Below, in pieces: positions 1 to 64,000 of a DNA stretch of 64,000 nt. The DNA is taken from assembly GCA_964548275.1 (NCBI GenBank), contig CAZJQI010000008.1, forward strand, positions 14,286 through 78,285. The letters are read 5' to 3'. The notes under the pieces were generated by a model. The model was not told the DNA's origin. It ran no database searches and saw nothing but the letters and a program-made list of their open reading frames with translations. Made by a program: the position numbers and the translations under genes. This DNA comes from an uncultured Gemmatimonadales bacterium. GTDB lineage: Bacteria > Gemmatimonadota > Glassbacteria > GWA2-58-10. How positions within the stretch are numbered: position 1 is the first letter of the stretch; every line of letters begins with the position of its first letter.

Positions 1-659
1 TGCCCCTTGCGCAGGGAGGTCGCCCCGGTGAAAGAGCCTTTCTCGTGCCCGAAAAGTTCGCTTTCCAGCACGCCCTCGGCAATCGCCGCGCAGTTTACTG
101 CAATAAAGGGTTTGTGGCGCCTGGCGCTCAGGCGGTGTATCGCCTGGGCCACCAGTTCCTTGCCTGTGCCGCTTTCTCCGAAAATCAATACTGTAGAGTT
201 TACCTGAGAATACTGGGCGATCCTTTCTATCCCCTCGCGCATCGCCGGAGTTTTGCCGATTATCCCGATACTGCCGATCAGCCTGTTGCGCTCAAGCAGG
301 CGGCTTACCGCCTCGGCTATTTCCTCCCCGTCCACAGGCTTTTCGAATACCTCATCCACACCCAGGGAGTCGAAATAGCTCAGGTTCTCCGGCTCAGTGG
401 GCTCGACCAGACAGATCACCCCCATAGTTGTCGGAGCGTGTTTGATTCCCTCCAGGAAACGAAGGGTGCTCTGCTCGTGGATCCCTCCGGTGATAATCAC
501 CAGGATAACGATTTCACCGGCAGCCGGTATGCTGTCGATCCGGGGCAGGCGGCTTATTTTTTTAACCTGTATGCCCTGCGAACCCAGTACCCCGATCACG
601 CGCGAGGCCGCCTCGGTATCGTTATCTGTAACAAGAATTCTGTAATCTGATACATCCAT
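1..659 (-). CDS. Sigma-54-dependent response regulator (NtrC/Fis family), partial; C-terminus lies beyond the window start
   Basis: Minus-strand translation from ATG at 659 gives a receiver domain ([14 protein letters not shown]...) followed by an AAA+ sigma-54 activator core ([19 protein letters not shown] ... [15 protein letters not shown]). The +strand ORF 45..650 in the track is its antisense artefact. Confidence 0.8.
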
Positions 660-1269
660 TTGATAATTCACTCTAAGCAAATATGATAGTTCTGACAAAA
701 TGGCAGATATTTAATTTACTTTGTAATCCTTGAATTGTCAATAGATCAATGCGTTGCAAAACCGTACTGTCATTATGAGTTAGTCGTCATGAGCCGCTGG
801 CTTACCCGGGAACAATAAAAATGTTTCATGTAGGGACACGGCGTGCCGTGTCCTGCAGTGGTTTTTACCGAAACCATGGAATAACGCTCCTTTGGTCCAT
901 TATTTTCGGAGCAGAATAACGTTGGAATTTCAAAAAGGGAATGAAAGCGACAGCTTTTGAAAATCTACTTGAATCATGGCTCGGTTGCATTTCGTTTGCA
1001 TTCTCATTGATTAACCAGTTAAATGTGATAAATTCTTATTCGAATGCAAATTTTCGGACTCAAACTTGGCATAACAAGTCCCCGGATTATCTTGGATTGA
1101 AAACCGCAGGCAGAACTTTAGCCACTCGTACTTCCATAAATGATATAATGTAATCTATAAATATTAAATAAGATAAATCTATAACTTAAAGTACCGGTTT
1201 AAAACTTCGAATCCAATATAGAATGGGAATATTATCCAAAATCCAGTGAAAAATAATAAGGAGGTCTGG

Positions 1270-2991
1270 ATGAGATATTTATCGGGTTTAGCCGTGTTTC
1301 TGGCTGTGGCAGTTTTAATTGATTCACTGCCGGCAGGCGATATTCACACCGGCAGCCAGCCCAGGATCGGCTACGAATACTGGATTCCTGCTTCTGAGAC
1401 TGATTCTGCGGGACAGCACGGGATTCATTTCAAGAAATTTATCAACGGTTCGGCGTACATGCCGAGATTCCCGTTCAGATTCCAGCGCTGGGACGAGCCT
1501 CAGCTCGGGGAACTGAAAAGACGGCTCGGTCTCGAAAAACTGATCAAAGATGCTTCCACTGAGTTTGAAATCGCTACCAGGATCGCGCACAAGGTCTGCA
1601 ATCTCTGGGCCCATTCTGCCCCGGTTGAATACCCGAGCTGGAACGCCCTGAAAATTCTGGATGAAGTTGGCCAGGGAGAGCAGTACTGGTGTACGTATAA
1701 GCAGCTTCTAACCATGCAGTGCCTCGCCTCGCTCGGCATTCACAGCCGGATTGTCCCCTGCCACTGGCACCATTCTCTGGAGTTCTGGTCCAACGATTTT
1801 CGCAAATGGGTTGTAATGGATGCCTGGACAGCGAATTATTACCGCAAGGACGGTATTCCCCTGGGCTCACTTGAACTTCACCGCTTAAGCCGTGAAACCG
1901 GCGGTGTGGAAGGTACAGGAGTATGGGAGATAAATATAAATCCCAACCGCTGGAAACCTGAACGCACACAGGACAGTGTGCTTGCCACCACTGACTGTTA
2001 CCAGCACGTGCGCTTCATCCCGCGCAACGATTTTCTTTCAGCGCCCCTGGAACCAAAGCCCGTGGGTGCGCCCGGAGATTATCTGAAACCCAATAACCAG
2101 TTAAATGATGTGATCCAGACCGCTCTGATTCATATCGCCTGGTGGCAGCCGGGTGATGCGCCAACAATTGTATGCCCCATGGTAAGATACGAACAGGATT
2201 ACAATTTTCCGCTCAACGAGGTCGAGATAACTTTCTCCAGGCCGGCCACGCAGGAGGGTGTCCTTGACCTGAGCTTCCAAACCCACACGCCGGAGTTCGA
2301 CAGTTATTTCAGGAAACTGGACGATGGTGACTGGGAGACGTGCGGGAGCCGCTTTCTCTGGGAACTGGAGCCCGGCACGAACAGCCTGAAAGTGAAATCG
2401 CGTAGCAGGTGGGGCAGATTCGGCTCGCCCAGTGAAGTGGTTCTGGAATACAGGCCGGAGGAACTTCGAGCGCCGGTTGTCGAAAGGCTCGAAATACCAG
2501 ATCCGGGGTTTGAAAAGATCGGTGGCAATACGAAAAGCGGGGACGGCCAGCCCACCGGCACCTGGAAAATGATCTACACTGACCGGTACCAGGAACCCGC
2601 TTTTTACGGCCCGGTGAACGAGAATCCCCATTCCGGCAAATACTGTTTCAAGATAGAACTCCGCAATCCACCGATCTATGCCAGGCTGCAAAGCGGAAGG
2701 TTTCGGGTCAATCCTGCCTCGGATGTCACTTTCACAGTCTGGCTCCGCGCTGACAAAGAAGCACGGGAGGTTACACTCTCAGTAAGCGATGTTACACGCG
2801 GGGGGCCTGGGAGTCAGGCAAAAGTCCACCACCGGGCGAGGGTGGGTACAAAGTGGAAACAGTACGAGCTAAAGGCCCGCCTTACTGCCCGGACAACCGA
2901 AGCTGCGGTAGGGGTGCAACTCATGAAAGGCGTCTTGTGGATGGATGATTTCTCGATCACCGAACACAGCAGAGCAGAGATTCCCTGGTAA
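1270..2991 (+). CDS. Secreted transglutaminase-like domain protein
   Basis: SD AAGGAGG 8 nt upstream of ATG 1270. N-terminal signal peptide MRYLSGLAVFLAVAVL. Cys-His-Asp arrangement typical of the transglutaminase-like core (WCTYKQLLTMQC ... HWHHSLEFW ... VVMDAW). Confidence 0.55.
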   Translation: MRYLSGLAVFLAVAVLIDSLPAGDIHTGSQPRIGYEYWIPASETDSAGQHGIHFKKFINGSAYMPRFPFRFQRWDEPQLGELKRRLGLEKLIKDASTEFEIATRIAHKVCNLWAHSAPVEYPSWNALKILDEVGQGEQYWCTYKQLLTMQCLASLGIHSRIVPCHWHHSLEFWSNDFRKWVVMDAWTANYYRKDGIPLGSLELHRLSRETGGVEGTGVWEININPNRWKPERTQDSVLATTDCYQHVRFIPRNDFLSAPLEPKPVGAPGDYLKPNNQLNDVIQTALIHIAWWQPGDAPTIVCPMVRYEQDYNFPLNEVEITFSRPATQEGVLDLSFQTHTPEFDSYFRKLDDGDWETCGSRFLWELEPGTNSLKVKSRSRWGRFGSPSEVVLEYRPEELRAPVVERLEIPDPGFEKIGGNTKSGDGQPTGTWKMIYTDRYQEPAFYGPVNENPHSGKYCFKIELRNPPIYARLQSGRFRVNPASDVTFTVWLRADKEAREVTLSVSDVTRGGPGSQAKVHHRARVGTKWKQYELKARLTARTTEAAVGVQLMKGVLWMDDFSITEHSRAEIPW

Positions 2992-3045
2992 GACGGCCAC
3001 CTCCGATTTGGGACGGATAACGCTTTGTCCTTGTATTGACAGTAG

Positions 3046-3074
3046 CTACCTGTCAGGGTATCTTTTGATTAATA
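3046..3074 (+). promoter_or_regulatory. Possible sigma-70-type promoter (TTGACA-N17-TATCTT) upstream of the ylbF-like gene
   Basis: TTGACA at 3046-3051, 17 nt spacer, TATCTT at 3069-3074. The same stretch overlaps a small hairpin (GACAG...CTGTC), so the assignment is tentative. Confidence 0.3.
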
Positions 3075-3193
3075 AAATGGTTAAAAGATTACATTGAAGT
3101 GGTCGGAGGTCCGTGCCCCTTTGCATTTTGATAAGAGATTTACCCTGAGAGATAAACTGCGATTAGCTTTTCTACCCTAATCCGGAGAGAGTA

Positions 3194-3550
3194 ATGGATT
3201 TAGAAAGTGCAGCAAAAGGACTGGGCAAGCTTATTGTGCAGACCCCGGAATACAAATATTACAATCAGGCTGCCAAGGACGTGGAGGGGGACAATGAATT
3301 GAGTGAATTGATGAAAAATTTGAAAGAACTTGAACAAAAAGTGCTGGAGGCCCAGAAAGAGGGGAAAAAAATCAGCGAGGAACTCAAGGCCGAGTACAAC
3401 AGTTTCCTGGAGAAGGTTCAGGGAAAAACGAAAATCCAGTCGCTCATCGCCACCCAGGAAAATTACCTCAAGCTGATGAGCAAGGTGAATGAAATGATTG
3501 CGGAGGGGATTCGCGAGGGTGCACAAAGCCGGATCATAACCGATTTTTGA
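3194..3550 (+). CDS. YlbF/YmcA family regulatory protein (UPF0342)
   Basis: 118 aa helical protein. N-terminus (LGKLIVQTPEYKYYNQAAKDVEGDNELSELMKNLKEL) matches the YlbF/YheA pattern. Confidence 0.55.
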   Translation: MDLESAAKGLGKLIVQTPEYKYYNQAAKDVEGDNELSELMKNLKELEQKVLEAQKEGKKISEELKAEYNSFLEKVQGKTKIQSLIATQENYLKLMSKVNEMIAEGIREGAQSRIITDF

Positions 3551-3558
3551 GCTGGAAG

Positions 3559-4452
3559 ATGAAAGAATCGCTCGCCACACCGGGCAGTCTCTATGTTGTC
3601 GCCACGCCGCTCGGCAACCTGGATGACATTACCCACCGGGCCGTGGAATTTCTTAAAAAAGTACCGGTAATTGCCTGCGAGAATACCCGCCACAGCGGCA
3701 AATTGCTCTCCCGCTACAGTATAAAGGCCCGCCTGATCAGCTATCACGAGCACAACGAACAGACAGCGGCAGGCCAGGTTGTTTCTTTGCTGCAGTCAGG
3801 GTTTGATGTCGCTCTTATTTCCGATGCCGGAACGCCGGGTATTTCAGACCCTGGCTACCGGGTGGTGAAACTGGCCCTGGAGCAGGGTCTGGATGTGGTT
3901 CCGTTGCCCGGCCCTTCCGCCCTGACAACCGCGCTGAGCGTCTCAGGCCTGCCCACGGACAGTTTCTATTTTGCCGGGTGGGTCCCTTCCCGTGAAAAAG
4001 AACTCGAGAAAACTCTCGCAAAACTCTCCTCACTCAAGGCTACGCTGATTTTTTACTGTCCGGCCCGGAAAATAAAAAACGTTGTTGTCAAGTTCCGGCA
4101 GGTTCTCGGCAACCGTCGGGCTGTGGTCTGCCGCGAGCTTACCAAGATTCACGAGGAAATCCTCCGCGGTTCCCTTTCGGAGCTGGAAAAAACTCTCGCA
4201 GATAGAGATTCGGTCAAAGGCGAGATAGTGCTGATCGTGGAGGGTAACAGGGCAAAAGAGATTGAGCCTGGCGAGGATCTGGCAGCTCGTCTGGCAGAAT
4301 TGCTCGATAGCCTGGATAATGTCGGTTCAATGGGCGCTAAAAGGCTTACCACGCTTGCCGCCGAAAGACTTGGCAGTCCGAGGAACAGGGTTTACCCGCT
4401 GGTCTGTGCCTACTTGAACAGGCTAAAAGAGGGACAAGTAAGCAAAGATTGA
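3559..4452 (+). CDS. rsmI: 16S rRNA (cytidine1402-2'-O)-methyltransferase RsmI
   Basis: Signature GSLYVVATPLGNLDDIT and tetrapyrrole-methylase fold motifs. The ATG at 3559 is preferred over the TTG at 3547, which overlaps the ylbF stop. Confidence 0.85.
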   Translation: MKESLATPGSLYVVATPLGNLDDITHRAVEFLKKVPVIACENTRHSGKLLSRYSIKARLISYHEHNEQTAAGQVVSLLQSGFDVALISDAGTPGISDPGYRVVKLALEQGLDVVPLPGPSALTTALSVSGLPTDSFYFAGWVPSREKELEKTLAKLSSLKATLIFYCPARKIKNVVVKFRQVLGNRRAVVCRELTKIHEEILRGSLSELEKTLADRDSVKGEIVLIVEGNRAKEIEPGEDLAARLAELLDSLDNVGSMGAKRLTTLAAERLGSPRNRVYPLVCAYLNRLKEGQVSKD

Positions 4453-4462
4453 AAGAACCAGC

Positions 4463-5740
4463 CTAGTGGGGGCTCTGCAGGGCAATTATACCGGGCTTGT
4501 CGGGATGCTGAACTTGCCAGATTATTTCTCCTCCGGGGGCAAGCTTGGTTATCAGGCCTGATTCCGAACTTACATAGACCGTATTGTCGTGATTGCTGTA
4601 TGCCAGGCTCCAGGGCCTGCCAAGTCCGGAAATCCGTGCGGTAAAAGCGCCGCTCCTGTCGATTTCATAAACCATGTCACTGCCGTAATCCGCCACCCAG
4701 CAAATATCTCCTGTGGTATTAACAGTCAGGGAGGTCGGATCGCTGAATGTACTCGTTTTTGACACCATATCCTCATCATCGAACAGGAACACTTTCCTGG
4801 AGCCGGTATCGAGAATCCATGCTTCCGTGCCCTGCTCACCGAGCACCACGCCCTCTGGGGTGACAAATTCCGAGTGGGAGTAATGAACAATCTTTCCCTC
4901 ATTCATCTTGACTCTGGCCACCATAGGCTCTGAAGAGCCAACCCAGACATCCCCTCTCACATTATCCACTGTAATCGAGGTTACAGGCAAATTAGTGGAT
5001 TGGGAAAAAAGCAGCTCGCCGCTTCCTATCTGGAAGTGGTAAAGTAAGCCGCTATCACCCTTTATGGCAATCCAGACCGTACGGCCCCTTCTGCTGAACT
5101 CGAACGCGGCCACAGAGCTAAGGGTCGCACCCTCACCGATAGGTTCTCCACTGAACGTATAGCGGTAAATTTCATGGGAAGCCCTGTCGAGAATCCAGAG
5201 CTCCTGGTTCGCAGGATCGATCTGGATATCCTGGATGTTGAAAAATGTTGCGTCAAGTCTTCGGATCTCGTCCTTGAAATCAGGTGTCATGAGAATTATC
5301 TCGCCGTAATCGAACAGCTCCATCCATCCGAATATCTCTCCGGGAGTGGCGATATCCGGCAATGTCTTGGGCTTTTCGGTATTGCCTTTGAGCACGAACT
5401 GAAGATTGTAGCTGTAGGACACGCCGTTTGTCGCAGTGTTGTCCAGAAAAAAAGTCGTTCCAGGAGAGAGTATACTGTCGTTAAGCACCACAGTATCAGG
5501 TAAATCGGAGGAAAATCTCTGCACCCGGATACCCTCAAGATCGTCGAAATCAAGAGGATCCCAGAGGAGAAAAACCTGTCCGTTGCCAGCAAGCGCGTTA
5601 AAGCCCAAATTTGTCTGATAGCGATCCGGATTGCACGGATCGATTGGGTTGGACCGCGACCGGTCCGAGCAGCCCAGGCCTGACAGAAAGATTAATAGGA
5701 TTGGAATCGATAACTTGAGCAGCGCGGGTATCTTTTTCAA
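4463..5740 (-). CDS. Lipoprotein with predicted beta-propeller (NHL/YVTN-like) repeats, function unknown
   Basis: Signal peptide with Cys (LLIFLSGLGCSDRS). Repeated beta-strand-rich segments with WxxD/GxxY patterns. Confidence 0.45.
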   Translation of the reverse strand: MKKIPALLKLSIPILLIFLSGLGCSDRSRSNPIDPCNPDRYQTNLGFNALAGNGQVFLLWDPLDFDDLEGIRVQRFSSDLPDTVVLNDSILSPGTTFFLDNTATNGVSYSYNLQFVLKGNTEKPKTLPDIATPGEIFGWMELFDYGEIILMTPDFKDEIRRLDATFFNIQDIQIDPANQELWILDRASHEIYRYTFSGEPIGEGATLSSVAAFEFSRRGRTVWIAIKGDSGLLYHFQIGSGELLFSQSTNLPVTSITVDNVRGDVWVGSSEPMVARVKMNEGKIVHYSHSEFVTPEGVVLGEQGTEAWILDTGSRKVFLFDDEDMVSKTSTFSDPTSLTVNTTGDICWVADYGSDMVYEIDRSGAFTARISGLGRPWSLAYSNHDNTVYVSSESGLITKLAPGGEIIWQVQHPDKPGIIALQSPH

Positions 5741-5769
5741 AACCGCAATCCTCCGGATAAAGCCAAAGG

Positions 5770-6687
5770 CTAGAATTTAAGGGCCAGCCCGGCCTTGTGC
5801 GGTAAAATTTTAACCGAAAGCCTGGAGGGTTTGTCCCCCTGAGCTTGTTTTTCGGCAGGGAACACGAAACGGCGGATCAACATGTAGCCGAATACACCAA
5901 GGGCAAGGTCGCCGGCAATAAAAGTCGCTTTAGATATCCTGTCATTGCGGCGCACCTTTGAATAAGCCTCCTCCCGGGCATTTGTGCCGAGCATTCGCAG
6001 GTATTGATCGTAATACTTATCAGCCTGTTGATTGAAATGAGCGCCGATGGCAAGCAGTATCACTCCACTCCCCAGGCTGGCCATCAGGTCCGGTGAAATC
6101 AGCTTCCTTAGCGGAGAACTGTAAGGGTAAGTGGCTAGATCATCCTCGACGAACCCGTCCACACTTACTGGCTCCAGGCTGTAAAACAACTCTGTACCGT
6201 AATCGTGAAGCCTGTCCAGATGGAGGGCCTTGTCCTGATATCCTTCCATTCTGACCACGACTGAGTCCCCTGTCCCGAGCAGAAAGTAAAAATCCCCCGG
6301 AGTCCTGCCGAGAAACCGTCCCCGGAAGTAAAGTTCTGCTGAATGGGGGTCGGTGCGGATTGTGAATATATCGCTCCTGGTCAGATCAATCGTTCTCTTG
6401 CCTGCCGAACCGATTGTGAAAGGATAGATCAGGTAGCGGTGGGCCCAGTAACTGGCAGTATGGTAAGGGAAGAATTTCAATACATGCTCGCCAGGGGAGA
6501 TCTCGATTTCAGTTGTGGCGTTCAATTCGAGAGTATCGCTGTCGAGCACAATCTTGCCCTGATCCGGGATAATGGTCAGCCATGCGGCTTCTTCACTGGC
6601 ACAAAGATTTACCCGGATTGCAAAAAGCAGGAAAATTGTCAAACCGGTCAGGCGGACCGGAAATCTGCTATTTTGCGTGGAATGCAT
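5770..6687 (-). CDS. Hypothetical secreted protein
   Basis: Long ORF with N-terminal hydrophobic segment (LTGLTIFLLFAIRVNLCAS). Start is uncertain; an internal Met is chosen to limit overlap with the upstream gene. Confidence 0.4.
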   Translation of the reverse strand: MHSTQNSRFPVRLTGLTIFLLFAIRVNLCASEEAAWLTIIPDQGKIVLDSDTLELNATTEIEISPGEHVLKFFPYHTASYWAHRYLIYPFTIGSAGKRTIDLTRSDIFTIRTDPHSAELYFRGRFLGRTPGDFYFLLGTGDSVVVRMEGYQDKALHLDRLHDYGTELFYSLEPVSVDGFVEDDLATYPYSSPLRKLISPDLMASLGSGVILLAIGAHFNQQADKYYDQYLRMLGTNAREEAYSKVRRNDRISKATFIAGDLALGVFGYMLIRRFVFPAEKQAQGDKPSRLSVKILPHKAGLALKF

Positions 6688-7852
6688 ATACCGTGCCCCT
6701 GTCAGAACAGTAATAAACATAATCTTTATATATAAGTGGAGAAGCACTCAGGCCCTCCTCGATTTTCCGGGACCAGAGTCGTTCGCCGCTGGCGATATCA
6801 AAAGCTGCCAGATCGCCGCTTTTCGTGCCGGTAAAGGCGTAATCACCGGTAACGCTCGGCGGCGCCACCGCGATACCGTTCAACCTCGCTTTCCATATCT
6901 GCGAACCGTCCTCTGCGGCAAGCTTGACCAGCCAGCCGTCCCTGGTACAAACGTAAAGGGCTCCATTGGAATAAACCGGGCCCGAGAAAACAGAATGCCC
7001 GATATTTACCTCCCACTCCTTTTTCAGGCTGTCCGGCTCAAAACAGATAACTTTTCCGCTGGCCAGGGCGCAGAAAAGGAAATAGCCGTCGCTGCTCAAA
7101 TCCCCGAAAAGATGCCTGCCGAGGTCAAGGCTGCCCGAACGGACCCCGTTGGAAGAGTCCAGCTTGTAGATATTTCCTTCCAGAGTGGGAACGTAAAGGA
7201 ACGGGTCAATGTAAACAGGAGCATACTCTATTTTCCCTTTGAGCTGAGTTTCCCAGTTGCGGAAACCGACCTCAGGGTTGAGGCAGAGCACTTTGCCGAA
7301 CTGGTTGAAAAGGAAGAGTCTGCCCTGTTCGAGAATCGGTGAGGAAACAGCCGGGCCGATTTTGCGCTCGATGTGTTTCTTCTTTGTATTGATCTCCGTA
7401 CAGTACACCTTGCCGTCCGGGGACCGGGTGTTAAAAAACATCCGCACGCCCTGGATCAATACAGAACCGCCGAATCCCCCTTTGAAAGTGCGGCGTTCCA
7501 CTCTCTCGCCGCTGTCCCGGTTGAGGATAACAATCCGCCGGTCCTTGGTGGTTACGAAAATATATTCATCAGCAGCACTGGGAGTTGCCCCGATCGAGCG
7601 GCCGACCCTGTTTTTCCAGGCCAGTTCCAGCGGCAGCCTGACCAGTGGCTTCACCGAGGCGGTTCTGCCATAGTCAGCCTTATCAACAGTCCAGCGGGCG
7701 TCAAGATCAGTAAAAAAGAGGGTCTTGCCTTTTCTGGCGTAAATGTCTCCTTCCGGGAATGAAATCAACAGGGCGAGCAAGACAGGGGATATTTTGAGGC
7801 AAAGCATTCCAGAATTATTTCTTATGGTTTTCATTTTATTTAAGCCCATCAC
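6668..7852 (-). CDS. PQQ-like beta-propeller repeat protein (BamB-like fold), secreted
   Basis: Repeated motifs (YVYYCSDRGTVYAFHAKDG, ALYVCTRDGWLVKLAAEDGSQIWK, GERLW) typical of PQQ-enzyme-repeat propellers. Signal peptide present; start codon choice is uncertain. Confidence 0.6.
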   Translation of the reverse strand: MMGLNKMKTIRNNSGMLCLKISPVLLALLISFPEGDIYARKGKTLFFTDLDARWTVDKADYGRTASVKPLVRLPLELAWKNRVGRSIGATPSAADEYIFVTTKDRRIVILNRDSGERVERRTFKGGFGGSVLIQGVRMFFNTRSPDGKVYCTEINTKKKHIERKIGPAVSSPILEQGRLFLFNQFGKVLCLNPEVGFRNWETQLKGKIEYAPVYIDPFLYVPTLEGNIYKLDSSNGVRSGSLDLGRHLFGDLSSDGYFLFCALASGKVICFEPDSLKKEWEVNIGHSVFSGPVYSNGALYVCTRDGWLVKLAAEDGSQIWKARLNGIAVAPPSVTGDYAFTGTKSGDLAAFDIASGERLWSRKIEEGLSASPLIYKDYVYYCSDRGTVYAFHAK

Positions 7853-8136
7853 AAAGCCGATAGTCTCTGATTCGAGGTATCTAATTTAGTTTCAATTCGT
7901 TTCAAAATCAAATCAGATGTTGACCCTTATCCCGGCAGGTCTTAAATTAAATTTCAAAGTCTGTTTCGAATTAATTCTTTCGAAACGACCCGTTAATGAA
8001 TATCTACCTATGCGGAGAAGAATTGTTCCGTTTGGTTGGCCGGAAATTTTTCAAAATTTACGGTTGCTGATAAGGAATTTTTCTTTTCCTTGGCGCGCCC
8101 CTTTCTGGTGTAAGTTTTAATTTACGTTGAGGCGGT

Positions 8137-8610
8137 TTGGGGTTGAATATCACCATTCTGGCAGTCGGAAGAATTCGCGAGAAGCCAATTGCCGCGCTCT
8201 GCATCGAATACGCAGATCGTATTCGCAAGTACGGCCATACTCTTTCGATAGAGGAAATTAAAGACGAGCCTGGGGACAGGCCATCTGACAAAATCCTTGC
8301 CAGAGAGGCCGATAGGCTGCGTTCCCGCATTCCGCAGGACGCATACCCGATAGCAGTGGACATCTCGGGGGAGGCCTGCAGCTCGACTGCCTTTGCCGAA
8401 AGAATCGACGATCTGATGATGCAGGGTACAAACAAGGTAGTCTTCATAATAGGCGGCTCCCTGGGATTGGAGCGGAAGCTCGTTGCAAGCTGCCGCTGGG
8501 TGTTCTCGCTGTCAGAGTTGACTTTCACCCATGAAATGGCGCGCCTGATCCTGCTCGAGCAGCTTTACAGGGCAAACACTATTTTGCGCGGGGAGCCGTA
8601 CCATAAATAG
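8137..8610 (+). CDS. rlmH: 23S rRNA (pseudouridine1915-N3)-methyltransferase RlmH
   Basis: 157 aa SPOUT-fold protein (NITILAVGRIREKP ... KVVFIIGGSLGL ... LLEQLYRANTILRGEPYHK). Alternative start codon. Confidence 0.85.
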   Translation: MGLNITILAVGRIREKPIAALCIEYADRIRKYGHTLSIEEIKDEPGDRPSDKILAREADRLRSRIPQDAYPIAVDISGEACSSTAFAERIDDLMMQGTNKVVFIIGGSLGLERKLVASCRWVFSLSELTFTHEMARLILLEQLYRANTILRGEPYHK

Positions 8611-9034
8611 CCGGGTCAAGGGAATTTACCTCTTTCGCTTTTACCTGCTTGATGAACGGAAAATCCGGATCGGCAGGCTGGGCAGTTTCATTTTTCCCGC
8701 GGGTTATTATATTTACACAGGAAGCGCTTTCGGAGGTCTCGATTCCCGCCTGAGGAGGCATTTCGAGGGACCTCGCAGCGGGCGGCTGCACTGGCATGTG
8801 GATTATCTTTCAATTCAGGCAGAGGACAAATCTTTCGCAGTTGTCCGCAGGGTGGGGGCAACCGAATGCGATCTAAATCTGGCGGTAGGACAGTTGCCCC
8901 ACGCGGTAACTGTTGCACCGGGCTTCGGCTCATCAGACTGCCGCTGCGCCAGCCACCTGTATTACATCGGAAAATCTCTCTGGCCGGAGTACCCTGGGCT
9001 TGAAAGCTGGACTTCCGGTGAGGGAAAATAGCAG
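8603..9034 (+). CDS. DUF123 domain protein (GIY-YIG-like nuclease superfamily), start codon non-canonical or unresolved
   Basis: Frame-2 translation gives VKGIYLFRFYLLDERKIRIGRLGSFIFPAGYYIYTGSAFGGLDSRLRRHFEGPRSGRLHWHVDYL, the hallmark DUF123 N-terminus including the HWH(I/V)DYL motif. No ATG, GTG or TTG occurs in frame between the upstream stop (8546) and GTG 8798, which lies after the conserved motif. ATA 8603 is 6 nt downstream of GGGAG. Confidence 0.5.
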
Positions 9035-9113
9035 GCATGGCTGATATCGGCAGCTATAAAGGCGAACCGTTCCGGCCGGATTCAACCAGGTTTATTTTGA
9101 CCGGTTCAAAGAA

Positions 9114-10727
9114 ATGAATCAAACAAACTTAAAATTTGTACCTCACCGTCCAGCGGCCAACTGGTTGGTGGAGGATTACCTTGCAGGTAAAAGAGAAGCC
9201 TGCGATTTCTATGGCGGCCATTACGCTGCAAAAGGCAGGCTCGCCGAGGTCGCCGGAAAAGTGGGGGGGAGGCTGGATCGCAGGCAGGTCTCAGATATTC
9301 TCTCGGCCCAGAGGACATTCGAACGGGTAAAAGAGGGCAAAAAGCGTCTGGAGCGCTTTGTCACCAATGGCGGGTATATAATCGCCACAGGACAGCAGCC
9401 GGTCCTTTTTGGCGGGCCGTTGTTTATTATCTACAAGTGTATCAGCACAATCAAGCTGGCCGCTCATGCGGAAAAATTGCTCGGCGTACCGGTTCTCCCC
9501 GTTTTCTGGAATGCCAGCGAGGACCACGATCTGGCCGAGGCCGCCTCGGTCAGCCTTCCCGATCTCCAGAATAACCTCGCCAGGCTAACTTTCTCCGCAA
9601 AGGGAGAAAATAACCGCTCGCTTTGCCAGATTGAAATCGATGAAAGTATTGACTCCCTGTTCGAGCGACTCGGCCAGATCACGCCGGAGACTGATTTTTC
9701 CGGATGGGTATATGATCTATTGGGTTCGGCTTACAGCAGGGGATCGAATCTCGGCCACGCTTTTTCCGATTTTTTGGCCGGTCTGTTTGCAGATTACGGG
9801 CTGTTTGTTGTTGATGCCTGCCATCCCTCGATTCGCCAGAAAAGCCGGGAGCTGTTCGAAACCGAAATCTCTGCAGCCAGGGAAAGCGCCGAGGCAGTGG
9901 GGAAAATGAACCACAGGCTGTTCTCCCTTGGATATCCTCTCCAGATCAAACCGCAGCAGGAAGATACCAACCTTTTTCTTATCCAGCATGGAATACGGGA
10001 AAAACTTCAGCTTGGGCCTTCTGAGGAAGAATTCAGGCTCAAGAGATCAGGGAACTTAATCAAGGCTTCCGAACTGCGCAAGCTCCTGGATAACTTCCCG
10101 GTATCATTCAGCCCGGGGGTGCTGATGAGGCCACTGGTCGAGGCGCATCTTTTCGGCCCCCTGTGCTATGTAGCCGGGCCGGGTGAAATGGGCTATTACG
10201 CTCAGATGTCCGAGCTGTACAAAATCCGCAACCTGCAGATGCCCGTAATTTACCCGAGGTTTTCGGGAATCCTGGTTGAAACCAAGATCACCCGTGTGCT
10301 GGACAAGTACGGCCTGGAGGCACCGGATTTGAGAGCCGGGGTGGATGAGCTTGCCGGCAGGCTTCTCGGCGAAAAGGGCGAACAGGCCCTTTTGCTTGAG
10401 GAAACCGGAAAGATCAGGTCTTTTCTGGAAAAAAGTTTCGCCCGGATAATAGAGCAGGCGCTCCGCTTAGACCCCACTCTCGAGGGCCCGGTTAAAAACA
10501 CCAGAGCTTTGATTGAATCGAATCTCGAACGCATGGAGAAAAAGTCCGCAGCGGCAGCCAGGAAACGCAATGAGACCATTGTCGCCCAACTGGGCAAAGC
10601 CGCCCTTCATCTCTGGCCTAATGGAAAGCCCCAGGAAAGGGAAACAGCCGGAATTTACTATCTGTTTCGCTACGGCCCGGAACTGCTCTCTTTCCTGATC
10701 AAAGAGGCTCCCGTGGAGTTGAACTGA
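9114..10727 (+). CDS. bshC: Bacillithiol biosynthesis cysteine-adding enzyme BshC
   Basis: 537 aa protein containing the BshC core block IATGQQPVLFGGPLFIIYKCISTIKLA ... VPVLPVFWNASEDHDL, and a C-terminal IYYLFRYGP block. Confidence 0.8.
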   Translation: MNQTNLKFVPHRPAANWLVEDYLAGKREACDFYGGHYAAKGRLAEVAGKVGGRLDRRQVSDILSAQRTFERVKEGKKRLERFVTNGGYIIATGQQPVLFGGPLFIIYKCISTIKLAAHAEKLLGVPVLPVFWNASEDHDLAEAASVSLPDLQNNLARLTFSAKGENNRSLCQIEIDESIDSLFERLGQITPETDFSGWVYDLLGSAYSRGSNLGHAFSDFLAGLFADYGLFVVDACHPSIRQKSRELFETEISAARESAEAVGKMNHRLFSLGYPLQIKPQQEDTNLFLIQHGIREKLQLGPSEEEFRLKRSGNLIKASELRKLLDNFPVSFSPGVLMRPLVEAHLFGPLCYVAGPGEMGYYAQMSELYKIRNLQMPVIYPRFSGILVETKITRVLDKYGLEAPDLRAGVDELAGRLLGEKGEQALLLEETGKIRSFLEKSFARIIEQALRLDPTLEGPVKNTRALIESNLERMEKKSAAAARKRNETIVAQLGKAALHLWPNGKPQERETAGIYYLFRYGPELLSFLIKEAPVELN

Positions 10728-10845
10728 ATACCAGGCCGGGATTGCTTGCCGCTGGAGCAGGCGCCTGCTTCGAGTTCATTCGGCGCATTGGTCTGCTTGC
10801 TTTTTAAATAGCCCCGATATAGTTTATTGAAAATGGATCCTCTCG

Positions 10846-11541
10846 ATGAATTCAATTATTGCGAATAACCTGGCTTTGGTGAGAGAAAAGATTGGCCGGG
10901 CCGAGATAAACGCGGGGGTTGCTCCCGGCACTGTGACCCTGGTTGGTGTGACAAAAAACAGGACTGTCCTGGAGATAGAGAACGCAATTTGTGGAGGGCT
11001 GACTGATATCGGTGAAAACCGCTTTCAGGAAGCCGTGAAGAAACTGCCGCAAATCAGACAGCCGGTTACCAAACATTTTGTCGGACACCTTCAGCGAAAC
11101 AAGGTCAAGAACGTGCTGGAGCTATTTGACCTTATCCAGTCTGTTGATTCCGAAAGACTGGCGCTTGAGGTCGATAAGCGGGCTAAACTCCGAGCAACCA
11201 AAGCTAAGATTCTCATGCAGGTAAACACCAGCGGGGAGGAATCCAAGTTCGGTGTTGAGCCTGACCGGGCCGAGCAATTGTACGAGGTTATTGCAGGGTG
11301 TGAAAACCTCGAGCTTTTGGGCTTGATGACAATCGGACTGTTCAGCTCCGACACTGCGGCAGTGGCCGCCTGTTTCAGGAAACTTCGCAAACTGTTCGAA
11401 AAATTCAGCTCCTTCACAGCTTCAACCTGCCGCATGGAAATACTTTCCATGGGCATGAGTTCGGATTATGAAATCGCGATTGCCGAGGGAGCGAACATGG
11501 TCCGCGTGGGCACGGCAATATTCGGCTCGTGCCCTTATTAG
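10846..11541 (+). CDS. yggS: YggS/YlmE family PLP-binding protein (pyridoxal phosphate homeostasis)
   Basis: 231 aa, with VTLVGVTKNRT (PLP lysine) and a C-terminal MGMSSDYEIAIAEGANMVRVGTAIFG block. Confidence 0.85.
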   Translation: MNSIIANNLALVREKIGRAEINAGVAPGTVTLVGVTKNRTVLEIENAICGGLTDIGENRFQEAVKKLPQIRQPVTKHFVGHLQRNKVKNVLELFDLIQSVDSERLALEVDKRAKLRATKAKILMQVNTSGEESKFGVEPDRAEQLYEVIAGCENLELLGLMTIGLFSSDTAAVAACFRKLRKLFEKFSSFTASTCRMEILSMGMSSDYEIAIAEGANMVRVGTAIFGSCPY

Positions 11542-11566
11542 AAACAGTGAAATTGAGGAGGCGAAG

Positions 11567-12469
11567 GTGAAAGTTACTCCACTGGAGCTTAAAAAGGCTG
11601 ATTTCAAGCGGGGATTCAGGGGCTACAGCAAGGATGAAGTCCAGAATTTACTCTCCTCCGCGGCGGAAACCCTCGAGGAATTTATCAAGGAAAACATGGA
11701 ACTCAAGCAGCAGCAGACCAAGCTTAGCGAGCGCTTGAAAAATTTTGAGGACGTGGAAAAAACAATTAACGAAACCTTGATCATGGCTCAAAAAACGAGC
11801 GAGTCAGCCCGGCAGAGTGCGGAACGGGAGGCCGAGTTGACCATTGCCAAGGCCGAGGTCCAGGCAGAGAAAATTCTCGAGGATGCCCGCGCTGAATTGA
11901 ATGCCCTGAAAAGAGAGCTCGAGATGCTTGGGCATGAGAAAAACGCTTTTCTGGTCAAGATGCGTTCCCTGGTGGCAAGCCAGTGGAAACTCCTTCAGGA
12001 GGAAAAAATCAGCGAACCGGTTGTGGCCGAAACAGAAGAAGCAGCACAGCCAGAAGAAGAACCGGCCCGGGAAGAGGCTGAAGAGGCCGGTGTGATGGAA
12101 GAAAAGCTTGAGGAAGCTCAAGCAAAGGAACCAGAAGAGGTTGCCGCAGAGCCTGAAGAAGCAGAAGAAACTGAGAAGCTTCCTGAAGGGGATTTTTCCA
12201 AAAAGCTGGGCGAAATTTTAAAATCAGATACTGAGGAAACCGAACAGGAGACAGCAGAGGAGATTGAGCCCCAGCCCGAGGAGGAGGAAAAGGAGGAGAA
12301 ACTTCTCTGGGAGGAGGAACAACCAGCGGAAGAACAGGAACAAACAGAAGGGGTTCGGAAGGAAGAGGATAAGGAGAAGCCGGATGTGTTCTGGGGTGCG
12401 GATGAAGCCACTGAAGGCGAATCAGATGAAGAAGATGAGTCAGAGAAGGGCAGCAATAGCAAGAAGTAA
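11567..12469 (+). CDS. divIVA: DivIVA domain cell-division protein with long acidic (E-rich) C-terminal tail
   Basis: GTG start with SD GAGGAGG upstream. N-terminus VKVTPLELKKADFKRGFRGYSKDEV is the canonical DivIVA motif, followed by coiled coil. It lies immediately downstream of yggS, as in ylm clusters. Confidence 0.8.
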   Translation: MKVTPLELKKADFKRGFRGYSKDEVQNLLSSAAETLEEFIKENMELKQQQTKLSERLKNFEDVEKTINETLIMAQKTSESARQSAEREAELTIAKAEVQAEKILEDARAELNALKRELEMLGHEKNAFLVKMRSLVASQWKLLQEEKISEPVVAETEEAAQPEEEPAREEAEEAGVMEEKLEEAQAKEPEEVAAEPEEAEETEKLPEGDFSKKLGEILKSDTEETEQETAEEIEPQPEEEEKEEKLLWEEEQPAEEQEQTEGVRKEEDKEKPDVFWGADEATEGESDEEDESEKGSNSKK

Positions 12470-12527
12470 AGGATTAAGTGAAACCTGCAATTGCCTGATA
12501 TTTAACGAATAAGCCAATCGATAAATC

Positions 12528-13370
12528 ATGGGAAAAAGGGAAATGGCGACAACAAACCTCTATGATATGGTAAATGAAGCCTCAACTGAAATTGCAAAGC
12601 GCACGGGTCTTGTCCCTGAAGTGGGGATAATTCTTGGAACCGGCCTTGGAGGGCTTGCGGCCCGGATCGAGATCGAGTGCGCGATTACCTATCCCGAGAT
12701 ACCCCATTTTGTTTCTTCCACTGTGGAAACCCATCAGGGACGCCTCCTGCTGGGAACCCTGAGCGGCAGGAAAGTGATGGCCATGCAGGGACGTTTCCAT
12801 TATTACGAGGGTTACTCGATGCAGCAGATCACCTTTCCGGTGCGGGTGATGAAAGCCCTGGGTGCGGGAACCCTGATCGTGTCCAACGCCTGCGGAGGGA
12901 TGAATCCGCAGTTCGACAAAGGCGACCTGATGCTGATCGAGGATCATATTAACCTTCTAGGCGTCAGCCCCCTTATCGGCCCCAACGATAACCGGCTTGG
13001 TGTCCGTTTCCAGGACATGTGCGAGCCCTACAGCCACGAACTGATAAAACTCGCCGAACAGGTTGCCCTGGAAGAAAAAATCCCGGTCAAGAAAGGTGTT
13101 TATGTGGCGGTTCCCGGGCCGAATCTGGAAACCCGGGCCGAGTACCGTTTCCTGCGGGGAACAGGTGCGGACGTGGTAGGCATGAGTACCGTTCCGGAGG
13201 TTATCGTGGCTGTGCACTCGGGACTCAAGGTACTGGGGATATCGATAGTGACCGATCTCTGTTTCCCTGAATGCCTAGAACCGGCCAATATCGAGGAGAT
13301 TATCCGGGCAGCCGGAGAGGCGGAACCCAAGCTCACGGATCTGATCAGTAAGGTGGTGGGGCGCTTATAA
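12528..13370 (+). CDS. punA: Purine nucleoside phosphorylase (PNP-I/PunA type)
   Basis: ILGTGLGGLA, QGRFHYYEGY, VVGMSTVPEVIVA are classic trimeric PNP motifs. Confidence 0.85.
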   Translation: MGKREMATTNLYDMVNEASTEIAKRTGLVPEVGIILGTGLGGLAARIEIECAITYPEIPHFVSSTVETHQGRLLLGTLSGRKVMAMQGRFHYYEGYSMQQITFPVRVMKALGAGTLIVSNACGGMNPQFDKGDLMLIEDHINLLGVSPLIGPNDNRLGVRFQDMCEPYSHELIKLAEQVALEEKIPVKKGVYVAVPGPNLETRAEYRFLRGTGADVVGMSTVPEVIVAVHSGLKVLGISIVTDLCFPECLEPANIEEIIRAAGEAEPKLTDLISKVVGRL

Positions 13371-13388
13371 CCTTTGCGGTGGTTCCAG

Positions 13389-15419
13389 ATGCGCACTAAT
13401 ATCATCCTGCTTCTAGTCTTTATTTCCGTCTCCCTATTCCCGCCAGATCCTGCTTATTCCCAGGCCTCGAGCGGCGTTGATGCCGCCTGGCGCGGGGATA
13501 TGAATGAAAACGGCGAAATCGATATTTTCGACTTGCTGGGCCTTATGCGTCATCTGGTTTCCGGAAACTTTGTATCAGACAAAAAACAGCAAATCGCAAA
13601 CGTTGACAGATCAGCTGACGGCAAGATTACTGTATTCGACCTTATCGCGCTGTTGAAAATCCTCTCCGGCAGGGAGGAACCCCGACCTGTTATATTCTCC
13701 TGCGGCGTTAATCATGTTTGGGCTGTAGGAGACGGGGAAAAGGTATTCCGCGATGATCTCGTACACCCGTGCATGAACTCGAACAGTATCTGGGACGGAG
13801 ACACGATCCGTTTTAAGGGGTTGTATAACGAGGTTCTCGCCTTTCAGGTGATCGTGATTGCAGGTAATTACGGCGCCTTGTCAGTGGAAGTGTCTGCCGA
13901 TTTTCTGGTACACACTGAATCGGGCGAGGTGATTGCCTCTGCGCAAAATCCTCCATACAGCCACGGCGGCTGGTTCGAGATATTCAGCCAGCACTACATT
14001 CATGTCGAGAATCCGACCAATCCCAACTGGTTTTACGGCTCATCTGCCTCGGCCCCTGCGCGCATGACCGGCTGGATACCGGATGCTCTGATCACCCCGG
14101 ATGCCGAACCCGACAAGGGTGGTTTCCCGATTCATATTCCTTCCTCAAAGGTCCAGGGCTTCTGGGTCGACCTCTTCCTTCCCCGCGACACGATAGCTTT
14201 TTCCCCCGGCGTGTACACAGGGAAACTCCGGGTTCTGGAAGAGGGGTGGGAAGTGGCTGCACTGCCGGTCAAGCTCGAGCTTTTGCCCCTTTATCTGCCG
14301 GATGAAAACCACTCCAATGTCTGGCTGTTCAACAGTGGTGTAAAGCTGTATTTCCCTGAATTGGACTCAACCCAGATCGATACGATGCTCAAGCACATGG
14401 CACACCGGCACAGGATCGATCTGGTAGGGGGCTTCCAGCCGCACCGCTCACAGTTCGATCAGGGGATGATGGATGCTTACAAGCCCTACCTTGATGGTAA
14501 CGCGTTTACCTCGCAAGCTGGCTACAAGGGACCCGGCCAGGGAGAGCCGGAGCACCTTTTCCCGATCGGGATGTACGGCAGCGCTGTATTAGGCGATACG
14601 AAAGAACAGGTGCAGGAGCAGTCAGACCTCTGGGTCGACTGGTTCGAGGCGAACGCTCCGCAGGTGCGCTATTTCTGGTACCTGATCGATGAGCCGGGAA
14701 CTGATAAATTCAACTGGGTCGCCGAGCGCGCAGGCTGGATCCACGACAACCCCGGCTCTGGAAAGCGCCTGCCGGTGTTCACCACCAGAGCGTGGACAGC
14801 GGAACTCGACAATGCAATCGACCTCTGGGCCGGCGGCCGCGGCATGGACCTTCAAAAACTGGCCGAACTGAAAGAACAGGGTGAGGATCACTGGTTCTAC
14901 AACGGGTCGCGGCCCCGTTACGGGTCCGTGATCCTGGAAGCAGAGGCGGTGGATTTCCGCATGAACGCCTGGGCCAAGTATATCTACCAGGTCAATACAT
15001 GGTTTCTATGGCACGGGAACCACTGGCGGCACAACAGTCAGGGCCCCAGAGCGCATGAACATCAGAACGTATTCACTGACCCGGTAACCTTTATCAGCGG
15101 GCCGAACACTTTCGGCAACGGGGACGGGATAGTGCTCTATCCGGGCAACGAACCGTTTTATTCTGATGAAAGCCGCGGATTGAACAAGATTTTCGGCTCG
15201 ATCCGGCTGAAAAACATCCGCCGGGGCCAGCAGGATTACGAGATCATGTGGCTGGCAGAGCAGAAAGCAGGCCGCGAGCAGGTGCTGGAGATCGTGAAGA
15301 AAGTGGTGCCCAGGGCGTTCAGCGAGGTGGACATGGATGAGGCCGTTCCCTGGTCCCAGCGAGGAGACGATTACGACGCAGCCAGGCTGGAGCTGCTGGA
15401 GTTGATATCAGAGCAGTAA
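13389..15419 (+). CDS. Secreted protein with N-terminal dockerin-like double EF-hand module; large C-terminal domain of unknown (possibly carbohydrate-active) function
   Basis: Signal peptide MRTNIILLLVFISVSLF. DMNENGEIDIFDLLGLMRHL and ANVDRSADGKITVFDLIALLKIL form a duplicated dockerin-type calcium-binding loop plus helix. The remaining ~580 aa have no motif I can assign. Confidence 0.6.
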   Translation: MRTNIILLLVFISVSLFPPDPAYSQASSGVDAAWRGDMNENGEIDIFDLLGLMRHLVSGNFVSDKKQQIANVDRSADGKITVFDLIALLKILSGREEPRPVIFSCGVNHVWAVGDGEKVFRDDLVHPCMNSNSIWDGDTIRFKGLYNEVLAFQVIVIAGNYGALSVEVSADFLVHTESGEVIASAQNPPYSHGGWFEIFSQHYIHVENPTNPNWFYGSSASAPARMTGWIPDALITPDAEPDKGGFPIHIPSSKVQGFWVDLFLPRDTIAFSPGVYTGKLRVLEEGWEVAALPVKLELLPLYLPDENHSNVWLFNSGVKLYFPELDSTQIDTMLKHMAHRHRIDLVGGFQPHRSQFDQGMMDAYKPYLDGNAFTSQAGYKGPGQGEPEHLFPIGMYGSAVLGDTKEQVQEQSDLWVDWFEANAPQVRYFWYLIDEPGTDKFNWVAERAGWIHDNPGSGKRLPVFTTRAWTAELDNAIDLWAGGRGMDLQKLAELKEQGEDHWFYNGSRPRYGSVILEAEAVDFRMNAWAKYIYQVNTWFLWHGNHWRHNSQGPRAHEHQNVFTDPVTFISGPNTFGNGDGIVLYPGNEPFYSDESRGLNKIFGSIRLKNIRRGQQDYEIMWLAEQKAGREQVLEIVKKVVPRAFSEVDMDEAVPWSQRGDDYDAARLELLELISEQ

Positions 15420-15476
15420 GACTACCAATCATGCAGGTTTATTTAAACAACCTTTTTTCACATATAAGGAGTCGAT

Positions 15477-17543
15477 ATGATTTCATTTAAAAAAACCGGC
15501 ACCATATTTTTTTTAACAGCTTTTTGTCTTTTGAATCTTCTGGCTTGTATCCCCGGCCAGAAAGCCAAACCCGCCACCCTGCTCGAAGACGATTTCTCAG
15601 GCCTCGCACCCGGCATGTTCTCCGCGCCCGTGGGCCCGCACACCGAGTACCACTACCTGCCCGAGGCTGCCCCGAAAGGCAACTGGGCCGTGAGCTGTTT
15701 CACCTGGGAAAGTGGAGCCCAGCGGGCCTGGTGGGTGATCGAGGAGGCCGGCGCACACGTGATGACCCAGACATTCGACAGCAGGCAGATGACCCACACC
15801 CACCCGATGGTGATCACAGGCGATACCCTCTGGACAGACTATACCGCAACTATAACATTCGCTGCTGACTCGCGCCGGGACCAGTGCGGAATCCTCTTCC
15901 GCTACCGAAACGACCGCTGCTACTATTTTTTCGGGCTGGACAGGGACAGAGCTCTGCTCAAGATGGTGCGCCATGCCACTGATTTCCACAAGCCGTACGA
16001 AAAAGTGTTGGCCGAGAAAGATTTTGCCTGGGAGACAGGCCGGTATTACACTGCCGTGGTCGAGCTCGAAGGTGATAAAATCAGGGCCTCGATCGAGGGC
16101 GGGCCTGTGCTGGAAGCAGTCGACACGACTTATCCTCGAGGCAAGCTGGGGCTGAGCTCGGATGTTCCCGCACGCTACAAATATGTTAAAGTGACCGCCA
16201 CTGCGAAGGAGAAAAAACGGATCGAAAAGGAGAAAGCCGCCGGAGAAGCCGAACTTGCCAAATTTCGAGCAGCCAACCCAAAGCCTGTGGTCTGGAAAAA
16301 AATCACGACAAAAAATTTCGGCGTGGGCCGGAACCTTCGTTTCGGCGACCTGAACCGCGACGGCACCTGTGACGTGCTGATCGGCCAGGTGCACCATCAC
16401 GCAGCCCCTCGCGACAGCTACAGCGAGGTCAGCTGCCTGACTGCAATGACATTCGACGGTGAAATCCTCTGGCAGATCGGCACACCGGATCCTGAGAAAA
16501 ACCATCTCACCAACGATGTCGCATTCCAGATCCACGACCTGGACGCTGACGGCAGCAACGAGGTGGTCTATACCATGAATATGGAGCTGATTGTAGCTGA
16601 CGGCGCCACCGGCAGAACCAGGTACAAGGCGCCGACCCCGAAAGCAAAGGCTCCCGCTGACGACTTCCCCCGTATCCTCGGCGACTGCCTCTTTTTCTGC
16701 GACCTCAGGGGCACCGGCCACGACAGGGACATTATTATCAAGGACCGCTACTGGCATCTCTGGGCCCTGGATGATAAGCTGAATATCATGTGGGAGGGGG
16801 CATGCAAAACCGGCCACTACCCGTATGCACACGATACAGACAGCGACGGCCGCGATGAGGTGGCGATCGGCTACACTCTTTTCGACCATGACGGCAGAAA
16901 GCTCTGGAGCCTGGACGAGAAAGTCGAAGATCACGCCGATGGGGTTGCAGTGGTCGATTTCAAGGAGAACGAGGAATCACAGTTGCGAATATTCTATGCG
17001 GCAAGCGATGCGGGAGTCTTCTACACAGACCTGGAAGGCAATATCCTTAAACATTACTGGATCGGCCACGGCCAGAACCCGGCAGTTGCGGATTTCAGGC
17101 CGGATATGCCCGGGTTGGAGGCTGTCTCGATTAATTTCTGGGGCAACCAGGGAATTATCCATTTTTTCGACAGTCAGGGTGAAATCTACCGCGATTTCGA
17201 GCCCAACCAGTACGGCAGCATGTGTCTGCCTGTAAACTGGACCGGTGAGCCGGGAGAATATTTCGTCCATTCGCCCAATGTTATCGAAGGGGGGATGTTC
17301 GACGGCTGGGGCAGGCCGGTGGTGATGTTTCCGGATGACGGCCACCCGGACATGTGCAACGCAGTGCTCGATATCACCGGCGACTGCCGCGATGAAGTTG
17401 TGGTCTGGGACCCGCACGAGATTTGGGTTTACACCCAGGATGACAATCCGAAACCGGGCAGGCTGTACAAGCCGGTGCGCAACCCGCTGTATAACTACTC
17501 GAACTACCAGGCAACGGTTTCCCTGCCTGGCTGGTCGGAATAG
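15477..17543 (+). CDS. Secreted lipoprotein: N-terminal beta-sandwich domain, then FG-GAP/VCBS-like calcium-binding beta-propeller (rhamnogalacturonan-lyase PL11-like repeats)
   Basis: Lipoprotein-type signal (FFLTAFCLLNLLAC). Repeated DxDxDG-type loops (DLNRDGTCDVLIG, DLDADGSNEVVY, DTDSDGRDEVAIG, DITGDCRDEVVVWD). A coiled-coil linker (KEKKRIEKEKAAGEAELAKF) separates the two domains. Family assignment is inferred, not proven. Confidence 0.5.
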   Translation: MISFKKTGTIFFLTAFCLLNLLACIPGQKAKPATLLEDDFSGLAPGMFSAPVGPHTEYHYLPEAAPKGNWAVSCFTWESGAQRAWWVIEEAGAHVMTQTFDSRQMTHTHPMVITGDTLWTDYTATITFAADSRRDQCGILFRYRNDRCYYFFGLDRDRALLKMVRHATDFHKPYEKVLAEKDFAWETGRYYTAVVELEGDKIRASIEGGPVLEAVDTTYPRGKLGLSSDVPARYKYVKVTATAKEKKRIEKEKAAGEAELAKFRAANPKPVVWKKITTKNFGVGRNLRFGDLNRDGTCDVLIGQVHHHAAPRDSYSEVSCLTAMTFDGEILWQIGTPDPEKNHLTNDVAFQIHDLDADGSNEVVYTMNMELIVADGATGRTRYKAPTPKAKAPADDFPRILGDCLFFCDLRGTGHDRDIIIKDRYWHLWALDDKLNIMWEGACKTGHYPYAHDTDSDGRDEVAIGYTLFDHDGRKLWSLDEKVEDHADGVAVVDFKENEESQLRIFYAASDAGVFYTDLEGNILKHYWIGHGQNPAVADFRPDMPGLEAVSINFWGNQGIIHFFDSQGEIYRDFEPNQYGSMCLPVNWTGEPGEYFVHSPNVIEGGMFDGWGRPVVMFPDDGHPDMCNAVLDITGDCRDEVVVWDPHEIWVYTQDDNPKPGRLYKPVRNPLYNYSNYQATVSLPGWSE

Positions 17544-17557
17544 AAGAGAGGAAAACC

Positions 17558-19348
17558 TCAGGTGGTCGCCCTTTTCAGGTCATTCTGCTCGGTCTCGTGG
17601 CGGAACTGCTCCAGCCGGTAGATGATCGAGCCGAGAACGAAAGACAGGGCGATCATCAGAATGCCTTTCAGAGGTGAGCCGAGAAAGATCGAACCCAGGC
17701 CGAAAATAAAGGAGAAAAGGCCCCCCGCACCCAGAGCGAAAGAAATGAGGTTAGACGAGAGAGGAGGACCGGCTGGCAATTTCTCCTGGTCCACCTGTGC
17801 GGTGATCCGCTGCCAGCCCGGGCCGCCCGGATTGGCCCTTCTTACGAAGCTTTTCAACTTCTCTTCAGACACGGGATCGGTCAGGAAAGTAACCGATAGC
17901 CATCCTGCCACGCTGAAAAGGCAGATAAAAACGTAGCGCTGCCACTCCGGAAAAACTATTCCGTACATCTCCAGCACGTTGATTGTGATACAGCCTATTA
18001 CCGAAAGTATGTAGGCCGTGATCTCGGTCCAGGCATTAACACGCCACCAGAACCAGCGCGCCAGCCACACCGCGCCGAGCCCGCTGAACAGTTCGGCCAT
18101 GAACTTCCAGGCATCAGCTATAGATTCAGTTATGCTCCAGACGCCGATTCCGGCAACGAGCACCACCATCATTGCCCCGCGGCCCACCCAGATATAGTGC
18201 CGTTGCGAGGCGTTCTTGCGCACGAAGCGCTTGTAGAAATCGTTTATCATGTAGCTCGAGCCCCAGTTGATCAGGGCGTCCACGCTGGACATGAATGCTG
18301 CCAGGAAAGCAGCGAACATGATCCCCCTCATACCGGCGGGAAGGTATTTCTTGATCATCATCGGATAAGCCAGCTTGTGGTCGGTCAGCTCGGGAAAATC
18401 GGCCATGCTGATAAGCGCCACCAGAATCCAGGGCCACATCAGGAAGGCGTAGTAGACAATGTTGAACCACACGCCGGCGAAAAATGCGTGCTTCTCGTTT
18501 TTGGTGGCCATGATCCTCTGGATAAACATACCGTTGCCGTCAGCCTTTTCGCTCGACCACCAGATCACGAAAATGTAAACGAAAAAGAGGGTCCAGGTGA
18601 ACTCGTTCCCTGTCTTGACAAAAGGCTTGACCACTTCCTCGCCCACCGGGACAAAGCTCAACAGCCCCTGGGCGGTCGAGTTGCCGAAAACCTCGATGAG
18701 CCGGGCTTCGATCCCGGAAAAGCCTCCGACTGCGCCGATAGCCACCACTGCGAGGAAAACCGAACCGAAAAAGGCGATGCAGAACTGGATCACTTCATTG
18801 GCAACAATGCCCCAGAGACCGGCTGCCAGGGCGTAGATCATTGTCACCCCGAGCATGACTGCCAGGGCCAGGTACTCGTTCCAGCCCAGCAGCACGGTGA
18901 TAAAACTCTGCATGGCCAGCATGATAAAACCGATATTGAGCGCGCTGAAAGCGATGCCGTAGAAAATGCTCTGGAAGCCTCGCAGGAAACCTGCCGAGCG
19001 GCCCTCGTAGCGTTCCTCGATTATCTCAAGCTCGGTAAGAATTTTCGCCCTTCGCCAGAAACGGACGAAAAGAAAAGTGGCGCAGAGGTTGCTCAGTGCG
19101 AAACACCAGAGGAACCAGTTTCCGGCAATCCCGTTGCGCCGCACCAGCTCGGTGACCATGAAAGGAGTGTCTGCAGCAAAACCCATTGCCGCGATCGAGG
19201 TGCCGGCAACCCACCAGGGCAGGGCTCTTCCGCTCAGGAAAAAATCCTCCATGCTCTTCCCGGCCCGCTTGGTAAAGTAAATCCCCACACCGATCACGAT
19301 AGCGAAATAAGCCACGATTACTATCAGATCTACAACATTCAATTCCAT
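17558..19348 (-). CDS. Sodium:solute symporter family (SSF) transporter with C-terminal extension
   Basis: From ATG 19348: MELNVVDLIVIVAYFAIVIGVGIYFTKRAGKSMEDFFLSGRALPWWVAGTSIAAMGFAADTPFMV is the typical SSF N-terminus. Multiple TM helices follow, plus ~100 aa of extra C-terminal TM segments. Confidence 0.8.
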   Translation of the reverse strand: MELNVVDLIVIVAYFAIVIGVGIYFTKRAGKSMEDFFLSGRALPWWVAGTSIAAMGFAADTPFMVTELVRRNGIAGNWFLWCFALSNLCATFLFVRFWRRAKILTELEIIEERYEGRSAGFLRGFQSIFYGIAFSALNIGFIMLAMQSFITVLLGWNEYLALAVMLGVTMIYALAAGLWGIVANEVIQFCIAFFGSVFLAVVAIGAVGGFSGIEARLIEVFGNSTAQGLLSFVPVGEEVVKPFVKTGNEFTWTLFFVYIFVIWWSSEKADGNGMFIQRIMATKNEKHAFFAGVWFNIVYYAFLMWPWILVALISMADFPELTDHKLAYPMMIKKYLPAGMRGIMFAAFLAAFMSSVDALINWGSSYMINDFYKRFVRKNASQRHYIWVGRGAMMVVLVAGIGVWSITESIADAWKFMAELFSGLGAVWLARWFWWRVNAWTEITAYILSVIGCITINVLEMYGIVFPEWQRYVFICLFSVAGWLSVTFLTDPVSEEKLKSFVRRANPGGPGWQRITAQVDQEKLPAGPPLSSNLISFALGAGGLFSFIFGLGSIFLGSPLKGILMIALSFVLGSIIYRLEQFRHETEQNDLKRATT

Positions 19349-19562
19349 CGGTCTTGGCTCCCTTGCACCAGGTAAGTATCCGGATGTGTGTTTATAAGTT
19401 GCTAATTGAAAGATCAGGCGATAATTTACATTTATGTAGCTTCCAGAACAAGGACAAAAGCTTTCTGTCCCCTGCAAATTGATTTTTAACGACCTCTGCC
19501 TTTAAGTCCATGAATATAGTCGGATACTGATATCAAAAGCCTGGTTAAAAGGAGCATCGGCA

Positions 19563-21872
19563 ATGACCAAAAGCAGTCTGGCAGTGGCTTTAATGTTGAT
19601 TTTTGCGCACTTGAACGATCTCTGCGGCATTGACCTTCATCTCTATGAGGAAAGTTATCTGGACAGAGTATCGGAGCCGGTTACCTGCGGCGTTCCTTTG
19701 GCCCGGGGATACTGCAATTCGGCGGACGAGCTGGTTTTGAAAATCGGTGGTCAGCCTGTGCCGGTTGAAATCCGCGAGGTCAGCCGCTGGCCGGACGGTT
19801 CTTTGCGATGGGTTCATCTTGATTTCCAGGTAAGTGTGCCCGAAGGACGCCTGATTACTGCCTCGCTGGACAAGGGAAAGAGAGCCCCGGTGGATTCAAA
19901 GCTTAAAGTTGAAAAAACACCGCGTGCGATAACTGTCTCCACCGGCAGGCTCAAAGTCGAGGTCTCCCGGAGAAATTTCAATGTCTTCAATCGCATTCAG
20001 GTTCCCAGCGAGGACGGCCGGTATTTCAGGACACTGGTCAATCCTCACAGGCGCGGACTGGTCGCCTGGGCCGGCAAACAGGAATTCCTTGCTGCTAATG
20101 ACACCCTCTCGGTCGTGGAAATCGAAAGCAGCGGGCCAATACGCCTTGTGCTGCGCGCCGAGGGAAACTTTCAGGACACCAACGGCTTGAAACTGTTCCA
20201 CTATATCTGCCGGCTTTATTTCTACAGCGATTCCCCTGTTGTCCGTCTTGCTTTCACTTTTGAAAACCGTGACCCGGTGATCGAAAACAAGGTAGCTCTT
20301 CAGGGCCTCCACGTGGAAATCCCGACCACGATCAGGGGCGCAGGCGGAGCCTATGATATCGGAAAGCCGGGGGGAGATGTTCAGGGAATTTTCCCAAGCA
20401 GGGTTTCAATGGCCTGGGCCCTTGTCAATTCATCCTCCCTGTCCAGTTTTGGAACGGAATCCTTCTTTGAAATCGCCGGCAGCCCGAAAGAGGAAAAATC
20501 CTCTGAACTGGGCTGGATCAGTCTGGGCTCATCCAAAGGCATGGTGGGGGTGGGACTGCGCTACTTCTGGCAGATGTGGCCCTCGATCCTGGAGGTGAAT
20601 GCCAGCGGCCTGATAAGGGCGGGTCTCTTTCCGCAAAGGTTAAACCGCTCGATCGATATCTATTCTGGGGTGGCCCGCACGCATTACCTGCGCTTTGCTT
20701 TTCTTGGCGTGGGCGATCCGGAACGTATAGGCTCCCTGGTGAACTCCTGCCAGCAGCCTCTTCTTGCACTGGCTTCAACCAGCTACTACTGCCAGGAAAC
20801 ACGTGCCTTCGGAAACATCTTCGACCGCGATCTCAGAAATTACCCGAAAGAAAACAGAAAGATTGTAGAACACGTTGATGGCGAGCTGGATTATGGCTAC
20901 AGTCACATGATGAATATGATTGATGAGCGCACCGTGAACGGGGTTACCCGCGACAGTTACGGGTTCCTGAACTGGGGAGACGGATTGCATTATGCATGGG
21001 TGCCCGGAGAGGATAGTGAGTTGAACCTTTCCTGGAACCACCACTATTACGACCTTCCCCATATGAGCTGTATCGAGTTCGCCAGAACCGGCTGTCTCTG
21101 CTGGCTGGATTGTTTCCTTCCGCAAGCCCATCACCTGATGGACGTGCATATGGTTCATTTCGATCCTGAAAATGAGCTTAACGGCCACAATCGCTACTGC
21201 CCGAGTACCGACCATGTTCGCCTGGACCCCAAGGATGCCTCGGATTACCAGACTGCAAAAGTCTACGTTCACCCAAACCAGAACCATTCGAAAACACAGG
21301 GCATGTTCGACCGGTACCTGCTTACAGGTGATGAAAGAAGCTTTGAGGTTGCTCTTAAGGCGCTCGAATTTGCGGCTTCATTCGGCGCTTACGGTGATTT
21401 CAAACAGCCCAGGGGCGCCGCCCACCAGGTGATGACACTGGTTTATGGCTACCGAATAACCGGAGATAAGCGTTACCTCGATATTGCCCGGAGTTCATTC
21501 GAAAAATGGTGGGAGCACTTTCAAACAACCGAAACGAAATTCACCAGGCGCTTTTTCCAGGTCGGGCTGCTGCTCGAGGCCTTTATTGATTTGTACGAGG
21601 AAACCGGGGACAGGAGAATTATCGAATTTACCAGGCAGGCAGTCGATTGGATGCTGGAGAACAGACCGAATGACAGGTTCCCCAACATGAGCCTGGCTCT
21701 GGGTTTCCTGTCTGCCAGGCCCAAGGAGCCGCGCTACACCGAAATGTTGAAAGAGTATCTTATGCTCTGGAAAGGTGTTCAGGGAAATCCGTTCAAGGAT
21801 TTCGCCATGCACGGCAGGAATGTCGCCAGGGCGCTTTATTATCTGTCAAACGAGGCCAGAGGCTCGAAATGA
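19563..21872 (+). CDS. Secreted protein, unassigned family, paralog 1 of a tandem triplet (N-terminal beta-rich region, C-terminal alpha-helical region)
   Basis: 769 aa with signal peptide. Blocks shared with paralogs 2 and 3: EPVTCGVP, VSRWPDGSLRWVHLDFQ, LFHYICRLYF, ENRDPVIENKVALQGLHVEIPT, WGDG(L/M)HYAW, WNHHYYDLPHM, HHLMDVHMVHF, NRYCP.TDHV, HSKTQG(M/L)FDRY..TGDER, FKQPRGAA.QV. Confidence 0.7.
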   Translation: MTKSSLAVALMLIFAHLNDLCGIDLHLYEESYLDRVSEPVTCGVPLARGYCNSADELVLKIGGQPVPVEIREVSRWPDGSLRWVHLDFQVSVPEGRLITASLDKGKRAPVDSKLKVEKTPRAITVSTGRLKVEVSRRNFNVFNRIQVPSEDGRYFRTLVNPHRRGLVAWAGKQEFLAANDTLSVVEIESSGPIRLVLRAEGNFQDTNGLKLFHYICRLYFYSDSPVVRLAFTFENRDPVIENKVALQGLHVEIPTTIRGAGGAYDIGKPGGDVQGIFPSRVSMAWALVNSSSLSSFGTESFFEIAGSPKEEKSSELGWISLGSSKGMVGVGLRYFWQMWPSILEVNASGLIRAGLFPQRLNRSIDIYSGVARTHYLRFAFLGVGDPERIGSLVNSCQQPLLALASTSYYCQETRAFGNIFDRDLRNYPKENRKIVEHVDGELDYGYSHMMNMIDERTVNGVTRDSYGFLNWGDGLHYAWVPGEDSELNLSWNHHYYDLPHMSCIEFARTGCLCWLDCFLPQAHHLMDVHMVHFDPENELNGHNRYCPSTDHVRLDPKDASDYQTAKVYVHPNQNHSKTQGMFDRYLLTGDERSFEVALKALEFAASFGAYGDFKQPRGAAHQVMTLVYGYRITGDKRYLDIARSSFEKWWEHFQTTETKFTRRFFQVGLLLEAFIDLYEETGDRRIIEFTRQAVDWMLENRPNDRFPNMSLALGFLSARPKEPRYTEMLKEYLMLWKGVQGNPFKDFAMHGRNVARALYYLSNEARGSK

Positions 21873-21899
21873 ATAAGCCTGCAAGGCACGGATCGCTCT

Positions 21900-22070
21900 T
21901 TAACCGAAAAAAATTCCTCGAAGCTCTGCTCCGTGGTAGCCCACTCCTGAGACAAACGTAGGGGCAACCGGCAGGTTGCCCGCGGGGTGGGGATGAAATT
22001 GTGGCATCAAATTTATAAAAAGAATTCCGAACAGATACACCGCGGCTTGCCGCGGGGTAGATCATTTGAT
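21900..22070. repeat. Dispersed intergenic element, copy A (between paralogs 1 and 2)
   Basis: Left motif gaaaaaaattcctcgaagctctgctccgtggta, internal hairpin ggcaacc-ggca-ggttgcc, right motif gatacaccgcggcttgccgcggggtagatcatttgat with embedded tight hairpin ccgcggc-tt-gccgcgg. Confidence 0.6.
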
Positions 22071-22107
22071 TTTGATAATATAACTCAGCCGGTAAGGACA
22101 TACGATC

Positions 22108-24417
22108 ATGTTAAAAAACTTGCTTGCCGTTTTAATAGCCCTGTTCATTACTGTTTCATCCGTTGGAGCGGTAAAACTCTCAGTTGAGGAAAGAAGCGGG
22201 ATTGTGCGGGTAAGCGAGCCTGTCACCTGCGGTGTGCCTTTTGCCGAAAGTGCTGTTTATTCGGAAGACAGCCTCGTTTTGCTGAGAGGCACCTTGCCTG
22301 TGCCGGTTGAAATCCGCCAGGTCAGCCGCTGGCCGGACGGCTCTTTGCGCTGGGTTCACCTGGATTTTCAGGCCAGTGCTGGGCCATGGGAAAACGTCCG
22401 CTTTTCTCTGGAAAAAGGTCCCGCTCAGCCTTTAGCTTCCAGTCTCGAGGTAAAGCGTACTGCCCGAGGCTTCACAGTCGAAACCGGAAAGATAAAGGTC
22501 GAGGTGAAAAGGCGGGGTTTCAATGTATTTAACCGCGTCCTGCTTGCCGGGGAAAACGGAGATTTTGTGAAGGAACTTGTTGCTCCGCACAGTCGCGGAC
22601 TGGCCGCCTGGGCCGGTGGAGAGGAGTATCTTTCCGCCAATGACCAGGCCTCGACACTCCGGGTTGAAAGCTCAGGCCTCATGCGCGTGGTGCTGCGGGC
22701 GCAAGGAGAGTTGAAAAACAGATCGGGGAACAAGCTTTTTCATTATATCTGCCGGTTATATTTCTACAACGGCTCTCCAGTTGTCCGCCTTGTCGTGACT
22801 GTGGAAAACAGGAATCCGGTAATCGAAAACAAGGTCGCTCTTCAGGGACTTCACGTGGAAATTCCCACAACAATGGTTGAAAGCGGCACGGTTTTTCATA
22901 TCGGCGGCCGGGATAGACATCTGGAGGGCCGGTTTGCCGGTTACGGTTCCAATGCTTTTATTCTGGCGCCCTCCTCGGAGCGCTACACTTACGGTGGGGT
23001 GGTGGAAAGTTGGCCCGGCGGCAATGCCAAGACCGAAAGCTCGGACCGGCTGGGCTGGATTGGTATTGCAAGCTCTCGCGGCGCGGTGGCGGTTGGCTTG
23101 CGCGACTTCTGGCAGATGCATCCTTCAAGCCTGGAAGCAGCCTCGGATCAGGGCCTGCTGCTGGTCGGCCTTTTCCCCCTGCGGCTCGGCAGGTCGATTG
23201 ATATCTATTCCGGAGTGTCTCGTACCCACTACCTGCGCTTTGCCTTCACCAGCCAAAACGATCCCGAGTTGCTGTGCTCGCTGACCAGAGCCTGCCAGAA
23301 ACCTCTTACTGCTGTGGCCTCACCGGCCTATTACTGCCGGAAAAGCCGAGCTTTCGGCAAACTGGTAGAGCGAGAATTGTCTCTGTTCCCGGAAGAACAC
23401 CACGCGCTGGTTACCACGGTGCAGAGAGAAACGGACGGGGGTCTGGCCAATCTGCTCTCGCTGGTGGAATCCCGCACTAAAAACGGCGTGACAGTGGAGG
23501 GTTACGGCTATCTGGACTGGGGAGACGGAATGCATCATATCTGGGTGCCTGGAGTGAAAGACCCGCATAACATCTCCTGGAATGGTCATTACTATGATCT
23601 TCCTCATACCTGCTGCCTGGAATACGTGAGCACAGGCAACTGGCGGTACTACGACTTTTTCCTCAGCCGGGCCCAGCATTTGATGGATGTCCATATCGCG
23701 CATTTCGAGCCAGGTAACAAGCTTAACGGTGCCAACCGCTACTGCCCGCCCACCGACCATGTGAGAATCGATCCCAGAAGGCGGGGAGATTTCACCTCCG
23801 CCAGGGTTTACGTATCAAACTCGACCAATCACCACAAGACCCAGGGGCTTTTCGACCGTTTTTATCTTACCGGCGATGAACGGGCGCTCGAGGTGGCCCT
23901 GAAGGCTGTGGAATTCGCCAATTCTTTCGGGGCCTACCGGGATTTCAAACAGCCGCGCGGGGCTGGTTTCCAGGTCCTATCCCTGCTCGAGGCCTACCGT
24001 TACAGCGGCGAAGCCAGATACCTGGAAACCGCGAAAATGACATTCGAGGCCTGGTGGGAGCATTTCAGCACCACGGAGACCAAGTTCACCCGGGGCTATT
24101 TCATGGTCGGGTACCTGCTGGAGGCTTTCGTGGACTACTACGAGATTACCGGGGACAGCCGGGCTGTGGAATTCATCCGCCAGGCCGTGGACTGGATGAG
24201 CGCCAGCCGCCCGAACGACTTATTCTCCAACATGACACTGAGTATCGCCTTTCTGGCGCACCAGACCGGGGAGACCGAATATATCGAACTGGCGAAAAAA
24301 CACCTTTCCCGCTGGCACGGTGTCTGGGAAAACGCTTTCAAGGATTTCGGCCTTCACGGCAGGGGCATTGCCAGGGCGCTCTACTATTTTTCCGATCAAG
24401 CCAGAGGAAGCGATTGA
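22108..24417 (+). CDS. Secreted protein, unassigned family, paralog 2 of tandem triplet
   Basis: 769 aa with signal peptide. Colinear with paralog 1 along its entire length (by eye roughly 55-65% identical) and carries the same conserved blocks. Confidence 0.7.
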   Translation: MLKNLLAVLIALFITVSSVGAVKLSVEERSGIVRVSEPVTCGVPFAESAVYSEDSLVLLRGTLPVPVEIRQVSRWPDGSLRWVHLDFQASAGPWENVRFSLEKGPAQPLASSLEVKRTARGFTVETGKIKVEVKRRGFNVFNRVLLAGENGDFVKELVAPHSRGLAAWAGGEEYLSANDQASTLRVESSGLMRVVLRAQGELKNRSGNKLFHYICRLYFYNGSPVVRLVVTVENRNPVIENKVALQGLHVEIPTTMVESGTVFHIGGRDRHLEGRFAGYGSNAFILAPSSERYTYGGVVESWPGGNAKTESSDRLGWIGIASSRGAVAVGLRDFWQMHPSSLEAASDQGLLLVGLFPLRLGRSIDIYSGVSRTHYLRFAFTSQNDPELLCSLTRACQKPLTAVASPAYYCRKSRAFGKLVERELSLFPEEHHALVTTVQRETDGGLANLLSLVESRTKNGVTVEGYGYLDWGDGMHHIWVPGVKDPHNISWNGHYYDLPHTCCLEYVSTGNWRYYDFFLSRAQHLMDVHIAHFEPGNKLNGANRYCPPTDHVRIDPRRRGDFTSARVYVSNSTNHHKTQGLFDRFYLTGDERALEVALKAVEFANSFGAYRDFKQPRGAGFQVLSLLEAYRYSGEARYLETAKMTFEAWWEHFSTTETKFTRGYFMVGYLLEAFVDYYEITGDSRAVEFIRQAVDWMSASRPNDLFSNMTLSIAFLAHQTGETEYIELAKKHLSRWHGVWENAFKDFGLHGRGIARALYYFSDQARGSD

Positions 24418-24537
24418 ACGGCAATCCCGATATGTTATCCTTTTGCCTGAAGTAAAATTAAGGCTTGATAGAAATTTTGAGAACAACTACAGCAGATCCA
24501 AATTCAGGAAATCTCGCTGAATGAATGGGAGTCGGTT

Positions 24538-27486
24538 ATGAGAAACAGGCTGCTGCAGGCAGGTGTTTTGTTATTTTCACTGGCATCGGTTTTACATGCC
24601 ATAGAACTGACAGTGGCTGAACGCAGCGGAATCGGCCGGATAAACGAGTCGGTCACCTGCGGCGTTCCCCTGCCCGTGAGCTGGGTAAATTCAACTGATG
24701 AACTGGTGCTAAGGGTTTTCGGAGAAATCGTGCCTTGCGAATTCAGGGAAGTCGCTCACTGGCCAGACGGCTCTATTCGTTGGGTGCATCTGGATTTCCA
24801 GGCATCCGTGGAGGCCAATGCAAGGCTCTCCCTCTGGCTGGACAAGGGAACTCCGGCACAGTTTGATTCCAGGCTCGAGGTGGTTGAAGAACAGGGCAAG
24901 GTAACAGTATCTACCGGGAGAATCAGGGCCGAGGTTCTCGCGGCTGGATTTAACGTGTTCAACAGTGTCTGGATCGATACCGGATCGGATGGAGATTACG
25001 ACAAACAGCTGGTAAGCACGCACGACAGGGGTCTGGTCATGTGGGCAGAAGGCCAGGAGTACCTGAGTTCAGCTGACCAGAATACAGAATTAACTGTGGA
25101 AAGCCAGGGAACCATGCGGGTGGTGCTCAAAGCAGAGGGTGATCTCAAGAGCACCACCGGCGCAACCGGATTCCATTTTATCTGCCGCCTGTACTTTTTC
25201 AATAACTCCCCCCTTGTTCGCCTGGCTTACACCTTCGAAAACCGCAGCCCTTATCTGGAGGGCCGTGAGGACATGGTGACTCTGGAAGGCTTGCACGTGG
25301 AGCTGCCCACAGCAGATTCGCATTCCGAGTTCTTCCTCGGACTGCCTGATCAGGATCTGAAAGCGACATCTTCTGAGGCAGGAGGCAATCAAATCTATCT
25401 CGGCACCAGCGCTACGAACCAGTTGATCTACTACCATGGAGAAAGCCAGGACAACGTTGGTAATCCCAAGGCGCTGAAAACAGACCGCATCGGCTGGATC
25501 GGGATGGATGTTGTTGAAAGCGGGCAAGTAAAATCACTGGTTGGCATGGGCCTGCAGGATTTCTGGCAGATGCATCCAAGCACGCTGGAGGTGGATGCCG
25601 AAACCGGATTGATTACCGCCGGGCTTATCCCGTATAGACTTGACACTCCCATCGATATTTACTCCGGGGTGGCCCGCACCCATTATCTGCGTTTCGTCTT
25701 TTTGCACGAGGAGGAAGCCTCCAACCTGGGAAAGATGCTCGCCGCCTGCCAGAAACCCTTGCTTGCAATAGCCGAGCCTGAATATTACTGCAGGGACAGC
25801 AATACGTTCGGTAAGATAATGGAACGAAATCCCGCACTCTATCCGCCCGAGCACCTGGAGGAGGTTCAGCGCGTTGAGAGAGAGCTCGATCTGGGCCTGG
25901 AGGACCAGCTGCGCAAGCTCGACAACCGCACGAAAAACGATGTAACCTGGGAGAGTTACGGCTTTCTCAACTGGGGTGACGGCATGCACTACGCCTGGGA
26001 ACCCGGGGTTCACGTTGCGCGAAATATCGCCTGGAACCACCACTATTATGACCTTCCGCACATGAGCAGTGTCGAGTTCGTGCGCACAGGGGATTACCGC
26101 TGGCTGGATTATTTTCTCTCCCGTGCCCACCACCTGATGGATGTGCACATGGTTCATTTCGGTCCAGGCAAATACCTGAACGGCGCCAACCGCTACTGCC
26201 CTCCAACCGACCACGTGCGCAGAGATCCCACAGATGATAGCGATTACACTACTGCTCCGGTTTACGTATCACCTTACACCAATCACCACAAGACTCAAGG
26301 GTTGTTCGAGCGCTGGTATTTCACCGGGGATGAACGCAGCCTGGACTGCGCTCTCCGGGGAGCTGAATTCGCCAGATCGTTCGGCGGGTATCCTGATTAC
26401 AAGCAGCCGCGCGGCGCGGCTTTCCAGGTCCTGACCCTGCTTGCCGCCTACCAGTGCACCGGCGACGATAAATACCTCCTGACTGCAAAAACCACTTTCG
26501 ACACCTGGTACAGCTATTTCCGCAGCACGAGCATCAAGTTCACCCAGGGATATTTCATGGTGGGATTTCTGCTCGAGGCTTTTATCGACTACTATGAAAT
26601 CAGCGGCGACAGCAATGTCGTAGATTTTGTCAAGCAAGCAGTGGACTGGATGCGCGCCAACAGGCCAGAAGAAAAATATTCGAACATGGCGCACGGTATC
26701 GGTTTCCTGGCCGCACAACTCGAAGACCCTTCCTATACGACATTACAAAAAGAATACCTCACAAGCTGGTACGGCACCTGGTCAAACGCCTACAAGGATT
26801 TCGGCCTGAACGGCAGGAGTCTCGCCCGCGCACTGTATTACCTTTCTTATGAAGGACAGGGTTACGAACTGCGGATGACCGGAGACTACGATGATGACGA
26901 AGCCCTGACAATCAGCGACCTGGTCGCACTGCTGGTCAAAGGGATGCAGGATGAGTCAAACCCGGAGATAGATTTCAACCGGGACGGCAAGTACTCTATC
27001 ATGGATGCACTCGCCCTGCTGATATATATCCGCGGGCACAGCGCAGGTGTTTCACTGGCCGCAGCAGGCAGGGATCTGAACTCGAAATTCCGGCTCACCC
27101 CGGTAGAGCTGGCTGAGCTGTTGGAACAACTGGTCAAGCTGGATCTTACTGAAAGTGAATGGGAAGCGTTAAATTCGCTACTAGACCGTGAGCAACTGCC
27201 CAGGGCGTTCACCCTGTCGCAGAACCGGCCGAACCCGTTCAACCCCACCACGACTATCAGTTTCGGCATCCCCCAGGGGCGTGCTCTGGAAGTGAAGCTG
27301 GTTGTGTATAACCTTAGAGCGATGCTGGTAAAGGTGCTTGTGGAAGAGGTAAAAGAGCCGGGATATTACAGTGTGCTCTGGGACGGCACTGATAACCAGG
27401 GAAAAGCGATTGGGTCCGGGGTGTATTTTTACCGCCTCAGTGCAGGCGACTTTTCTGCTGTGCGCAAAATGGTTCTGATGAAATAA
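24538..27486 (+). CDS. Secreted protein, paralog 3 of tandem triplet, with added C-terminal dockerin-like module and T9SS C-terminal sorting domain
   Basis: First ~780 aa are colinear with paralogs 1 and 2. A dockerin-like stretch follows (DYDDDEALTISDLVALLVKGM...DFNRDGKYSIMDALALLIYIRG). The last ~85 aa (PNPFNPTTTISFGIPQGRALEVKLVVYNLRAMLVKVL...GVYFYRLSAGDFSAVRKMVLMK) match the T9SS / Por secretion tail pattern. Confidence 0.75.
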   Translation: MRNRLLQAGVLLFSLASVLHAIELTVAERSGIGRINESVTCGVPLPVSWVNSTDELVLRVFGEIVPCEFREVAHWPDGSIRWVHLDFQASVEANARLSLWLDKGTPAQFDSRLEVVEEQGKVTVSTGRIRAEVLAAGFNVFNSVWIDTGSDGDYDKQLVSTHDRGLVMWAEGQEYLSSADQNTELTVESQGTMRVVLKAEGDLKSTTGATGFHFICRLYFFNNSPLVRLAYTFENRSPYLEGREDMVTLEGLHVELPTADSHSEFFLGLPDQDLKATSSEAGGNQIYLGTSATNQLIYYHGESQDNVGNPKALKTDRIGWIGMDVVESGQVKSLVGMGLQDFWQMHPSTLEVDAETGLITAGLIPYRLDTPIDIYSGVARTHYLRFVFLHEEEASNLGKMLAACQKPLLAIAEPEYYCRDSNTFGKIMERNPALYPPEHLEEVQRVERELDLGLEDQLRKLDNRTKNDVTWESYGFLNWGDGMHYAWEPGVHVARNIAWNHHYYDLPHMSSVEFVRTGDYRWLDYFLSRAHHLMDVHMVHFGPGKYLNGANRYCPPTDHVRRDPTDDSDYTTAPVYVSPYTNHHKTQGLFERWYFTGDERSLDCALRGAEFARSFGGYPDYKQPRGAAFQVLTLLAAYQCTGDDKYLLTAKTTFDTWYSYFRSTSIKFTQGYFMVGFLLEAFIDYYEISGDSNVVDFVKQAVDWMRANRPEEKYSNMAHGIGFLAAQLEDPSYTTLQKEYLTSWYGTWSNAYKDFGLNGRSLARALYYLSYEGQGYELRMTGDYDDDEALTISDLVALLVKGMQDESNPEIDFNRDGKYSIMDALALLIYIRGHSAGVSLAAAGRDLNSKFRLTPVELAELLEQLVKLDLTESEWEALNSLLDREQLPRAFTLSQNRPNPFNPTTTISFGIPQGRALEVKLVVYNLRAMLVKVLVEEVKEPGYYSVLWDGTDNQGKAIGSGVYFYRLSAGDFSAVRKMVLMK

Positions 27487-27523
27487 ATCGGCTTAATCCT
27501 TTGCATCCGGAGGCAAGTGCCAA

Positions 27524-29668
27524 ATGAAAAAGTTTCCGGGTTTTCAAAAATTACTTTTTCTCCTCGCTTTCTTTTCCATTTTCTACGTCAGATTCTCCTT
27601 CGCCGTAGAGGTATCCGAAGGACACCCACGCCTGTTTTTCCGGGACAGCGCCTGGGGAGAACGCTCGATCACCACGGAACAACTCAGGCAGCGGGCCAAT
27701 GACCCGCGCTACGCGGCCTATGTGAACAGGCTCACTTACAGCTCCTGCAACGTGGCTCTTAAAGCGATTCTGTTTGACGATACTCAGGCTGCCCGGGAAT
27801 GCATCTCCATGATGGAAAGCAACTTCGATTTCGACGGCACTACAACCGACGGCGAGCTGTTGATGTGGCGGGCCATGGCTTTCGACTGGCTTTACAACCA
27901 TCCGGATTTCACCGAGACTCACAAACAGAATGTGATCCGGAAACTCGCTCAGGGGGCGAGCTGGTGCAGGAGTGAGTATATCGGACAGGGTCCGCACGTT
28001 TTTCATACACGTATGTATGCGTTCGCTCTCGGTACAGCAATAGCGGGCCTTGCGCTCAAGGGCCACCACCAGGATGCGGATTTTTACATCGACTGGGCTG
28101 ACTCGATATTCACTCACCACCTTTTCCCTGCCCGCCACCTCCAGGGCGGCTCTGTGCACAACAGCCTGGCCTACGGCCGCAGGTACGTCATGTGGCATTG
28201 CGGCCATTTCATGAGTGCCTGGTATTCAGCCACCGGTCAGGACAAATGGAAAACGGTCCGCGAGCAGCAGGATGACTGGGCCTGGCGCGAGGCGGAATTT
28301 ATCATGTATGGGAGGCAGCCGGACGGGCTGCTGGTGCGTTACGGCGACTGTTTCAGACGCACCTCCGAGCGGTTCTCTTTCCGGGTGATCGGCGAGCGGG
28401 CCTTTGCCTGCAGCAAGCCGATAGGGATGAATTACCTCCACTACCTGTTCCAGACCCAGGCGAATATGACGGACAACCGCGTGGTGGAGGAAGGCAACGC
28501 CTATCATGTTCTTCTCTATTGGGACGCAGACGATCCAGGCCGCTCGTTTAAAACTCTGCCCACCAGAACCCTGTTCAGTCCCCAGGGCACCGGCATGGTT
28601 TTCTGGCGCAGCGGCTGGGGCGAGGACGATACGTTTATCTTTTTCAAGTGCGGCAACTATTTCGGCAACCACGGCCATTTTGACCAGGGCCACCTCGAGG
28701 TTTTCCATCGCGCACCGCTGTTGATCGAGGGCGGAGCCTACGAGGGCGATTTCGACAGCAATTACAGGCTTAACTATTACCGCAAAACGGTCGCCCATAA
28801 CTTGATCCTGGCGGTAAACCCCGCCCTGGCTCAGGATGAGGGAGGACAAAGGATTTTCAGCAACCAGGGCGAACCATCAGTGGAAAGCTACCTGGGTAAC
28901 CCGATTAACGAAACCGGAGATATTATTGATTACCGGGACCAGGGGAACTGGTGTTACGTTTCAGGGAGTTTCGGCAGCGCTTACGATAACAGTAGGATAA
29001 TTAGGGCCGTGCGCGAGGTGGCCTGGATCGGCGAGCGCTACCTGGTGGTTGTGGACAATATCAAACTGGGCAGCAGTTCTTTTCTGCCAAAGGTGATCTG
29101 GCATTATACGGTCACCCCCGTAATCGAGGGAAACCGATTTACAGTCACCGACCGCGGCGGCAGGGCGGTAGTCACCGTGCTGGCGCCCCCGGAGGCGACA
29201 ATCGACACAATTCAGGCTTACCGGATCGGCACCGCATATTACCCTCCGCCTGATCCGCGTCCCTCGATAGGGGTGGGGCGAACCGAAATCAGCGTGCCCC
29301 AGCCGGGAGTGGCCGATTACACCTTTGTCCAGGTAATCGACGTGGCCGATGAAGGGATCGCCCCCGGTAGCCTGGCTTTCGAATCAGATGAAACCGAGGG
29401 AACTCTGATTGTGACTTTGCCGGTAGGCACTTTCCGCCTGAGCGGCAGCCCGCTCGAACGCACGGCAGTCGCGTTCGAGGCTGCCGCGCTGGAACCGAGA
29501 GGCGATTTCAGCGGCAATGGCACCGTGGGTATCGAAGATCTGGTGAGCCTGCTTCTGCGCGCCCTTGAAAACACCAACGATCCTATGCTGGATTTCAACC
29601 AGGACGGACACTATTCGATCCTGGACGCCATTGCGCTGCTGCTATATATCCACTCGCAGGGGAGCTAG
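27524..29668 (+). CDS. Heparinase II/III-like polysaccharide lyase with C-terminal dockerin-like module
   Basis: Signal peptide. N-terminal alpha-helical (alpha/alpha toroid-like) region. GNYFGNHGHFDQGHLEVFHRAPLLIEGG matches the heparinase II/III C-terminal GH.H.D signature. C-terminus RGDFSGNGTVGIEDLVSLLLRAL...DFNQDGHYSILDAIALLLYI is a dockerin-type duplicated loop-helix. Confidence 0.75.
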   Translation: MKKFPGFQKLLFLLAFFSIFYVRFSFAVEVSEGHPRLFFRDSAWGERSITTEQLRQRANDPRYAAYVNRLTYSSCNVALKAILFDDTQAARECISMMESNFDFDGTTTDGELLMWRAMAFDWLYNHPDFTETHKQNVIRKLAQGASWCRSEYIGQGPHVFHTRMYAFALGTAIAGLALKGHHQDADFYIDWADSIFTHHLFPARHLQGGSVHNSLAYGRRYVMWHCGHFMSAWYSATGQDKWKTVREQQDDWAWREAEFIMYGRQPDGLLVRYGDCFRRTSERFSFRVIGERAFACSKPIGMNYLHYLFQTQANMTDNRVVEEGNAYHVLLYWDADDPGRSFKTLPTRTLFSPQGTGMVFWRSGWGEDDTFIFFKCGNYFGNHGHFDQGHLEVFHRAPLLIEGGAYEGDFDSNYRLNYYRKTVAHNLILAVNPALAQDEGGQRIFSNQGEPSVESYLGNPINETGDIIDYRDQGNWCYVSGSFGSAYDNSRIIRAVREVAWIGERYLVVVDNIKLGSSSFLPKVIWHYTVTPVIEGNRFTVTDRGGRAVVTVLAPPEATIDTIQAYRIGTAYYPPPDPRPSIGVGRTEISVPQPGVADYTFVQVIDVADEGIAPGSLAFESDETEGTLIVTLPVGTFRLSGSPLERTAVAFEAAALEPRGDFSGNGTVGIEDLVSLLLRALENTNDPMLDFNQDGHYSILDAIALLLYIHSQGS

Positions 29669-30186
29669 CCGTCCGGATATTTTTTCAGCCGCGAAAACTC
29701 CTCCTCGAAATTCGGGGTGAATGTGCCGCTTCCCAGCACGCGCTCGATTTCCGCGAAACTCCAGAACCGGCCCTCGTCGATCTCCGAGCGCAGTATCCGC
29801 ATCGGCCCCTTGTAGTAGCAGAGATATGAGGTCACCAGCTCTGTCTCCACCTCTGAACGCCAGATATAGCTGTAAAGAAACTGGATATCCACGCCTGCAA
29901 TACCGAGTTCTTCGCTCATCTCGCGTTTTGCCGCCTCAAGGACACTTTCCCCCGGAGCCACATGCCCGCCCACCGAGGTATCCCACTTGCCGGGCTGGAT
30001 ATCTTTGTCCGCGCTTCTTTTCTGAAGGAATATCCTCTGCTCTCCGGTTTTCTTCTCGATATCGAGCACCAGCACGTGCACGCTGCGATGGATGAGCTCC
30101 GGGTTGCCGTGCACCTCGCTGCGCGGCGCGTGACCGATAATTCGCCCGCTCCGGTCAACTATGTCAAATATCTCGTCAACGCTCAA
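29665..30186 (-). CDS. NUDIX hydrolase
   Basis: Nudix box GGHVAPGESVLEAAKREMSEELGI. TTG start overlaps the stop of the upstream small gene. Confidence 0.8.
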   Translation of the reverse strand: MSVDEIFDIVDRSGRIIGHAPRSEVHGNPELIHRSVHVLVLDIEKKTGEQRIFLQKRSADKDIQPGKWDTSVGGHVAPGESVLEAAKREMSEELGIAGVDIQFLYSYIWRSEVETELVTSYLCYYKGPMRILRSEIDEGRFWSFAEIERVLGSGTFTPNFEEEFSRLKKYPDG

Positions 30187-30539
30187 TTGTCAGGCTCCAG
30201 AGCACGAATCTCACCGGTTTGCTGAATGACCACCGGGAAGCCCTCCAGTGTGGAAGGAATCTTTTTCGTCAATTCGGGTGTCTTTTCGATCACCAGAACT
30301 TTAATACACAACTCGCCCTTATCTTCTCCGAGAGCTGTTCCTACCACCCCGGGAATGGACATCAGCTCCGGAGTGTGGGCTTTGAGCACTTCCTGGATGG
30401 TTTTTGAAGGCATTGTATTTTCTCTTTGTTGAATTTTATCTCTTGTACAGGCCATAAAGCTAAGGGCCGCGGCTATCATGCCTGTGCACAAAACAGCGAT
30501 TTTGATTCGAGAAACCATGGAAAACTTCTCTTCAAGCAC
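30183..30539 (-). CDS. Small secreted protein homologous to the N-terminal (pro-domain-like) region of the adjacent S1 protease
   Basis: 118 aa with signal peptide. IPGVVGTALGEDKGELCIKVLVIEKTPELTKKIPSTLEGFPVVIQQTGEIRAL aligns with residues ~60-110 of the protease (ADVVGTATGLGPAGTPAVLVLTKVPGVAGIPRSLDGVPVVVKVTGEIVAL). Confidence 0.5.
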   Translation of the reverse strand: MLEEKFSMVSRIKIAVLCTGMIAAALSFMACTRDKIQQRENTMPSKTIQEVLKAHTPELMSIPGVVGTALGEDKGELCIKVLVIEKTPELTKKIPSTLEGFPVVIQQTGEIRALEPDN

Positions 30540-30680
30540 GGCTTTTCCCAGCCTTTTCTATGAAAGTGTTAACATCGAGGGAAATATAAAAGCAATAGGG
30601 AAAGAGAAGCATAATAGCTGATCAGCATTTCCCTTTCCCTATTTTTTTTCAGGGGGATTTATAAAATAAAACTGTAAAAT

Positions 30681-31745
30681 TTACTCACCGTCAATTGACA
30701 CATTGAAGCTATTAAGCACATCACCAATATGATTAGCCACAGCAAAAGTGCCCCGCCTATTGCCAGCAAACAACAAACCAACGGGGTTGCGGCCAGGATC
30801 TGTAACCAGAAGCGATCCCGAATCCCCGGCCTTGATAACCGGTTTTCTGGCCTCTACTATGATTTGATTTACAAAACGAGCCGTACCCGAGCTGTAACCG
30901 ACATTAACAGTAGCATTGATAGCGGTAACCTGCCCTTTGGTCAGCCCAGTAGTCCTGCCGTATTTCTGTACTGCCATGTAGAGTTTAGCCTCGGCGGTAG
31001 TCGAGTTGGGTGTTCCATACCCGTCGCTCGGTGTGGCATTGTCGAGTAAATCCGTTTGAGCAATCGCCGCATCGATGGTGTTAGATGCCGAAGTGCTAAA
31101 GATGATCGGCTCGAAATCGTCTAAAGTGCCGATGACATTGTTGTCGTCAAGAATGCAGCCGGTATCGTAGAGCCCTGGCTGCAAAACCTTGCTACCCTTA
31201 GGAGCAGTGTTTTCAAGAGCATATACGTGGTTGTTGCTCAGGGCGTAAACCTTATTACCATTTTTTACCCTGGCCCCAATGGTGCCGGACGAACACTCTC
31301 CCTCGTTGCCTGTGGAAACACCTATCGGCACAGGACGTTCGAATCTATCTTTTGGATCAATCTTATCGCCATTGCCCGGTTTGTCTGGTTTGCCCGGTTT
31401 TGCTGGCTTGGGTAACGCTACAATTTCCCCGGTTACTTTCACCACAACCGGCACGCCGTCCAGGCTCCTGGGGATTCCAGCTACGCCAGGCACCTTTGTC
31501 AGAACCAGAACCGCAGGTGTGCCAGCCGGGCCGAGACCCGTAGCAGTGCCTACCACATCGGCCATGGCCATAAGCCGGGGAGTGTGCAGGTTCTGGACAG
31601 CCATCGCCCTTGCGAGACCGACACCGGCTCCCGCCAGGCTGGGACCTTCCGGCCCTGCCTCGAACGGCTGTTGTCTATCCTGGCAGCCTGAAAAAGCCAG
31701 AGCCAGGAACATGCATGGTGCAATAAGCCGAATAAAAAATTTCAT
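30681..31745 (-). CDS. Secreted chymotrypsin-fold (S1 family) serine peptidase with N-terminal pro-domain-like region and Pro/Lys-rich linker
   Basis: Lipoprotein-type signal (LALAFSGC). Catalytic motifs NNHV (His), GDSGSLLV (Ser), and a TAGHC-like region. Linker PKPAKPGKPDKPGNGDK. Confidence 0.75.
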   Translation of the reverse strand: MKFFIRLIAPCMFLALAFSGCQDRQQPFEAGPEGPSLAGAGVGLARAMAVQNLHTPRLMAMADVVGTATGLGPAGTPAVLVLTKVPGVAGIPRSLDGVPVVVKVTGEIVALPKPAKPGKPDKPGNGDKIDPKDRFERPVPIGVSTGNEGECSSGTIGARVKNGNKVYALSNNHVYALENTAPKGSKVLQPGLYDTGCILDDNNVIGTLDDFEPIIFSTSASNTIDAAIAQTDLLDNATPSDGYGTPNSTTAEAKLYMAVQKYGRTTGLTKGQVTAINATVNVGYSSGTARFVNQIIVEARKPVIKAGDSGSLLVTDPGRNPVGLLFAGNRRGTFAVANHIGDVLNSFNVSIDGE

Positions 31746-32094
31746 CCTTTCCCTTCTTTAAGGATGTGAAAAGAAGACAAAAAAATAATATTAAGATTAT
31801 TATGTTTATATATAATTTTTCCTGAAAAAGTCAATATTCTAAATTCCAAAAAAATAAACAATAGTTGTTGATTGGTTGATTGTATGTGGCATGAAAATAT
31901 GGAGTTAGTCCACCCTATAAAAGACTATCATAGCTGCCCAGTATTTAGAAAAAAAGCAAAAAACATGCCTCGAAGAACTGGATGTGTTTAAGATTACTCG
32001 GAGATGCGATTATCCCGTTTCCTCCGGCAGCCGTAAGGCTGGGTGGATAGACAGGCGTACTGTAGATCATATTTTACTTGCAAATAAACGGATT

Positions 32095-32130
32095 GGGGCG
32101 TCAATCAATCCCTGACGCCTCCTTTTTTTC
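32095..32130 (+). terminator. Rho-independent terminator inside a 1.1 kb gene-free region
   Basis: 9-bp stem GGGGCGUCA / UGACGCCUC with 9-nt loop, followed by CUUUUUUU. No +strand CDS lies upstream of it. Confidence 0.6.
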
Positions 32131-32520
32131 AATAGGTGCCTTAGCAATTGTCTGCCCTTTCAGTTTAAAGCCGGGAAAAATCCCCCTCTCCGGGATAAAA
32201 TCTTTCCTGATCCTGCCGGAATCTTAAAGTGCTTTTCCGCGGCAAATTTTGCTTACGGGGCTTCTTCTTATTTGAAATGCTTAAGGAGAACCCCTATTTT
32301 TCTAATTGGAGGCGAAAACTCCATTGCAAGGAGCGTTTATATTTATATTTGAATTTCGTAAACCTGTAACCATGGATAAAGTCAATTTTCTATTTTGATT
32401 CTGGCTAAAGTGAAGGTATTTTTCATTTAGCGAGTTATTTTCCTGAGCTTCTCATATTTAACTTTGCGTGGGGAAATGATCCGTTCCCGGGATTGAGAAA
32501 ACCCAGGAGATGGCTTTAAA

Positions 32521-32735
32521 GTTTAATCGAGAAGAATTCCCCGAAGCTTTGCTCCATAGTAAACAACCCGGGGATCGGCAGGTAATCCCCATTAACAAAA
32601 GGGAATCAATATGTAATCCCCCTAAAAAAGGGGAAGACAGGGGGTTGTCTTGATGTGTTCGCCCTCGGAGGAAATAAGATCGACCAAATTCATCATTATG
32701 ATACTCCGCGGCTTGCCGCTGGGCAGCTCATTTAT
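32521..32735. repeat. Dispersed intergenic element, copy B (upstream of mtaB)
   Basis: Left motif tttaatcgagaagaattccccgaagctttgctccatagtaaa. Internal units taatccccattaacaaaaggga / taatccccctaaaaaagggga / agacagggggttgtc. Right motif gatactccgcggcttgccgctgggcagctcatttatt. Confidence 0.6.
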
Positions 32736-32836
32736 TTTCGCTTTATAATTGGTTTAATTTAAATTAATTAGGACTCTTAACCTGAAGTGATTTATCAGGT
32801 ACAATTGGCCTTTCTGTTTCCGGGATACGATAGGGA

Positions 32837-34153
32837 ATGAAAGTATTTTTCAACACTTTCGGCTGCAAGACCAACCAGTACGATTCGGCTCTCATCGGGC
32901 AAATTTTCGAACAGGCAGGGTTTACTCTCACCGATAATCCGGATTCTGCACAGTGGGTTGTAGTGAATACCTGCTCGGTAACCAAGCGTGGAGAAGATAA
33001 GGCCTGCCAGTGGGTGCGCAAGATAGGCCGCGAGCATCCAGAGGCAAGAATAGCGGTTGTCGGCTGCTCGGTTGAGGTAAGCGCCGGGCGTTTCGCCGAA
33101 CTTCCCGGGGTGAGCCTGCTTCTGGGCACAGAGGAAAAATTCCGGCTGGGTGAGGTTCTGGCAGAATATGAAAAGAACAGGGGCAAATCACAGGAGAGGC
33201 TTGAGCCTGCAAGCGGCCTGGTCCGCAAGCTCGACCGATACAGCCAGAAAGCCGTGCTCACCGCGCACAGGGATCACGCCCGGGCTTTTGTAAAAATACA
33301 GGACGGCTGCAACAACCGCTGTACCTACTGTATCGTGCCGTTTACGCGGGGTGTGAGCAGGAGCAGGCCGCTCGAGCAGGTTCTCGCCGAGATACAGGCT
33401 CTTGAAACCCGGGGCCACAGGGAGGTGGTGCTGACCGGGATCCATATCGGCCGGTATGGCCTGGATCTGCCGGAAGCTTTAACATTGGCTGCCCTGGTGG
33501 AGAAAGTTCTCACTGAAACCGGTGAGGTTCGAATCCGCCTGAGTTCTGTGGAGGTTGGAGAGATTGACGAGCCTCTGGTGGAATTGCTCTCCAGCCGGGA
33601 AAGGCTTTGCAGCCATCTCCACATTCCCATTCAGCACGGCAGCAAAACAGTGCTCGCGCGGATGGGACGTAAGTACAGCCCTGCGGAATTCCGCGGAACA
33701 GTGGAAAGAATCGCCGAATCTCTGCCTGGTCTCGGCCTTGGTACGGATGTCATTGCCGGCTTCCCGGGTGAAACCGAATCTGAATTCAACGAATGCCGGG
33801 ATTTCATAGATTCCCTGCCCTTTACTTACCTTCACGTTTTCCCGTTCTCGCCGAGACCTGGAACCGAGGCTGCCAAGCTCGGCAATCACCTGATTAAAGG
33901 GGAGATTCGCAGGCGGGTTAAAATTATGCGTGAACTCTCGAACAGGAAAAGGGAGAGTTTCTTGCGCAGCCTGGCCGGGAAAACTCTTTCAGTGGTTCAC
34001 GAAAGCGAGCTGCCCTCTGGTGTTTCGGTCTGCCGCGCGGACAATTACGCCAGGGTTTATTATCAGGGCGCCAGTCCTCCAAAAATTTTTGATCTTATTG
34101 CAGAGCAGCCCTGGCGCGACGGTGTCTGGGCAAAATTGCCGGCTGGTGCTTAA
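32837..34153 (+). CDS. mtaB: MiaB-like radical-SAM tRNA methylthiotransferase (MtaB family)
   Basis: N-terminal MTTase domain KVFFNTFGCKTNQYDS with conserved Cys residues. Radical SAM CNNRCTYC. Confidence 0.75.
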   Translation: MKVFFNTFGCKTNQYDSALIGQIFEQAGFTLTDNPDSAQWVVVNTCSVTKRGEDKACQWVRKIGREHPEARIAVVGCSVEVSAGRFAELPGVSLLLGTEEKFRLGEVLAEYEKNRGKSQERLEPASGLVRKLDRYSQKAVLTAHRDHARAFVKIQDGCNNRCTYCIVPFTRGVSRSRPLEQVLAEIQALETRGHREVVLTGIHIGRYGLDLPEALTLAALVEKVLTETGEVRIRLSSVEVGEIDEPLVELLSSRERLCSHLHIPIQHGSKTVLARMGRKYSPAEFRGTVERIAESLPGLGLGTDVIAGFPGETESEFNECRDFIDSLPFTYLHVFPFSPRPGTEAAKLGNHLIKGEIRRRVKIMRELSNRKRESFLRSLAGKTLSVVHESELPSGVSVCRADNYARVYYQGASPPKIFDLIAEQPWRDGVWAKLPAGA

Positions 34154-34176
34154 CTTTGGATCATAGACAGCGAATT

Positions 34177-35502
34177 ATGGACAAGCTAAAGACATATTAT
34201 CTGGAGACTTACGGTTGCCAGATGAATTTCAGCGATTCCGAGCTGGTTGAAAGCCTGCTCTCCCAGGCAGGGCTCGAACCGGCCGGGGGGGCCGAGGAGG
34301 CTGATCTGATACTTGTCAATACCTGTGGAGTGCGGGAACACGCTGAACAGAGAGTTTTGACCAGGATTAGACAGCTCAGGGCCCAGAAAGAACACTCGCC
34401 GCACAAGCTGCTGGCTGTGATCGGCTGCATGGCCCAGCGTCTCGGAGAGGATCTCCTGGCAACCGCGCCGTGGGTGGATCTGGTGGTCGGCCCGGACGGG
34501 TACAGGAAAATCCCGGAGCTGATCAATGAACTGGCCCGCAATGATCATCTTCGGTTATCTTTTCTCGACTTTGTTACAAGCGAAACTTACGATGATCTCA
34601 TTCCCAGGCGCAGGGGCCTCTGGAGCGCCTGGGTGCCGATCACCCGCGGCTGCGACAATTTCTGCAGCTACTGTATCGTACCTTACGTGCGCGGCAGGGA
34701 GCGCTCCCTGGACCCTGCGGCTGTCGAGCGGCAGGTCAGGCAATTTGTCGATGAAGGTGCGGTCGAGATAGTGCTTCTGGGCCAGAATGTCAATTCCTAC
34801 AAATACGGTGACACTGATTTTGCCGGGCTTCTTCGGCGGCTGGACCGGGTAGAGGGCCTGCGCTGGATCCGTTTTCTCACCAGCCACCCCAGGGATCTGA
34901 GCGACAGGATTATCACAGCAATGGCCGAATGCAGCAAAGTCTGCGAGCACCTTCACCTTCCGGTCCAGTCGGGCTCTGATCACGTGCTTAAACTGATGAA
35001 CCGGGGTTACACCAGAGCTTATTATCTCGAACGGGCGGCTTCCCTGCGTCAAAAGATACCGGGAATCGCCCTGACAGCGGATATCCTGGTCGGTTTTCCA
35101 GGTGAAACAAAGCGCGATTTCAAGCACACGGTGAACCTGATGAAAGAGGTGCGTTTCGACTACGCTTATACTTTCAAGTATTCTCCCAGGCCGGGCACGG
35201 CGGCAGCCCGCCTGGCCGACACGGTGCCGGAAGCAGAAAAAGCGCGCCGCCTTCAGGAGGTGATCGAGCTCCAGAGGTCGCACACCAGGCAGGCACTTCA
35301 AAAGATGAACGGACAGAGCATGGAGGTTCTTCTTGTTGCACGTGCGAAAAGAGGGGACGGGAAACTTCGGGGCAAGACCCGGAGCCATTTCAACATTTTC
35401 CTGCCTGCGGATGAATCTTATCTGGGGAAAATCGTGCCTGCCACGGTAACCGGCGACACCGGGATGAACCTTCTGGGCGAGCTTCTGGAAACCCGATCAT
35501 AG
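34177..35502 (+). CDS. miaB: tRNA-i6A37 methylthiotransferase MiaB
   Basis: YLETYGCQMNFSDSE, radical SAM CDNFCSYC, C-terminal TRAM-like domain. Lies directly downstream of mtaB. Confidence 0.85.
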   Translation: MDKLKTYYLETYGCQMNFSDSELVESLLSQAGLEPAGGAEEADLILVNTCGVREHAEQRVLTRIRQLRAQKEHSPHKLLAVIGCMAQRLGEDLLATAPWVDLVVGPDGYRKIPELINELARNDHLRLSFLDFVTSETYDDLIPRRRGLWSAWVPITRGCDNFCSYCIVPYVRGRERSLDPAAVERQVRQFVDEGAVEIVLLGQNVNSYKYGDTDFAGLLRRLDRVEGLRWIRFLTSHPRDLSDRIITAMAECSKVCEHLHLPVQSGSDHVLKLMNRGYTRAYYLERAASLRQKIPGIALTADILVGFPGETKRDFKHTVNLMKEVRFDYAYTFKYSPRPGTAAARLADTVPEAEKARRLQEVIELQRSHTRQALQKMNGQSMEVLLVARAKRGDGKLRGKTRSHFNIFLPADESYLGKIVPATVTGDTGMNLLGELLETRS

Positions 35503-35627
35503 ATAGAACAGCACACTCAGTGACACACTGGATATCCATTCACAAAATCCCGGGTACTGGATATATTCCTTGCGTGCCTGAAATTTCCTCATAGCCTCAG
35601 TATATCCACTGTAAAAAGGAGGGTGGA

Positions 35628-38099
35628 TTGAATCCTGACGAGGCTGTGTATAAGCTCTCACCCGGCAGAAACCGGCTTCCCGCCCTGACCCTGGCGGCTC
35701 TTCTGGCACTGGGCATTTATTCAGCCCATCTTTCCGGATATCTCTGGGTTGTCCCGTCCATCCTTCTTGCAGCCTCTGTCATCCTTTATCTTTTTTTGCG
35801 ATCTCCCGGTTCGAGAGCGTACCTGGTTCAACTGTCCGTTTTTTCGCTCGTGGCTCTCTGCGGATTCTTTCTTTTTTACCTCCATAAACAAGAACGGCAG
35901 CACATCCTTTCCAAGCAGCCTTCGGTGGAGCGGCATGTCGGCCTGGCCGGGCACCTTCTCGGGCCGCCCTGGAAGACAAGGGCTTACGGCCTGGGCGACA
36001 GGCTGCATTTCCAGTTCCAGGTCGAGGCGCAGAGAGAAATCGGCAGCAGCGGATGGGAACAGGCGGGCTACCGCATTATTGTCACCGTACCTGACAGCCT
36101 GGGCCTGAGACTTTCCGGAAATGAAAGTCTTGCCTTTCCAGCCTTTTTGCAACAGGTGAGCGGGTACGCCAATCCCGGTGGATTCGACTGGAGAGAGTAT
36201 CTGGCGGCAAACTCGATCGTAGCCGAAGCTGTTATCGAGGCTCCAGGGGAGATTGAGCGTGTCTCGAGTTCAAGGTCATTGCTGTCAAGGCTTTTCAACC
36301 CCCGCCGTCTTGCGCTCGACCTTCGATCCCGCCTTTACGATTTCCACGAAAAGCTTTACCCCCCGGGCGGCGTGCGCGAGGTGGCCTCGGCGATGCTGAT
36401 CGGGGCCAGGCAGCAGGTGCCCCGCATCCTCCGGGATGATTTCGCCTCCAGCGGCACGATCCACGTACTGGTTGTATCCGGGCTTCATGTAGGTTTTATC
36501 GCAACAGTGGTTTACCTTTTATTCTCGCTTATCTCAGGCCGGGGCTGGACTACATCCCTGCTCTCGGTCGGGGCGGTGTTCCTTTTCGCCCTGACCAGCG
36601 GAGCCCGTCCCTCTGTGCTGCGGGCCTCGATCATGTGCGCATTTGTGCTGATGGCCCTGCCCCTTCAGCGAAGGAGGGTGGTGCTGAACAGCCTGGCAGC
36701 CGCATTCGCCATTTTACTGCTCTTTCGGCCGGACTGGCTATTCGATATCGGCTTTCAGCTTTCTTTCGCCGCAGTAAGCGGAATCGGGCTGCTCGTGCCT
36801 GGTCTGGAAGAGAGGTGTCATGCGAGAACCTGGTGGCAGAACCCGGTAAAGCGTTGGTTTGCTCGGCTCGTGCTGGCCAGTATCGCAGCCCAGCTTGCAA
36901 TAACACCCCTGGTCGCCTATTACTTTTTCCGCATCACGCCAATCGCTTTTATCGCCAACCTTTTCATGGTTCCTCTCGCAGGTATGGCTGTTGTTACGGG
37001 CTTTATTGCCGACCTGGCCGGGTTTGTCTGGCTGCCTCTGGCAAAAATCGCAGCAACACCGGCCGCACTGATTCTGAAAGCGATGATCTATCTGGCGCGT
37101 TTTTTCGCCGATCTTCCGGCAGCTTATTTCGATATTGCATCGCCCCGCGTTATGGATATTTTCTTTTTCTGGCTCGTGCTTTATGTGGGCTCAGTGATAC
37201 TAACCAGCCGGAGGAGGGCTGGCCGGCTGGTGCTGGTCTGCCTGCTCTGGGCGAACTTCCATCTCTGGGTGCCGTTTTTCGAAAACAGGACAGACGAACT
37301 TCTGGTGCGTTTTCTCGATCTAGGCCGGGCCCAGACGCCTGTACTCCACTTTCCCGGAGGGGTTACGATATTGGCTGATCCGGCAGGCAGAACGGGTTAC
37401 CGCTCCAGGGCCACCCGCGATGTTATCTCCCCATACCTTCTCAGACACAGCGGTAGGAAAATAGACTGGTTGCTTCTGCGGGGGAAACCTGATGCCCGTT
37501 ACAACTGGGCCTGGAATATATTGAACCGTTTCGAAGTGAACGGGATAATCATAACTGAGCCTGAGGATCCCACCCGATTTTTCGCCAGGTTTCTGAGCGT
37601 CTGCTCATCAAGAGGGGTTCCTGTTCGCCTGGCTACGATATCAGACACACTTCACCAGGGAAAAGCAGAATTGTTTTTCATCGGCGTACCCAGAACAGCC
37701 TTTGATGAGGCTGAGATCACGCGGAAAACAGATCCTGGCTTGATACCGGTTGTCAAACACAATGGACGAAGGTTCTTTCTTGCCGGTGCCCTATCAAGAG
37801 GCGAGGTGATCGAATTTAATGCCGGAACTGACGAGATCAGAGCGGATGTGCTGGAGTGGCCTGTCTCGCTCGCCGCCAGGGGAAGTGTAGATATCGCCAG
37901 CAGATTCAAAGAAATTGTCCGATCAGAATATGTAATCCAGCCTGTGAAAAACACTTACGGGGAATTGGATTATTACAGTTCAGATTTATCAGGCGTGAGT
38001 GAAAAATTCCGCCCTCTGGTTACTTCCCACTATGGCGCGGTGAGCTTCAGATCAAAGGAAGGGCTTCTGTGGCTGAGTACTGAGAGAGCTGGATTTTAG
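35628..38099 (+). CDS. comEC: ComEC/Rec2 DNA internalization competence protein
   Basis: TTG start after AAGGAGGG. N-terminal TM region, competence domain with multiple TM helices, C-terminal metallo-beta-lactamase-like region. 823 aa. Confidence 0.75.
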   Translation: MNPDEAVYKLSPGRNRLPALTLAALLALGIYSAHLSGYLWVVPSILLAASVILYLFLRSPGSRAYLVQLSVFSLVALCGFFLFYLHKQERQHILSKQPSVERHVGLAGHLLGPPWKTRAYGLGDRLHFQFQVEAQREIGSSGWEQAGYRIIVTVPDSLGLRLSGNESLAFPAFLQQVSGYANPGGFDWREYLAANSIVAEAVIEAPGEIERVSSSRSLLSRLFNPRRLALDLRSRLYDFHEKLYPPGGVREVASAMLIGARQQVPRILRDDFASSGTIHVLVVSGLHVGFIATVVYLLFSLISGRGWTTSLLSVGAVFLFALTSGARPSVLRASIMCAFVLMALPLQRRRVVLNSLAAAFAILLLFRPDWLFDIGFQLSFAAVSGIGLLVPGLEERCHARTWWQNPVKRWFARLVLASIAAQLAITPLVAYYFFRITPIAFIANLFMVPLAGMAVVTGFIADLAGFVWLPLAKIAATPAALILKAMIYLARFFADLPAAYFDIASPRVMDIFFFWLVLYVGSVILTSRRRAGRLVLVCLLWANFHLWVPFFENRTDELLVRFLDLGRAQTPVLHFPGGVTILADPAGRTGYRSRATRDVISPYLLRHSGRKIDWLLLRGKPDARYNWAWNILNRFEVNGIIITEPEDPTRFFARFLSVCSSRGVPVRLATISDTLHQGKAELFFIGVPRTAFDEAEITRKTDPGLIPVVKHNGRRFFLAGALSRGEVIEFNAGTDEIRADVLEWPVSLAARGSVDIASRFKEIVRSEYVIQPVKNTYGELDYYSSDLSGVSEKFRPLVTSHYGAVSFRSKEGLLWLSTERAGF

Positions 38100-38162
38100 A
38101 TGGGAATGCTTAAAATGTTCAGGTTTTCTTGGCAAGGAAAAGAAGCTGATCAGGTCCGGAAC

Positions 38163-39248
38163 TCAGACCTGGACGCTCTGGATCGTGATTTTGGTCTCTT
38201 TTGCCAGGTCTATCTCGTAAGGCTTTTCAATTTCCTTGCCAGCGGGTGTGGTGAGAACCCTGACCAGCGGGCGATCTATTTTCCGGGTATCATTGGTTAC
38301 CACAACAGCGGTTTCTCCGGTACTTAAAAGGACTGTACTTGCTGCAGGGTAGGGGGCAATGTTATTGATAAAGTGATCCAGGCATACCGGGTCGAAATGG
38401 GTACCCCGGCCCAGTTTCAGGTATTCGAGACCCACCAGCGGAGGAAGCCTTCTTTTATAACTGCGGTCAGAGGTGAGCGAGTCGTAAACATCGGCCAGGG
38501 CGGTATAGCGGCTCCAGATATGGGTTTTTTCTCCAACCAGGGAATTGGGATAACCGGTGCCGTTGTAATACTCATGGTGCTGAAGAGCCACACTGGCGAT
38601 GAGCGGTTTCATACTGGATTTATGTAGGAGGATTTCGTAGCCGATCGAGGTATGCCTCCTCATCCGTGCAAATTCATCCGGGTTAAGCCTGCCTTTTTTC
38701 TGGACTATTTCTATTGGAATGTGCGCCTTGCCGATATCCGAAAGCAGGGCTGCCATGGCCATATCGCGCAGTTCCAGCGTGGTGAACTTGCCGACATTCA
38801 CTGCTGTCAACACGGTTAGCACGGATACATTGACAGAGTGCATGAAAGTATAGTTGTCGAAACTTTTCAGATCGATCAGATCCATGATCTGGTCACCGGC
38901 GCTGACCAGGTCATCAACGATCTTGTCTGCCACGCTGGAGACCCTTGTCCGGTCGAGTGCAACCTTGTCCGACCTGGTACCGCTTTCGCGAATCAAATCG
39001 AAAGTTTCCGAGATCGTAGATACGGCCTCCATCCGTGTCTTATCGGAAATGACATCATTTACCTCGATATCCTCGTATCCCTTCTCATGGACATAGACCG
39101 AGGTATAGCCCATTTCTTTCAGACGCCTGATATAACGGGCTGATACAGCTACTCCGGCTCCGAGTAAAAGGGTCCCTTTCTCGTTGTAGATGGGCCTTCC
39201 TAACTCTTTCCCAGGCTCTAGAGAATCGAGAGATATCAGTTTCATCAA
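38163..39248 (-). CDS. HD-GYP domain c-di-GMP phosphodiesterase
   Basis: HD motif (LLSDIGKAHIP) and HHEYYNGTGYP (HD-GYP signature). Confidence 0.8.
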   Translation of the reverse strand: MMKLISLDSLEPGKELGRPIYNEKGTLLLGAGVAVSARYIRRLKEMGYTSVYVHEKGYEDIEVNDVISDKTRMEAVSTISETFDLIRESGTRSDKVALDRTRVSSVADKIVDDLVSAGDQIMDLIDLKSFDNYTFMHSVNVSVLTVLTAVNVGKFTTLELRDMAMAALLSDIGKAHIPIEIVQKKGRLNPDEFARMRRHTSIGYEILLHKSSMKPLIASVALQHHEYYNGTGYPNSLVGEKTHIWSRYTALADVYDSLTSDRSYKRRLPPLVGLEYLKLGRGTHFDPVCLDHFINNIAPYPAASTVLLSTGETAVVVTNDTRKIDRPLVRVLTTPAGKEIEKPYEIDLAKETKITIQSVQV

Positions 39249-39451
39249 CCTGCCCCTTGGAGAAGAATTATTAAATTCTATTTTTTTTCTTGCTCTTTGT
39301 CAAGCACCAACAGCCTATAGTTTTTGATAACCCCTGTTTTTGGCCCTTTTGGTGAATTTTTTCTCGATTTCCCATTTTTATTTGTTCTGCAATCGCTCAA
39401 CATTTATATTTCATTATTTGAAAAATATTCGATTCCAACGGGAGAAAGCCC

Positions 39452-41314
39452 ATGCCCGCTACTATCCGTCTGTTAGATGAAAATACCAAGAACCTGATCG
39501 CCGCCGGGGAGGTTATCGAGCGTCCGGCCTCGGTGGTAAAGGAACTGATTGAAAACTCCCTCGACTCAGGCGCACGCAGGATCACGATCGAATGCGAGGG
39601 GGCGGGCAGCCGCTTGATAAGGGTTATCGACGACGGCTGCGGGATGGGGCCTGAGGATGCAGAACTGGCGTTATGCCGCCATGCGACAAGCAAGATCGAC
39701 TCCGCGGACGATCTGAAAAATATCGCAACCATGGGCTTTCGAGGTGAGGCACTGCCTAGTATCTCCGCGGTGAGCAGGTTTGAACTGGAAACCTGCAGCC
39801 GGGATGATCCCTGCGGCAGTTTACTGATTGTCGAGGGCGGTAAGACTGTTGAGATCTCCGCTACCTCTCGCGCTCCCGGAACCATGGCTACAGTGCGCAA
39901 TCTTTTTTTCAATGTGCCGGCCAGGCGCAAGTTTCTTAAAAGCGATCAGACAGAGCTGCGCCATATCGTCCGGGTTGTTACAAGTATCGCAATCGCCCAG
40001 ATCGAGACCGCATTCAAGCTGACTCACGAGGGCAGGGAAATCTTTTCTGTACCTGCCTGCGATTCTGTAGCTGATCGCGTGGAGGAAATCTACGGCAAAA
40101 GGAGCCAGGGTAAGTACCTGCCGGTAATTTACGAGCGCGGAGATTTCGTGGTTGGCGGGCTGATAGCCACCCCGGACTCGGTTTCTGGCACCCGGCCCGA
40201 ACAGTACATGTTTATCAACAGACGCCCCTTTCACAGCCGTGCGGCGGCCCATGCGGTCCGCCAGGGATACCAGAGCACGATCCCGGATTCGGCACAGCCT
40301 TCTTTTTTCCTCTTTCTCACCATGGACCCAGCCGAAATCGATATAAACGTGCATCCAGCAAAGCTCGAGGTGCGTTTCCGCGATGAGGGATTGGTCTATT
40401 CCATGGTACACAAGGCAGTCCAGGAGGGATTGCGCCGGGAGGGAGCCATACCTGAACTCGAGTCAAGCGTTGGTGGTAAACTCATCTCCCTGAGCCCTTT
40501 AGTCACTTCGCGGCCAGGCGGCACAAAACTCCGGGGCAGGATCAATGACAGCGGGCTCGCTTCGGCAAGAAAGGCCGGCGCTTACCAGACCTCCTTTCTG
40601 ATACCGCTGTCTCGCCCCTTCTCAGCTCGTGGCCCAACCACGGATCAAGAAAAAGGCCTTTTCCCCGAAACCATGGCTGAAGAGGAAACAAAAAAGGGCG
40701 CCGATCAAGTTGAAAAAGCTGCGGAATCAATTCCTGTTGATGCTGCGCTGCCATCGATCTGGCAGCTTCACAACCGTTATATTTTTGTCGAGACCAAAAC
40801 AGGCTGTCTGGTTATCGACCAGCATGCGGCACACGAAAGAATACTCTTCGACAAGATAATGGACGATTTAAAAGACAAGCGGATCACCAGGCAGCGGCTT
40901 CTTTTTCCTGTCACCTTGCAGTTAACACCGGAAGAGCACGTGGCGGTAGAGGAGTTCAGGGCGATTCTGGAGCAGGCCGGGTTTGAAGTTGAGCAGTTCA
41001 GCGGACGTACGATTGTCGTACGCTCAGTGCCAACCCTGGAAAACCTGGGCAGCGTGGAGAATTTTTTCCGTGAGCTTTTACAGGACCTGGTCAGGGAGGG
41101 CCAGGGTTCCACCAGCACTCGCCATCAGACCTTGGCCCGCTCTCTGGCCTGCCGAGCAGCGATTAAAGCCGGCAAGGAACTTTCCATGCGCGAAATAAAC
41201 GAGCTTATCGACCAGCTTTTCGCCACTCAACTGCCATACGCTGATGTTCACGGACGCAACACGATAGTAGGGCTCACTCTGGAGGAACTCGACAAGAGGT
41301 TTGGCAGAAGTTGA
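39452..41314 (+). CDS. mutL: DNA mismatch repair protein MutL
   Basis: N-terminal GHKL ATPase IRLLDENTKNLIAAGEVIERPASVVKELIENSLDSGA. C-terminal dimerisation domain. Confidence 0.9.
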   Translation: MPATIRLLDENTKNLIAAGEVIERPASVVKELIENSLDSGARRITIECEGAGSRLIRVIDDGCGMGPEDAELALCRHATSKIDSADDLKNIATMGFRGEALPSISAVSRFELETCSRDDPCGSLLIVEGGKTVEISATSRAPGTMATVRNLFFNVPARRKFLKSDQTELRHIVRVVTSIAIAQIETAFKLTHEGREIFSVPACDSVADRVEEIYGKRSQGKYLPVIYERGDFVVGGLIATPDSVSGTRPEQYMFINRRPFHSRAAAHAVRQGYQSTIPDSAQPSFFLFLTMDPAEIDINVHPAKLEVRFRDEGLVYSMVHKAVQEGLRREGAIPELESSVGGKLISLSPLVTSRPGGTKLRGRINDSGLASARKAGAYQTSFLIPLSRPFSARGPTTDQEKGLFPETMAEEETKKGADQVEKAAESIPVDAALPSIWQLHNRYIFVETKTGCLVIDQHAAHERILFDKIMDDLKDKRITRQRLLFPVTLQLTPEEHVAVEEFRAILEQAGFEVEQFSGRTIVVRSVPTLENLGSVENFFRELLQDLVREGQGSTSTRHQTLARSLACRAAIKAGKELSMREINELIDQLFATQLPYADVHGRNTIVGLTLEELDKRFGRS

Positions 41315-42240
41315 TCCCGATCCTGATAGTGGCCGGTCCGACTGCCTCCGGGAAATCGAAGCTCGCAGTGGAGCTTGCCCGGAAGTTGGACGGCGAAATA
41401 ATCTCGGCCGATTCGCGCCAGATCTACAGAGGTCTTGATGCGGGAACGGTCAAACCATCAAAGGAAGAGCGGGCACGGGTGAGACACCACCTGATCGATA
41501 TTATCGATCCGGTGGAGAAATACAATGCCGGAAGATTCGCTCGCGATGCCGCCGGGGTAATCGAAAAGCTGGTTAACGAAAGAAAGACACCGATAGTATG
41601 CGGTGGAACGGGATTCTACATCCAGGCGCTGGTTCGACCGTTTTTCTCTGAACCCGAATCCTTGGATCGGAGAAAAGAGAAGGTGCGTCTCAGGCTGAAA
41701 GAAATGTATGAAAAAAAAGGAGCGGAAGCCCTTCATGGAGAACTGGCCGAACTGGACCCGGAGAGCGCAGCAAGGCTTCACCCCAACGATTTCCAGCGTG
41801 TAAGCCGAGCCCTGGAACTCTATTACCTTTCGGGCCGGACAATGACCCAGCTTCTATCCGAGCCCAAGGCCGAAAGTCCTTATATGCCTTTCACGATCCT
41901 TCTCGATCCGCAGGCTGACCAGTTGAAAGAAGCTATTCACTTCAGAAGTAAAAGATTGTTCAACTCCGGCTGGCCTGAGGAAGTAAGAGCTTTGTTAGCC
42001 TCTGGAGTCCGCCCCGACGCTCCTGGACTGCAAAGCCTTGGCTACAACGAAGTTATAGACCTGGTAAAGGGCAAAGTAGGCCGGAAAGAGACCCTGGAGA
42101 AAATTATCAGAAAAACCTGGCAGTACGCCCGCCGCCAGCGTAGCTGGTTCAAGGTTCGGCATGCTGAGATGAATGTTGATCCGAAAAATCTCGCTCCCGA
42201 GGAGATAATCTCTCTGTGGAGCGCTCATTGCTCACGATAA
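41311..42240 (+). CDS. miaA: tRNA dimethylallyltransferase MiaA
   Basis: P-loop IVAGPTASGKS, then DSRQIYRGLDAGTVKPS. TTG start overlaps the mutL stop. Confidence 0.9.
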   Translation: MIPILIVAGPTASGKSKLAVELARKLDGEIISADSRQIYRGLDAGTVKPSKEERARVRHHLIDIIDPVEKYNAGRFARDAAGVIEKLVNERKTPIVCGGTGFYIQALVRPFFSEPESLDRRKEKVRLRLKEMYEKKGAEALHGELAELDPESAARLHPNDFQRVSRALELYYLSGRTMTQLLSEPKAESPYMPFTILLDPQADQLKEAIHFRSKRLFNSGWPEEVRALLASGVRPDAPGLQSLGYNEVIDLVKGKVGRKETLEKIIRKTWQYARRQRSWFKVRHAEMNVDPKNLAPEEIISLWSAHCSR

Positions 42241-42258
42241 ATAAGACTACAGGAAGTT

Positions 42259-43407
42259 ATGCCTTCAGCGAAAAAAAATCTGAAAATAGGAATCACCTGC
42301 TACCCGACATTCGGGGGCAGCGGAGTTCTGGCCACAGAACTCGGTAAACAGTTGGCCCAGCACGGCCATGAAATACACATTATTTCCTACGCCCTGCCAT
42401 ACAGGCTAAAAGGCTTTTACAGCAACGTTTTTTTTCATGAAGTGCAGGTTTCCGCTTACCCGCTGTTCGAGTACCAGCCTTATACCTTGTCCCTGGCAGT
42501 GAAAATGCACGATGTCGCGCTGGAATACGGCCTTGACCTTCTTCACGTACATTATGCGATCCCGCATGCCACAAGCGCCTGGATTGTCAAAGAGATGCTG
42601 GGCAAGAACCACCCGATAAAGGTAATTACAACTCTCCACGGTACTGACATCACTCTTGTCGGCCGGGAAGAGAGTTTCAGGTCGATTACCCGGTTCAGTA
42701 TAGATAAATCAGACGGGGTGACTGCGGTAAGCCGCTATCTTTACCGGCAAACAGTTGAGGAGCTTAAAGTAAACAAGCAGATCGAGATCATTCCGAATTT
42801 CGTGGATACGGAACTTTTCAAGCACGTGGATGAGCACGACTGCACCCGCTCCATGCTTGCCCAGCCGGACGAAAGGATAATCATGCATATTTCGAACATG
42901 AGGCCGGTGAAAAGGCTGCCGGATGTTATCCGGGTTTTTGCTAATGTTGCAAAAAAAGTGAAAGTGCGGCTGATATTGATTGGTGACGGCCCTGACCGGG
43001 CAGGAGCGCACAAGCTTGCCGAGGAACTGGGAGTAAGTGACCGGGTGGTGTTTCTTGGCGCTCAGGAATCGATTGCCAGCCTGCTTAATTGCGCAGATAT
43101 CGCTTTGCAGCCAAGCGCCTTGGAAAGTTTCGGTCTGTCAATCCTGGAGGCTCTTTCTGTTGGTGCGCCGGTTATCAGTACACGCTGCGGCGGTCCTGAA
43201 GAGGTGGTCGTCCACGGTGAATGCGGTTATCTTTCAGAAATCGGGGATGTGGAGGATATGAGCAGAAACTGTCTTCGTCTTCTTAAAGACCAGAAACTGT
43301 ATAACGAGTTCAGCAAAAAGGCCAGGCAGCGCGCGGTGGAAAATTATGAGATCCAGAAAATAACCCGGCGCTATGAAGATTTTTATTACAACGTGCTTGG
43401 CTGCTGA
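42259..43407 (+). CDS. bshA: Bacillithiol biosynthesis glycosyltransferase BshA (GT4, N-acetyl-alpha-D-glucosaminyl L-malate synthase)
   Basis: KIGITCYPTFGGSGVLATELGKQLAQHGHEIHIIS ... LLHVHYAIPHA ... TTLHGTDIT matches the BshA N-terminus closely. Overall GT4 architecture. Confidence 0.85.
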   Translation: MPSAKKNLKIGITCYPTFGGSGVLATELGKQLAQHGHEIHIISYALPYRLKGFYSNVFFHEVQVSAYPLFEYQPYTLSLAVKMHDVALEYGLDLLHVHYAIPHATSAWIVKEMLGKNHPIKVITTLHGTDITLVGREESFRSITRFSIDKSDGVTAVSRYLYRQTVEELKVNKQIEIIPNFVDTELFKHVDEHDCTRSMLAQPDERIIMHISNMRPVKRLPDVIRVFANVAKKVKVRLILIGDGPDRAGAHKLAEELGVSDRVVFLGAQESIASLLNCADIALQPSALESFGLSILEALSVGAPVISTRCGGPEEVVVHGECGYLSEIGDVEDMSRNCLRLLKDQKLYNEFSKKARQRAVENYEIQKITRRYEDFYYNVLGC

Positions 43408-43453
43408 AGTTCTCTCAACTGGCCCGGGACGAATTTAACTTCTGGAGAACTGT

Positions 43454-44311
43454 TTGGAATTAAGCGAACAAACCAAGGAACTAATCAGCAAAGCATTAGC
43501 TGAAGATATCGGTAGCGGCGACTACACCACGTTGTGGTCCGTGCCTGGTGATCATAGAACTACGGCCAGGATTATCGCTCGGGGCACTGGAATTGTCGCC
43601 GGCATGCCGGTGGCCAAGTATCTTGTCACGCGGTTCGACCCGGAACCGGTCCTGGAATCGGCGACCCCGGACGGCCAGATAACAACTGCCGGGCAGGTGG
43701 TGATAGAGCTGACAGGTTTGACCAGACATCTTCTGAGCATTGAGCGTTCCCTGCTCAATTTTCTTCAACGGCTCTCCGGTATTGCCACCCTGACCCGCAG
43801 GTTTGTCGACAGGGTCGAAGGCACAGGTGTGAAAATCCTCGATACACGCAAAACCACTCCCGGTTTGAGAGAACTCGAAAAGTATGCTGTGAGAGTTGGT
43901 GGCGGTTTCAACCACCGCCTCGGACTCTACGATTACGTGTTGCTCAAGGAAAACCATATCTCCGCCGCAGGAGGAATTACTAAGGCTGTCCAGGCGGTGA
44001 AAAAGGCGAATCACCGGAACCTGCCGGTCGAGGTCGAGACCTGCACACTGGATGAAGTGCGCGAAGCGTTGAAAGCAGGGGTTTCGCGGATCATGCTTGA
44101 TAACATGACAGTGGAGCAGATGAAAGTTGCGGTGGAGCTTATCCGCAACATCGATGCCCGCCCTGTCCCGGAGATAGAGGCCAGCGGCGACATTAATTTA
44201 AAAACCGTCATGGAGGTAGCCGCAACCGGGGTGGATTTTATTTCAGTCGGTACGTTGACCCACTCCGCGCCTGTGCTGAACTTAACCATGATTATTGAGC
44301 CCGGCCTGTAA
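43454..44311 (+). CDS. nadC: Nicotinate-nucleotide pyrophosphorylase (carboxylating) NadC
   Basis: ALAEDIGSGDYTT, LDTRKTTPGLR, LLKENH motifs. Confidence 0.85.
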   Translation: MELSEQTKELISKALAEDIGSGDYTTLWSVPGDHRTTARIIARGTGIVAGMPVAKYLVTRFDPEPVLESATPDGQITTAGQVVIELTGLTRHLLSIERSLLNFLQRLSGIATLTRRFVDRVEGTGVKILDTRKTTPGLRELEKYAVRVGGGFNHRLGLYDYVLLKENHISAAGGITKAVQAVKKANHRNLPVEVETCTLDEVREALKAGVSRIMLDNMTVEQMKVAVELIRNIDARPVPEIEASGDINLKTVMEVAATGVDFISVGTLTHSAPVLNLTMIIEPGL

Positions 44312-44337
44312 TCTGCAGGCAGAAAGGCTCGCCGACC

Positions 44338-45378
44338 ATGTTTGCATACTGCCTTGAAAAAAAGCTTATCGAAATTTTTAAAAATAACAGGCACCGATAC
44401 CTGGATGAAAAGACCCTGTTGAAAGAGTTCGGCCTGGCCGAGGAGCTGAACGTTGACACTGAAAGTGATCAGGACTTGGAGCGAACAATCGATATCCTCA
44501 GGCTTCAGGGCTACGAAATCGATGGAGACCTGACAAGGGGCTGGATCCTGATCAGCCTGCCGCCGGACAGCCTGAATTACTTTGAGCTGGAAAGCGCCCT
44601 TAAAACGACTTTCCTGGGCAAATGCCTCTTTACCTACCGGATTATCGGCTCCACAAACGCGACTGCCAAAATGCTGGCTGAAACCGGTGCTCCGGATGGG
44701 TCGCTGCTCGTGGCAGAGGAGCAACGGCAGGGCAGGGGGCGTTTCGGAAACTCGTGGCACTCACCGGCAGGAGGGGGTATCTGGGCCAGCCTTATCCTGC
44801 GTCCGGGAATCAAGCCCGCGCAATTAGGCAGCCTGGTTTTGCTGGCGTCATTGAGTATCTGCCTTGCAATTGAGGAGCGTACCGGTTTCAAGCCGCGGAT
44901 CAAGTGGCCCAACGATCTTTACCTCAACGACAGGAAGCTGGGCGGCGTGCTCTGTGAGGCAGACTGGGTTGGCAGCGAACTGAAATACGTTATTCTCGGT
45001 TTCGGGGTTAACGTAAATATAAAGCGTTTCCCTGCTGAACTCGAAAATTCCGCCACTTCGTTATTGCTTGCCGCTAAGGGAAAGAAAGTTTACCGGATCG
45101 GTCTTCTGGCCGAAATCATGGACAGGCTCGAAGAAGGGTATTTCCAGTTCCTGGCCGATGGATTCGCTTCATTTCTTCCCAGGGTGCAGGTGCGAGACTA
45201 TCTGCGCAACCGAACAGTCGAGATAGAACTCGACAATAGCGAAACCGTGGGAGGTATTGCCAGGGGAATTGACGAGCGCGGCGCTCTTCTTCTCGAAACC
45301 CCGGGCGGGCAGCGCTTTGTGAAAATCACCCAGGGCCGTGTTCTGCACTGGAAAGGCTCTGAAATTCAAACCGGATAA
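44338..45378 (+). CDS. birA: Biotin--[acetyl-CoA-carboxylase] ligase / repressor BirA
   Basis: N-terminal HTH, then GRGRFGNSWHSPAGGGIW (biotin-binding GRGRxG motif) and KWPNDLYLNDRKLGGVL. Confidence 0.85.
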   Translation: MFAYCLEKKLIEIFKNNRHRYLDEKTLLKEFGLAEELNVDTESDQDLERTIDILRLQGYEIDGDLTRGWILISLPPDSLNYFELESALKTTFLGKCLFTYRIIGSTNATAKMLAETGAPDGSLLVAEEQRQGRGRFGNSWHSPAGGGIWASLILRPGIKPAQLGSLVLLASLSICLAIEERTGFKPRIKWPNDLYLNDRKLGGVLCEADWVGSELKYVILGFGVNVNIKRFPAELENSATSLLLAAKGKKVYRIGLLAEIMDRLEEGYFQFLADGFASFLPRVQVRDYLRNRTVEIELDNSETVGGIARGIDERGALLLETPGGQRFVKITQGRVLHWKGSEIQTG

Positions 45379-45395
45379 TTAAAAATGGTGGGAAA

Positions 45396-46166
45396 ATGAT
45401 CCTCGCTTTTGATATCGGCAATACGCATATCGTGATGGGACTTTATCAAGGCATGAAGCTGATTCACCACTGGCGGTTCGACAGCAAAATCGACCGAACT
45501 GTGGATGATTACGGCCATCTCGTGCTATACATGCTTGAACGTGTGTCCAAAGTAAATAAGGTAAAGGGAGTGGTGATCGGATCGGTGGTGCCCATGCTGA
45601 CTTATGTGTTCGAGAAACTCTCTCGCCGCTACTTTAAAGTAAATCCGCGGCTGGTGGACGGAAAAGCTGATCTTGGGATAACTTACGAGGTCAATTCTCC
45701 ACATGAACTTATCGGTTCGGACCGTATCGCAAATGCCCTGGCAGTCAGGGAGCGCTATCACGAGAACTGCATCGTGGTGGATGTGGGCACAGCCACTACT
45801 TTCGATCTGATCTCTGCGAAAGGAGCCTACCTCGGCGGTGTAATCGCACCCGGAATCAGAACCTGTGCCGAAGCCCTGATAGAAAAAGCAGCAATGCTTT
45901 CCAGAGTGGAAATCGAAGCCCCGGCCAAGGTGATCGGCAAGGATACGAAAACCATGATGCAATCGGGGATATTTTACGGGGCAATCTGCCAGATCGATGG
46001 TATAGTGGAAAGGTTAAAGCAGGAATGGGGTGTCGGGTGCAAAGTCATCGCCACCGGCGGGTTTGTCAGCATGATTGCTAAATTCAGCCGCCAGATTGAC
46101 ACAGTTGATCCAAACCTCACTCTCGACGGTTTGCGAATCGCGTTCGACAAACTGGCAAAAAAGTAA
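45396..46166 (+). CDS. coaX: Type III pantothenate kinase CoaX
   Basis: MILAFDIGNTHIVMGLY ... VDVGTATTFD ... GGV motifs. Lies downstream of birA, the usual synteny. Confidence 0.85.
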   Translation: MILAFDIGNTHIVMGLYQGMKLIHHWRFDSKIDRTVDDYGHLVLYMLERVSKVNKVKGVVIGSVVPMLTYVFEKLSRRYFKVNPRLVDGKADLGITYEVNSPHELIGSDRIANALAVRERYHENCIVVDVGTATTFDLISAKGAYLGGVIAPGIRTCAEALIEKAAMLSRVEIEAPAKVIGKDTKTMMQSGIFYGAICQIDGIVERLKQEWGVGCKVIATGGFVSMIAKFSRQIDTVDPNLTLDGLRIAFDKLAKK

Positions 46167-46191
46167 CTGTTTCGTCCTTTACTTTGGTTTC

Positions 46192-46660
46192 TTTAATCGA
46201 AAAGAATTCCCCGAAGCTCTGCTTTGGTGTAAATTGCTTTATGGTTTTATCCTTGTTTTCATAGAGTTGCCTCGTGACACATACAATATTTATTCTCATC
46301 CTTCACAATTCGGGAAGAATGGGATTTAAACCTGGGGATCTTATTTCAGATCGTGCTTGAAAGCCACCATTCCCTCCTAACAAGGGGGTACATTCCAAAT
46401 TTTCCCCTATCAAGGGGGTTCATTCCAATTCCCTCCTAACAAGGGGGTACATTCCAAATTTTCTCCTATCAAGGGGGTTCATTCCAATTCCCCCCTATCA
46501 AGGGGGGACATTCCAAATTCCCCCCTATCAAGGGGGGAGACAGGGGGGTGTTATATTAAACAGTTGGGGTTTGGTACCCGAAATCGGGATCACGAATTTC
46601 AGGGATTCACACAAAAATTACACTGATACTCCGAGGCTTACCGCGGGGTAGTTCATTTAT
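46192..46660. repeat. Dispersed intergenic element, copy C (expanded copy, contains the tandem hairpin array)
   Basis: Left motif tttaatcgaaaagaattccccgaagctctgctttggtgtaaa at 46192. Right motif gatactccgaggcttaccgcggggtagttcatttat at 46625. Interior holds expanded repeats ending in agacaggggggtgt, as in copy B. Confidence 0.6.
46368..46549. repeat. Tandem array of ~29-30 bp hairpin-forming units (alternating two unit types, ~59 bp higher-order repeat, about 3 copies)
   Basis: Contiguous units cattccaa(a)ttccctcctaacaagggggta and cattccaaattttcccctatcaagggggtt. Each contains a C-tract...G-tract able to pair (CCCCC-N6-GGGGG). There are no intervening spacers. Confidence 0.8.
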
Positions 46661-46823
46661 AAACAAGTATTTTTTCCAAAATATTTCTTTGGAAGTTGAA
46701 CAAGTTATTAACAAAAAGAGTCTTTAAACCAGGTCCAATTTCTGCCTTGCCAGTTTAAACCCGCCTTCATCCCAGCCTAATAAAAGGCAGTATTAGATAA
46801 AATGGCAACAAATGGAGAATTAA

Positions 46824-47528
46824 ATGGGTCAGATGACTAAAGATGAACTTCACCAGTATGATGGAAAACAGGGGAACAAGGCTTACGTGGCCTTTGAAGG
46901 GAAGATTTACGATCTTACCGGAAGCAAGCTCTGGAAAAACGGGGTTCACCTGAAGACCCACCATGCAGGCCACGACCTGACTTTGGCCATGAAAGCCGCA
47001 CCGCACGGCCCACAGGTAATGGAGCGTTATGAGGCGGTTGCAGAATTGGTCGAGGAGAAAGCGGTTGAAGCCGCAAAGCCGGCGCTGAAAACCCCGGGCA
47101 AGCTCGCGACAATGATCCTGGACCGGCACCCTCATCCCATTTCAGTGCATTTCCCGATAGCCCTGAGCATCAGCGCTGCGTTGTTGTCAATCCTCAGTCT
47201 TTATATACCGAACCACGCGCTTGAAAAAGCCGCTTTTTATAACATGATTTTCGCAGCAGTGACCACACCGGTATCCATCTTTACCGGTGTTTTAAGCTGG
47301 TATTACAATTACAGCGGCATCTGGACTCACATCTACCGCATGAAAATCCTTCTCTCAATCGTTCTGATGGTATTATTTGCCGCTGCCTTGATTGTACATT
47401 TTGGTTTTCTCACCAGTGGTGAGAATGGTGGATTCTGGTACTGGCTCTACACAATGAGCGTTCTTTTCATGGCTCCAACAGTGATGGGCCTTGGTTATTA
47501 CGGTGGAAAAATAACTTTTCCCTCTTAA
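46824..47528 (+). CDS. Cytochrome b5-like heme/steroid-binding domain fused to a polytopic membrane domain
   Basis: DELHQYDGKQGNKAYVAFEGKIYDLTGSKLWKNGVH...HAGHDLT is the b5/MAPR-type fold pattern. C-terminal half has 4-5 TM helices. Confidence 0.55.
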   Translation: MGQMTKDELHQYDGKQGNKAYVAFEGKIYDLTGSKLWKNGVHLKTHHAGHDLTLAMKAAPHGPQVMERYEAVAELVEEKAVEAAKPALKTPGKLATMILDRHPHPISVHFPIALSISAALLSILSLYIPNHALEKAAFYNMIFAAVTTPVSIFTGVLSWYYNYSGIWTHIYRMKILLSIVLMVLFAAALIVHFGFLTSGENGGFWYWLYTMSVLFMAPTVMGLGYYGGKITFPS

Positions 47529-47537
47529 CGGGAGTTT

Positions 47538-48059
47538 ATGGCTATGGATAAATCAGAGATAAAGCAACTGGAAAATATGATTGAAGTTGTGATGTGTTTC
47601 ATCCCAAAGGAGCGGCAGGCTCATGATGTTTTCATGAATGCCTCGAAGGAATCCAAATTAGAGATGGCGCGGGTTCTTTTCGAAACCTTGGCAAATCAGG
47701 AGGAACAGCACGAGTCCAGGTTGCGGGCCACCCTGGAACTGCTCAAACAGGAACTGGATGAGGCAAAGGGGAAAGAGGTGCCGGATATAGGCATGGACCA
47801 CATGGAAGATGAAGAGATACCTGCGGAAGAGAGAATCAGGGACATCGAGCGGGCGATGGAAGTGGTGATGCGGATGATCCCCAAGGAGCACGCTCTCAGC
47901 CAGTTATACCTTTCTACTGCAAAACAGGCAAGAAGAGAATTCACCAGAACACTATTCGAGTGGCTTGCCGACCAGGAAAAACAGCACGAATCCAAGCTCC
48001 GCGGAATACTCGACCTGCTTAAAATGCAGGCTCACGAGATCAGGCATAAGCAGGATTGA
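47538..48059 (+). CDS. Ferritin-like / rubrerythrin-like diiron protein built from an internal tandem duplication
   Basis: Two ~80 aa repeats (IEVVMCFIPKERQAHDVF...LANQEEQHESRLRATLELLKQE and MEVVMRMIPKEHALSQLY...LADQEKQHESKLRGILDLLKMQ), each with an ExxH motif. Confidence 0.45.
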   Translation: MAMDKSEIKQLENMIEVVMCFIPKERQAHDVFMNASKESKLEMARVLFETLANQEEQHESRLRATLELLKQELDEAKGKEVPDIGMDHMEDEEIPAEERIRDIERAMEVVMRMIPKEHALSQLYLSTAKQARREFTRTLFEWLADQEKQHESKLRGILDLLKMQAHEIRHKQD

Positions 48060-48116
48060 GGCAAGCCAGGCTGATGTTCGATAAAAAGTGGTAGGGGTAA
48101 CTAATCGATATTATAC

Positions 48117-48150
48117 CGGCAGTGCTCTCGAGCCGCTGCCGGTTTTTATC
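48117..48150 (+). terminator. Rho-independent terminator after the ferritin-like gene
   Basis: Stem CCGGCAG / CUGCCGG (7 bp) with 13-nt loop, followed by UUUUUAUC. Confidence 0.55.
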
Positions 48151-48359
48151 ATCAGGATATTGGGTAAGGCGATTACACCTGAATATACTTCTGGTTTAAG
48201 GGATAAGTAATTTTGGGCTTTACAAATCATATCTATTATATTATATATATATTATAATAGAGAGTATATTAAGATTGATCAAACTTTAGCGAATTAACCC
48301 GGATTTTACGCGGGCTGTCTAAAACGGTGCCTGCGCTGTTAACTGCTGGAGGGAATTCA

Positions 48360-49202
48360 ATGTGGAATTACACGGATAAAGTTATGGAGCACTTTCGTAA
48401 CCCGAAAAACGTCGGCTATATCAAGGATGCGGACGGAGTGGGGGAGGTCGGATCGACGGCCTGCGGCGATGCCCTGAGGCTGATGTTCAAGCTTGATGAC
48501 CAAAGCCGGATAGCCGATGCCAGGTTCCAGACATTCGGCTGCGGAAGCGCCATAGCAACCTCTTCCGCTCTGACTGAAATGATCAAAGGCAAGACTCTGG
48601 AAGAGGCTGAGAAAATAACTAACCAGGATATCGTGAGTTTCCTGGGAGGATTACCCGAGCAGAAAATGCATTGCTCGGTGATGGGCAGGGAGGCTCTCGA
48701 GGCTGCCATTGAGAATTGCCGAAACGGTACGACAGGCAAGCGTGAACTTGAGGGCCATGTAGTCTGTGTCTGTTTTGGAGTGACAGAGGATAAAATAAGG
48801 TCTGCAATCAGAGACAACGGTCTGACCACTGTCGAACAGGTTACCAACTATACCAAGGCAGGCGGGGGCTGCGGCGGCTGCATCCCTGAAATCGAGGAAA
48901 TCCTGGCCGAGATGAACGGCAAGAAATCCTCGGAGGAAAAACCAGCAAAACCTCAACCCAAGAAACTGACCACACTCGAGAAGATCAGGCTTATCGAGAA
49001 AGTAATCCAGGAAGATATCAGGCCGGAGCTGAAAAAACACGGCGGTGATCTGGAACTTGTCGATATCGACGGTAATAACGTGATAGTAAAACTGTTAGGT
49101 TCATGCACCGAATGCGGCATAACCCGGTTTACCCTTAATACTCTTATCGAGCCGAAACTTCGCCAGAAGGTCTCAAGTGAACTGGCTGTAATGGAGGGAT
49201 AG
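48360..49202 (+). CDS. nifU: NifU-type Fe-S cluster assembly scaffold (IscU-like N-domain, BFD-like [2Fe-2S] middle, NifU C-domain)
   Basis: SD GGAGGG before ATG 48360. GSTACGDALRLMFKLD...FQTFGCGSAIATSSAL (IscU-type Cys). CVCFGVTEDKI...GGGCGGCIPEI (BFD-like). C-terminal LLGSCTECGIT (NifU CxxC). Confidence 0.85.
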   Translation: MWNYTDKVMEHFRNPKNVGYIKDADGVGEVGSTACGDALRLMFKLDDQSRIADARFQTFGCGSAIATSSALTEMIKGKTLEEAEKITNQDIVSFLGGLPEQKMHCSVMGREALEAAIENCRNGTTGKRELEGHVVCVCFGVTEDKIRSAIRDNGLTTVEQVTNYTKAGGGCGGCIPEIEEILAEMNGKKSSEEKPAKPQPKKLTTLEKIRLIEKVIQEDIRPELKKHGGDLELVDIDGNNVIVKLLGSCTECGITRFTLNTLIEPKLRQKVSSELAVMEG

Positions 49203-50365
49203 TGAACAAGATAGTCTACCTCGACAACAACGCCACCACCAGAGTGGCTCCGGAAGTATTCATAGAGATGAAGCCCTTCCTGAGCGATTTCTATGGAAAT
49301 CCATCGAGTATCCATACTTTCGGAGGAGGGTGTCGCAAGTTTATCAATAAGGCCAGGGAACAGGTCGCCGAACTACTGGCCGCTGAGCCTGAGGAAATAA
49401 TTTTCACCGGGAGCGGCTCCGAAAGCGACAACACCGCAATTATGGGAGCACTGGAGCTTGCGGGCCCTGAAAAGAGACATGTGATAATCACCCAGGTCGA
49501 GCATGAGGCGGTCCTGGAAGTCGGCCATTATCTCAAGCGAAAAGGTTACCGGGTGACCGAACTTCCCGTGGACCGTAAAGGCGCGCTAAATCTTGACCTT
49601 CTTGCAGATTTGATTACTGAGGACACCGCGGTGGTGAGTGTAATGTGGGCCAATAACGAAACCGGGGTCGTTTACCCGATAGAGCAAATCGCCGAGATAG
49701 TCAAATCAAAAGGTGTGTATTTCCATACTGACGCGGTGCAGGCAGTCGGAAAAATTCCTGTTGATTTGAGCAGGGTGCCTGTGGATTTCCTGGCTCTCTC
49801 CGGACACAAGTTTCATGCACCCAAAGGTGTCGGCGTTCTTTTCGTGCGTAATGGAATCAAGATGCCGCCTTACATCCGGGGTGGGCACCAGGAAAACGGA
49901 ATACGCGCCGGTACTGAGAACGTGGCAGGTATTGTAGGGCTCGGCAAGGCGGCCGAGCTTGCCAGGGAGCGTATGTCTGCGGATGCAGACCATGAAAAAA
50001 CACTGCGAGACAAGCTCGAGAAAGGCATCCTGGCCACCTGCAAGGACAGCCGGGTCAACGGCGCCAACAGGCTGCCCAATACCCTGAATGTGAGTTTCGA
50101 GTTTGTCGAGGGCGAATCCATTCTGCTGATGCTCGATGATCTCGGTATCTGCGCCTCCTCTGGGTCGGCCTGCACCTCGGGATCGCTGGAGCCGTCGCAT
50201 GTTCTTCGCGCAATGGGTGTTCCTCACTCTATGGCCCACGGTTCGATAAGGTTCAGCTTGAGCCGCTATACCACGGAAGAGGAAATCGATTACGTGCTGG
50301 AGCACATGCCGAAAGTTATCGACCGCCTGAGGGAGATTTCTCCTTTCACCCACCAGATTGCCTGA
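49202..50365 (+). CDS. nifS: Cysteine desulfurase NifS/IscS
   Basis: YLDNNATT, SGHKFHAPKGVG (PLP lysine), SSGSACTSGSLEPSHVL (active-site Cys loop). GTG start overlaps the nifU stop. Confidence 0.85.
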   Translation: MNKIVYLDNNATTRVAPEVFIEMKPFLSDFYGNPSSIHTFGGGCRKFINKAREQVAELLAAEPEEIIFTGSGSESDNTAIMGALELAGPEKRHVIITQVEHEAVLEVGHYLKRKGYRVTELPVDRKGALNLDLLADLITEDTAVVSVMWANNETGVVYPIEQIAEIVKSKGVYFHTDAVQAVGKIPVDLSRVPVDFLALSGHKFHAPKGVGVLFVRNGIKMPPYIRGGHQENGIRAGTENVAGIVGLGKAAELARERMSADADHEKTLRDKLEKGILATCKDSRVNGANRLPNTLNVSFEFVEGESILLMLDDLGICASSGSACTSGSLEPSHVLRAMGVPHSMAHGSIRFSLSRYTTEEEIDYVLEHMPKVIDRLREISPFTHQIA

Positions 50366-50384
50366 TACAGTAGAGTAAAAGAAT

Positions 50385-51197
50385 ATGCCGGAATTACCGG
50401 AAGTTGAGACAATAGTACGCCAGCTTCAACCGGGCCTGGCAGGCTGCAGAATAGTATCTGTCGAAATCCTCGATCCCAGGCTGGAAACCCCGGCGAAAAA
50501 CAAGCTTCCCGGCAGGAAGATTCTCGATATCACCCGGCTCGGCAAGCAGGTCTGCCTGGAGCTTTCAGGCAATGACAGAGATGAAATGAAACTCTGGCTT
50601 CTGTTCCACCTGCGCATGACCGGCCGTTTGATCACCCATAGCTGCAGCTTGGACCAGAACGAGAGGCACCTTCGCGCGCGGCTGGTTCTCGACCAGGGAA
50701 GCCTGCTGTTCTATGATATGCGCAGTTTCGGCTGCCTTCTGGTGCTTGATTCCCTGCAGGAGGCCCTGCCTAAAGGAATCGATCCTCTATCTCGCCGATT
50801 TACCAGACGGAAGCTCAGGGAACTTATCAACGGTTCGAAACAGGAAATTAAGCCCTGGCTGCTGCGCCAGGATCGCCTGGTGGGGCTGGGCAATATCTAC
50901 ACCTCGGAAATACTGTTCGCCTCTGGAATAGACCCGCGAAGGCAGGCGGGTTCTCTTAAATCCGATGAACTGCATCGCTTGCACAGCCAGATTCGTCGGA
51001 TTCTCCTGCTTGCTATAAAAAACTGCGGCACCACATTCTCCGATTTCCAGGACTCCCAGGGACGAACCGGCTCTTTCCAACGTCTTCTTTCAGTTTACGG
51101 CAAAACAGGGCAGCCATGTCCCAACTGCTCCGGGCCGATCCAGCGCATTGTGCAGCAGCAGAGGAGCACCTTTTTCTGCTCCGCATGCCAGAAATAG
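50385..51197 (+). CDS. mutM: Formamidopyrimidine-DNA glycosylase MutM/Fpg
   Basis: MPELPEVETI N-terminus (catalytic Pro2/Glu3). C-terminal zinc finger CPNCSGPIQRIVQQQRSTFFCSACQ. Confidence 0.9.
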   Translation: MPELPEVETIVRQLQPGLAGCRIVSVEILDPRLETPAKNKLPGRKILDITRLGKQVCLELSGNDRDEMKLWLLFHLRMTGRLITHSCSLDQNERHLRARLVLDQGSLLFYDMRSFGCLLVLDSLQEALPKGIDPLSRRFTRRKLRELINGSKQEIKPWLLRQDRLVGLGNIYTSEILFASGIDPRRQAGSLKSDELHRLHSQIRRILLLAIKNCGTTFSDFQDSQGRTGSFQRLLSVYGKTGQPCPNCSGPIQRIVQQQRSTFFCSACQK

Positions 51198-51391
51198 TTC
51201 ATCCACTGGAGGAAACTTCCACGCCCCTTACTTGTTAAATCAAATTTTAACACAGCAGGTCTTGACATCTCCTCCCACAGGCAATACGTATTTAAAGAAG
51301 AGCACCCGGGAGGCAGATTCGCTCTTTTTCTTGTCTGATAATCTCGAAATCAAGATCAGGCTCTATATACATTTTTTCAAAGGAGCATTAC

Positions 51392-51907
51392 ATGTCTGAA
51401 AGACAGGGAGCAGCCTTCATGAAAGGCAACCCGCTCACTCTTGTCGGCAATGAGGTTAAAGCAGGGGATAAGGCTCCGGATTCCGTGCTGGTGGGCAGCG
51501 ACCTGAGCGAGGTCAGGTTGTCCTCTTTTTTCGGCAAGGTGCTGGTGCTCTCAGCCGTGCCGTCGCTGGACACACCGGTCTGCGACACAGAAACCAGGCG
51601 GTTCAATGAGGAAGCAGCCAGGCTGGGCCATGAGGTTAAGATCGTCACGGTTAGTATGGACCTGCCATTTGCACAGAAACGCTGGTGCGGTGCTGCCGGG
51701 GTGGAAAACGTGGTGACCCTGTCCGACCACCGCAATGCCAGCTTCGGCCAAGATTACGGCATACTGATCAAGGGCTTGCGCCTTCTTGCCCGGGCTGTTT
51801 TCGTGGTGGACAAAGAGGGTGTGGTGCGTTACGTCCAACTGGTCAAAGAGGTGGCCGATGAGCCTGATTACGATGAGGTCTTGGCTGAAGTTAAAAAGCT
51901 GCTCTAG
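51392..51907 (+). CDS. tpx: Thiol peroxidase Tpx (atypical 2-Cys peroxiredoxin)
   Basis: SAVPSLDTPVCDTE (peroxidatic Cys) and FAQKRWCGAAG (resolving Cys). 171 aa, with SD AAAGGAG upstream. Confidence 0.85.
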   Translation: MSERQGAAFMKGNPLTLVGNEVKAGDKAPDSVLVGSDLSEVRLSSFFGKVLVLSAVPSLDTPVCDTETRRFNEEAARLGHEVKIVTVSMDLPFAQKRWCGAAGVENVVTLSDHRNASFGQDYGILIKGLRLLARAVFVVDKEGVVRYVQLVKEVADEPDYDEVLAEVKKLL

Positions 51908-51965
51908 AAATTGATTCGGCTTTTATCATACATAATCCTTTTACTTACCGGCACAGGAGGTTCCA

Positions 51966-52340
51966 ATGGCAGGCAGAGGCCAGGTTTTTAAATGCTCGGA
52001 ACATGAAATACTGGTCGAGGTGCTTCACGGGGGCGACGGAGAACTGCAGATCAACGGCAAACCTATGAAGCAAATGACCGAGAACACGGTTGATGCCGCA
52101 ACAGAAAAACACGTCCCGGTTATCCAGAGGACATCGCACGGTTACACGATTCATGTGGGAAGTGTGGCCCACCCCATGGAAGAAAGCCATTATATCGAGT
52201 GGATCGAACTGGTTACCGGGGACATGGTTTGCCGCAAATACCTCAAACCCGGTGACCAGCCGGTCGCCGAGTTTCCCGTGGTGGGCGAAAATGTTGTCGC
52301 CAGGGAGTACTGCAACCTGCACGGATTGTGGAAGGCCTGA
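51966..52340 (+). CDS. dfx: Desulfoferrodoxin-type superoxide reductase with degenerate N-terminal (desulforedoxin-like) domain
   Basis: C-terminal SOR site residues KHVPV, H...H, C-N-L-H (EYCNLHGLW). N-terminal domain has a single Cys (FKCSEHEILVEVL) rather than the four-Cys FeS4 site. Confidence 0.7.
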   Translation: MAGRGQVFKCSEHEILVEVLHGGDGELQINGKPMKQMTENTVDAATEKHVPVIQRTSHGYTIHVGSVAHPMEESHYIEWIELVTGDMVCRKYLKPGDQPVAEFPVVGENVVAREYCNLHGLWKA

Positions 52341-52412
52341 AAAAAGGGAAAGGTTATTCTTGTTTGACTAAAGGGGAGCGGGCCTGTGAGCCGCTTCCCT
52401 TTTTTCTTTTTT

Positions 52413-52500
52413 AGTCCAAAAGAATCGCTCGAATCTTTACCCCGGAGTAATCCTTCCAGAAGATCAGTCTTTAATCCCCCCTTTGGAAAAGACTCGTTCT
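52413..52500. repeat. Possible degenerate copy D of the dispersed intergenic element
   Basis: agtccaaaagaatcgctcgaatctttacc resembles the left-end motif (about 20/31). Followed by taatccttccagaag and tttaatcccccctttggaaaagac, which resemble internal units. Confidence 0.3.
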
Positions 52501-52909
52501 CTGCACTAGCTTTGGAAAGGTGATTATAATTGGTGCAAAGGTTGCCAATCACAGTATTTGCTTCTCCTATCAGATGACGGGGGAAACTTTCAGCATGAAG
52601 ATGTTTGCTGAAATCCTGCCGCCGATTTATCGATTGCGGTGTTATGCAGCTTAAAATGAGGGGAAAAACATTTATTTTTTTTTGCTATGATCAATATACC
52701 ACTTGACACTTTGAAAGAAAACAATTAATTATAATTAAAGAAGTTTAAAATCCTTCCGATTCCGGGCAGGAGGACATAATATTGCGATAAAACAAAAGAA
52801 AGCCAAACCAAGGCATAACAGTTTTAATATAGAGAATAGCGGTTTATATCCCCCCTCCTATTAATCCCTTATAATCTATTATTCGAAGTAATCTGCGCAG
52901 GAGGGCTCT

Positions 52910-54085
52910 ATGACCTGTCTTAAGATCAGAATACTGGCTTTATCTGCTGTTTATGGGATCACGCTGCTTGTTACAGAGGCTTTTTGCCAGGGAATCGATA
53001 GAGATGAGTACAGCGGAATAGATAATGACATCAATTCTGTTGTGATAACAGGCAAATCAAACCTGAAGACTGCCGAATTCCTAGAGATTCCTGCCTCCGC
53101 CCGTGGAATAGCACTGGGGAGCGCCTTCAGCGCAGTTGGCGATGATGTCAATTCCATATGGTGGAACCCGGCTGGACTGTCTTATCTAACCAGGATCGAG
53201 ACCTCGGTTTCGCACTTGAATTACAATCACCAATTCGGTATGGATTACACCTTCGCCGCCGCGGGAATTCCGATAATCAGAAACAAACTCACGCTCGGTG
53301 CTTTTTTCGGCTATTTTGACTACCGGGATTTTGAAATCACATCTATATCTCAACCCACCGGTACGGGGGAAATAGCCAAATTCTTCGATTATCAGGCCGG
53401 TGGCTCTTTGTCCTACCGTATTTTAAAAAATCTATCTTTGGGTTTCAGCCTCAAGCGAGTGCATCTTGACATGGGCGCCGCATACAAAGCCAGTGCGCTG
53501 GCTTTAGACGCAGGAGCCTTATACCGCTACAGCCATTCCAATCATCAGCTAAGCCTTTCCATTTCAGTACAAAACTACGGGACCGATTTTTCCAGCGAAA
53601 GAGTGATAGACAATGACATCAATCTGGATACAACCAGGGTAAGCCGCTATGGATTTTATAAAACTGTTACCTATGAGTTGCCTAGTTCGGTAACACTCGG
53701 GTTCGGCTACCAATATCAATTTGCTCAGAACTACAACATTCTGACTTCCTTCGAGTACTGCAAACCCAAAGAATTTTTAAACTCATATCAAAGTCTTAAG
53801 TCGCTTGGCATGGAATTCAATTGGCCGGTGTCAAAATTTCTGAAAGCCTCTGTCCGCGCAGGACGGCTTACCCTGGAAGGCCGCCGGCAGGCAGTATATG
53901 TGGAACAATTAAAGTATATGTTTCTAGGGGAAGGGGAATATACCCTGAAAAACCGGACCGAATCCCGATTAGGCTGCGGCTTGGATTTCACTGTCGCCAG
54001 CAGGTATGTCAGACTCGATTATGCGAGGAACATGAGGCAGGGCATACCGAACCAGGATTTTCTCACCCTGAGTGTAGGAATTTGA
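52910..54085 (+). CDS. porV: PorV-like (LptO / FadL-like) outer-membrane beta-barrel protein, probable T9SS component
   Basis: 391 aa with signal peptide. EFLEIPASARGIALGSAFSAVGDDVNSIWWNPAGLS matches the conserved PorV/UPF0164 N-terminal block. Remainder shows alternating beta-strand patterns. Confidence 0.7.
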   Translation: MTCLKIRILALSAVYGITLLVTEAFCQGIDRDEYSGIDNDINSVVITGKSNLKTAEFLEIPASARGIALGSAFSAVGDDVNSIWWNPAGLSYLTRIETSVSHLNYNHQFGMDYTFAAAGIPIIRNKLTLGAFFGYFDYRDFEITSISQPTGTGEIAKFFDYQAGGSLSYRILKNLSLGFSLKRVHLDMGAAYKASALALDAGALYRYSHSNHQLSLSISVQNYGTDFSSERVIDNDINLDTTRVSRYGFYKTVTYELPSSVTLGFGYQYQFAQNYNILTSFEYCKPKEFLNSYQSLKSLGMEFNWPVSKFLKASVRAGRLTLEGRRQAVYVEQLKYMFLGEGEYTLKNRTESRLGCGLDFTVASRYVRLDYARNMRQGIPNQDFLTLSVGI

Positions 54086-54109
54086 GGCCTGGATGTGGAG
54101 GCGAGCTCT

Positions 54110-54871
54110 GTGAGCTGTCTCAAGATTAGAATACTGGCTTTATCTGCTGTTTGCGGGATCACGCTGCTTGTATCCGGCGGCTGCCAGAGCGACAATCCGC
54201 TCGCACCCGGGAAAGGAGCGATTCTGCAGGATTACCTGCCGCTGCAGGGCAACAGCCAGGCTTACAGATTCACCTTGTTTTACTCATCGTGGCATGGACC
54301 GGATTCCTATTACTCCCATAACATAAACGGCATTTGCCAGATAATTATCATAAGAGGCCCGGACAATGCATCCTATTTTCACCTGATATCGACTGCTATA
54401 TTCAACGTTGAATTAGACTCCATTTTTAAACAACCGTATTATCCCGAATACGAAACTACCGTGAATAAAGATTACAGTATCTCCCATTCCAGTGATTTAT
54501 ACCTGTCCGCGGATTCCCTGTGGTACGAGGTGGACGATTCAGATACCTCGGATGCCGTGACCCGCAGGTTTGCAATGAATTACTCCAAAGACACGGGAGG
54601 CAGCGTCCTGGACCTGGCCCCGTTCCTTCCGCCCGGCTGGGAAATCAAACTATTTGGGCACAGTCCCGAAATATTGTCGAATAATACAGCCGAGACGAAA
54701 GGAGACACCCTTATTTATACTTTCGATGTAAGGCACAGACCTACAGATGTATATGAAGGTACAGCAAAGTTTCTGAAAGGCGCAGGACTCTTCTCCATCC
54801 AGTATACATTTTCGTGGGGCGAGGGGACGCTCTCAATTACACGCACGACTATCTCCTACACGAAAATCTGA
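54110..54871 (+). CDS. Lipoprotein of unknown function; shares its RBS and signal-peptide DNA with porV
   Basis: GTG 54110 preceded by GGAGG. Signal SCLKIRILALSAVCGITLLVSGGC is encoded by a 67 bp stretch that is 62/67 identical to the porV 5' end. Mature protein has no recognisable domain. Confidence 0.5.
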   Translation: MSCLKIRILALSAVCGITLLVSGGCQSDNPLAPGKGAILQDYLPLQGNSQAYRFTLFYSSWHGPDSYYSHNINGICQIIIIRGPDNASYFHLISTAIFNVELDSIFKQPYYPEYETTVNKDYSISHSSDLYLSADSLWYEVDDSDTSDAVTRRFAMNYSKDTGGSVLDLAPFLPPGWEIKLFGHSPEILSNNTAETKGDTLIYTFDVRHRPTDVYEGTAKFLKGAGLFSIQYTFSWGEGTLSITRTTISYTKI

Positions 54872-55023
54872 TCCGGACGCAAATACCTCGTATAACAGCA
54901 AAGGGGCTGTCCCAAAAGGGCAGTCCCTTTTTATTTTGAGTCTGATAAAGTAATTTTCCTTGCGGTAAAAATGGGTCAGATTTTGTCCGGGAGCTTAGAC
55001 AGCATTTTACACCGCGGGGCTGT

Positions 55024-57009
55024 TCATTTCTTCCTTAACTGCAGCTTCCAGGTATCCTTCAGCGGGGCATTATCGCCTGCTCGCAAGACTATCCGGTTCA
55101 GGTTTTCTCCCCAGGCCGAGCTTAGCCTGCTGTCATCGAGTTCTATCTTTTCCACTGCCGGTGTGAGCTTATCAGCAGGATAGTTCAGCTCGAGTTTGAA
55201 CCCCTCTCCCTCTGCACTCTTTTCACTCAGGGTGATCAGTCCTTTTTTCTCCAGGTTCACTTCACAGGGAGTGAGCAGGCTGAGCATCAGCTCTCCGTCG
55301 CGTTTGGCAAGCCTGTATGATTCCACCAGCCGCACCTCTTTACCTCGCACGAGGCGCACCGCGCGTTTCCATGAAATGACTCCTGCGCTTTCCGGGTATG
55401 CACCGGCAATATCGCTTGAAAGTTCGGCATAGGAGTTTTTCTCTTTATAGCGGACATCCCTGGCAGCGAAAGTCCTGCCCTCTTTCTGCATCACTCCGTT
55501 GATCGTGGGCAGGTTGTGGAAAGCCGACTGCATGGTCCATATTTCGTAGCGTTTATCGCTGAACGTTTTGCGAGTGTATGTGCCTACCCCGGCATCGATA
55601 ATCGCCGGTCGGCCGTCCACATAGACTGTGAAATTGCCCACATCGTTATGGTTGTGGTTTTCGGCATTGTGGCCTCCCTTGGCCGCAAGGTACAACCCCT
55701 CAGAGGTGCCTGCTCTGGAGCGTGCGGCCATGACCTGGATCCCGTCCAGCCAGACATCCCGTACATGCGGCTGAAAACCCTCAGCCGAGATCAGCTCGCG
55801 AAGGTTGGACAGTGCCGGCAAGGCCCGGCCTATACTTCCTGAGACACCCGGGTCTTTTGCCATCTGCTTTTTTGCCGCGTAAGCCCCCAGTGCGGCCATA
55901 TTTTTGTCGCCGATCCTTTTGCCAAACCTGTAGACCAGGTCACCGGCAATTCCCACCTTTGCCGGGGCGTCTGCGAAATTGATAAAATAACGCTCGTCTA
56001 TGTGCGTGCGGTAAATAAAACGTCCCATTTGCTGTATCAGTGGCTTGTTGTATATGTCGATCTCGCTGTTCGTGGCACTTCGCAGCAGCTCCAGGCAGTC
56101 AAAGAGCGAGGCAGCAGCCCGGCCCCAGTAGCTCGGGCCCTCATCGCAGCCGCCGTCCGGATGATAGGAAGAGATAAATAGATCGAGGCTCCGCAGAACT
56201 TTTTCCACAGCAGCGACGCGCCTGTTATTATCACCCTCGAGCAGAAAGTTGGCTGTGAGCCAGTTGGAATTGCACCACGGGTTCCAGTTGTTTATATGCG
56301 AACCAGAAAAACCCATCCACCAGAAATCATCCCTTTCAAGACAGGGCCGCAGCACTCGCACACTGGCCTCGCGCAGCAGCCGGGTGTTGATCAGCGGGGA
56401 AATCTCATCGAGCTGCGGGCCGATAAGGTAATGAATCCAGGCGAGAAGAGCCACGGTCTCGGCACTGAAAAGGTCCACAACCGGTTCTTCCACATCGGGA
56501 AGGCCGGAGCTGGCTCGCTGTGCGTTAATATGCGCCGGAATCACCCAGCTCGACTCTTCCAGAATCGCCCACACACCGTTTACTATCTCATCCATAAAAC
56601 GCCCCTTCGCCTCCATACACTCTGCCAGAACGAGATTTGCAAGCCGGTTTCTCCTCTCAAAATACGGCTCCTCGTACCTGCTACGGTTGCCGTTTATCGA
56701 GAACTCCAGGTAGAGGGTGGCAGGCAGCACGGGCCACTTTTCCCCGAGAACCTGTTCCGCCCTGGCGAGATGTACCCGGCGGGTTTGCTCGGGCAGCGAG
56801 TTCCAGAAATCCCGCTCTGCAAGGGTAGCAAAAGGATGCCATTCGGAGTGGGGCAGGAGAACTTCTCGAAGGGTTTCTATCGGGTACTGGGAACTCAGGC
56901 TGGGCTTGGATTGGCCGGGATAGGCAGGAAGCAGCTGAAAATAAGCGAGAAAGGGGAATAGAAACGCATTGACACACAATACCCTCCGGAGTTTTTTAGA
57001 GCTGAACAT
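55024..57009 (-). CDS. Heparinase II/III-like polysaccharide lyase (second copy)
   Basis: SD AAGGAAGG before ATG 57009, signal peptide. Alpha-helical N-domain. GGHNAENHNHNDVGNFTVYVDGRPAIIDAGVGTY matches the heparinase II/III GH.H.D signature. Confidence 0.7.
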   Translation of the reverse strand: MFSSKKLRRVLCVNAFLFPFLAYFQLLPAYPGQSKPSLSSQYPIETLREVLLPHSEWHPFATLAERDFWNSLPEQTRRVHLARAEQVLGEKWPVLPATLYLEFSINGNRSRYEEPYFERRNRLANLVLAECMEAKGRFMDEIVNGVWAILEESSWVIPAHINAQRASSGLPDVEEPVVDLFSAETVALLAWIHYLIGPQLDEISPLINTRLLREASVRVLRPCLERDDFWWMGFSGSHINNWNPWCNSNWLTANFLLEGDNNRRVAAVEKVLRSLDLFISSYHPDGGCDEGPSYWGRAAASLFDCLELLRSATNSEIDIYNKPLIQQMGRFIYRTHIDERYFINFADAPAKVGIAGDLVYRFGKRIGDKNMAALGAYAAKKQMAKDPGVSGSIGRALPALSNLRELISAEGFQPHVRDVWLDGIQVMAARSRAGTSEGLYLAAKGGHNAENHNHNDVGNFTVYVDGRPAIIDAGVGTYTRKTFSDKRYEIWTMQSAFHNLPTINGVMQKEGRTFAARDVRYKEKNSYAELSSDIAGAYPESAGVISWKRAVRLVRGKEVRLVESYRLAKRDGELMLSLLTPCEVNLEKKGLITLSEKSAEGEGFKLELNYPADKLTPAVEKIELDDSRLSSAWGENLNRIVLRAGDNAPLKDTWKLQLRKK

Positions 57010-57208
57010 CTCGACCTTCCTTGCTAAATGATTGTCCAGGCTGATACAGGCATCTTTTATCAATCAAGCTCATCAACAGATTATGCCTTTTGGAAACTAA
57101 GATAACAGGGAAGAAAATATACAAAGCAACTAACCCGGATTATTAATGAAACCCGGATCTTGACATGGCGGATCACTTATTTTCACATTTTTATCAGCCA
57201 CCGAGGGA

Positions 57209-57292
57209 GGGGGGCGGCGGCTGTGCGACTTGGGTCGCACAGGCCGTTGCGCTTTTGCACAACGGTGCGCATTTCATGCGCCCGCCGCCCCC
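57209..57292. other. 84-nt GC-rich multi-hairpin (three hairpins closed by an 11-bp stem), 24 nt downstream of the TPR gene stop
   Basis: Outer stem GGGGGCGGCGG / CCGCCGCCCCC. Inner hairpins ctgtgcgac-ttgg-gtcgcacag, ccgttg-cgcttttgca-caacgg, gcgcat-ttc-atgcgc. Confidence 0.5.
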
Positions 57293-57316
57293 AGGCCCCG
57301 CACAAACATTACCCTC

Positions 57317-59647
57317 TCACCCGATAATTTCGAACAGCACCGCCTCCTCGTCCCAGAACATCATCATGTTGTCCCGGGCCTCAATCAGCAGGCGGTAGGT
57401 GCCGGGAGCCAGCACTGAGCTGTCCAGCAGGAACGATTCGGCCACCGGGCCGTCGCCGGAATCGACCTCCCGATCGAAAATGTGCCTGATCTCGGTGTTT
57501 TCCTTGGCTTCGCCGAACGTGAGCAAGCCGGCCAGCGCGCCAGTGATCCGTCCCAGGATACTCTTTTCCCCCTCGTAGCGGATAACATCTATATACTCCC
57601 GGTAGCTGCGCTTGCCGCCGGGGCCGTTATCCAGGTTGTAGTATTCCAGGTAGACCCGGATTTTTTCGCCGCGCTGGAAGCGGAACGAGGGCCGGGGGAT
57701 AAACCGCACGCCGTGGCGCTCGTGGGCAGCTCCGCCCGCGGGCGGGTCCAGGCCGAGCACGATGGCGGATAGTTCCAGATATCCCTTGTTGAACCGCTTC
57801 AGATTCAGCAGGCCTCGCCCGTTCCAGCACTCCTCTCCAGCGGCCAGCTTGATCGCGTAGTTGCTCTTGCCGGGCGGGAAATACAGCCTGTGCACCGCCA
57901 CCCAGCGGTTTTCCGGTTCGCCGGGGATGCGGAAACAGTCGCTGTGGCTGCGCAGAAGTTCGGTCCACAGGGTGTCGTAGGCGGCCGCCACGGCTGTGAC
58001 CAGTTCGATGTGCTCGGGCAGCACCTGGTCCTGATAGATTTCCTCCGTGATTCCCGAGCCGTCGGCCGAGCGGAACTGCGCCAGGTAGTATTCCTCCGCC
58101 TCGTGGATTCCCGGTTGGACGTGCCTCTGCTGCTGTATAGCCTGCTGCATGTCACCCCATACTCTGGGCGTGCTGTTTTTGTCCATGTTTCCGAAAACGC
58201 CGGGGCTAGAAGGCGGGCGGAAGATGAATTCCCCGATCAGCGGCGGTTTCTCGAACATGAAAGGCCGGCCGTCGTACCACCAGATCTCCACCGGACCGCT
58301 CAGTTTATTATTAACCGGCATGCGCCCGCGATTGTATTCCGTGCTGAAGCTGGTTCTGTCTTTCTTGATTTTTTCAGGCGGACCGTAGCGGAGATACAGC
58401 AGGCCCCGGTGGTCCAGCCCCAGTGGATGCCCGGGGGAGAACGTGGTTTCCTCCGAGTGATATTTGTACTCGAAGCCATGGTAACCCAGAAGCTGAATAG
58501 CGTCTTCGCTCACGTTGAACCGGTTGTAAGGATTGTTCTGCCGGTAATTGCGCTGGACATGGCCCAGCCTGAGGTAGTGCTCGGCCAGCCGGCGATTGAG
58601 TCCGGAGAGCTTGTCGGGATTGCCGTCGGCCCAGAAGTAGTGGAGGAATTCCTTCTCCTGTCCCGCATCCACCGCCCCCCGGCAGCGGTCGACATCCTCC
58701 GGAGTGAAAATACCGGCGGCCTCGGCGAGCAGGCGGTCGAATTCGCCGGTGCGGCCGGCGGTCTCCACAGCTTGCCAGTAGAGGCGCTGGAAGGCGAGCG
58801 TGTCGCCTGTCTCCAGCCGGCAGCGGGCCTCCAGCAGGGGAATCTCCGGGCTGACAAACTCCGGGTTATCCTTCTGCAGTGCCAGCAGTTCGGCCAGGGC
58901 CGCCTCCGGCCCCTCAACCAGGTAGCGGTCCCGGGCCAGTTCCAGCCGCCAGGATGTGCTGTCCGGGTGGTTTTGCAGGTAGGCAGCCAGCAGGATAATC
59001 ACCCGCCGGATTTCCTCCACGGTGCGGTCTTTCACCCGCTCCCGCCAGATCCGGTAGGCGTCGCGGTAGCTGATATCCACCTCCAGCAGGTGCAGCAGGG
59101 CCCGCATTGCGATTCGCACATCATCCGTGGAGGGCTCGCCGTCGAGCATGATCCGCGCCTTGGCGTACAGCACCGCCGGGCTGTCCGGGTCGATCGCCAG
59201 CGCCCGGCGGAGATGATCCGGGGCGGTCCACTGTCGGTGCTTCAGCAGGTAAGCGCACCAGGCCAAGCCGGTGTGGGCGGCGATCCGAATGCTGTCGACT
59301 GGAGAGTACAGCGCGGCGGTGAAATCACGTGACGCGGCTTCGCGGTTACCGGCCATCAGTTGTAGCCGGCCGCGGTCCAGCAGAGCGACGTGGTTCTCCG
59401 GCTGCCGCGAGATCGTGTTATCCAGTATGACTAACGCTCCGGAGGTGTCGCCGGCGGCCAGTAGCTCGGCAGCGCGGTAATTACTAACGCTAAACGTGTA
59501 TTGGATTTCATGTTTGGGATATTCGGCACATATATTGCCAGCAAATAGGAGGCAAACCAGTACCAATTTGCCTCTTAATCCTATCTGTAGACAAGTGGCT
59601 TTGCCTGACATGTTCCTCATCTTCCTTGTGGTACTTTTATATTTCAT
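57317..59647 (-). CDS. Secreted TPR-repeat protein of unknown function (high-GC gene)
   Basis: 776 aa ORF with N-terminal hydrophobic signal (LVLVCLLFAGNICA). TPR-like helical repeats in the N-terminal third. The C-terminal half has no assignable motif. The long antisense ORF 57890..59332 is low-complexity (R/P/G-rich) and judged spurious. Confidence 0.5.
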   Translation of the reverse strand: MKYKSTTRKMRNMSGKATCLQIGLRGKLVLVCLLFAGNICAEYPKHEIQYTFSVSNYRAAELLAAGDTSGALVILDNTISRQPENHVALLDRGRLQLMAGNREAASRDFTAALYSPVDSIRIAAHTGLAWCAYLLKHRQWTAPDHLRRALAIDPDSPAVLYAKARIMLDGEPSTDDVRIAMRALLHLLEVDISYRDAYRIWRERVKDRTVEEIRRVIILLAAYLQNHPDSTSWRLELARDRYLVEGPEAALAELLALQKDNPEFVSPEIPLLEARCRLETGDTLAFQRLYWQAVETAGRTGEFDRLLAEAAGIFTPEDVDRCRGAVDAGQEKEFLHYFWADGNPDKLSGLNRRLAEHYLRLGHVQRNYRQNNPYNRFNVSEDAIQLLGYHGFEYKYHSEETTFSPGHPLGLDHRGLLYLRYGPPEKIKKDRTSFSTEYNRGRMPVNNKLSGPVEIWWYDGRPFMFEKPPLIGEFIFRPPSSPGVFGNMDKNSTPRVWGDMQQAIQQQRHVQPGIHEAEEYYLAQFRSADGSGITEEIYQDQVLPEHIELVTAVAAAYDTLWTELLRSHSDCFRIPGEPENRWVAVHRLYFPPGKSNYAIKLAAGEECWNGRGLLNLKRFNKGYLELSAIVLGLDPPAGGAAHERHGVRFIPRPSFRFQRGEKIRVYLEYYNLDNGPGGKRSYREYIDVIRYEGEKSILGRITGALAGLLTFGEAKENTEIRHIFDREVDSGDGPVAESFLLDSSVLAPGTYRLLIEARDNMMMFWDEEAVLFEIIG

Positions 59648-59913
59648 GCAATAGTCGAACTGTGCAACCTTGAAACACTGTCATAGACCGTGTCGAACAG
59701 TATCAGAAGTAACGTAATCCGGGTCCGGCGAAGGTGAAAGCCCTTTGATTTTATTTTAACTCTATTTTTTCATTTTTTCAAGTTTATTTTAAATAATTTT
59801 CATTATTTATCCTTTAAACATTGTCGCCTTGCTCAAAATGGAAGCTTGTTTTACCACACACCAGATCAAGAGTTTTTCGCATGGAAGAGAAATAAGTGGT
59901 TTAGATCTCTCAG

Positions 59914-60216
59914 TTGGTTTTCCTTTGGCCTAGATCTACTGTTCTCCCAGCGCTGTACGGTTCCAGGATCAACTACCATCTGAATAGCCAATTCCTTTTA
60001 GCTCAAGCCAATAAACTGCCGGTATCTGTCTATCTTTTCCCCCCAGGCTGCGGGTTGAATTTCACTGTCGCCGGCAGATCTGTCAGACTCGCCGACACAA
60101 GCTTTGGTGCGGCGAAAATACGATTTGCTGAAAAATTGTTTGATAGACGTACCAAGTGTGTTTATACTTGTAGGCATCCGTCCGAAGGGAATCCCACCGG
60201 ACGGTGTGTCAGCTAG
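59914..60216 (+). pseudogene. Possible remnant of a PorV-paralog 3' end
   Basis: Nucleotides 60046-60091 are 41/46 identical to porV 53972-54017. In-frame peptide GCGLNFTVAGRSVRLADT versus PorV GCGLDFTVASRYVRLDYA. The surrounding ORF has no other homology I can see. Confidence 0.3.
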
Positions 60217-60251
60217 AGTAACCCTTTCCAGTTTTCGCAAACAGTGGTGCC

Positions 60252-61628
60252 ATGAACGAGGAAAAAGGCAGCCTGGCCTATGTGGTAGGGGTCTGCATGG
60301 TTGCAGCCCTGGGCGGACTTCTGTTCGGATATGATACCGCGGTTATCTCCGGGGCGATAGGTTTCCTTCAAACCCGCTTTGAGCTCGATCCGGCCTGGAC
60401 CGGATGGGCAGCCTCATGTGCCCTGCTCGGTTGTGTGATCGGTGTTTCCATTGCCGGAACGATGAGCGACCTGCTCGGCCGCAAGAGGGTTCTGATCCTC
60501 TCGGCGGTTCTTTTCCTTGTTTCGGCAGTTGGAACGGCTCTTCCCAGAAACATAACCGAGTTTGCCATTTTCAGGATAATCGGCGGCCTGGGGGTGGGGG
60601 CTGCCTCGATGACCTCGCCGATGTATATCGCTGAAATCAGCCCGGCCCGGATCAGGGGAAGGATGGTCTCGGTCAACCAGCTCGCAATTGTTACCGGTAT
60701 ACTGGTGGTCTATTTCGTCAATTATTTCATTGCCGGGCAGGGTGATGAATCCTGGAACATCCAGTACGGCTGGCGCTGGATGTTCGCCTCCGAGGCCCTG
60801 CCTGCTCTTCTGCTGCTCCTGCTGCTGTTTCCAGTGCCTGAAAGCCCGCGCTGGCTTACCAAGCAGGAGCGGGTCAATGACGCCCTGGCTGTGCTGCGGC
60901 GAGTCTGCGGCAGCCAGCAGGCAAAAAAGGAACTGACCGCTATCAGGGAGGCGATCACAACTGAAAGCGGATCGCTGGGGATGCTTTTTCAGCCTGGAAT
61001 GAAAATCGTGCTGGTGATCGGTGTTACGCTGGCTGTATTGCAGCAGGTGACCGGGATCAACGTTATCCTGTATTATGCCCCCGTGATTTTCAAAAAACTG
61101 GGCTCGGGCACAGACGCCGCTTTTCTTCAGACAGTAGTGGTCGGCGCGGTAAATCTCACTTTCACTGTTGTCGCTATCTGGGCTGTCGACCGCCTGGGCC
61201 GCAAGCCGCTGATGATTATCGGGGCATCCGGTATGGGCCTTTGCCTCTGGGCTTTCGGCCTGGCTGCCTATTTCGAAAAAACCGGGGCCTGGGCCCTGGT
61301 ATTCGTCCTGGGCTATATCGCCTCTTTCGCCTTTTCCCTTGGGCCGGTAGTCTGGGTGGTGCTTTCGGAGATCTTTCCCACCAGAATCCGCGGCCGGGCC
61401 ATGGCGCTGGCCACGGTCTGTCTCTGGGCCGCCAATTTCGTTGTTTCCCAGACATTCCCGATAATGAACGAAAACAGGTTCCTCGTGGAGAGATTTCACC
61501 ACGGCTTTCCGTTCTGGATCTACGGAACCCTTTGCGGCGTGACAATTTTATTTGTCTGGCTTTTTGTGCCTGAAACAAAGAGAAAAACCCTGGAAGAAAT
61601 CGAAAGGATGTGGCTGCGGCAGAAATGA
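60252..61628 (+). CDS. MFS sugar porter family transporter (XylE/AraE/GalP-like)
   Basis: LFGYDTAVISGA, GRKRVLILSAVLF, PESPRWL, and PETKRKTLEEIE sugar-transporter signatures. 12 TM helices. Confidence 0.85.
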   Translation: MNEEKGSLAYVVGVCMVAALGGLLFGYDTAVISGAIGFLQTRFELDPAWTGWAASCALLGCVIGVSIAGTMSDLLGRKRVLILSAVLFLVSAVGTALPRNITEFAIFRIIGGLGVGAASMTSPMYIAEISPARIRGRMVSVNQLAIVTGILVVYFVNYFIAGQGDESWNIQYGWRWMFASEALPALLLLLLLFPVPESPRWLTKQERVNDALAVLRRVCGSQQAKKELTAIREAITTESGSLGMLFQPGMKIVLVIGVTLAVLQQVTGINVILYYAPVIFKKLGSGTDAAFLQTVVVGAVNLTFTVVAIWAVDRLGRKPLMIIGASGMGLCLWAFGLAAYFEKTGAWALVFVLGYIASFAFSLGPVVWVVLSEIFPTRIRGRAMALATVCLWAANFVVSQTFPIMNENRFLVERFHHGFPFWIYGTLCGVTILFVWLFVPETKRKTLEEIERMWLRQK

Positions 61629-61955
61629 GAATAGACAAAGTCGGCGGGAGCGTTTTTTACCTGAAAACAACAAGGGATATAATAACCTTATTGGCAGTCG
61701 AGTTTGCACCCTCGAAAAAACTTTTGTTTACTTTTGGTTACAAAAGTAACATGAAAAAATAATTTTTCTTTCAGCCTGCCAGTTAACCGGCAAGTACAAA
61801 GTTACATTTCAATTATAATGCAGGGGGCGGTGATTGGCTATCTCTGCTAATCCGGCGAATATTCTTTTGCATCTTCCACAGCGCCCTTTTAGCTTATCTT
61901 AGCTCACAATACCCGCACGCCTGAACAGTTCACTTGCTCAGAAAGGGCACGGCAA

Positions 61956-64000
61956 ATGAAAACCTCATCGCTCCTGCTTTCGATCTTTCTTTTCAGCTTT
62001 GCTGCTGCTGGATTCGCCCTTGAATCAAGGACTGTGATCGGGCTTTCCGGCACCTGGGATTTCGAGCAGACCGAGACAGCCTTTGCTCCTGAAAAATTCA
62101 CCCGCAAAATTCCAGTGCCCGGGCTGATTTTCCTCGCGCAGCCCCGGATAGAACAGTACGAGGCCTACTGCGACGGCACCTACGAGCCACGCTACAACTG
62201 GTACCGAAGGAAATTCACGGTTCCCGCTGATCTGAAAGGCAGGCAGGCTGTACTGACCATCCTGAAAAGCAAGTATGTGATCCAGGCTTTTCTCAACGGC
62301 ATAGAGCTGGGGCAGTCGGTTTCCTGCTACACTCCGGTCGAGTTTTTAGCCTCCCACGCCGTGCGTTTCGGGCAGGAGAACGAGCTGCTGGTGCGCCTGG
62401 ACGACAGGAAACGGCTGCCCAGCCAGGCCGCGGGAAGCACTGACAAGGAGAAAGTCACCTACTGGCCGGGTATCTGGGATGAAGTTTATATCTCTTTCAC
62501 CGGCCCGCTCAGACTCAACAATGTCCTCCTGCTGCCCTCCGTGGCCCGGAGCAGGGTGACTGCCAAGGTGCGGGTGAGAAGTTTTCTGCCGGCCCAGGTT
62601 CAGTACGGCGACAGGATGCAGGACTCCTGCACGGTCCAGATCGCCGTGCGCGAAAAGAAGTCCGGCACACAGGCGGGCGCTCCGGTCGCCCGTTCTCAGA
62701 TTGTCAAGCGGGATAATTTTACCGTGATCGAGGTCGACGTGCCGATCGACAACCCGCGCCTCTGGTCGCCTGAGGACCCGTTTATCTACACTGCTGCTGT
62801 TACACTGCGCGACAGCCAGGGCAAGACCAGCGACAGGATCGAGCAGGATTTCGGCCTGCGCGATTTCACTCGCAGCGGCAAGCATTTTACACTTAACGGC
62901 GAGAAAATACTGCTGCGCGGCACGAATATCACACTGTACCGTTTTTTCGAGGACCCGAACTGCAAGGCTCTGCCCTGGGACAGACAGTGGGTGACCCGGC
63001 TCCTGGATGAAATACCGGGCAGGCTGGATTGGAATGCCATGCGGATCTGCGTGGGCATTGCGCCCAAATTCTGGTACGATATAGCGGATGAGGCAGGCCT
63101 GATGATCCAGAACGAGTGGCTCTACTGGCAGAACCACGGCTGGGACGACCAGATCAGGGCCGAGTACACAGACTGGGTCTGGGCTGACGGCAGCCATCCG
63201 AGCGTGGTGATCTGGGACGCGATCAACGAGAACTGGGACGACTATATCGGCAACGAACTGATCCCCGAGCTGAAAAGGCTCGACCCGACACGGATCTGGG
63301 ACGCAGGCTACATGACCAGCGAGCACATGACCCTGGACGAGATGGACGAGCCGCATCCTTACATGGTTTTCGGCCACCGCACCGGATTTAATGACAAGCC
63401 CGGTGATCCGCCTTACCCCCTGGGCGACCTTCATTACTGGGGCCACTCCAGGAACAGCCTGCTGAGCTCCAGCGCTGCCCAGCTCGCCAACGAATACGGC
63501 TGGGTCTGGCTCTGGCGCAACGGCAGCCCGGCAAAGCTCACCACCGGGGTTTACGACTTTTACCTGGGCAGCCGGGCCACTCCGCAGCAGCGCCGCGAGT
63601 TCCAGGCTTACTGGGTGCAGCTTCAGACCGAATGGCTGCGCACCGAGCGCTCCCTGGCAGGCGTGCTCGCTTTCTGCTACCTGACAAACGACCTCGGGTT
63701 CACCGGCGACTGGTTTCTCCACCCCATTGCAGAGCTGAGACCTGCGCCTGCCCTGAAATGGCTGAAACACTGTTTCGCACCCGCTGCAGTGTTTATCGAC
63801 CTGGAGGATGCCCGCTACTCCAGGCACGTGCCCGCAAGAGAACCGGGAAGTCTGCTTTCTTTCACCCTGGTGGGAGTGAACGACAACAAGCAGGAGGTGA
63901 AAGGCCGGGTAGAAATGCGGCTTCTCGATTCCAGCGGCAGCGAAATTGTAAAAAAATCTTTGGAAATCGCCATACCTGCCTATTACAAGAAATACCAGCC
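61956..64000 (+). CDS. Glycoside hydrolase family 2-like enzyme (partial; continues past window end)
   Basis: Signal peptide MKTSSLLLSIFLFSFAAAGFA. N-terminal sugar-binding jelly-roll pattern (YNWYRRKFTVPADLKGRQAVLTILKSKYVIQAFLNGIELG). TIM-barrel block SHPSVVIWDAINE resembles the GH2 acid/base NE motif. No stop codon before 64000. The antisense ORF 62346..63827 is an artefact. Confidence 0.7.
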   Translation, partial: MKTSSLLLSIFLFSFAAAGFALESRTVIGLSGTWDFEQTETAFAPEKFTRKIPVPGLIFLAQPRIEQYEAYCDGTYEPRYNWYRRKFTVPADLKGRQAVLTILKSKYVIQAFLNGIELGQSVSCYTPVEFLASHAVRFGQENELLVRLDDRKRLPSQAAGSTDKEKVTYWPGIWDEVYISFTGPLRLNNVLLLPSVARSRVTAKVRVRSFLPAQVQYGDRMQDSCTVQIAVREKKSGTQAGAPVARSQIVKRDNFTVIEVDVPIDNPRLWSPEDPFIYTAAVTLRDSQGKTSDRIEQDFGLRDFTRSGKHFTLNGEKILLRGTNITLYRFFEDPNCKALPWDRQWVTRLLDEIPGRLDWNAMRICVGIAPKFWYDIADEAGLMIQNEWLYWQNHGWDDQIRAEYTDWVWADGSHPSVVIWDAINENWDDYIGNELIPELKRLDPTRIWDAGYMTSEHMTLDEMDEPHPYMVFGHRTGFNDKPGDPPYPLGDLHYWGHSRNSLLSSSAAQLANEYGWVWLWRNGSPAKLTTGVYDFYLGSRATPQQRREFQAYWVQLQTEWLRTERSLAGVLAFCYLTNDLGFTGDWFLHPIAELRPAPALKWLKHCFAPAAVFIDLEDARYSRHVPAREPGSLLSFTLVGVNDNKQEVKGRVEMRLLDSSGSEIVKKSLEIAIPAYYKKYQ

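Follow-up and report, generated by a model that had tools for sequence, protein, structure and literature searches.

The locus described here raises the question of what a dockerin-type module is doing at the very N-terminus of a large exported protein, encoded next to a surface lipoprotein, and what it might bind to. The two genes, A and B, are at the head of a conserved Glassbacteria cluster (13389–29668) within the 64-kb window (the entire 64,000 nucleotides analysed). The N-terminal part of the gene A product is organised as follows:

13389–15419, + strand: gene A, 676 aa from the ATG; signal peptide, N-terminal dockerin-type module and GH123/DUF4091-like glycoside hydrolase (ORF, Pfam Dockerin_1 and GH123_cat, AlphaFold, Foldseek)
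13389–13460, + strand: predicted Sec signal peptide, aa 1–24, MRTNIILLLVFISVSLFPPDPAYS (sequence reading; AlphaFold helix at aa 2–15)
13485–13682, + strand: dockerin-type module, aa 33–98; two calcium loop-helix segments with a short helix between them (Pfam, PDB profile search, model, orthologues)
13497–13532, + strand: calcium loop 1, DMNENGEIDIFD, aa 37–48, with Asp at loop position 12 (sequence)
13605–13640, + strand: calcium loop 2, DRSADGKITVFD, aa 73–84, with Asp at loop position 12 (sequence)

An in-frame TTG (13374) is found upstream of the ATG at 13389. Sec cleavage is plausible between MRTNIILLLVFISVSLFPPDPAYS and QA, with the module following directly. Proteins identical to the gene A product are encoded on JGI metagenome contigs, and the nearest named relatives are MAGs of Candidatus Glassbacteria, a class of Gemmatimonadota (PMC11596202).

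As judged from its sequence, this is a genuine dockerin-type module. The duplicated segments quoted in the original prediction were located at aa 37–56 and 71–92, and the whole protein matches Pfam Dockerin_1 with 25.1 bits (threshold 22.9), the isolated module with 31.1 bits. A generic EF-hand pair, which had been named as the finding that would overturn the assignment, is not indicated: all EF-hand families scored under their own thresholds, and Dockerin_1, matched by each of the 16 modules tested, is the sole Pfam family above threshold. Asp at loop position 12 is characteristic of dockerins, canonical EF-hands having Glu. In a PDB profile search with the module, the best matches were dockerins (2mte, 6kg9 and 1daq), with centrin and calmodulin nearly equal to them (8e-5 vs 3e-5). 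Helices are predicted by AlphaFold at aa 46–58, 64–70 and 82–92, and none ahead of loop 1. A regular expression for the calcium loop, run on the window translated in all six frames, gave 3 sites vs 0.04 per residue shuffle, and two sites 25–45 residues apart occurred in 0 of 300 shuffles.

The module shares with type I cellulosomal dockerins (C. thermocellum CelS 2mte and Xyn10B 1ohz, C. cellulolyticum Cel5A 2vn6) the two calcium loop-helix repeats of ~22 residues placed ~36 residues apart, the start GD-x-N-x-(D/N)-G, the Asp at position 12, the short middle helix, and a secreted carbohydrate-active enzyme as carrier. Those dockerins are C-terminal, however, whereas the gene A module is N-terminal and belongs to a Glassbacteria-like (Gemmatimonadota) host. 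In C. thermocellum, cohesin recognition involves loop positions 10–11, normally Ser-Thr, while gene A has Ile/Val-Phe. The dockerins of C. perfringens glycosidases (e.g. NagH, 2ozn), carried like that of gene A by a non-cellulolytic glycosidase, have identified cohesin partners, as does that of R. flavefaciens GH16_21, but none was seen for gene A in the window, where, in agreement with the original prediction of no cohesin or scaffoldin, the scanned ORFs gave no Pfam cohesin match. The N-terminal position had been presented as unusual; it is indeed uncommon, but N-terminal and internal dockerins occur naturally, with R. flavefaciens GH16_21 as an N-terminal case (PMC12484212). As non-cellulosomal dockerins are documented too, the placement in gene A is less surprising than had been implied.

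The following features make up the remainder of the protein:

13686–14294, + strand: N-terminal beta-sandwich, aa ~100–302, with invariant D232 and W259 (model, alignment to NgaCa 8k2f, conservation)
14295–15416, + strand: (beta/alpha)8 barrel, DUF4091 region and C-terminal helices, aa ~303–676, with invariant Y504, W541, Y584 and R611 (Pfam, Foldseek)
14688–14693, + strand: Asp434-Glu435, putative catalytic pair forming the DE motif of YLIDEPG (conservation, alignment)

These ~580 aa had been considered unassigned, but structure prediction and Foldseek identify aa ~100–676 as a predicted glycoside hydrolase of the GH123/DUF4091 superfamily with a catalytic DE motif. The top 22 PDB matches of the AlphaFold model (pLDDT 88.7, pTM 0.84) are all GH123-type beta-N-acetylgalactosaminidases/hexosaminidases (E 6e-34 to 3e-22), after which the E-value falls to 1e-6. 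Pfam GH123_cat is matched at aa 489–620, above threshold by 1.6 bits and with the last third of that model only. D434 and E435 are invariant in 59 of 59 homologues, as is P436, and YLIDEPG aligns by profile with HLADEPV of NgaDssm (8k2j; ADEP motif). Nine conserved residues and the role of the DE motif have been described for the enlarged GH123 family (PMC11087588); eight of them are recognisable and invariant here (D232, W259, D434, E435, Y504, W541, Y584 and R606/R611), and the conserved Gly is not evident.

In common with members of that family (NgaCa 8k2g, NgaDssm 8k2j, NgaP2, NgaAt, BvGH123 5l7v, CpNga123 5fqe), gene A has a fold that combines a beta-sandwich with a (beta/alpha)8 barrel, the DUF4091 region including Tyr and Arg, the DE motif, and homologues in loci for GalNAc/HexNAc use, where they adjoin a true GH123, GH20 enzymes, amidohydrolases and GalNAc/tagatose-pathway genes in SusC/SusD loci. 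It differs in that identity to the matched structures is just 11–19%, in that its branch (288 representative clusters at E<=1e-30) is large, separate and without a characterised member, and in its N-terminal module, which none of 11 GH123-type chains scanned with our own dockerin HMM possesses. Gene A most likely encodes a retaining beta-N-acetylhexosaminidase, with beta-GalNAc probably as the linkage attacked; as NgaMg, a characterised Group 1 member, was inactive on every substrate tested (PMC11087588), this specificity is a tentative one.

The adjacent gene is built differently:

15477–17543, + strand: gene B, 688 aa; lipoprotein in which a long helix connects a CBM66/DUF1080-like lectin domain to an eight-bladed PL11-type FG-GAP propeller (ORF, Pfam, homologues, model, Foldseek)
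15537–15548, + strand: lipobox LLAC with Cys24 (sequence reading)
15573–16199, + strand: concanavalin-like jelly-roll domain, aa ~33–241, related to DUF1080/3-keto-disaccharide hydrolase and CBM66 (profile, Foldseek)
16203–16274, + strand: single long charged helix linker, predicted, aa 243–266 (model secondary structure)
16284–17480, + strand: FG-GAP beta-propeller, aa ~270–668, with 32 predicted strands, fitting 8 blades (model, Foldseek, Pfam)
16815–16940, + strand: His447 and His486-x-Asp488, at the aligned positions of the His, His and Asp through which YesW binds calcium (HMM alignments to 2z8r)

From sequence and model (pLDDT 85.9), gene B is identified as a lipid-anchored surface protein with a PL11-like propeller, as had been proposed: besides the lipobox and the FG-GAP calcium loops, Pfam RGL11_C is matched with 39.8 bits (threshold 27), and the best Foldseek matches of the propeller, YesW, YesX and 4cag, are all PL11 (E 2.5e-15 to 4e-14). 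The supposed coiled-coil linker is predicted to be a single helix of 24 residues. The N-terminal domain, which had escaped notice, matches the levanase CBM66 profiles 4azz/4b1m (E 2e-5; target-normalised TM-score 0.76–0.79 to 4b1m in Foldseek), with Pfam 3keto-disac_hyd below threshold at 20.8 bits. As in the PL11 lyases (YesW 2z8r, YesX 2zuy, B. licheniformis 4cag), there is an eight-bladed FG-GAP-type propeller with RGL11_C and a His-His-Asp site, all three residues being invariant among 59 homologues. Unlike those enzymes, gene B is a lipoprotein with an additional domain joined via a long helix; identity is ~14–16%, and its family is uncharacterised. In PL11, His pairs coordinate calcium while Arg and Lys act at the uronate carboxylate (PMC8787155), and no basic residues aligned with the latter are evident in the HMM alignments of gene B. 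Its homologues (62–96% identical) occur in Glassbacteria, Acidobacteriota, Planctomycetota and KSB1.

Downstream, the cluster continues with:

17558–19477, – strand: sodium:solute symporter, convergent with gene B (Pfam SSF E 1.8e-37; synteny in loci L003 and L009)
19563–27486, + strand: three tandem PcRGLX-like/GH127-like paralogues of 769, 769 and 982 aa (Pfam; synteny)
26872–27048, + strand: sub-threshold dockerin-like module in the 982-aa protein, Dockerin_1 18.2 bits vs 22.9 (own HMM, Pfam)
27524–29668, + strand: heparinase II-like protein, 714 aa (PDB 2fuq/3e80 heparinase II, E 8e-14)
29492–29665, + strand: dockerin-like module at the C-terminus of the 714-aa protein, sub-threshold with Dockerin_1 18.1 bits vs 22.9 (own HMM, Pfam)

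The three paralogues (mutual identity 46–56%) are syntenic in Glassbacteria loci, and in three other Glassbacteria loci the arrangement (PNP, then gene A, gene B, symporter and PcRGLX-like) is preserved wholly or partly. In the 982-aa protein, the dockerin-like module is followed by a T9SS/FlgD_ig-like C-terminal domain (FlgD_ig, CHU_C and Por_Secre_tail matches). The module of the 714-aa protein weakly matches 2jnk/2ozn (deposited as hyalurononglucosaminidase; E 0.007), a stretch which we take to be the C. perfringens NagH dockerin. Three dockerin-bearing proteins had been counted originally, of which gene A stands and the other two are below the Pfam threshold; one of the two claimed heparinase II/III-like lyases is recognisable solely by its similarity to the heparinase II structure, and a GH2 enzyme was not found in the window.

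A rival reading gives the gene A module no cohesin partner. It might be an orphan calcium-binding loop-helix pair that stabilises or solubilises the enzyme, or attaches directly to the cell envelope or to anionic polymers bridged by calcium, rather than assembling protein complexes, and the lack of cohesin matches in the window and the closeness of EF-hand proteins in the PDB search would agree with this. Although the module is kept in ~15 orthologues (57–79% identity), most members of the family, >100 among the matches listed, are without it; four orthologues have a degenerate loop 2 (HQPGSG) and one has lost half of the module, so that calcium or partner binding may not be essential. Dockerin-like modules also occur in non-cellulosome organisms (Peer et al. 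2009, as cited in PMC6487960). Against this stand the Pfam result, the loop-helix architecture with its Asp, and the hydrophobic helix faces (IFDLL...LLK.L), which are strongly conserved among orthologues and unrelated carrier proteins and so suggest that a surface for binding has been conserved. Such modules are also borne by several different enzymes of the cluster and of related loci, where beta-helix enzymes have them at the C-terminus. The 'NIFDLL' subtype of gene A is found at the C-terminus of other proteins too (30–40 bits). We regard an orphan module as rather unlikely, if deserving of consideration.

A cellulosome-like pectin/rhamnogalacturonan system, in which the enzyme and a PL11 lyase dock on a scaffoldin encoded elsewhere, was the original reading. 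It draws on the structural matches of gene B, on three PcRGLX-like proteins from a family named for an exo-rhamnogalacturonan lyase, and on three dockerin-like modules inside 16 kb. Gene A, however, is GH123-like and no pectinase, with family neighbours elsewhere that are HexNAc-related rather than pectin-related; in gene B the PL11 Arg/Lys are not evident and our own HMM finds no dockerin-like module; the fourth of the lyase-like proteins is similar to heparinase II; the window showed no cohesin or scaffoldin; and no mention of dockerins in Glassbacteria was found in the literature searched. We consider this system improbable. More improbable still is that gene B is itself a surface receptor for dockerin-like modules, giving an outer-membrane-tethered multi-enzyme complex with no need of a cohesin. 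The two genes are adjacent in four Glassbacteria-like loci, gene B combines a lipid anchor with a protein-interaction fold, and FG-GAP/ASPIC lipoproteins recur close to gene A homologues in Bacteroidota, but those homologues have no dockerin. Orthologues of gene B are 62–70% identical across phyla, stand alone in the planctomycete Symmachiella, away from any glycan cluster, and retain the enzyme-like His-His-Asp calcium site, so a catalytic or glycan-binding role fits better.

The explanation that we favour, and hold as a whole to be reasonably probable, is a tethered GH123-like enzyme acting with a surface lipoprotein in an acidic-polysaccharide cluster. What the analysis establishes is domain identities, folds, the conservation of motifs and synteny; the activities of the enzymes, their substrate, the tethering and its partner are inferred. 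The gene A product would be exported by Sec and belongs to a GH123/DUF4091 branch that is widespread and lacks biochemical characterisation, using substrate-assisted catalysis by Asp434/Glu435 at the mouth of the barrel with the beta-sandwich as buttress. A single Glassbacteria-like clade has had a dockerin-type module inserted between signal peptide and beta-sandwich; folded with calcium, the module may tether the enzyme to a protein encoded outside the window, whether a cohesin-like one or one of another type, so holding it at the cell surface beside the cluster's other tagged enzymes. The lectin-like domain and calcium-containing propeller of gene B may serve to bind a glycan containing uronic acid and possibly also to cleave it by beta-elimination. 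In its design, gene A varies known enzymes in an ordinary manner, though it is uncharacterised, and the locus is a further example of dockerin and enzyme kinds already documented, N-terminal dockerin included. For the organism, the products of the cluster would jointly serve to break down and take up a complex, HexNAc-containing acidic polysaccharide.

The secreted protein that we call gene A was originally predicted to carry an N-terminal dockerin followed by some 580 unassigned residues, next to a PL11-like FG-GAP propeller lipoprotein (gene B). Both reading frames are as first described and the dockerin lies directly after the signal peptide; the large remainder, on the other hand, can be assigned, as Pfam, Foldseek and motif conservation all place it with the GH123/DUF4091-type enzymes. 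The features of the two genes are as follows.

13389-15419, + strand: gene A, 676 aa counted from the ATG, starting 18 nt 3' of the stop of a purine nucleoside phosphorylase (PNP) gene
Gene A, aa 37-48: calcium loop 1, DMNENGEIDIFD, with D48 at loop position 12
Gene A, aa 73-84: calcium loop 2, DRSADGKITVFD, with D84 at loop position 12
15477-17543, + strand: gene B, 688 aa, with the lipobox LLAC and Cys24
Gene B, aa ~33-241: jelly-roll domain, kin of DUF1080 and of the levanase CBM66 module
Gene B, aa 243-266: a single long helix in the model

The Pfam family GH123_cat (DUF4091/PF13320) passes narrowly on gene A (24.7 bits, threshold 23.1) with a match limited to the end of the profile (positions 214-321 of 324), and the closest PDB sequences are the beta-N-acetylgalactosaminidases 8k2f, 8k2j and 8k2h. 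The AlphaFold model (pLDDT 88.7) retrieves GH123/DUF4091 enzymes as all of its best 22 Foldseek matches (E 6e-34 to 3e-22), led by NgaCa 8k2g (E 6e-34, target-normalised TM-score 0.79) and followed by NgaDssm, NgaP2, NgaAt, BvGH123 and CpNga123; for the match after these 22, E falls to 1e-6. Model and matches thus describe an N-terminal beta-sandwich with a (beta/alpha)8 barrel of the GH123 type. The enlarged GH123 family has been defined by DUF4091 and a DE motif, with nine strictly conserved residues, D95, W115, D327, E328, Y392, G427, W431, Y466 and R478 in NgaLy numbering (Sumida et al., PMC11087588). In gene A, D434-E435-P436 is invariant in an alignment of 59 sequences (59/59) and stands opposite the ADEP motif of NgaDssm 8k2j in the profile alignment. 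Candidate counterparts exist for eight of the nine residues (D232, W259, D434, E435, Y504, W541, Y584 and R606/R611), all invariant or nearly so, and the position aligned with the conserved Gly is T537, which leaves that residue without an evident counterpart; these assignments were made from HMM alignments and motif order.

Restriction of gene A to one lineage can be rejected, as homologues occur across several phyla and the family comprises 2066 representative clusters at E<=1e-3. Members from Glassbacteria, Gemmatimonadota, Bacteroidota and Acidobacteriota are 53-60% identical, and within the GH123 superfamily the family forms a large branch that is as yet uncharacterised. An NCBIfam scan of gene A, gene B and the first PcRGLX-like protein of the cluster returned nothing useful.

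The N-terminus of gene A is a plausible Sec signal peptide that leads directly into a duplicated segment of ~22 residues, each copy consisting of a 12-residue calcium loop and then a helix. Dockerins have Asp at loop position 12, where canonical EF-hands have Glu. With Dockerin_1 (PF00404) the whole protein reaches 25.1 bits and the module alone 31.1 bits, the curated threshold being 22.9 bits. The loop pattern occurs at 3 sites in the six-frame translation of the window, compared with 0.04 per shuffle, and pairs of loops at dockerin spacing were seen in none of the shuffles; together with the Pfam scores, this led us to reject a chance EF-hand-like match. In the AlphaFold model, helices span residues 46-58, 64-70 and 82-92 and the chain before aa 37 is coil, with no helix entering loop 1, so that the predicted arrangement is the three-helix layout of dockerins. 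The suspicion that such segments are generic EF-hand pairs is answered only in part. EF-hand Pfam families all remain under their own thresholds on this module, and a PDB search with a profile of 16 modules is led by the cellulosomal dockerins 2mte, 6kg9 and 1daq (about 3e-5), with centrin (8e-5) and calmodulin (~4e-4) only a little behind. Because of these two, the separation from EF-hands is, as judged by sequence, real but narrow.

Only about 15 orthologues, each of 670-680 aa, possess the module; where a carrier is named, it is a MAG of Candidatus Glassbacteria or Gemmatimonadota or, in one case, a MAG labelled 'archaeon'. The remaining homologues listed (>100, about 600 aa) pass from the signal peptide straight into the catalytic domain, and single MAGs hold both module-bearing and module-free paralogues. 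The dockerin of gene A appears from this comparison to be a lineage-specific addition. The closest named homologues (65% for gene A, 80% for gene B) come from the 'archaeon isolate SMAG_U14205' (DATKXY01; loci L007 and L010), a MAG that carries a bacterial, Glassbacteria-type cluster and whose label looks wrong. In four orthologues the second calcium loop has degenerated to HQPGSG, and in one half of the module is gone (P0011, P0013, P0015, P0016 and P0014; loci L003 and L008), a hint that site 2 need not bind calcium. Five metagenome proteins of 100-116 aa (P0391-P0394, P0404) possess a signal peptide and the same N-terminal dockerin followed by unrelated sequence, and are probably frameshifted or truncated copies of gene A-like genes.

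The propeller predicted for gene B was borne out. Its model (pLDDT 85.9) has three parts, with 32 predicted strands (aa 270-654), consistent with eight blades, following the jelly-roll and the helix. RGL11_C scores 39.8 bits (threshold 27; profile positions 216-459 of 490), and the nearest structures are the PL11 lyases YesW, YesX and 4cag (E 2.5e-15 to 4e-14), after which come Bap1 and generic propellers. All 59 homologues keep H447, H486 and D488, which in HMM alignments lie opposite the His, His and Asp with which YesW 2z8r binds calcium; in PL11 lyases the His pair coordinates the active-site calcium (PMC8787155). PL11 lyases also have a conserved Arg and Lys that act at the uronate carboxylate, and a Tyr that stacks; the YesW positions stand opposite Pro or Asn of gene B, not basic residues, in both HMM alignments, in a region aligned with low confidence. 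Homologues of gene B from Glassbacteria, Acidobacteriota, Planctomycetota and KSB1 share 62-96% identity.

Genes A and B belong to a cluster (13389-29668) that also encodes a sodium:solute symporter and the following proteins.

19563-27486: three tandem PcRGLX-like/GH127-like paralogues, 46-56% mutually identical
27223-27483: T9SS-type or FlgD_ig-like sorting domain at the C-terminus of a 982-aa PcRGLX-like protein, NRPNPFNPTTTISF...
27524-29668: heparinase II-like protein of 714 aa, PDB sequence match 2fuq (E 8e-14)

The order PNP, gene A, gene B, symporter (on the opposite strand) and PcRGLX-like genes is conserved, in whole or in part, at three other Glassbacteria loci, which differ from the window by one insert of ~1.7 kb separating genes A and B; in L003 this is a gene for an outer-membrane efflux protein. 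Operon structure is read from spacing and synteny only, because a search of 12400-19700 for promoters and terminators found them in numbers expected by chance. The PcRGLX-like paralogues, which keep synteny at other Glassbacteria loci, represent an expansion, within this cluster, of a lyase- or hydrolase-like family that is uncharacterised; for the first of them the PDB contains no relative by sequence. The 714-aa protein has no Pfam match at all, and its C-terminal ~58 aa form a dockerin-like module weakly resembling the 2jnk/2ozn chain. A similar module in the 982-aa protein stands directly before the T9SS-like C-terminal domain, so the organism may combine type IX-like secretion with dockerin-like tags. 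At least three dockerin-bearing proteins had been predicted: three modules are indeed seen, but those of the 982-aa and the 714-aa protein score 18.2 and 18.1 bits, respectively, with Dockerin_1, under the Pfam threshold. A GH2 enzyme, also predicted, was not found in the window. Two ORFs are without a significant Pfam family, 1246-2991 (581 aa, with only faint CBM_4_9 and transglutaminase hints) and 62346-63827 (493 aa), and neither is a GH2. Elsewhere, a DivIVA-like protein at 11468-12469 has a very acidic, Glu-rich C-terminal half; with its mechanically called start this ORF overlaps the gene upstream, and JGI calls a shorter version of 300 aa.

Outside Glassbacteria, gene A homologues lie within SusC/SusD loci. 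In Aquipluma nitroreducens (L005, AP018694.1, 4897622-4919418) the homologue directly follows a true GH123, in a locus that also holds SIS, GatZ/KbaZ and PfkB genes (GalNAc/tagatose pathway), BNR/Sortilin proteins, DUF4832 and DUF5107, and in Aestuariibaculum it adjoins a heparinase II/III-like protein. The commonest neighbours over 17 loci are FG-GAP/ASPIC lipoproteins, Sortilin/BNR proteins, GH20, GH123 and amidohydrolases. This context supports action on HexNAc within the degradation of a complex glycan that is probably acidic, and uronic-acid linkages are suggested by the PL11-like, PcRGLX-like and heparinase II-like partners. FG-GAP/ASPIC lipoproteins were observed within 6 kb of dockerin-less gene A homologues of Bacteroidota and Acidobacteriota (about 1100-1200 aa in L014, L021 and L029; shorter ORFs in L017, L035 and L024). 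The pairing of GH123-like and FG-GAP proteins is therefore wider than Glassbacteria.

We favour, as the reading with a somewhat better than even chance, that gene A is a surface-tethered retaining beta-N-acetylhexosaminidase whose tag binds a partner encoded elsewhere. Hydrolysis would proceed via the predicted catalytic pair D434/E435, and gene B, held by its lipid anchor, would bind glycan and might also be a lyase. That the module is an orphan, a calcium module without any partner, is a doubtful but serious alternative. As predicted, no cohesin or scaffoldin was found in any window ORF scanned with Pfam, and a homologue search with the dockerin profile, which returned only short fragments of 50-116 aa (some truncated N-termini resembling gene A, others C-terminal dockerins), revealed no cohesin among them; in one of the fragments, P0402, the part upstream of the dockerin resembled a cohesin, which Pfam did not confirm. 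The module is at the same time shared with other proteins: its 'NIFDLL' subtype is also found C-terminally on unrelated protein fragments (30-40 bits), and beta-helix enzymes with C-terminal dockerin-like modules occur near gene A paralogues at one Glassbacteria and one Gemmatimonadales locus.

The cellulosome-like pectin system of the original prediction would accommodate the several modules of the cluster and the likeness of gene B to PL11 lyases; given the cohesin scans and the HexNAc-related company of gene A homologues, we consider it improbable. More improbable again is a cell-surface multi-enzyme complex built by the dockerin-like modules without a classical cohesin, docking on gene B or another non-cohesin receptor. 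Such a complex would, if real, reveal a novel class of dockerin receptor in a diderm bacterium and serve the degradation of acidic, HexNAc-containing polysaccharide. The least probable proposal of all is that gene B itself is the receptor for dockerin modules; it is encoded beside gene A, and its homologue in Symmachiella is solitary, outside any glycan cluster.

N-terminal and internal dockerins have already been documented (PMC12484212), and dockerins in organisms that make no cellulosome are known (Peer et al. 2009, as cited in PMC6487960); the literature searched contained no link between Glassbacteria and dockerins. GH123-type enzymes and PL11-type propellers are likewise known folds. The novelty lies in the uncharacterised GH123 branch, which has 288 representative clusters (E<=1e-30) in Bacteroidota, Gemmatimonadota/Glassbacteria and Acidobacteriota, in the way Glassbacteria join this branch to a dockerin, and in the conserved gene cluster. 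For the present the result helps annotation and offers enzyme discovery a reasonable target, and it is no surprise to a specialist. A fold and a probable catalytic mechanism are now assigned to a protein that had looked unknown, and the proteins encoded beside members of this branch (GH20, GH123, heparinase II/III-like proteins and FG-GAP lipoproteins) suggest a role for it in the degradation of HexNAc-containing acidic glycans. If the dockerin-type tags of Glassbacteria have a partner, enzyme tethering would be extended to a poorly known diderm lineage.

Follow-up and report, generated by a model that had tools for sequence, protein, structure and literature searches.

Among described enzymes, PcRGLX of Penicillium chrysogenum (PDB 5XQ3/5XQG/5XQJ/5XQO), a member of PL26, offers the closest comparison for the proteins analyzed here: PcRGLX and its bacterial homologs, which carry the database name 'exo-rhamnogalacturonan lyase family', resemble them in both domain order and secretion. 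To our knowledge, PL26 counts a single characterized enzyme. Comparison of the PcRGLX substrate complex (5xqo) with the wild-type sequence (5xq3) shows one changed residue, Y437F, and from this tyrosine-to-phenylalanine change we infer that Tyr437 is catalytic; a full-text literature search on PcRGLX and PL26 returned no mechanistic text. In a set of 39 PL26 sequences neither Tyr437 nor Glu438 varies, and Tyr437, Glu438 and Asp439 are each conserved at ≥95% in PL26. Other enzymes resemble the proteins studied here over their helical part: GH88/GH105 (UGL 1VD5, YteR 1NC5) and the AGE/cellobiose 2-epimerases are single-domain proteins of 330-400 aa that lack the RIFT barrel and beta-sandwich, while GH127/GH146 (HypBA1, PDB 3WKW; PF07944) share the (alpha/alpha)6 toroid, with the model matching two to three of its hairpins. 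In GH127, as the HypBA1 structure illustrates, the toroid comes first and is followed by beta-sandwich domains, and a Cys3-Glu zinc site (HypBA1 Glu338, Cys340, Cys417 and Cys418) supplies the cysteine nucleophile.

The window analyzed here, a 64,000-nucleotide stretch of a Candidatus Glassbacteria (Gemmatimonadota) genome, encodes three consecutive paralogs of 769 aa (paralog 1, 19563..21872), 769 aa (paralog 2, 22108..24417) and 982 aa (paralog 3, 24538..27486), followed by a 714-aa heparinase II-like lyase (27524..29668), all on the plus strand and with the open reading frame sizes and order reported in the earlier note. A tblastn search of the window finds no copy beyond the three. Each paralog carries a signal peptide; that of paralog 1, a PcRGLX-like protein of three domains, is of the Sec type (MTKSSLAVALMLIF...) and was read off the sequence, no predictor being used. 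The paralogs are colinear over their full length, paralog 1 being 56% identical to paralog 2 and 51% to paralog 3, and paralogs 2 and 3 sharing 53%; the previous by-eye figure of 55-65% is thus slightly too high, yet the measured identity is far beyond chance. All of the sequence blocks listed earlier recur with small variants: EPVTCGVP (ESVTCGVP in paralog 3), SRWPDGSLRWVHLDFQ (AHWPDGSIRWVHLDFQ in paralog 3), WGDGxHYAW (WGDGMHHIW in paralog 2), WNHHYYDLPHM (WNGHYYDLPHT in paralog 2), HHLMDVHMVHF (QHLMDVHIAHF in paralog 2), NRYCPxTDHV, present in all three, and a last block whose observed form is KTQGxF[DE]Rxx[LF]TGDER. Their description as distinctive holds in part: several are superfamily motifs common to PL26 (WPDGSLxW, RLYFY, FWQxxP, GxART, YGxxxxGDxxH, HxxxVxxxH and GDER), whereas nothing in PL26 corresponds to HYYDLPH, NRYCPxTDHVR and NHHKTQG.

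Profile and structure comparisons place the family in the PL26 superfamily. In Pfam, PF19501 (PcRGLX_1st) and PF21345 (PcRGLX_2nd) score above threshold on the paralogs (on paralog 1, PcRGLX_2nd E = 1.4e-16, PcRGLX_1st E = 6.9e-8 and GH127_cat E = 1.6e-7), but PF21346 (PcRGLX_3rd) finds no match at E ≤ 1 and the C-terminus matches PF07944 instead; likewise, in precomputed Pfam annotation the family proteins P0001-P0046 lack PF21346, which all PL26 matches carry. The family profile recovers PcRGLX at E = 9.3e-33, and hhalign aligns the family with PL26 over 678 columns (probability 100, E = 3.8e-53), even though identity to PcRGLX is 14-18%, the paralogs are ~130 residues shorter, and the PL26 HMM yields fragment matches only, the best of which spans 25% of the model. 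The AlphaFold (AF2) model of paralog 2 (pLDDT 94.5) matches PcRGLX in Foldseek with a TM of 0.74 (E = 2.5e-30), with strands between residues 22 and 404 and 13 helices between residues 429 and 759, and displays the three domains of the PL26 fold, namely an N-terminal RIFT barrel, a central beta-sandwich and a C-terminal (alpha/alpha)6 toroid. Model and structure search therefore bear out the beta-rich N-terminal and helical C-terminal layout, with its toroid, that had been predicted from the letters. A confident match to a well-characterized family over the conserved blocks is half present: the fold and N-terminal domains are PL26-like, but PcRGLX_3rd and the Tyr-Glu-Asp loop are absent. The paralogs do not amount to a categorically new family, nor are they an ordinary expansion of PL26: they belong to a divergent, uncharacterized clade within a known superfamily, and they reveal neither a new fold nor a new kind of genetic system.

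This clade is large. It comprises 3,081 representative proteins at E ≤ 1e-30, with more than 150 full-length matches below 1e-96, and occurs in Gemmatimonadota/Glassbacteria, Planctomycetota, Acidobacteriota, Chloroflexi, Fibrobacterota and others, under database names that are only 'hypothetical' or 'beta-L-arabinofuranosidase domain-containing' (P0004, P0315). The three paralogs fall into three separate, old ortholog clades: paralog 1 groups with its own orthologs (P0007 at 96% and gene 1 of the L001 locus at 86%), and paralog 3 is identical to the public protein P0015 in a clade of proteins of 830-990 aa. The earlier term "triplication", with its implication of a recent event, does not survive, since each copy has its own 80-96% orthologs and its own clade; the proposed diversified array of secreted paralogs does.

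The genes belong to a module found across Glassbacteria that consists of a PL11-like beta-propeller, a sodium:solute symporter (SSF), one to three PcRGLX-like genes and, in most cases, a heparinase-like lyase. In the window the symporter is encoded on the minus strand (17558..19477; Pfam SSF E = 1.8e-37, TIGR00813 E = 4.8e-39), and the plus strand carries both the PL11-like FG-GAP beta-propeller (15477..17543; Pfam RGL11_C E = 3.3e-10, PDB YesW 2z8r E = 2.8e-4), which has an N-terminal 3-keto-disaccharide-hydrolase-like domain, and a dockerin-bearing GH123-like/beta-N-acetylgalactosaminidase-like protein (13374..15419; Pfam GH123_cat E = 1.8e-5, PDB 8k2f E = 3.8e-8). NCBIfam has no match for the PL11-like or GH123-like proteins and places the symporter at transporter superfamily level only. 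The PL11-like gene is kept in syntenic loci, a symporter gene adjoins the family gene in L001, L003, L006, L026 and L027, the matching locus holds one, two or three PcRGLX-like copies in different Glassbacteria, and the heparinase II/III-like lyase is present in five of the six module loci examined, the window included. The suggested polysaccharide-degradation setting is borne out. Elsewhere, a family member in L028 adjoins a CE15 glucuronoyl esterase, a short-chain dehydrogenase and a GFO/IDH oxidoreductase, and a GH140-type apiosidase lies near the family genes of L001. The neighbors in two Pirellulales loci of Planctomycete relatives (L018, L023) are generic glycan-related or unrelated genes that give no substrate clue, those of L009 are a TonB-dependent receptor and oxidoreductases only, and P0121, P0124 and P0138 lie on contigs too short for neighbor clues.

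The gene directly downstream of the paralogs is indeed heparinase-like. Like heparinase II (PL21, Pedobacter heparinus, PDB 2FUQ/3E80), the 714-aa protein has the NHxHxDxG block and the AHN histidine: over residues 261-435 it aligns with 2fuq (E = 8e-14), NHGHFDQGH facing NHQHQDAGA and TVAHN facing TIAHN, and we take its His-x-His block to be the catalytic histidine and zinc ligand of heparinase II. NCBIfam HepB matches residues 54-609 (E = 4.4e-23), although its 81 bits fall far below the equivalog cutoff of 600, and HepC reaches 10 bits against a cutoff of 700; Pfam Hepar_II_III_C finds no match at E ≤ 1 in this protein but does match its syntenic orthologs. Unlike heparinase II, it ends in a dockerin-like C-terminus (29501-29638) with two dockerin-type calcium loops of the D-x-[DNS]-x-[DN]-G form, DFSGNGTVGIEDL at 29504 and DFNQDGHYSILDA at 29591, and a sub-threshold Dockerin_1 score (E = 0.29, 11.8 bits). 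In the GH123-like protein the same profile (PF00404) passes at 25.0 bits against 22.9 (E = 2.1e-5), with calcium loops at 13497 and 13605. Paralog 3, whose PcRGLX-like core is followed by a C-terminal extension, also contains a dockerin-like module (residues 782-828, 26881..27021; Dockerin_1 E = 0.16, 12.7 bits, sub-threshold) with a D-x-[DNS]-x-[DN]-G calcium loop, DFNRDGKYSIMDA, at 26971. The extension ends in a FlgD-Ig/T9SS-type C-terminal sorting domain (residues 895-982, 27220..27483), to which FlgD_ig (E = 1e-5, 25.8 bits, just short of threshold), TIGR04183 (E = 8e-4) and the PorU C-terminal region (E = 3.9e-8) match, and its orthologs carry precomputed PF13860 and PF18962 matches. The dockerin-like module and the T9SS-type sorting domain make display on the cell surface, or release from it, the probable fate of paralog 3.

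A copy of a dispersed intergenic element occupies the gap between paralogs 1 and 2 (21897..22072, plus strand), its 5' end belonging to repeat family D10 and its 3' end to D13. The element, already noticed on first reading, is real: both conserved ends are found again at 32520-32738 and at 46190-46663, and a further copy of just the 5' end lies at 52408-52441. A known RNA was rejected as its identity, as Rfam gives nothing at E ≤ 1 for the element and nothing at gathering threshold in the whole window. Promoter and terminator scans of 19300-30200 found sites no commoner than in shuffled sequence, and we therefore make no operon claim from them.

Although the scaffold is that of PL26, the active-site region is not. 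In all 43 core family members the roughly 30-residue loop that holds Tyr437-Glu438-Asp439 in PL26 is deleted, and the median spacing between the FW and G-ART anchors is 34 residues in the family versus 68 in PL26; in paralog 2 the hhalign gap falls on a short turn, FPLRLGRSIDIYSG (residues 356-369, 23173..23214, plus strand). Asp413, His418, Arg550, Asp556 and Lys624, invariant in PL26, have no counterpart in the clade, and the alignment places the PL26-invariant Glu566 and Asp600 at Tyr495 and His529 of paralog 2. Tyr495 lies in the WNGHYYDLPH block (residues 491-500, 23578..23607, plus strand), where the first toroid helix begins (DSSP helix 495-509). Among 201 superfamily sequences, none has both Tyr437 and Tyr495, 94 have only Tyr495, 53 only Tyr437 and 54 neither, a raw sequence count that ignores phylogeny. 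Downstream, conservation tables single out H524-x2-D527-x-H529-x2-H532, followed by the clade's own roughly 40-residue loop NRYCPPTDHVR...NHHKTQG in paralog 2 (together residues 524-580, 23677..23847, plus strand; NRYCPxTDHVR...NHHKTQG clade-wide), which is absent from PL26. Common to both groups are Asp473, His476, His524, His532, His551, Arg372, Arg508 and Arg592. Within the toroid part just two cysteines are conserved, Cys410 and Cys546, the latter being asparagine in some members. One face of the toroid bears a cluster of dozens of polar residues (His, Asp, Arg, Tyr) that do not vary between the three old paralog lineages or between phyla, a pattern typical of an active site.

The paralogs are probably enzymes that degrade sugar chains by means of a rewired active site, and they most likely act on an acidic polysaccharide. 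The interpretation we favor, held with middling confidence, is that they are old, diverged members of a large uncharacterized PcRGLX-like (PL26) clade and cut oligosaccharides by beta-elimination in a rewired pocket. The module would depolymerize a uronic-acid-containing polysaccharide and import the small products; the PcRGLX-like proteins would cut oligosaccharides in a pocket where the toroid face meets the beta-sandwich, lined by the eight residues retained from PL26. The role of the deleted Tyr-Glu-Asp loop may have passed to toroid residues specific to the clade, namely Tyr495/Tyr496, His529 and the loop R544-Y545-C546...H551...H575-K577, the takeover by Tyr495/Tyr496 being read from alignment and helix geometry. 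Beta-elimination by a His/Tyr lyase is the chemistry we prefer, and the three lineages may differ in subsite specificity. The analysis establishes that the genes are paralogs, their fold and superfamily, the missing loop and exchanged residues, the synteny and the age of the copies; where the active site lies, the lyase chemistry and the kind of substrate are deduced from these.

With the catalytic tyrosine loop of PL26 lost, the chemistry could equally have become hydrolysis, and glycoside hydrolases acting in the six-hairpin toroid pocket, either as GH88/GH105-like enzymes finishing the products of the PL11-like and heparinase-like proteins or as another exo-glycosidase, are the strongest competing possibility, albeit one we regard as doubtful. 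Two putative lyases are encoded at the locus, no scanned open reading frame there matches GH88/GH105 at or above threshold, and several conserved acids are available (Asp473, Asp497, Asp527, Asp555, Asp590 and Glu672). Paralog 1 has a GH88 hit (E = 3.6e-5) together with the partial GH127 match; however, its 23.4 bits stay below the 26.6-bit threshold, the other paralogs score more weakly still, and the likeness of the toroids is one of fold level only, epimerases scoring equally. The sole whole-chain homolog is a lyase, four histidines, one aspartate and three arginines of whose pocket are kept, and the surface-sorting and dockerin-like modules of paralog 3 suggest an extracellular polymer, whereas lyase products are usually handled in the periplasm or cytoplasm.

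That the paralogs are ordinary, sequence-diverged PL26 exo-rhamnogalacturonan lyases, releasing unsaturated GalA-Rha from RG-I as PcRGLX does, is improbable. The whole-chain fold and the N-terminal Pfam domains agree with it, as do the retention in the module of a gene of the PL11 rhamnogalacturonan lyase family and the apiosidase in L001, but the loss of the Tyr437-Glu438-Asp439 loop, the five unmatched invariant residues, the missing PcRGLX_3rd match, the fragmentary HMM hits and the low identity all speak against it. A non-catalytic role, with an enzyme fold turned into a glycan-binding or structural surface protein, we consider very improbable: it would fit the loss of the known catalytic tyrosine, the dockerin-like and sorting modules of paralog 3 and the Arg/Ser polymorphism of paralog 2 at one superfamily-invariant arginine, but the polar residues of the toroid face have stayed invariant over lineages and phyla. 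Identity as GH127/GH146-type beta-L-arabinofuranosidases, suggested by the NCBI name of P0004 and P0315 and by PF07944 scores above the gathering threshold (30-44 bits versus 24.9), is rejected as scarcely credible, since the match covers only profile positions ~123-250 of 376, generic hairpin helices, the domain order is reversed with the beta domains first, and paralog 2 has no cysteine in residues 690-769, the stretch beyond the Pfam match in which the Cys/Glu zinc site is expected; structural searches do not list GH127 among the best matches, and the NCBIfam aceric acid hydrolase model scores 12.6 bits (E = 0.032) against a cutoff of 950.

A bolder reading is put forward more tentatively: the clade, made up of the three paralogs and thousands of metagenomic relatives, may constitute a new CAZy-level family that has kept the PL26 scaffold. 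Its catalytic tyrosine would have left the beta-sandwich loop for the HYYD block in the first toroid helix and would act with a His-rich, possibly metal-dependent center (His476, His524, His529, His532, His551, His575 and Cys546); the substrate would be an acidic glycan, but not rhamnogalacturonan I, and the three old lineages, each with its own specificity, would be combined in one conserved module.

The paralogs offer a compact case of a rewired active site on a conserved three-domain scaffold. If the target of the clade, and its way of working in the absence of the PL26 tyrosine loop, were shown, a new CAZy family or subfamily would probably follow; such knowledge would correct automatic annotation, with its misleading beta-L-arabinofuranosidase name, and would help explain the use of acidic polysaccharides by uncultured sediment and soil bacteria.

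The gene array comprises four open reading frames on the plus strand, encoding paralog 1 (19563-21872, 769 aa), paralog 2 (22108-24417, 769 aa), paralog 3 (24538-27486, 982 aa) and a heparinase II-like protein (27524-29668, 714 aa), and the positions that the earlier note had assigned to them match the ORF calls exactly. The three paralogs are colinear over their full length, with identities of 56% (1 vs 2), 51% (1 vs 3) and 53% (2 vs 3), and the sequence motifs already picked out by eye are all found in them, with minor variants in individual copies. Read directly from the sequence, their N-termini, for example MLKNLLAVLIALFITVSSVGA followed by VKL, resemble typical Sec signal peptides, and the C-terminal end of paralog 3 is an FlgD-Ig or T9SS-type sorting domain (FlgD_ig just under the Pfam threshold). 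A tblastn search found no fourth copy of the family gene elsewhere in the 64-kb window. Each of the three copies belongs to an ortholog clade of its own, with orthologs at 80-96% identity and deeper members at around 63-65%, so the array is an old one that has diversified, and a recent triplication is ruled out. In the wider clade, adjacent gene pairs also occur in other phyla (1586-3952 and 3970-6288 at locus L031 of a relative), many representatives are 1,000-1,600 aa long, and fusions to other domains are found, such as that to BNR_4 in a protein of 1,521 aa (9968-14533 at locus L023).

The family had been described as unassigned, a claim overturned by Pfam, profile and structure matches that place it in the PcRGLX/PL26 superfamily, named for the exo-rhamnogalacturonan lyase PcRGLX of Penicillium chrysogenum and its rhamnogalacturonan-lyase family PL26. 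In Pfam, all three paralogs match PcRGLX_2nd (PF21345, E = 1e-14 to 1e-18) and PcRGLX_1st (PF19501, E ~1e-7) above gathering scores, and none of them matches PcRGLX_3rd (PF21346). PcRGLX is the sole solved homolog found by the family profile (E = 9.3e-33), and profile-profile alignment of the family with PL26 extends over 678 columns with a probability of 100 and E = 3.8e-53. Paralog 2 was modelled with AlphaFold2 from 44 family sequences; the model has very high confidence (pLDDT 94.5, pTM 0.93) and bears out the proposed architecture of a beta N-terminal part and a helical, toroid-type C-terminal part, with beta structure in residues 22-404 and 13 helices in residues 429-759. Foldseek matches this model to PcRGLX (E = 2.5e-30, TM 0.74), and the fold is therefore that of PL26. 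When residues 405-769 were modelled alone, the toroid loops at ~455-495 and 545-575 dropped to a pLDDT of ~40-58, compared with >90 in the full-length model, and these loops are probably ordered through contact with the beta-sandwich.

Within this superfamily the paralogs stand apart from PL26 proper. The database matches break sharply: among those listed, PF21346 is found in none of the ~43 close relatives at E < 1e-89, nor in the three of intermediate score that come next (E = 1e-32 to 2.5e-18), and is present in all PL26 proteins except the last one (P0120). Proteins named as the PL26 exo-rhamnogalacturonan lyase family start at E = 3e-17, most of them near 1e-13, with 21-30% identity, and a self-built PL26 HMM hits the paralogs (E = 1e-36 to 1e-39) in fragments only, the best piece covering a quarter of the model. 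The substrate-complex structure of PcRGLX with a tetrasaccharide (5XQO) differs from the wild type (5XQ3) at a single position, Tyr437 to Phe (chain numbering), in LEITYEDWEPGF, and across 39 PL26 sequences neither Tyr437 nor Glu438 varies. Comparison of loops and columns by hhalign and a 201-sequence MAFFT alignment locates Tyr437 in a beta-sandwich excursion of ~30 residues in PL26 that is absent from the family: the spacing between the FWQ and G-ART anchors has a median of 34 residues in the family versus 68 in PL26, and columns 437-439 are gapped in 43/43 core members. Furthermore, the PL26-invariant Asp413, His418, Arg550, Asp556 and Lys624 have no counterpart in the family, and PL26 Glu566 and Asp600 are replaced by Tyr495 and His529, respectively (family residues in paralog 2 numbering). 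Common to both groups are the pocket-type residues Asp473, His476, His524, His532, His551, Arg372, Arg508 and the Arg of GDER. Across the 201 sequences, 94 carry only Tyr495, 53 only Tyr437, 54 neither and none both, a mutual exclusion that is suggestive, in a count uncorrected for phylogeny.

At position 508, paralog 2 itself encodes Ser (AGC, 23629-23631), where the closest MAG has AGG; Arg occupies this position in every other core member, in 94% of the wider clade and in 100% of PL26 (Arg579). As the 12 cluster members of at least 90% identity, from independent assemblies, comprise six with Ser and six with Arg, a superfamily-invariant residue is here truly polymorphic in the population.

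The paralogs are secreted three-domain proteins with the PL26 fold that have kept the PL26 pocket in part and lost the Tyr-Glu-Asp loop. In the model of paralog 2, Tyr495 and Tyr496 start helix 495-509; His524, Asp527, His529 and His532 lie at the end of helix 512-529; the loop 542-578 follows; His575 and Lys577 precede helix 579; and Gln615 and Arg617 precede helix 616. Because the hairpin helices alternate in the model, the conserved residues would share a single toroid face, that meeting the beta-sandwich, which we infer to be the active site. There, His/Tyr-based beta-elimination could proceed with Tyr495/Tyr496 in place of the lost Tyr437; the substrate would be a uronate-containing glycan, with specificity differing among the three lineages. 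We give this lyase-type reading an even chance. Its main rival, in which the proteins are hydrolases, is appreciably less probable: it is supported by the loss of the lyase tyrosine, by the resemblance of the toroid to GH88/GH105, and by the finding that no ORF scanned at the locus reached threshold for GH88 or GH105. That the paralogs are ordinary PL26 rhamnogalacturonan lyases is improbable. Little weight falls on a non-catalytic role or on GH127. The GH127 reading, raised by a partial Pfam match of the C-terminal part to the GH127 catalytic-domain model and by the NCBI name 'beta-L-arabinofuranosidase domain-containing' of some relatives, is rejected: the match spans no more than two or three hairpins, the domains come in the opposite order to those of GH127, where the toroid comes first as in the HypBA1 structure, the last 80 residues of paralog 2, the expected place of the GH127 Cys/Glu zinc site, hold zero Cys, and no GH127 structure is among the structural neighbours of the model.

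The array belongs to a glycan-degradation locus, and the conserved module around the paralogs includes two putative lyases and a symporter. In Glassbacteria the module consists of a PL11-like FG-GAP beta-propeller, an SSF (sodium:solute) symporter, one or more PcRGLX-like genes (one at loci L026 and L027, two at L001, L003 and L006, three in the window) and usually a heparinase II/III-like gene. It occupies a constant genomic site, with BshC-DivIVA-PNP to one side and NUDIX-MiaB-like-ComEC to the other. The fourth gene of the array, distantly related to heparinase II, has kept the NHxHxDxG block. An extra member in the window is a dockerin-bearing GH123-like or beta-N-acetylgalactosaminidase-like protein, and dockerin-type calcium loops occur in this protein, paralog 3 and the heparinase-like protein. 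At another locus, a CE15 glucuronoyl esterase and sugar oxidoreductases adjoin a family member. Locus L006 (DATKXY010000103.1), from a MAG labelled 'archaeon', carries PL11-like, SSF, two PcRGLX-like, heparinase-like (with FlgD_ig) and MiaB-like genes as in Glassbacteria, and its label is probably a taxonomic mis-assignment. The window also holds adjacent MiaB/RimO-type radical-SAM methylthiotransferase paralogs (32837-34153 and 34156-35502; UPF0004 and Radical_SAM) with a common 36-nt block around the CxxxCxxC motif, a pair kept in 4/5 syntenic Glassbacteria loci and missing from L026.

The dispersed intergenic element noted between paralogs 1 and 2 is real: a copy (21897-22072) lies in their 235-bp gap, and its conserved 5' end (TTTAATCGAAAAGAATTCCCCGAAGCTCTGCTCC) and 3' end (GATACTCCGCGGCTTGCCGCGGGGTAG.TCATTTAT) recur at 32520-32738 and 46190-46663, with the 5' end only at 52408-52441, all on the plus strand. 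The interior is variable and rich in GC hairpins, and the longest copy includes tandem ~30-nt units (46369-46545), each with a hairpin CCCCCCTATCAAGGGGGG / CCTCCTAACAAGGGGG. Neither a whole-window scan nor the element alone gave an Rfam match; it may be MITE-like, REP-like or a regulatory RNA. Separately, two adjacent genes (52910-54085 and 54095-54871) have 87% identity over their first 78 nt (52894-52971 vs 54094-54171), which suggests a common N-terminal or signal-peptide region, and a 47-nt block at 53971-54017 recurs 6 kb downstream (60045-60091, 89% identity).

When 1.84 billion representative proteins were searched exhaustively with a profile, 9,014 matched at E <= 1e-3 and 3,081 at E <= 1e-30, with >150 full-length matches below 1e-96. 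Genome matches bearing RYCPxTDHVR were obtained from MAGs assigned to Candidatus Glassbacteria/Gemmatimonadota, Acidobacteriota, Planctomycetota (Pirellulales) and Chloroflexi; one Glassbacteria MAG has 92% identity to the window, whose own proteins are already present in public assemblies. The recorded names of the clade's proteins are all 'hypothetical' or GH127-derived. The proteins that had been called unassigned thus represent a divergent clade, as yet uncharacterised, within the already known PcRGLX/PL26 superfamily, and this clade could reasonably be put forward as a new family or subfamily in CAZy.

Follow-up and report, generated by a model that had tools for sequence, protein, structure and literature searches.

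Short transposase-less elements with IS200-type ends in intergenic regions of a Glassbacteria-like genome

Three intergenic loci in the 64,000-nt stretch of DNA analysed in this study (hereafter the window) carry short elements, designated A, B and C, whose ends are homologous to those of a complete IS200-type element. The elements have no coding capacity and neither inverted repeats nor target duplications. Copies are present at multiple loci, and orthologous sites vary in their occupancy. Since they lack tnpA, terminal inverted repeats and target duplications, we assign them with high confidence to the palindrome-associated transposable elements (PATEs) of the IS200/IS605 family, that is, to short transposase-less derivatives of an IS200-type element.

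Ends and interiors of the elements in the window

A first-pass annotation of this DNA had described shared left and right ends, in the same orientation, at the three intergenic loci, and the motif counts bear this out. In a scan of the window, the right-end hairpin motif CCGCGGCTTGCCGCGG (≤2 mismatches) was found at 22040, 32706 and 46631, always on the + strand; with 0.11 expected, there were 4 matches in total, of which one is the palindrome matching itself in reverse. The left-end core AAGAATTCCCCGAAGCT (≤3 mismatches) was found at 21909, 32532 and 46202, again on the + strand (three loci against 0.22 expected). The left boundary is 17 nt from the left-end hairpin, the right-end hairpin is 10 nt from the right boundary, and every copy in the window is preceded by a conserved TTTAAT. 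The two hairpins of a copy lie on the same strand in direct orientation, each with its own left-end prefix or right-end tail (Table 1).

Table 1. Positions in the window of the elements, very probably PATEs, and of their parts
Feature	Position	Strand	Description
Left end common to A, B and C		+	TTTAATCGAAAAGAATT, then 9-bp hairpin
Right end common to A, B and C		+	GATAC, then related hairpin, then 10-nt tail TAGTTCATTT
Element A (type A)	21899..22067	+	169 nt; between two tandem 769-aa PcRGLX/GH127-like genes
A left end	21899..21936	+	Prefix TTTAACCGAAAAAAATT (21899-21915); hairpin CCTCGAAGC-TCT-GCTCCGTGG (21916-21936), 7/9 pairs
A interior	21958..21981	+	REP-like hairpin GTAGGGGCAACC-GGCA-GGTTGCCC; also in L071, L122, L124 and L128
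A right end	22038..22067	+	Hairpin CACCGCGGC-TT-GCCGCGGGG (22038-22057); 10-nt tail TAGATCATTT
Element B (type B)	32522..32733	+	212 nt; 104 nt upstream of MiaB/RimO-like radical SAM gene
B left end	32522..32559	+	Prefix 32522-32538; decayed hairpin CCCCGAAGC-TTT-GCTCCATAG, 5/9 pairs
B interior	32582..32649	+	Two C-tract/G-tract hairpin units, then hairpin AAGACA-GGGGG-TTGTC
B right end	32704..32733	+	Hairpin CTCCGCGGC-TT-GCCGCTGGG; tail CAGCTCATTT
Element C (type C)	46192..46658	+	467 nt; between coaX and cyt-b5/DUF2231 gene
C left end	46192..46229	+	Prefix 46192-46208; hairpin CCCCGAAGC-TCT-GCTTTGGTG, 7/9 pairs plus one G-T
C tandem array	46369..46536	+	Period about 30 nt, 5.7 copies (six units), each a CCCC(C)-TATCAA-GGGG(G) hairpin
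C right end	46629..46658	+	Hairpin CTCCGAGGC-TT-ACCGCGGGG (two mismatches); tail TAGTTCATTT
Element D (decayed type B relic)	52410..52594	+	52410-52491 (left end and first unit) solid; remainder to about 52594 tentative

The left-end HMM built from foreign loci only matched the + strand of the window at 46192 (C, E = 9e-11), 21900 (A, E = 6e-10) and 32521 (B, E = 5e-8). A Glassbacteria-type profile without window sequences gave E = 4.9e-13, 1.4e-12 and 2.7e-11 for the same three left ends. The right-end HMM from foreign loci matched at 22032 (A, E = 2e-4), 46625 (C, E = 2.5e-3) and 32696 (B, E = 5.5e-3), also on the + strand. Besides the ends of A, B and C, these foreign-locus HMMs had no other significant match in the window.

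A further copy at 52.4 kb, which had been listed as possible, is real but decayed. The left-end profile made from Glassbacteria-type copies, with no window sequences, matches 52410-52449 on the + strand over its full length (E = 1.1e-3), and 30 of 41 positions agree with the consensus, the best chance match being 25. Local alignment of D with the type B element L127 (loci outside the window are given L numbers) scored 58 as against 23.9 ± 3.8 for shuffles and extends to the tentative end of the relic. A right-end hairpin of D was not found in the right-end profile search of the window.

Between their ends, A, B and C are variable, and our direct reading of the sequence agrees on this point with the earlier description. 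B and C have AACCYGGGGATC and GAGACAGGGGG(G)T(T)GT in common, the latter being the ending that had been ascribed to both. Within the window, the C-tract/G-tract hairpin unit is confined to the element interiors. The organisation of B matches that of L127 and L131, both of which are other loci; L127 has one unit and B has two. Among type C copies, the 30-nt unit is present six times in the window, four times in L123 and three times in L130. The cargo is composed of non-coding palindromic modules whose number changes, most likely via slippage or unequal recombination.

All copies had been reported to lie in unusually long intergenic spaces. The spacers of A, B, C and D are indeed long (235, 1091, 658 and 569 nt, respectively), but for A and C the length is mostly the element itself (169 of 235 nt and 467 of 658 nt), whereas B makes up just 212 of 1091 nt.

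Several details surround these elements. The end of A is 41 nt from the start codon of the second of two flanking paralogues (19563-21872 and 22108-24417), both of which have PcRGLX-like and GH127-like domains. Inside A, a partial left-end prefix, ATAAAAAGAATTCC, is located at 22015-22030 directly ahead of the right end, a hint that type A goes back to two units in tandem or in a composite. A short type A variant in L122 (2150-2242, - strand), which shares its contig with a full type A copy (655-823), has the interior TTGCCCGCGGGG joined directly to the right-end tail; this variant shows a deletion between short internal repeats. In the spacer upstream of B, a segment of 378 nt (31951-32328) is missing in the same-species contig L135, with 3-4 nt of microhomology at the junction. 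The segment holds a terminator-like hairpin followed by T7 (about 32096-32130), a faint left-end-like CCTCGAAG at 31969 and a faint right-end-like CCGCGGCAAATTTTGCTTACGGGG at 32239. The segment may be what is left of an older element, or its absence from L135 may reflect a strain-level deletion.

Autonomous relatives and class of the elements

The genome collection, with one genome per species, was scanned with a 17-mer of the left-end core. The scan yielded 118 loci, about two thirds of which are chance single matches. At 37 of the 118 loci the similarity extends to the 40-nt consensus TTTAATCAAAAGAATT-CCTCGAAGC-TCT-GCTTCGGGG, and these loci belong to Bacteroidota, Ignavibacteriales, Nitrospirota/Thermodesulfovibrionia, Desulfobacterota, CPR (Roizmanbacteria) and Candidatus Glassbacteria. 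At least 12 of these loci have a second motif 100-250 nt downstream, GATA-CCTCGCAGC-TCT-GCTGCGGGG-TAGTTCATTA, which is the counterpart of the right end in the window. L057 of Bacteroidota contains a complete element of 570 nt (3554-4122) composed of the left end, tnpA (150 aa) and the right end, with prefix, hairpin and tail alike. The ORF product is a Y1 transposase (Pfam Y1_Tnp PF01797, 'Transposase IS200 like', E = 8e-34). L060, L078 and L033 have the same layout. Since tnpA is flanked in all four loci by the ends shared with the window, these ends are IS200-type insertion-sequence termini.

The TnpA clade of L057 comprises more than 6000 clusters, mostly on contigs of less than 2 kb, and is multicopy. 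The homologue search gave thousands of TnpA matches, with no usable taxon labels by which to recognise one from Glassbacteria. Autonomous copies were seen in Bacteroidota only. A cognate tnpA is absent from the window (tblastn with TnpA, best E = 2.8) and from the Glassbacteria-like contigs examined. The ends had no match in E. coli genomes or plasmids, and there was only weak tnpA similarity in Piscirickettsia plasmids. In the literature searched, the end sequences were not found, the one match being irrelevant.

PATEs were first defined in Haloquadratum walsbyi by four criteria: no terminal inverted repeats, palindromes near both termini, no target duplication, and a length too short for a transposase (PMC3119063). 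In A, B and C, comparison of the left terminus with the reverse complement of the right terminus gives at best 5-6 matches in 15 positions, and hairpins are located near both termini. Target-site duplications had been proposed as a check on the flanks; no adjacent direct repeat is common to the flanks of A, B and C. The copies of 169, 212 and 467 nt do not encode a transposase. A further practical criterion is that the ends are held in common with an autonomous Y1-TnpA element, as they are through L057, L060, L078 and L033. Finally, copies are found at several unrelated loci with differing occupancy, four being in the window and others, L122, L123, L127 and L130, being siblings elsewhere.

The first-pass annotation had taken the copies for a MITE- or REP/BIME-like element, non-autonomous and either mobile or recombinogenic. 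The mobile class stands, given the IS200-type ends; the exact class is very probably PATE, neither classical MITE nor REP/BIME. Classical MITEs are likewise small, non-coding and multicopy and are mobilised in trans, as the present elements would be. They were ruled out, since the present elements have neither terminal inverted repeats nor target-site duplications.

The hairpin is under structural constraint. In 34 distinct left- and right-end hairpins, 88.6% of cells pair. Compensatory changes are found at pair 6 (A-T in left ends, C-G in right ends, and additionally a G-C variant in L143) and at pair 7, which is A-T generally and G-C in Glassbacteria-type right ends. The observed covariation was matched by none of 500 shuffles.

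REP/BIME repeats are serviced by a domesticated single-copy RAYT and have a host role, such as mRNA stabilisation or the binding of gyrase or IHF. RAYTs acting on them belong to the same superfamily as the IS200-type Y1 (HUH) transposase. The present copies are intergenic, hairpin-based and dense (4 copies in 64 kb), as REP/BIME repeats are; however, the repeated entity is the whole composite of 169-467 nt, a direct left-end and right-end pair with cargo, not a palindrome of 20-40 nt, and its hairpins are direct, not inverted, with a distinct left-end prefix or right-end tail. Type A does contain a REP-like, GTAG-led palindrome that is also free-standing in Glassbacteria-like loci, but this palindrome is just a cargo module of type A. 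Some TnpA homologues are labelled 'RayT' by JGI, which is merely a generic COG name; both ends match an autonomous IS200-type element, the transposase gene belongs to a multicopy IS and is no single-copy RAYT, and no RAYT gene flanked by repeats was seen. We consider it very unlikely that the copies are REP/BIME repeats. The GTAG-headed REP-style palindromes themselves, GTAGGGGC(G/A)ACC-loop-GGT(C/T)GCCC, stand free at L071 1071-1150, L124 3989-4060 and L128 736-770, once as an inverted pair, and may be a separate repeat family.

A family of structured non-coding RNA genes, which had been offered earlier as an alternative, is more improbable still. In such genes the conserved ends would be a promoter and a terminator framing variable protein-binding hairpins. 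A sigma-70-like sequence, TTCATA-18-TACAAT, is indeed located at 46258-46287 upstream of the six-hairpin array of C, but matches to promoter and terminator consensus sequences are at chance level. The stem variants of the array are mostly C->T changes that retain G-U pairing on the + strand; however, there are no compensatory changes in the array stems. Folding of C gave z = -2.3, and z-scores of -0.7 to -2.3 are weak. The covariance-model search with Rfam (15) yielded no match at the gathering score in the window and 18 related loci, and none at the elements even at E ≤ 5. No tRNA or tmRNA was found in a tRNA/tmRNA scan. Conservation across subtypes and phyla is limited to the IS ends, whereas A, B and C have interiors that are unrelated or only partly related, and the orientation to neighbouring ORFs is unbiased (46 co-oriented vs 36 opposed for 49 elements).

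It is hardly credible that the ends are a cis-regulatory site, such as an operator, promoter or attenuator, common to the downstream genes. All four copies are upstream of + strand genes, but these genes are unrelated: they encode a glycoside hydrolase-like protein, a radical SAM enzyme, a cyt-b5/DUF2231 protein and a FadL-like porin. The same ends have unrelated neighbouring genes in at least six lineages of phylum rank (Bacteroidota including Ignavibacteriales, Nitrospirota, Desulfobacterota, CPR and Glassbacteria among them), and L132 retains the coaX|cyt-b5 arrangement without the element. A promoter-like match overlaps the right end of B (32720-32749), but the counts of promoter and terminator consensus matches are those expected by chance.

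The same ends are also found in other settings. 'Solo' forms of 47-48 nt, composed of the left-end prefix, a single hairpin and the right-end tail, are present in L017 (4741-4788), L087 (5884-5928), L006 (938-985) and L044 (4625-4670). By analogy with solo LTRs, they would be the expected product of recombination between the identical left- and right-end hairpins of an autonomous IS. PATEs of Nitrospirota and CPR have the same ends with other palindromic cargo, namely CCCTCCCC...GGGGAGGG in L018, L019, L037, L082, L093 and L099; modules of GTCATTCCCGC...GCGGGAATCC are the cargo in L091, L094, L095, L115, L073 and L024. Intergenic DNA from metagenomes commonly contains the CCCTCCCC and GTCATTCCCGC modules. 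The end pair seems to be a carrier for different small palindromes. In the unrelated contig L126, 24 nt (4031-4054) are identical to the left-end prefix; the 3' arm of the hairpin is missing, and the site is apparently within a coding region. This is a fragment or else a chance match of a rare kind.

Dispersal, orthologous sites and assembly breaks

A metagenome scan with the window-type left end gave nine loci. L122 has a type A copy 92% identical to A over 169 nt, L123 and L130 have type C copies of 89-94% identity, and L127 has a type B copy; all are at other loci, and their flanks differ from those of the window copies. The homology between window and sibling copies starts at TTTAAT and ends directly after TCATTT, and outside these limits the flanks diverge at once. 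The left-end hairpins of the siblings are largely or fully intact (9/9 pairs in L127 and L130, 8/9 in L122 and 7/9 in L123), whereas every complete copy in the window has one or more weakened hairpins, the right-end hairpin of C included (Table 1). Better-preserved siblings are present in the same or closely related populations. Sample Ga0114922 contains sibling copies plus a 99.6%-identical strain (L137), so the siblings are probably from the same species.

Confinement of the motifs to the window loci and a lack of insertion polymorphism had been named beforehand as signs against a mobile element. The motifs occur at other loci and in other phyla, and the occupancy of orthologous sites is variable. 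The closest named relatives of the window CoaX are Candidatus Glassbacteria MAGs (72-74% identity). The comparison of orthologous loci, which the first-pass annotation had recommended, revealed that the site downstream of coaX is occupied by type C in the window and by type B in L131, that it has a left end in L143, and that it is empty in L132. The coaX|cyt-b5 spacer of L132 (CoaX 88%) is 67 nt long. In L131 (CoaX 94%), a left end is located at the position identical to that in the window, past a conserved 28-nt spacer; the type B interior is cut by a DDE-type IS, the right end is at 4778-4813, and the downstream gene is different. The simplest reading of the L131 arrangement is recombination between two copies. 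Nested inside this type B element is an IS4/IS5-type DDE transposase gene (3257-4558; DUF772 + DDE_Tnp_1).

L143, a named Glassbacteria MAG (CoaX 72%), has its left end in the coaX spacer (E = 5.7e-11), and no left end was found within 20.8 kb in L144 (CoaX 69%). The rubrerythrin|nifU spacer holds a decayed type B element in L132 and is empty in the window. Part of the variable occupancy could come from deletion rather than insertion.

All same-species contigs searched carry the elements, and an exact empty site was not found among them. The only indel among the same-species contigs is the absence of 31951-32328 in L135, outside element B. Same-species contigs of 99.5-100% identity stop at 22001, 32542, 46165 and 46221. 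All four positions fall within or at copies of the element, as is typical of the effect of multicopy repeats on assemblies. In L121, from the same sample as L135, 223 nt corresponding to 44088-44310 of the window (the 3' end of nadC/QRPTase) are lacking, and the nadC product is 226 aa as against 285 aa. A deletion in the strain or an artefact of assembly could account for this gap.

Proposed movement and relation to known systems

Elements of the IS200/IS605 family move by single-strand 'peel and paste' transposition catalysed by Y1 TnpA, with preference for the lagging-strand template (PMC5027513). For the present elements, a Y1 (HUH) TnpA from an autonomous copy elsewhere would act in trans and bind both hairpins on single-stranded DNA at the replication fork. 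The top strand would then be excised as a circle, and the circle would be inserted 3' of a short (tetra- or pentanucleotide) target motif, which is placed tentatively within the conserved TTTAAT ahead of each copy. The lack of inverted repeats and target duplications would be due to this 'peel and paste' route. What is said here of movement in trans, of cleavage and of a bias at the replication fork is inferred from family homology. The GC skew of the + strand is positive over most of the window, and the + strand is the active strand of all four copies. If the + strand is taken as the lagging-strand template, this would be the preferred orientation of the family; four copies in one orientation are weak statistics (p about 0.125). 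Since every complete copy in the window has a weakened hairpin or hairpins, the window copies are probably ageing or dead, and they may no longer be mobile.

IS200 of Salmonella and IS608 of Helicobacter pylori have an imperfect hairpin of 9-10 bp near each end, on the same strand, and a conserved short motif directly 5' of the left end, as the window copies have. In IS608, the right-end hairpin is followed by a 10-nt tail, and this is also the case in the window copies. The differences are that the window copies have no tnpA and that the hairpin sequence is not the same.

PATE-like elements have been described in Geobacillus stearothermophilus (PMC10055086) and Halanaerobium hydrogeniformans (PMC7290912). 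Like the known PATEs, the present elements have near-terminal palindromes and the ends of an autonomous IS, with no inverted terminal repeats, no target duplications and no transposase. They differ from the known PATEs in three respects. Their parent has tnpA alone and is of the IS200 type, as opposed to an IS605/IS1341-type element with tnpB, and an omega-RNA-like scaffold could not be detected; the cargo consists of exchangeable palindromic modules, including a 30-nt hairpin array of variable number; and the ends are near-identical across several bacterial phyla. Thus, this is a new family of a known principle, namely that a hairpin-recognising transposase made elsewhere can move gene-less passengers. 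What goes beyond routine is the cross-phylum near-identity of the ends, the modular palindromic cargo of variable number and the solo forms of 47-48 nt.

A more far-reaching idea, which we consider unlikely, is that the IS200-type ends are a cross-phylum 'chassis' for swappable hairpin cassettes and that the cargo is functional, either as a transcribed hairpin-array RNA or as an array that binds a protein or a DNA structure. The cassettes would be the variable 30-nt CCCC-TATCAA-GGGG array, the GTAG-led palindromes, and the GTCATTCCCGC and CCCTCCCC palindromes of other phyla. If this were true, the array would benefit the element or the host, and a cassette swap at a fixed left end would explain why type C and type B are found at one orthologous site.

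Current IS200/IS605 biology is unchanged by this PATE family. The copies explain why several intergenic spacers of a Glassbacteria-like genome are long and 'empty' and why its assemblies break where they do, and the pair of end motifs is usable by annotators for masking. The copies are likely to be substrates for recombination and rearrangement, as in L131 with its altered interior, its different downstream gene and its nested IS. One IS200-type end pair has spread, nearly unchanged, over Bacteroidota, Nitrospirota, Desulfobacterota, CPR and Glassbacteria. It exists in three forms, the autonomous element, the cargo-bearing PATE and the 47-nt single-hairpin solo relic, and this illustrates a possible IS origin of REP-like hairpins.

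Follow-up and report, generated by a model that had tools for sequence, protein, structure and literature searches.

The analysed window is a 64-kb stretch of DNA from a Candidatus Glassbacteria bacterium (GTDB class Glassbacteria, Gemmatimonadota), a member of the FCB group, and contains a glycan-utilisation cluster with three paralogous genes, here called paralogs 1 to 3 (Table 1). The three proteins form a family of PcRGLX-like/GH127-like enzymes, for which polysaccharide-degrading activity is predicted: their common body combines a PcRGLX-like N-terminal barrel, a central β-sandwich and a GH127/GH146-like (α/α)6 domain. In paralog 3, this body scores above the Pfam cut-offs (PF19501 32.2 bits, cut-off 22.1; PF21345 53.1, cut-off 23.5; PF07944 30.2, cut-off 24.9), and the GH146 structure 6EX6 is a weak sequence match. 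The N-terminus of paralog 3, read by eye, has a basic N-region, a hydrophobic core and LHA ahead of the likely cleavage point; the N-termini of paralogs 1 and 2 are comparable. Residues 1-775 of paralog 3 are 53% and 51% identical to the two 769-aa paralogs, and an extra 207 aa lie beyond. The identical protein was called in four independent assemblies, and its tail is therefore not an assembly artefact.

Table 1. Features of the window referred to in the text (positions count from the first nucleotide of the window).
Feature	Position	Strand	Basis
GH123-like protein with N-terminal dockerin	13374..15419	+	PF00404 25.0 bits (cut-off 22.9), PF13320 24.7 bits
Paralog 1, 769 aa, predicted signal peptide, no tail	19563..21872	+	ORF call, Pfam, alignment
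Paralog 2, 769 aa, predicted signal peptide, no tail	22108..24417	+	ORF call, Pfam, alignment
Paralog 3, complete ORF, 982 aa plus stop	24538..27486	+	ORF call, exact match to coordinates
Predicted Sec signal peptide of paralog 3, aa 1-21, MRNRLLQAGVLLFSLASVLHA then IE	24538..24600	+	read by eye from the sequence
Enzyme body common to paralogs 1-3	24601..26862	+	Pfam, paralog identity
Predicted dockerin module, aa 782-830 (loop 1 and helix, short connector, loop 2 and helix)	26881..27027	+	independent HMM, AF2
Spacer with conserved two-helix hairpin, aa 831-893	27028..27216	+	independent HMM, AF2
Predicted T9SS type-A C-terminal sorting domain (CTD), aa 894-982, FlgD-Ig-like β-sandwich	27217..27483	+	HMM, AF2, Foldseek
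Heparinase II/III-like neighbour, 714 aa, C-terminal dockerin of the paralog-3 subtype	27524..29668	+	HepB-like, 81 bits
PorV/PorQ-family outer-membrane protein	52910..54085	+	NF033709 119.5 (cut-off 90)

An earlier note on this DNA had read the extension as a dockerin-type repeat followed by a T9SS tail, and module-specific HMMs bear this out. They were built only from 85 other proteins with the same succession of dockerin, hairpin and CTD and were run against the 472 ORFs of the window. The dockerin of paralog 3 reaches 54 bits (E 3e-16), its hairpin 35.8 bits (E 2e-10) and its CTD 129 bits (E 1e-39); save for two other dockerin-bearing proteins, the remaining ORFs stay at noise level. The profile test set beforehand went against the note, since paralog 3 misses both curated cut-offs: Pfam PF00404 (Dockerin_1) gives 12.7 bits for the whole protein and 14.7 for the tail alone (cut-off 22.9), and TIGR04183 gives 19.3 (cut-off 23). 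Despite its sub-cut-off score, the tail matches the PF00404 profile nearly end to end. Likewise, PF18962 is missed (14, cut-off 27), and PF13860 (FlgD_ig) is passed by the tail alone (28.6, cut-off 27).

The dockerin module consists of an F-hand repeated in tandem. Each copy has a calcium loop of 12 residues, recognised by acidic or amide side chains at positions 1, 3, 5 and 12, and then a predicted helix (loop 1, DYDDDEALTISD, aa 783-794, nt 26884-26919; loop 2, DFNRDGKYSIMD, aa 812-823, nt 26971-27006). AF2 models it as loop-helix, short helix and loop-helix, with three helices at pLDDT 87-92. When a profile of 38 dockerin sequences was compared with solved structures, 2Y3N_B came first (E 8.4e-7, profile positions 6-61), followed by 6KG9, 9QFA, 2JNK, 1DAQ and 2CCL, and calmodulins matched more weakly and partially; a five-sequence profile agrees, placing solved dockerins before EF-hand proteins (2JNK/2OZN 7e-5). 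The solved dockerins matched are cohesin binders, and the matches span both repeats. Proteins that score 219-323 bits with PF00404 are likewise among those found by the cassette profile. By its sequence, the module is thus assigned as a type-I-like dockerin with a duplicated F-hand. A single-sequence PDB search with the tail returned only a marginal match to the CelS dockerin (E 0.09) in a shifted register; this register, and with it a third degenerate loop-helix at 'RDLNSKFRLTPVE', was rejected because that segment is not kept as a loop in relatives. Two details bear on the properties of the module. Position 6 of loop 1, usually Gly, as in the relative P0002 and the close variant P0017, is Glu in paralog 3 (gaa, nt 26899-26901), and the first calcium site may therefore be impaired. 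In many cassette copies a Cys pair brackets the dockerin, which suggests a self-contained, clasped unit.

Between dockerin and CTD lies a segment of about 60 aa, overlooked in the earlier note, with a hairpin of two helices (about aa 855-866 and 872-882; AF2 pLDDT about 80), for which neither Pfam nor the PDB returned a match and which ends in an LPxAFxLxQN lead-in to the tail. The tail carries PNPFNPTT (aa 898-905), GVYFYRL (aa 961-967) and a terminal RKMVLMK. Across 70 relatives there is hardly any variation in PNPFNP, in GVYFY or in a K-M motif close to the C-terminus, and the CTD ends at the final residue, the median distance to the C-terminus being 0 across 86 cassette proteins. TIGR04183 is passed by seven related cassette tails (L006, L007, L008, L011, L012, P0001 and P0002; 24.5-32.7 bits), and the tail of P0009 falls below the cut-off with 20.6. 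The AF2 model of the paralog-3 CTD is a β-sandwich with pLDDT above 90, for which Foldseek finds FlgD as top matches as well as the tails of PorU (6ZA2), PorZ (5M11) and RemZ (8GL8_D). Close relatives are named "T9SS type A sorting domain-containing protein" by NCBI. Family profiles, related cassette copies and the structural model thus identify the tail as a predicted T9SS type-A sorting domain.

As a sign of the secretion machinery itself, the earlier note had pointed to PorV at 52.9 kb. The family model supports a PorV/PorQ-family protein; the assignment to PorV is not supported, since the gene lies far under the equivalog cut-offs (PorV 36 against 250, PorQ 73 against 220). Moreover, strain L072, which is 99.2% identical, lacks the 2.7-kb segment that holds it (window positions 52342-55040). 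The gene, strain-variable and below the equivalog cut-offs, thus speaks only weakly for a T9SS; no other gene for T9SS-related machinery was recognised in the window. Reviews count Gemmatimonadetes among the FCB phyla in which a T9SS may be present (PMC11285876).

Paralog 3 is not alone in combining dockerin and tail. A word-indexed homolog search with dockerin and hairpin only, limited by its method, returned nothing and was superseded by an exhaustive HMMER search, which yielded 354 representative proteins at E<=1e-3; dockerin, hairpin and CTD are all present in 86 of the best 150 of these, with a median gap of 65 aa between dockerin and CTD. Most carriers are labelled Candidatus Glassbacteria, and the three modules are joined to bodies of unrelated kinds, among them β-propellers, Ig arrays, peptidases of families M10 and M6, and Omp28. 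Dockerin, hairpin and CTD thus constitute a modular, lineage-typical cassette and not a one-off. PF00404 scores of its dockerins range from 14 to 20 bits, all under the Pfam cut-off; with a dockerin subtype so systematically missed, the dockerin content of FCB candidate lineages is probably under-annotated. The paralog-3 orthogroup keeps the cassette down to 51% identity, with counterparts at 51-66% that have all three parts. Either module might have been expected on the other paralogs as well; paralogs 1 and 2, however, belong to separate old orthogroups that are tail-less in every genome examined. In the literature searched, we found no description of dockerins, cohesins or T9SS in Glassbacteria, and none of a dockerin and a T9SS tail on one protein.

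Two further proteins of the window carry dockerins, and neither has a sorting domain. In the heparinase-like neighbour, the dockerin (aa 660-711, nt 29501-29656; 65.8 bits with the dockerin HMM) stands without hairpin or CTD; its counterparts have the full cassette in L006 and L007 and only the dockerin in L008, L010 and L070. The dockerin of the GH123-like protein (aa 41-95, nt 13494-13658) represents a second, "IFDLL" subtype. An S8 peptidase encoded upstream is also dockerin-only. For such dockerin-only proteins, there is no evident route to the surface of a two-membrane bacterium.

Cohesins, the expected partners, are found in the lineage. A Pfam cohesin is present in 6/70 cassette proteins, and the architectures include Coh-Doc, 3×Coh-Doc, 4×Coh-Doc-FGE and Coh-Doc-hairpin-CTD, with cohesins fused to the paralog-3 dockerin subtype in P0257, P0302 and P0280 and to the full cassette in P0178 and P0203. 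Of the 120 proteins nearest to paralog 3 by their CTD, 16 are small cohesin-CTD proteins. One 107.6-kb Glassbacteria contig encodes P0302 (three cohesins and a dockerin), a giant cohesin-dockerin-hairpin-CTD protein and P0173, the syntenic counterpart of paralog 3; this genome is a distant relative (51% for paralog 3, 68-69% for the conserved neighbours). Cohesin HMM scans found none in the window or the 6.4 kb upstream, none in L074, and none in the Glassbacteria loci except L069. The readable DNA of the window's genome amounts to ~70 kb (the 64-kb window, 6.4 kb upstream and about 0.7 kb downstream), and since no cohesin occurs in it, we infer, rather than observe, cohesin binding by the paralog-3 dockerin. 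A homolog search with P0302 returned only itself and two dockerin-only matches, and hence no counterpart could be shown in the window's organism. Overall, dockerin-bearing clusters far outnumber the cohesin-bearing clusters seen, and the existence of proteins with 6-18 tandem dockerins suggests that the module serves a structural purpose in some cases at least. P0003, which has the nearest CTD (60% identity), was considered as a cohesin partner from a close relative and rejected, as Pfam sees no cohesin in it and it stems from a different sample, where its contig is 1.6 kb long.

We consider it probable that paralog 3 is exported by the T9SS and anchored at the cell surface, and that its dockerin, close to the anchor, links the enzyme to a cohesin-dockerin network. 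The Sec signal peptide would bring all three paralogs to the periplasm, from where only paralog 3 would cross the outer membrane, by means of its C-terminal domain. By analogy to characterised T9SS cargo, the CTD would then be cleaved away, and the C-terminus exposed just past the hairpin would be joined to a surface glycolipid. This would leave the dockerin beside the anchor point, free for cohesin modules of partner proteins, and the resulting surface complex might tie together anchored enzymes, cohesin-dockerin adaptors and dockerin-only enzymes such as the heparinase-like protein, the GH123-like protein and the S8 peptidase. Paralogs 1 and 2 would process imported fragments in the periplasm. 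The difference between paralog 3 and its siblings would thereby be explained as a conserved split within a glycan-utilisation cluster, in which one enzyme works at the surface and two in the periplasm.

The earlier note had offered two alternatives, a surface-anchored complex and a non-cohesin role of the dockerin-like fold. The former is better supported, the dockerin subtype being fused to cohesins; the latter is less likely. According to it, the module has no cohesin partner and serves as a calcium-stabilised rigid spacer or stalk after T9SS anchoring, or binds another ligand. Such a role would suit the degenerate position 6 of loop 1, the Cys pair, the tandem-dockerin proteins, the uniformly sub-cut-off PF00404 scores and the ~70 kb without a cohesin, and dockerin-like modules that lie outside cellulosomes and have no known partner are reportedly common. 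However, the same subtype adjoins cohesins in several architectures, the syntenic counterpart of paralog 3 has cohesins on its own contig, and the best structural relatives of the profile are all proven cohesin binders. Moreover, retention of the dockerin even after loss of hairpin and CTD speaks for a function that does not depend on spacing an anchor.

Doubts about the tail itself carry far less weight. That the C-terminal β-sandwich is an adhesive or structural Ig domain of the FlgD type, on a protein that is periplasmic or exported otherwise, would agree with the missed TIGR04183 and PF18962 cut-offs, with FlgD_ig as best Pfam match and FlgD as top Foldseek matches, and with the dispensability of the only nearby T9SS-like gene in the sister strain. 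Against this stand the seven related cassette tails that pass TIGR04183, the position of the domain at the very C-terminus of the 86 cassette proteins (median distance 0), the near-invariance of the T9SS-tail motifs, the structural matches to the CTDs of PorU, PorZ and RemZ and the sorting-domain names given to close relatives, and we regard the FlgD-type explanation as highly improbable. A chance resemblance, or an artefact of assembly or fusion, could appeal to nothing except the sub-threshold scores of the curated models; it is refuted by the identical ORF in four assemblies, by the 51-66% identical counterparts with all three parts and by E-values that reach 1e-39 with the independent HMMs.

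The proposal of an anchored paralog 3 with a docking function can be extended, in a distinctly tentative manner, to a T9SS-coupled cohesin-dockerin system that is built on a portable cassette. Cassette enzymes and adaptors would be covalently anchored with the dockerin at their membrane-proximal end, multi-cohesin proteins would cross-link them, and dockerin-only enzymes, which have no signal of their own for export across the outer membrane, would ride on carriers of the cohesin-CTD or cohesin-dockerin-CTD type, which they might bind already in the periplasm, so that the carrier takes them through the T9SS translocon. If true, this would amount to a cellulosome-like architecture in a two-membrane bacterium, with an inverted anchoring logic and possibly T9SS export at the level of complexes. 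If the cassette works as proposed for paralog 3, cohesin-dockerin assembly reaches an uncultured class of Gemmatimonadota, and a new link to the T9SS emerges, in which docking module and anchor signal share one polypeptide with a hairpin between them.

One of the closest known systems is the type-I system of the clostridial cellulosome (C. thermocellum Xyn10B and CelS; P. cellulosolvens Cel48, 2Y3N). Both share a duplicated 22-residue calcium-binding loop-helix of about 50-55 residues in total, which sits on glycan-degrading enzymes; the profiles align over both repeats, and multi-cohesin proteins occur in the Glassbacteria lineage as well. In contrast to the clostridial system, the Glassbacteria host has two membranes, the proposed anchor is a T9SS tail instead of SLH modules or sortase, and dockerin and anchor signal adjoin on one polypeptide; moreover, the Glassbacteria dockerin is below the Pfam cut-off and often Cys-clasped, and its cohesin binding is putative. 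Dockerins on non-cellulases are also known from non-cellulosomal pairs, such as the µ-toxin dockerin and the family-84 glycoside hydrolase cohesin of C. perfringens (2OZN/2JNK) and the amylosome of R. bromii (9QFA), and these dockerins are among the best profile matches of the cassette dockerin; unlike paralog 3, however, both systems are Gram-positive and have no T9SS.

With T9SS cargo such as RgpB of P. gingivalis and the multi-modular cellulases of 'Ca. Paraporphyromonas polyenzymogenes' (PMC5831590), paralog 3 shares a signal peptide, a catalytic body and a terminal Ig-like domain, whereas these proteins have neither dockerin nor hairpin before the tail; the tail of paralog 3 is, compared to ordinary cargo, of an FlgD-Ig-like flavour that is common in non-Bacteroidota FCB lineages. 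For 'Ca. Stygibacter' (Cloacimonadota), a CTD-anchored, cohesin-bearing scaffoldin was proposed on purely genomic grounds (Williams et al., 2021, PMC8542988). That proposal and ours, which is equally genomic, both couple cohesin-dockerin assembly to a T9SS CTD in an FCB bacterium; the phyla differ, and in 'Ca. Stygibacter' the scaffoldin bears the tail and the enzymes bear only C-terminal dockerins, whereas in Glassbacteria the enzyme itself bears both the dockerin and the tail, with a conserved hairpin linking them.

Paralog 3 is encoded exactly where the earlier note had placed it, and all motifs quoted there are found in the protein. It shares 51% and 53% identity with the neighbouring paralogs 1 and 2 over residues 1-775, and continues for 207 further residues. 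That this extension is an assembly artefact can be ruled out, since four independent assemblies (JGI, ENA, and two Logan runs) call the identical protein. The extension carries a cassette of three elements, i.e., a dockerin, a predicted two-helix hairpin spacer and a type A T9SS C-terminal sorting domain (CTD), in that order.

Coordinates of paralog 3, its modules and nearby features (window positions, unless given as residues of paralog 3 or on L074, the upstream part of the same JGI contig)
Feature	Position	Strand	Remark
S8 peptidase	L074 1-1877		1,076 aa; Peptidase_S8
GH123-like protein, dockerin	13494-13658		N-terminal; 'IFDLL' subtype
Paralog 1	19563-21872		769 aa; just upstream of paralog 3
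Paralog 2	22108-24417		769 aa; just upstream of paralog 3
Paralog 3	24538-27486	+	982 aa
Dockerin loop 1	aa 783-794		DYDDDEALTISD
Dockerin loop 2	aa 812-823		DFNRDGKYSIMD
Spacer helices	aa ~855-866, ~872-882		AF2 model, pLDDT ~80
CTD β-sandwich	aa 894-982		AF2 model, pLDDT above 90
PNPFNPTT motif	aa 898-905
GVYFYRL motif	aa 961-967
Segment missing from L072	52342-55040		2.7 kb
78-nt direct repeat	52894-52971, 54094-54171		87% identity
PorV/PorQ-family gene	52910-54085
258-aa gene	54095-54871
Second heparinase-like gene	55024-57063
TPR protein with GWxTD domain	57317-59647	-	TIGR04514, 31.7 bits (cut-off 28)

The earlier note had named failure of the two segments to score with dockerin and T9SS-tail models as a refutation, and paralog 3 stays below the cut-off of each: PF00404 yields 12.7 bits for the whole protein and 14.7 bits for the tail alone (cut-off 22.9), and TIGR04183 yields 19.3 bits (cut-off 23). 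PF13860 (FlgD Ig-like; 28.6 vs. 27) is the one model passed, and this holds solely for a scan of the isolated tail. Dockerin and T9SS tail were therefore tested at the level of their families.

All cassette dockerins examined, in counterparts of paralog 3 and in unrelated proteins alike, score below the Pfam cut-off (14-20 bits) while covering the Pfam dockerin profile almost end to end. Among solved structures, a five-sequence dockerin profile best matches the C. perfringens µ-toxin (2JNK/2OZN, 7e-5), followed by 2CCL_B, 1DAQ, 4FL4, 3UL4, and 1OHZ; a 38-sequence profile best matches the P. cellulosolvens Cel48 dockerin across both repeats (2Y3N_B, 8.4e-7), followed by 6KG9, R. bromii Amy12, and others. 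Calmodulin-type EF-hands give weaker and partial matches only, and the cassette profile also reaches proteins with Pfam Dockerin_1 scores of 219-323 bits. With a deeper alignment, AF2 predicts the expected layout of loop-helix, short helix and loop-helix (pLDDT 87-92). Solved dockerins thus lead the matches of the family profiles, which bears out the dockerin-type module of the earlier note; as judged by these profiles, the module represents a divergent subtype of dockerins that shares homology with PF00404 members without passing the threshold. Position 6 of loop 1 is Glu (Glu788, gaa) in paralog 3 vs. Gly in its close variant P0017, a substitution that may weaken the first Ca site. In most cassette dockerins, two conserved Cys residues flank the module, one immediately ahead of loop 1 and the other directly following helix 3 (C-DFNGDG … R-x-G-x-C-P), a pair that would fit a disulfide clasp between the module ends; paralog 3 and its orthogroup have neither.

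For the tail of paralog 3, 1,342 database relatives were found at E<=1e-3, most of them with PF18962 plus PF13860, and many named “T9SS type A sorting domain-containing protein” by NCBI. TIGR04183 is passed by the cassette tails of five related loci (L006, L007, L008, L011, L012) and of the proteins P0001 and P0002, at 24.5-32.7 bits; the tail of P0009 falls below the cut-off (20.6 bits). An HMM built exclusively from the tails of other proteins assigns 129 bits (E 1e-39) to the CTD of paralog 3 and lifts no other ORF of the window above noise. Foldseek matches of the modeled CTD comprise FlgD as well as the CTDs of PorU (6ZA2), PorZ (5M11), and RemZ in the translocon complex (8GL8_D). Family HMM, related tails passing TIGR04183 and structural comparison agree with the proposed T9SS tail, and on these grounds of sequence and model we accept it as a type A sorting domain, of the FlgD-Ig-like flavor common in FCB lineages outside Bacteroidota.

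The conserved spacer between dockerin and CTD has no Pfam or PDB family match. A profile of dockerin plus hairpin, run exhaustively with HMMER, retrieved 354 cluster representatives (50% identity) at E<=1e-3, 131 of them at E<=1e-10. Among the best 150 of these 354, the full cassette is the architecture of 86; the dockerin is bare and C-terminal in 26, near the N-terminus in 19, repeated in 10 poly-dockerin proteins, and internal or otherwise placed in 7, with one case each of dockerin plus CTD without a matched hairpin (P0017) and of a hairpin-CTD fragment without a matched dockerin (P0286). In the 86 cassette proteins, dockerin and CTD are separated by 51-73 residues (median 65), and the CTD extends right to the C-terminus (median distance 0). 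The cassette is attached to unrelated bodies, among them β-propellers, arrays of Ig domains, M10 and M6 peptidases, and Omp28. Where source labels are given, they mostly read Candidatus Glassbacteria, a class of Gemmatimonadota in GTDB (PMC11316326); “archaeon” and “Dehalococcoidales” MAGs also occur, e.g., L006 and L011 (DATKXY01, “archaeon isolate SMAG_U14205”) and P0161 (“Dehalococcoidales bacterium”), and probably reflect mis-binning or mis-classification of Glassbacteria-type genes. A 504-aa protein with the full cassette (L012, 9131-10642) contains the haem-binding motif CxxCH (CLNCHD), suggestive of a cytochrome displayed at the surface. A single helix also precedes the tail in small CTD proteins without dockerin (P0005, P0007, P0010), so that the spacer may be a functional part of the CTD.

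In a neighbor-joining tree, the enzyme bodies form three old orthogroups, and the cassette is limited to that of paralog 3 (the window, L006, L007, L070, and, partially, L005 and L008). The orthogroups of paralogs 1 and 2 are tail-less in all genomes examined. One copy, that of L009, stops at the dockerin, and the heparinase-like neighbor retains its dockerin in all genomes compared, with hairpin and CTD in L006 and L007 only. In the natural variant P0017 (290 aa, on a 7.2-kb JGI contig; 88% identical to paralog 3 over the shared tail region), an in-frame deletion removes the hairpin and most of the CTD, such that the dockerin runs straight into the last ~12 tail residues (…YIRQHSVSELSTVRKMVLIK). 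From these sequence patterns, hairpin and CTD are seen to be gained or lost as one unit, downstream of a retained dockerin.

The gene cluster comprises a GH123-like protein, an RGL11-like protein, an SSF symporter, the three paralogs and a heparinase-like protein; a second heparinase-like gene and an MFS transporter follow further along the window, and a GH2 gene directly beyond its end. The TPR protein adjoins the second heparinase-like gene. The dockerin of the GH123-like protein, of the “IFDLL” subtype, passes Pfam (25.0 bits); this subtype recurs as a canonical dockerin at the C-terminus of an S8 peptidase ~4.6-6.4 kb upstream of the window (GDGNLDGEVNIFDLIYVLKVL…DLDNNGKINIFDLLEMLKLL), which has no T9SS tail. 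Two dockerin subtypes are thus present in the genome and may correspond to two cohesin specificities; ~35 kb holds four dockerin proteins of both subtypes, and paralog 3 is the only one with a sorting domain. The gene at 52.9 kb that the earlier note called PorV passes the PorV/PorQ family model and no other. It lies on a segment missing from the 99.2%-identical strain L072, together with the 258-aa gene, with which it shares a direct repeat spanning the ribosome-binding region and the stretch that codes for the signal peptide.

No cohesins were found in the 64-kb window or 6.4 kb upstream. Cohesins of the lineage are fused to the same dockerin subtype as that of paralog 3, as Coh-Doc (P0257), 3×Coh-Doc (P0302), 4×Coh-Doc-FGE (P0280), and Coh-Doc-hairpin-CTD (P0178 and P0203), and Pfam assigns a cohesin to 6 of 70 cassette proteins. 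One 107.6-kb contig (labelled Glassbacteria_GWA2_58_10) holds P0302, a giant protein (at least 1,553 aa) with Coh-Doc-hairpin-CTD at its C-terminus, and P0173, the syntenic counterpart of paralog 3 (order BshC, YggS, DivIVA, PNP, SSF, P3, heparinase-like, NUDIX). Its genome is a distant relative, with identities of 51% for P3 and 68-69% for SSF and PNP. GC content is markedly lower at the contig end that encodes P0302 and the giant surface protein (L069, 44.1%) than in the syntenic enzyme cluster (L070, 51.8%). Of the 120 nearest CTD relatives, 16 are small proteins of other FCB candidate phyla that combine a cohesin with a CTD. FGE-sulfatase (SUMF1-like) domains are fused to cassette-subtype dockerins in P0280, P0269, and P0240. 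Arrays of 6-18 tandem Dockerin_1 modules (219-323 bits where scanned) occur in P0183, P0223, P0226, P0290, P0307, P0270, and P0236, several fused to an S8 peptidase; such unusual arrays hint at structural or multivalent use of the module.

The best-supported reading is that paralog 3 is a T9SS-exported, surface-anchored enzyme with a dockerin for cohesin partners; we infer each of export, cleavage, anchoring, and cohesin binding. All three paralogs would reach the periplasm by Sec export, from where the T9SS would carry paralog 3 alone onward to a surface anchor, leaving its anchor-proximal dockerin open to cohesin partners, while paralogs 1 and 2 would remain periplasmic. The main alternative, less probable but far from remote, is a structural or spacer role of this dockerin independent of cohesins. 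It is supported by weak dockerin scores, a degenerate first loop, dockerins outnumbering cohesins, and the existence of poly-dockerin proteins, and weakened by the direct fusions to cohesins and by dockerins that persist in copies without the anchor.

Our literature search found nothing on dockerins, cohesins or a T9SS in Glassbacteria, nor on a dockerin and a T9SS tail within one protein. The nearest precedent found is a genomic proposal for Cloacimonadota, in which the scaffoldin has cohesins and a T9SS tail and the enzymes have dockerins (PMC8542988).
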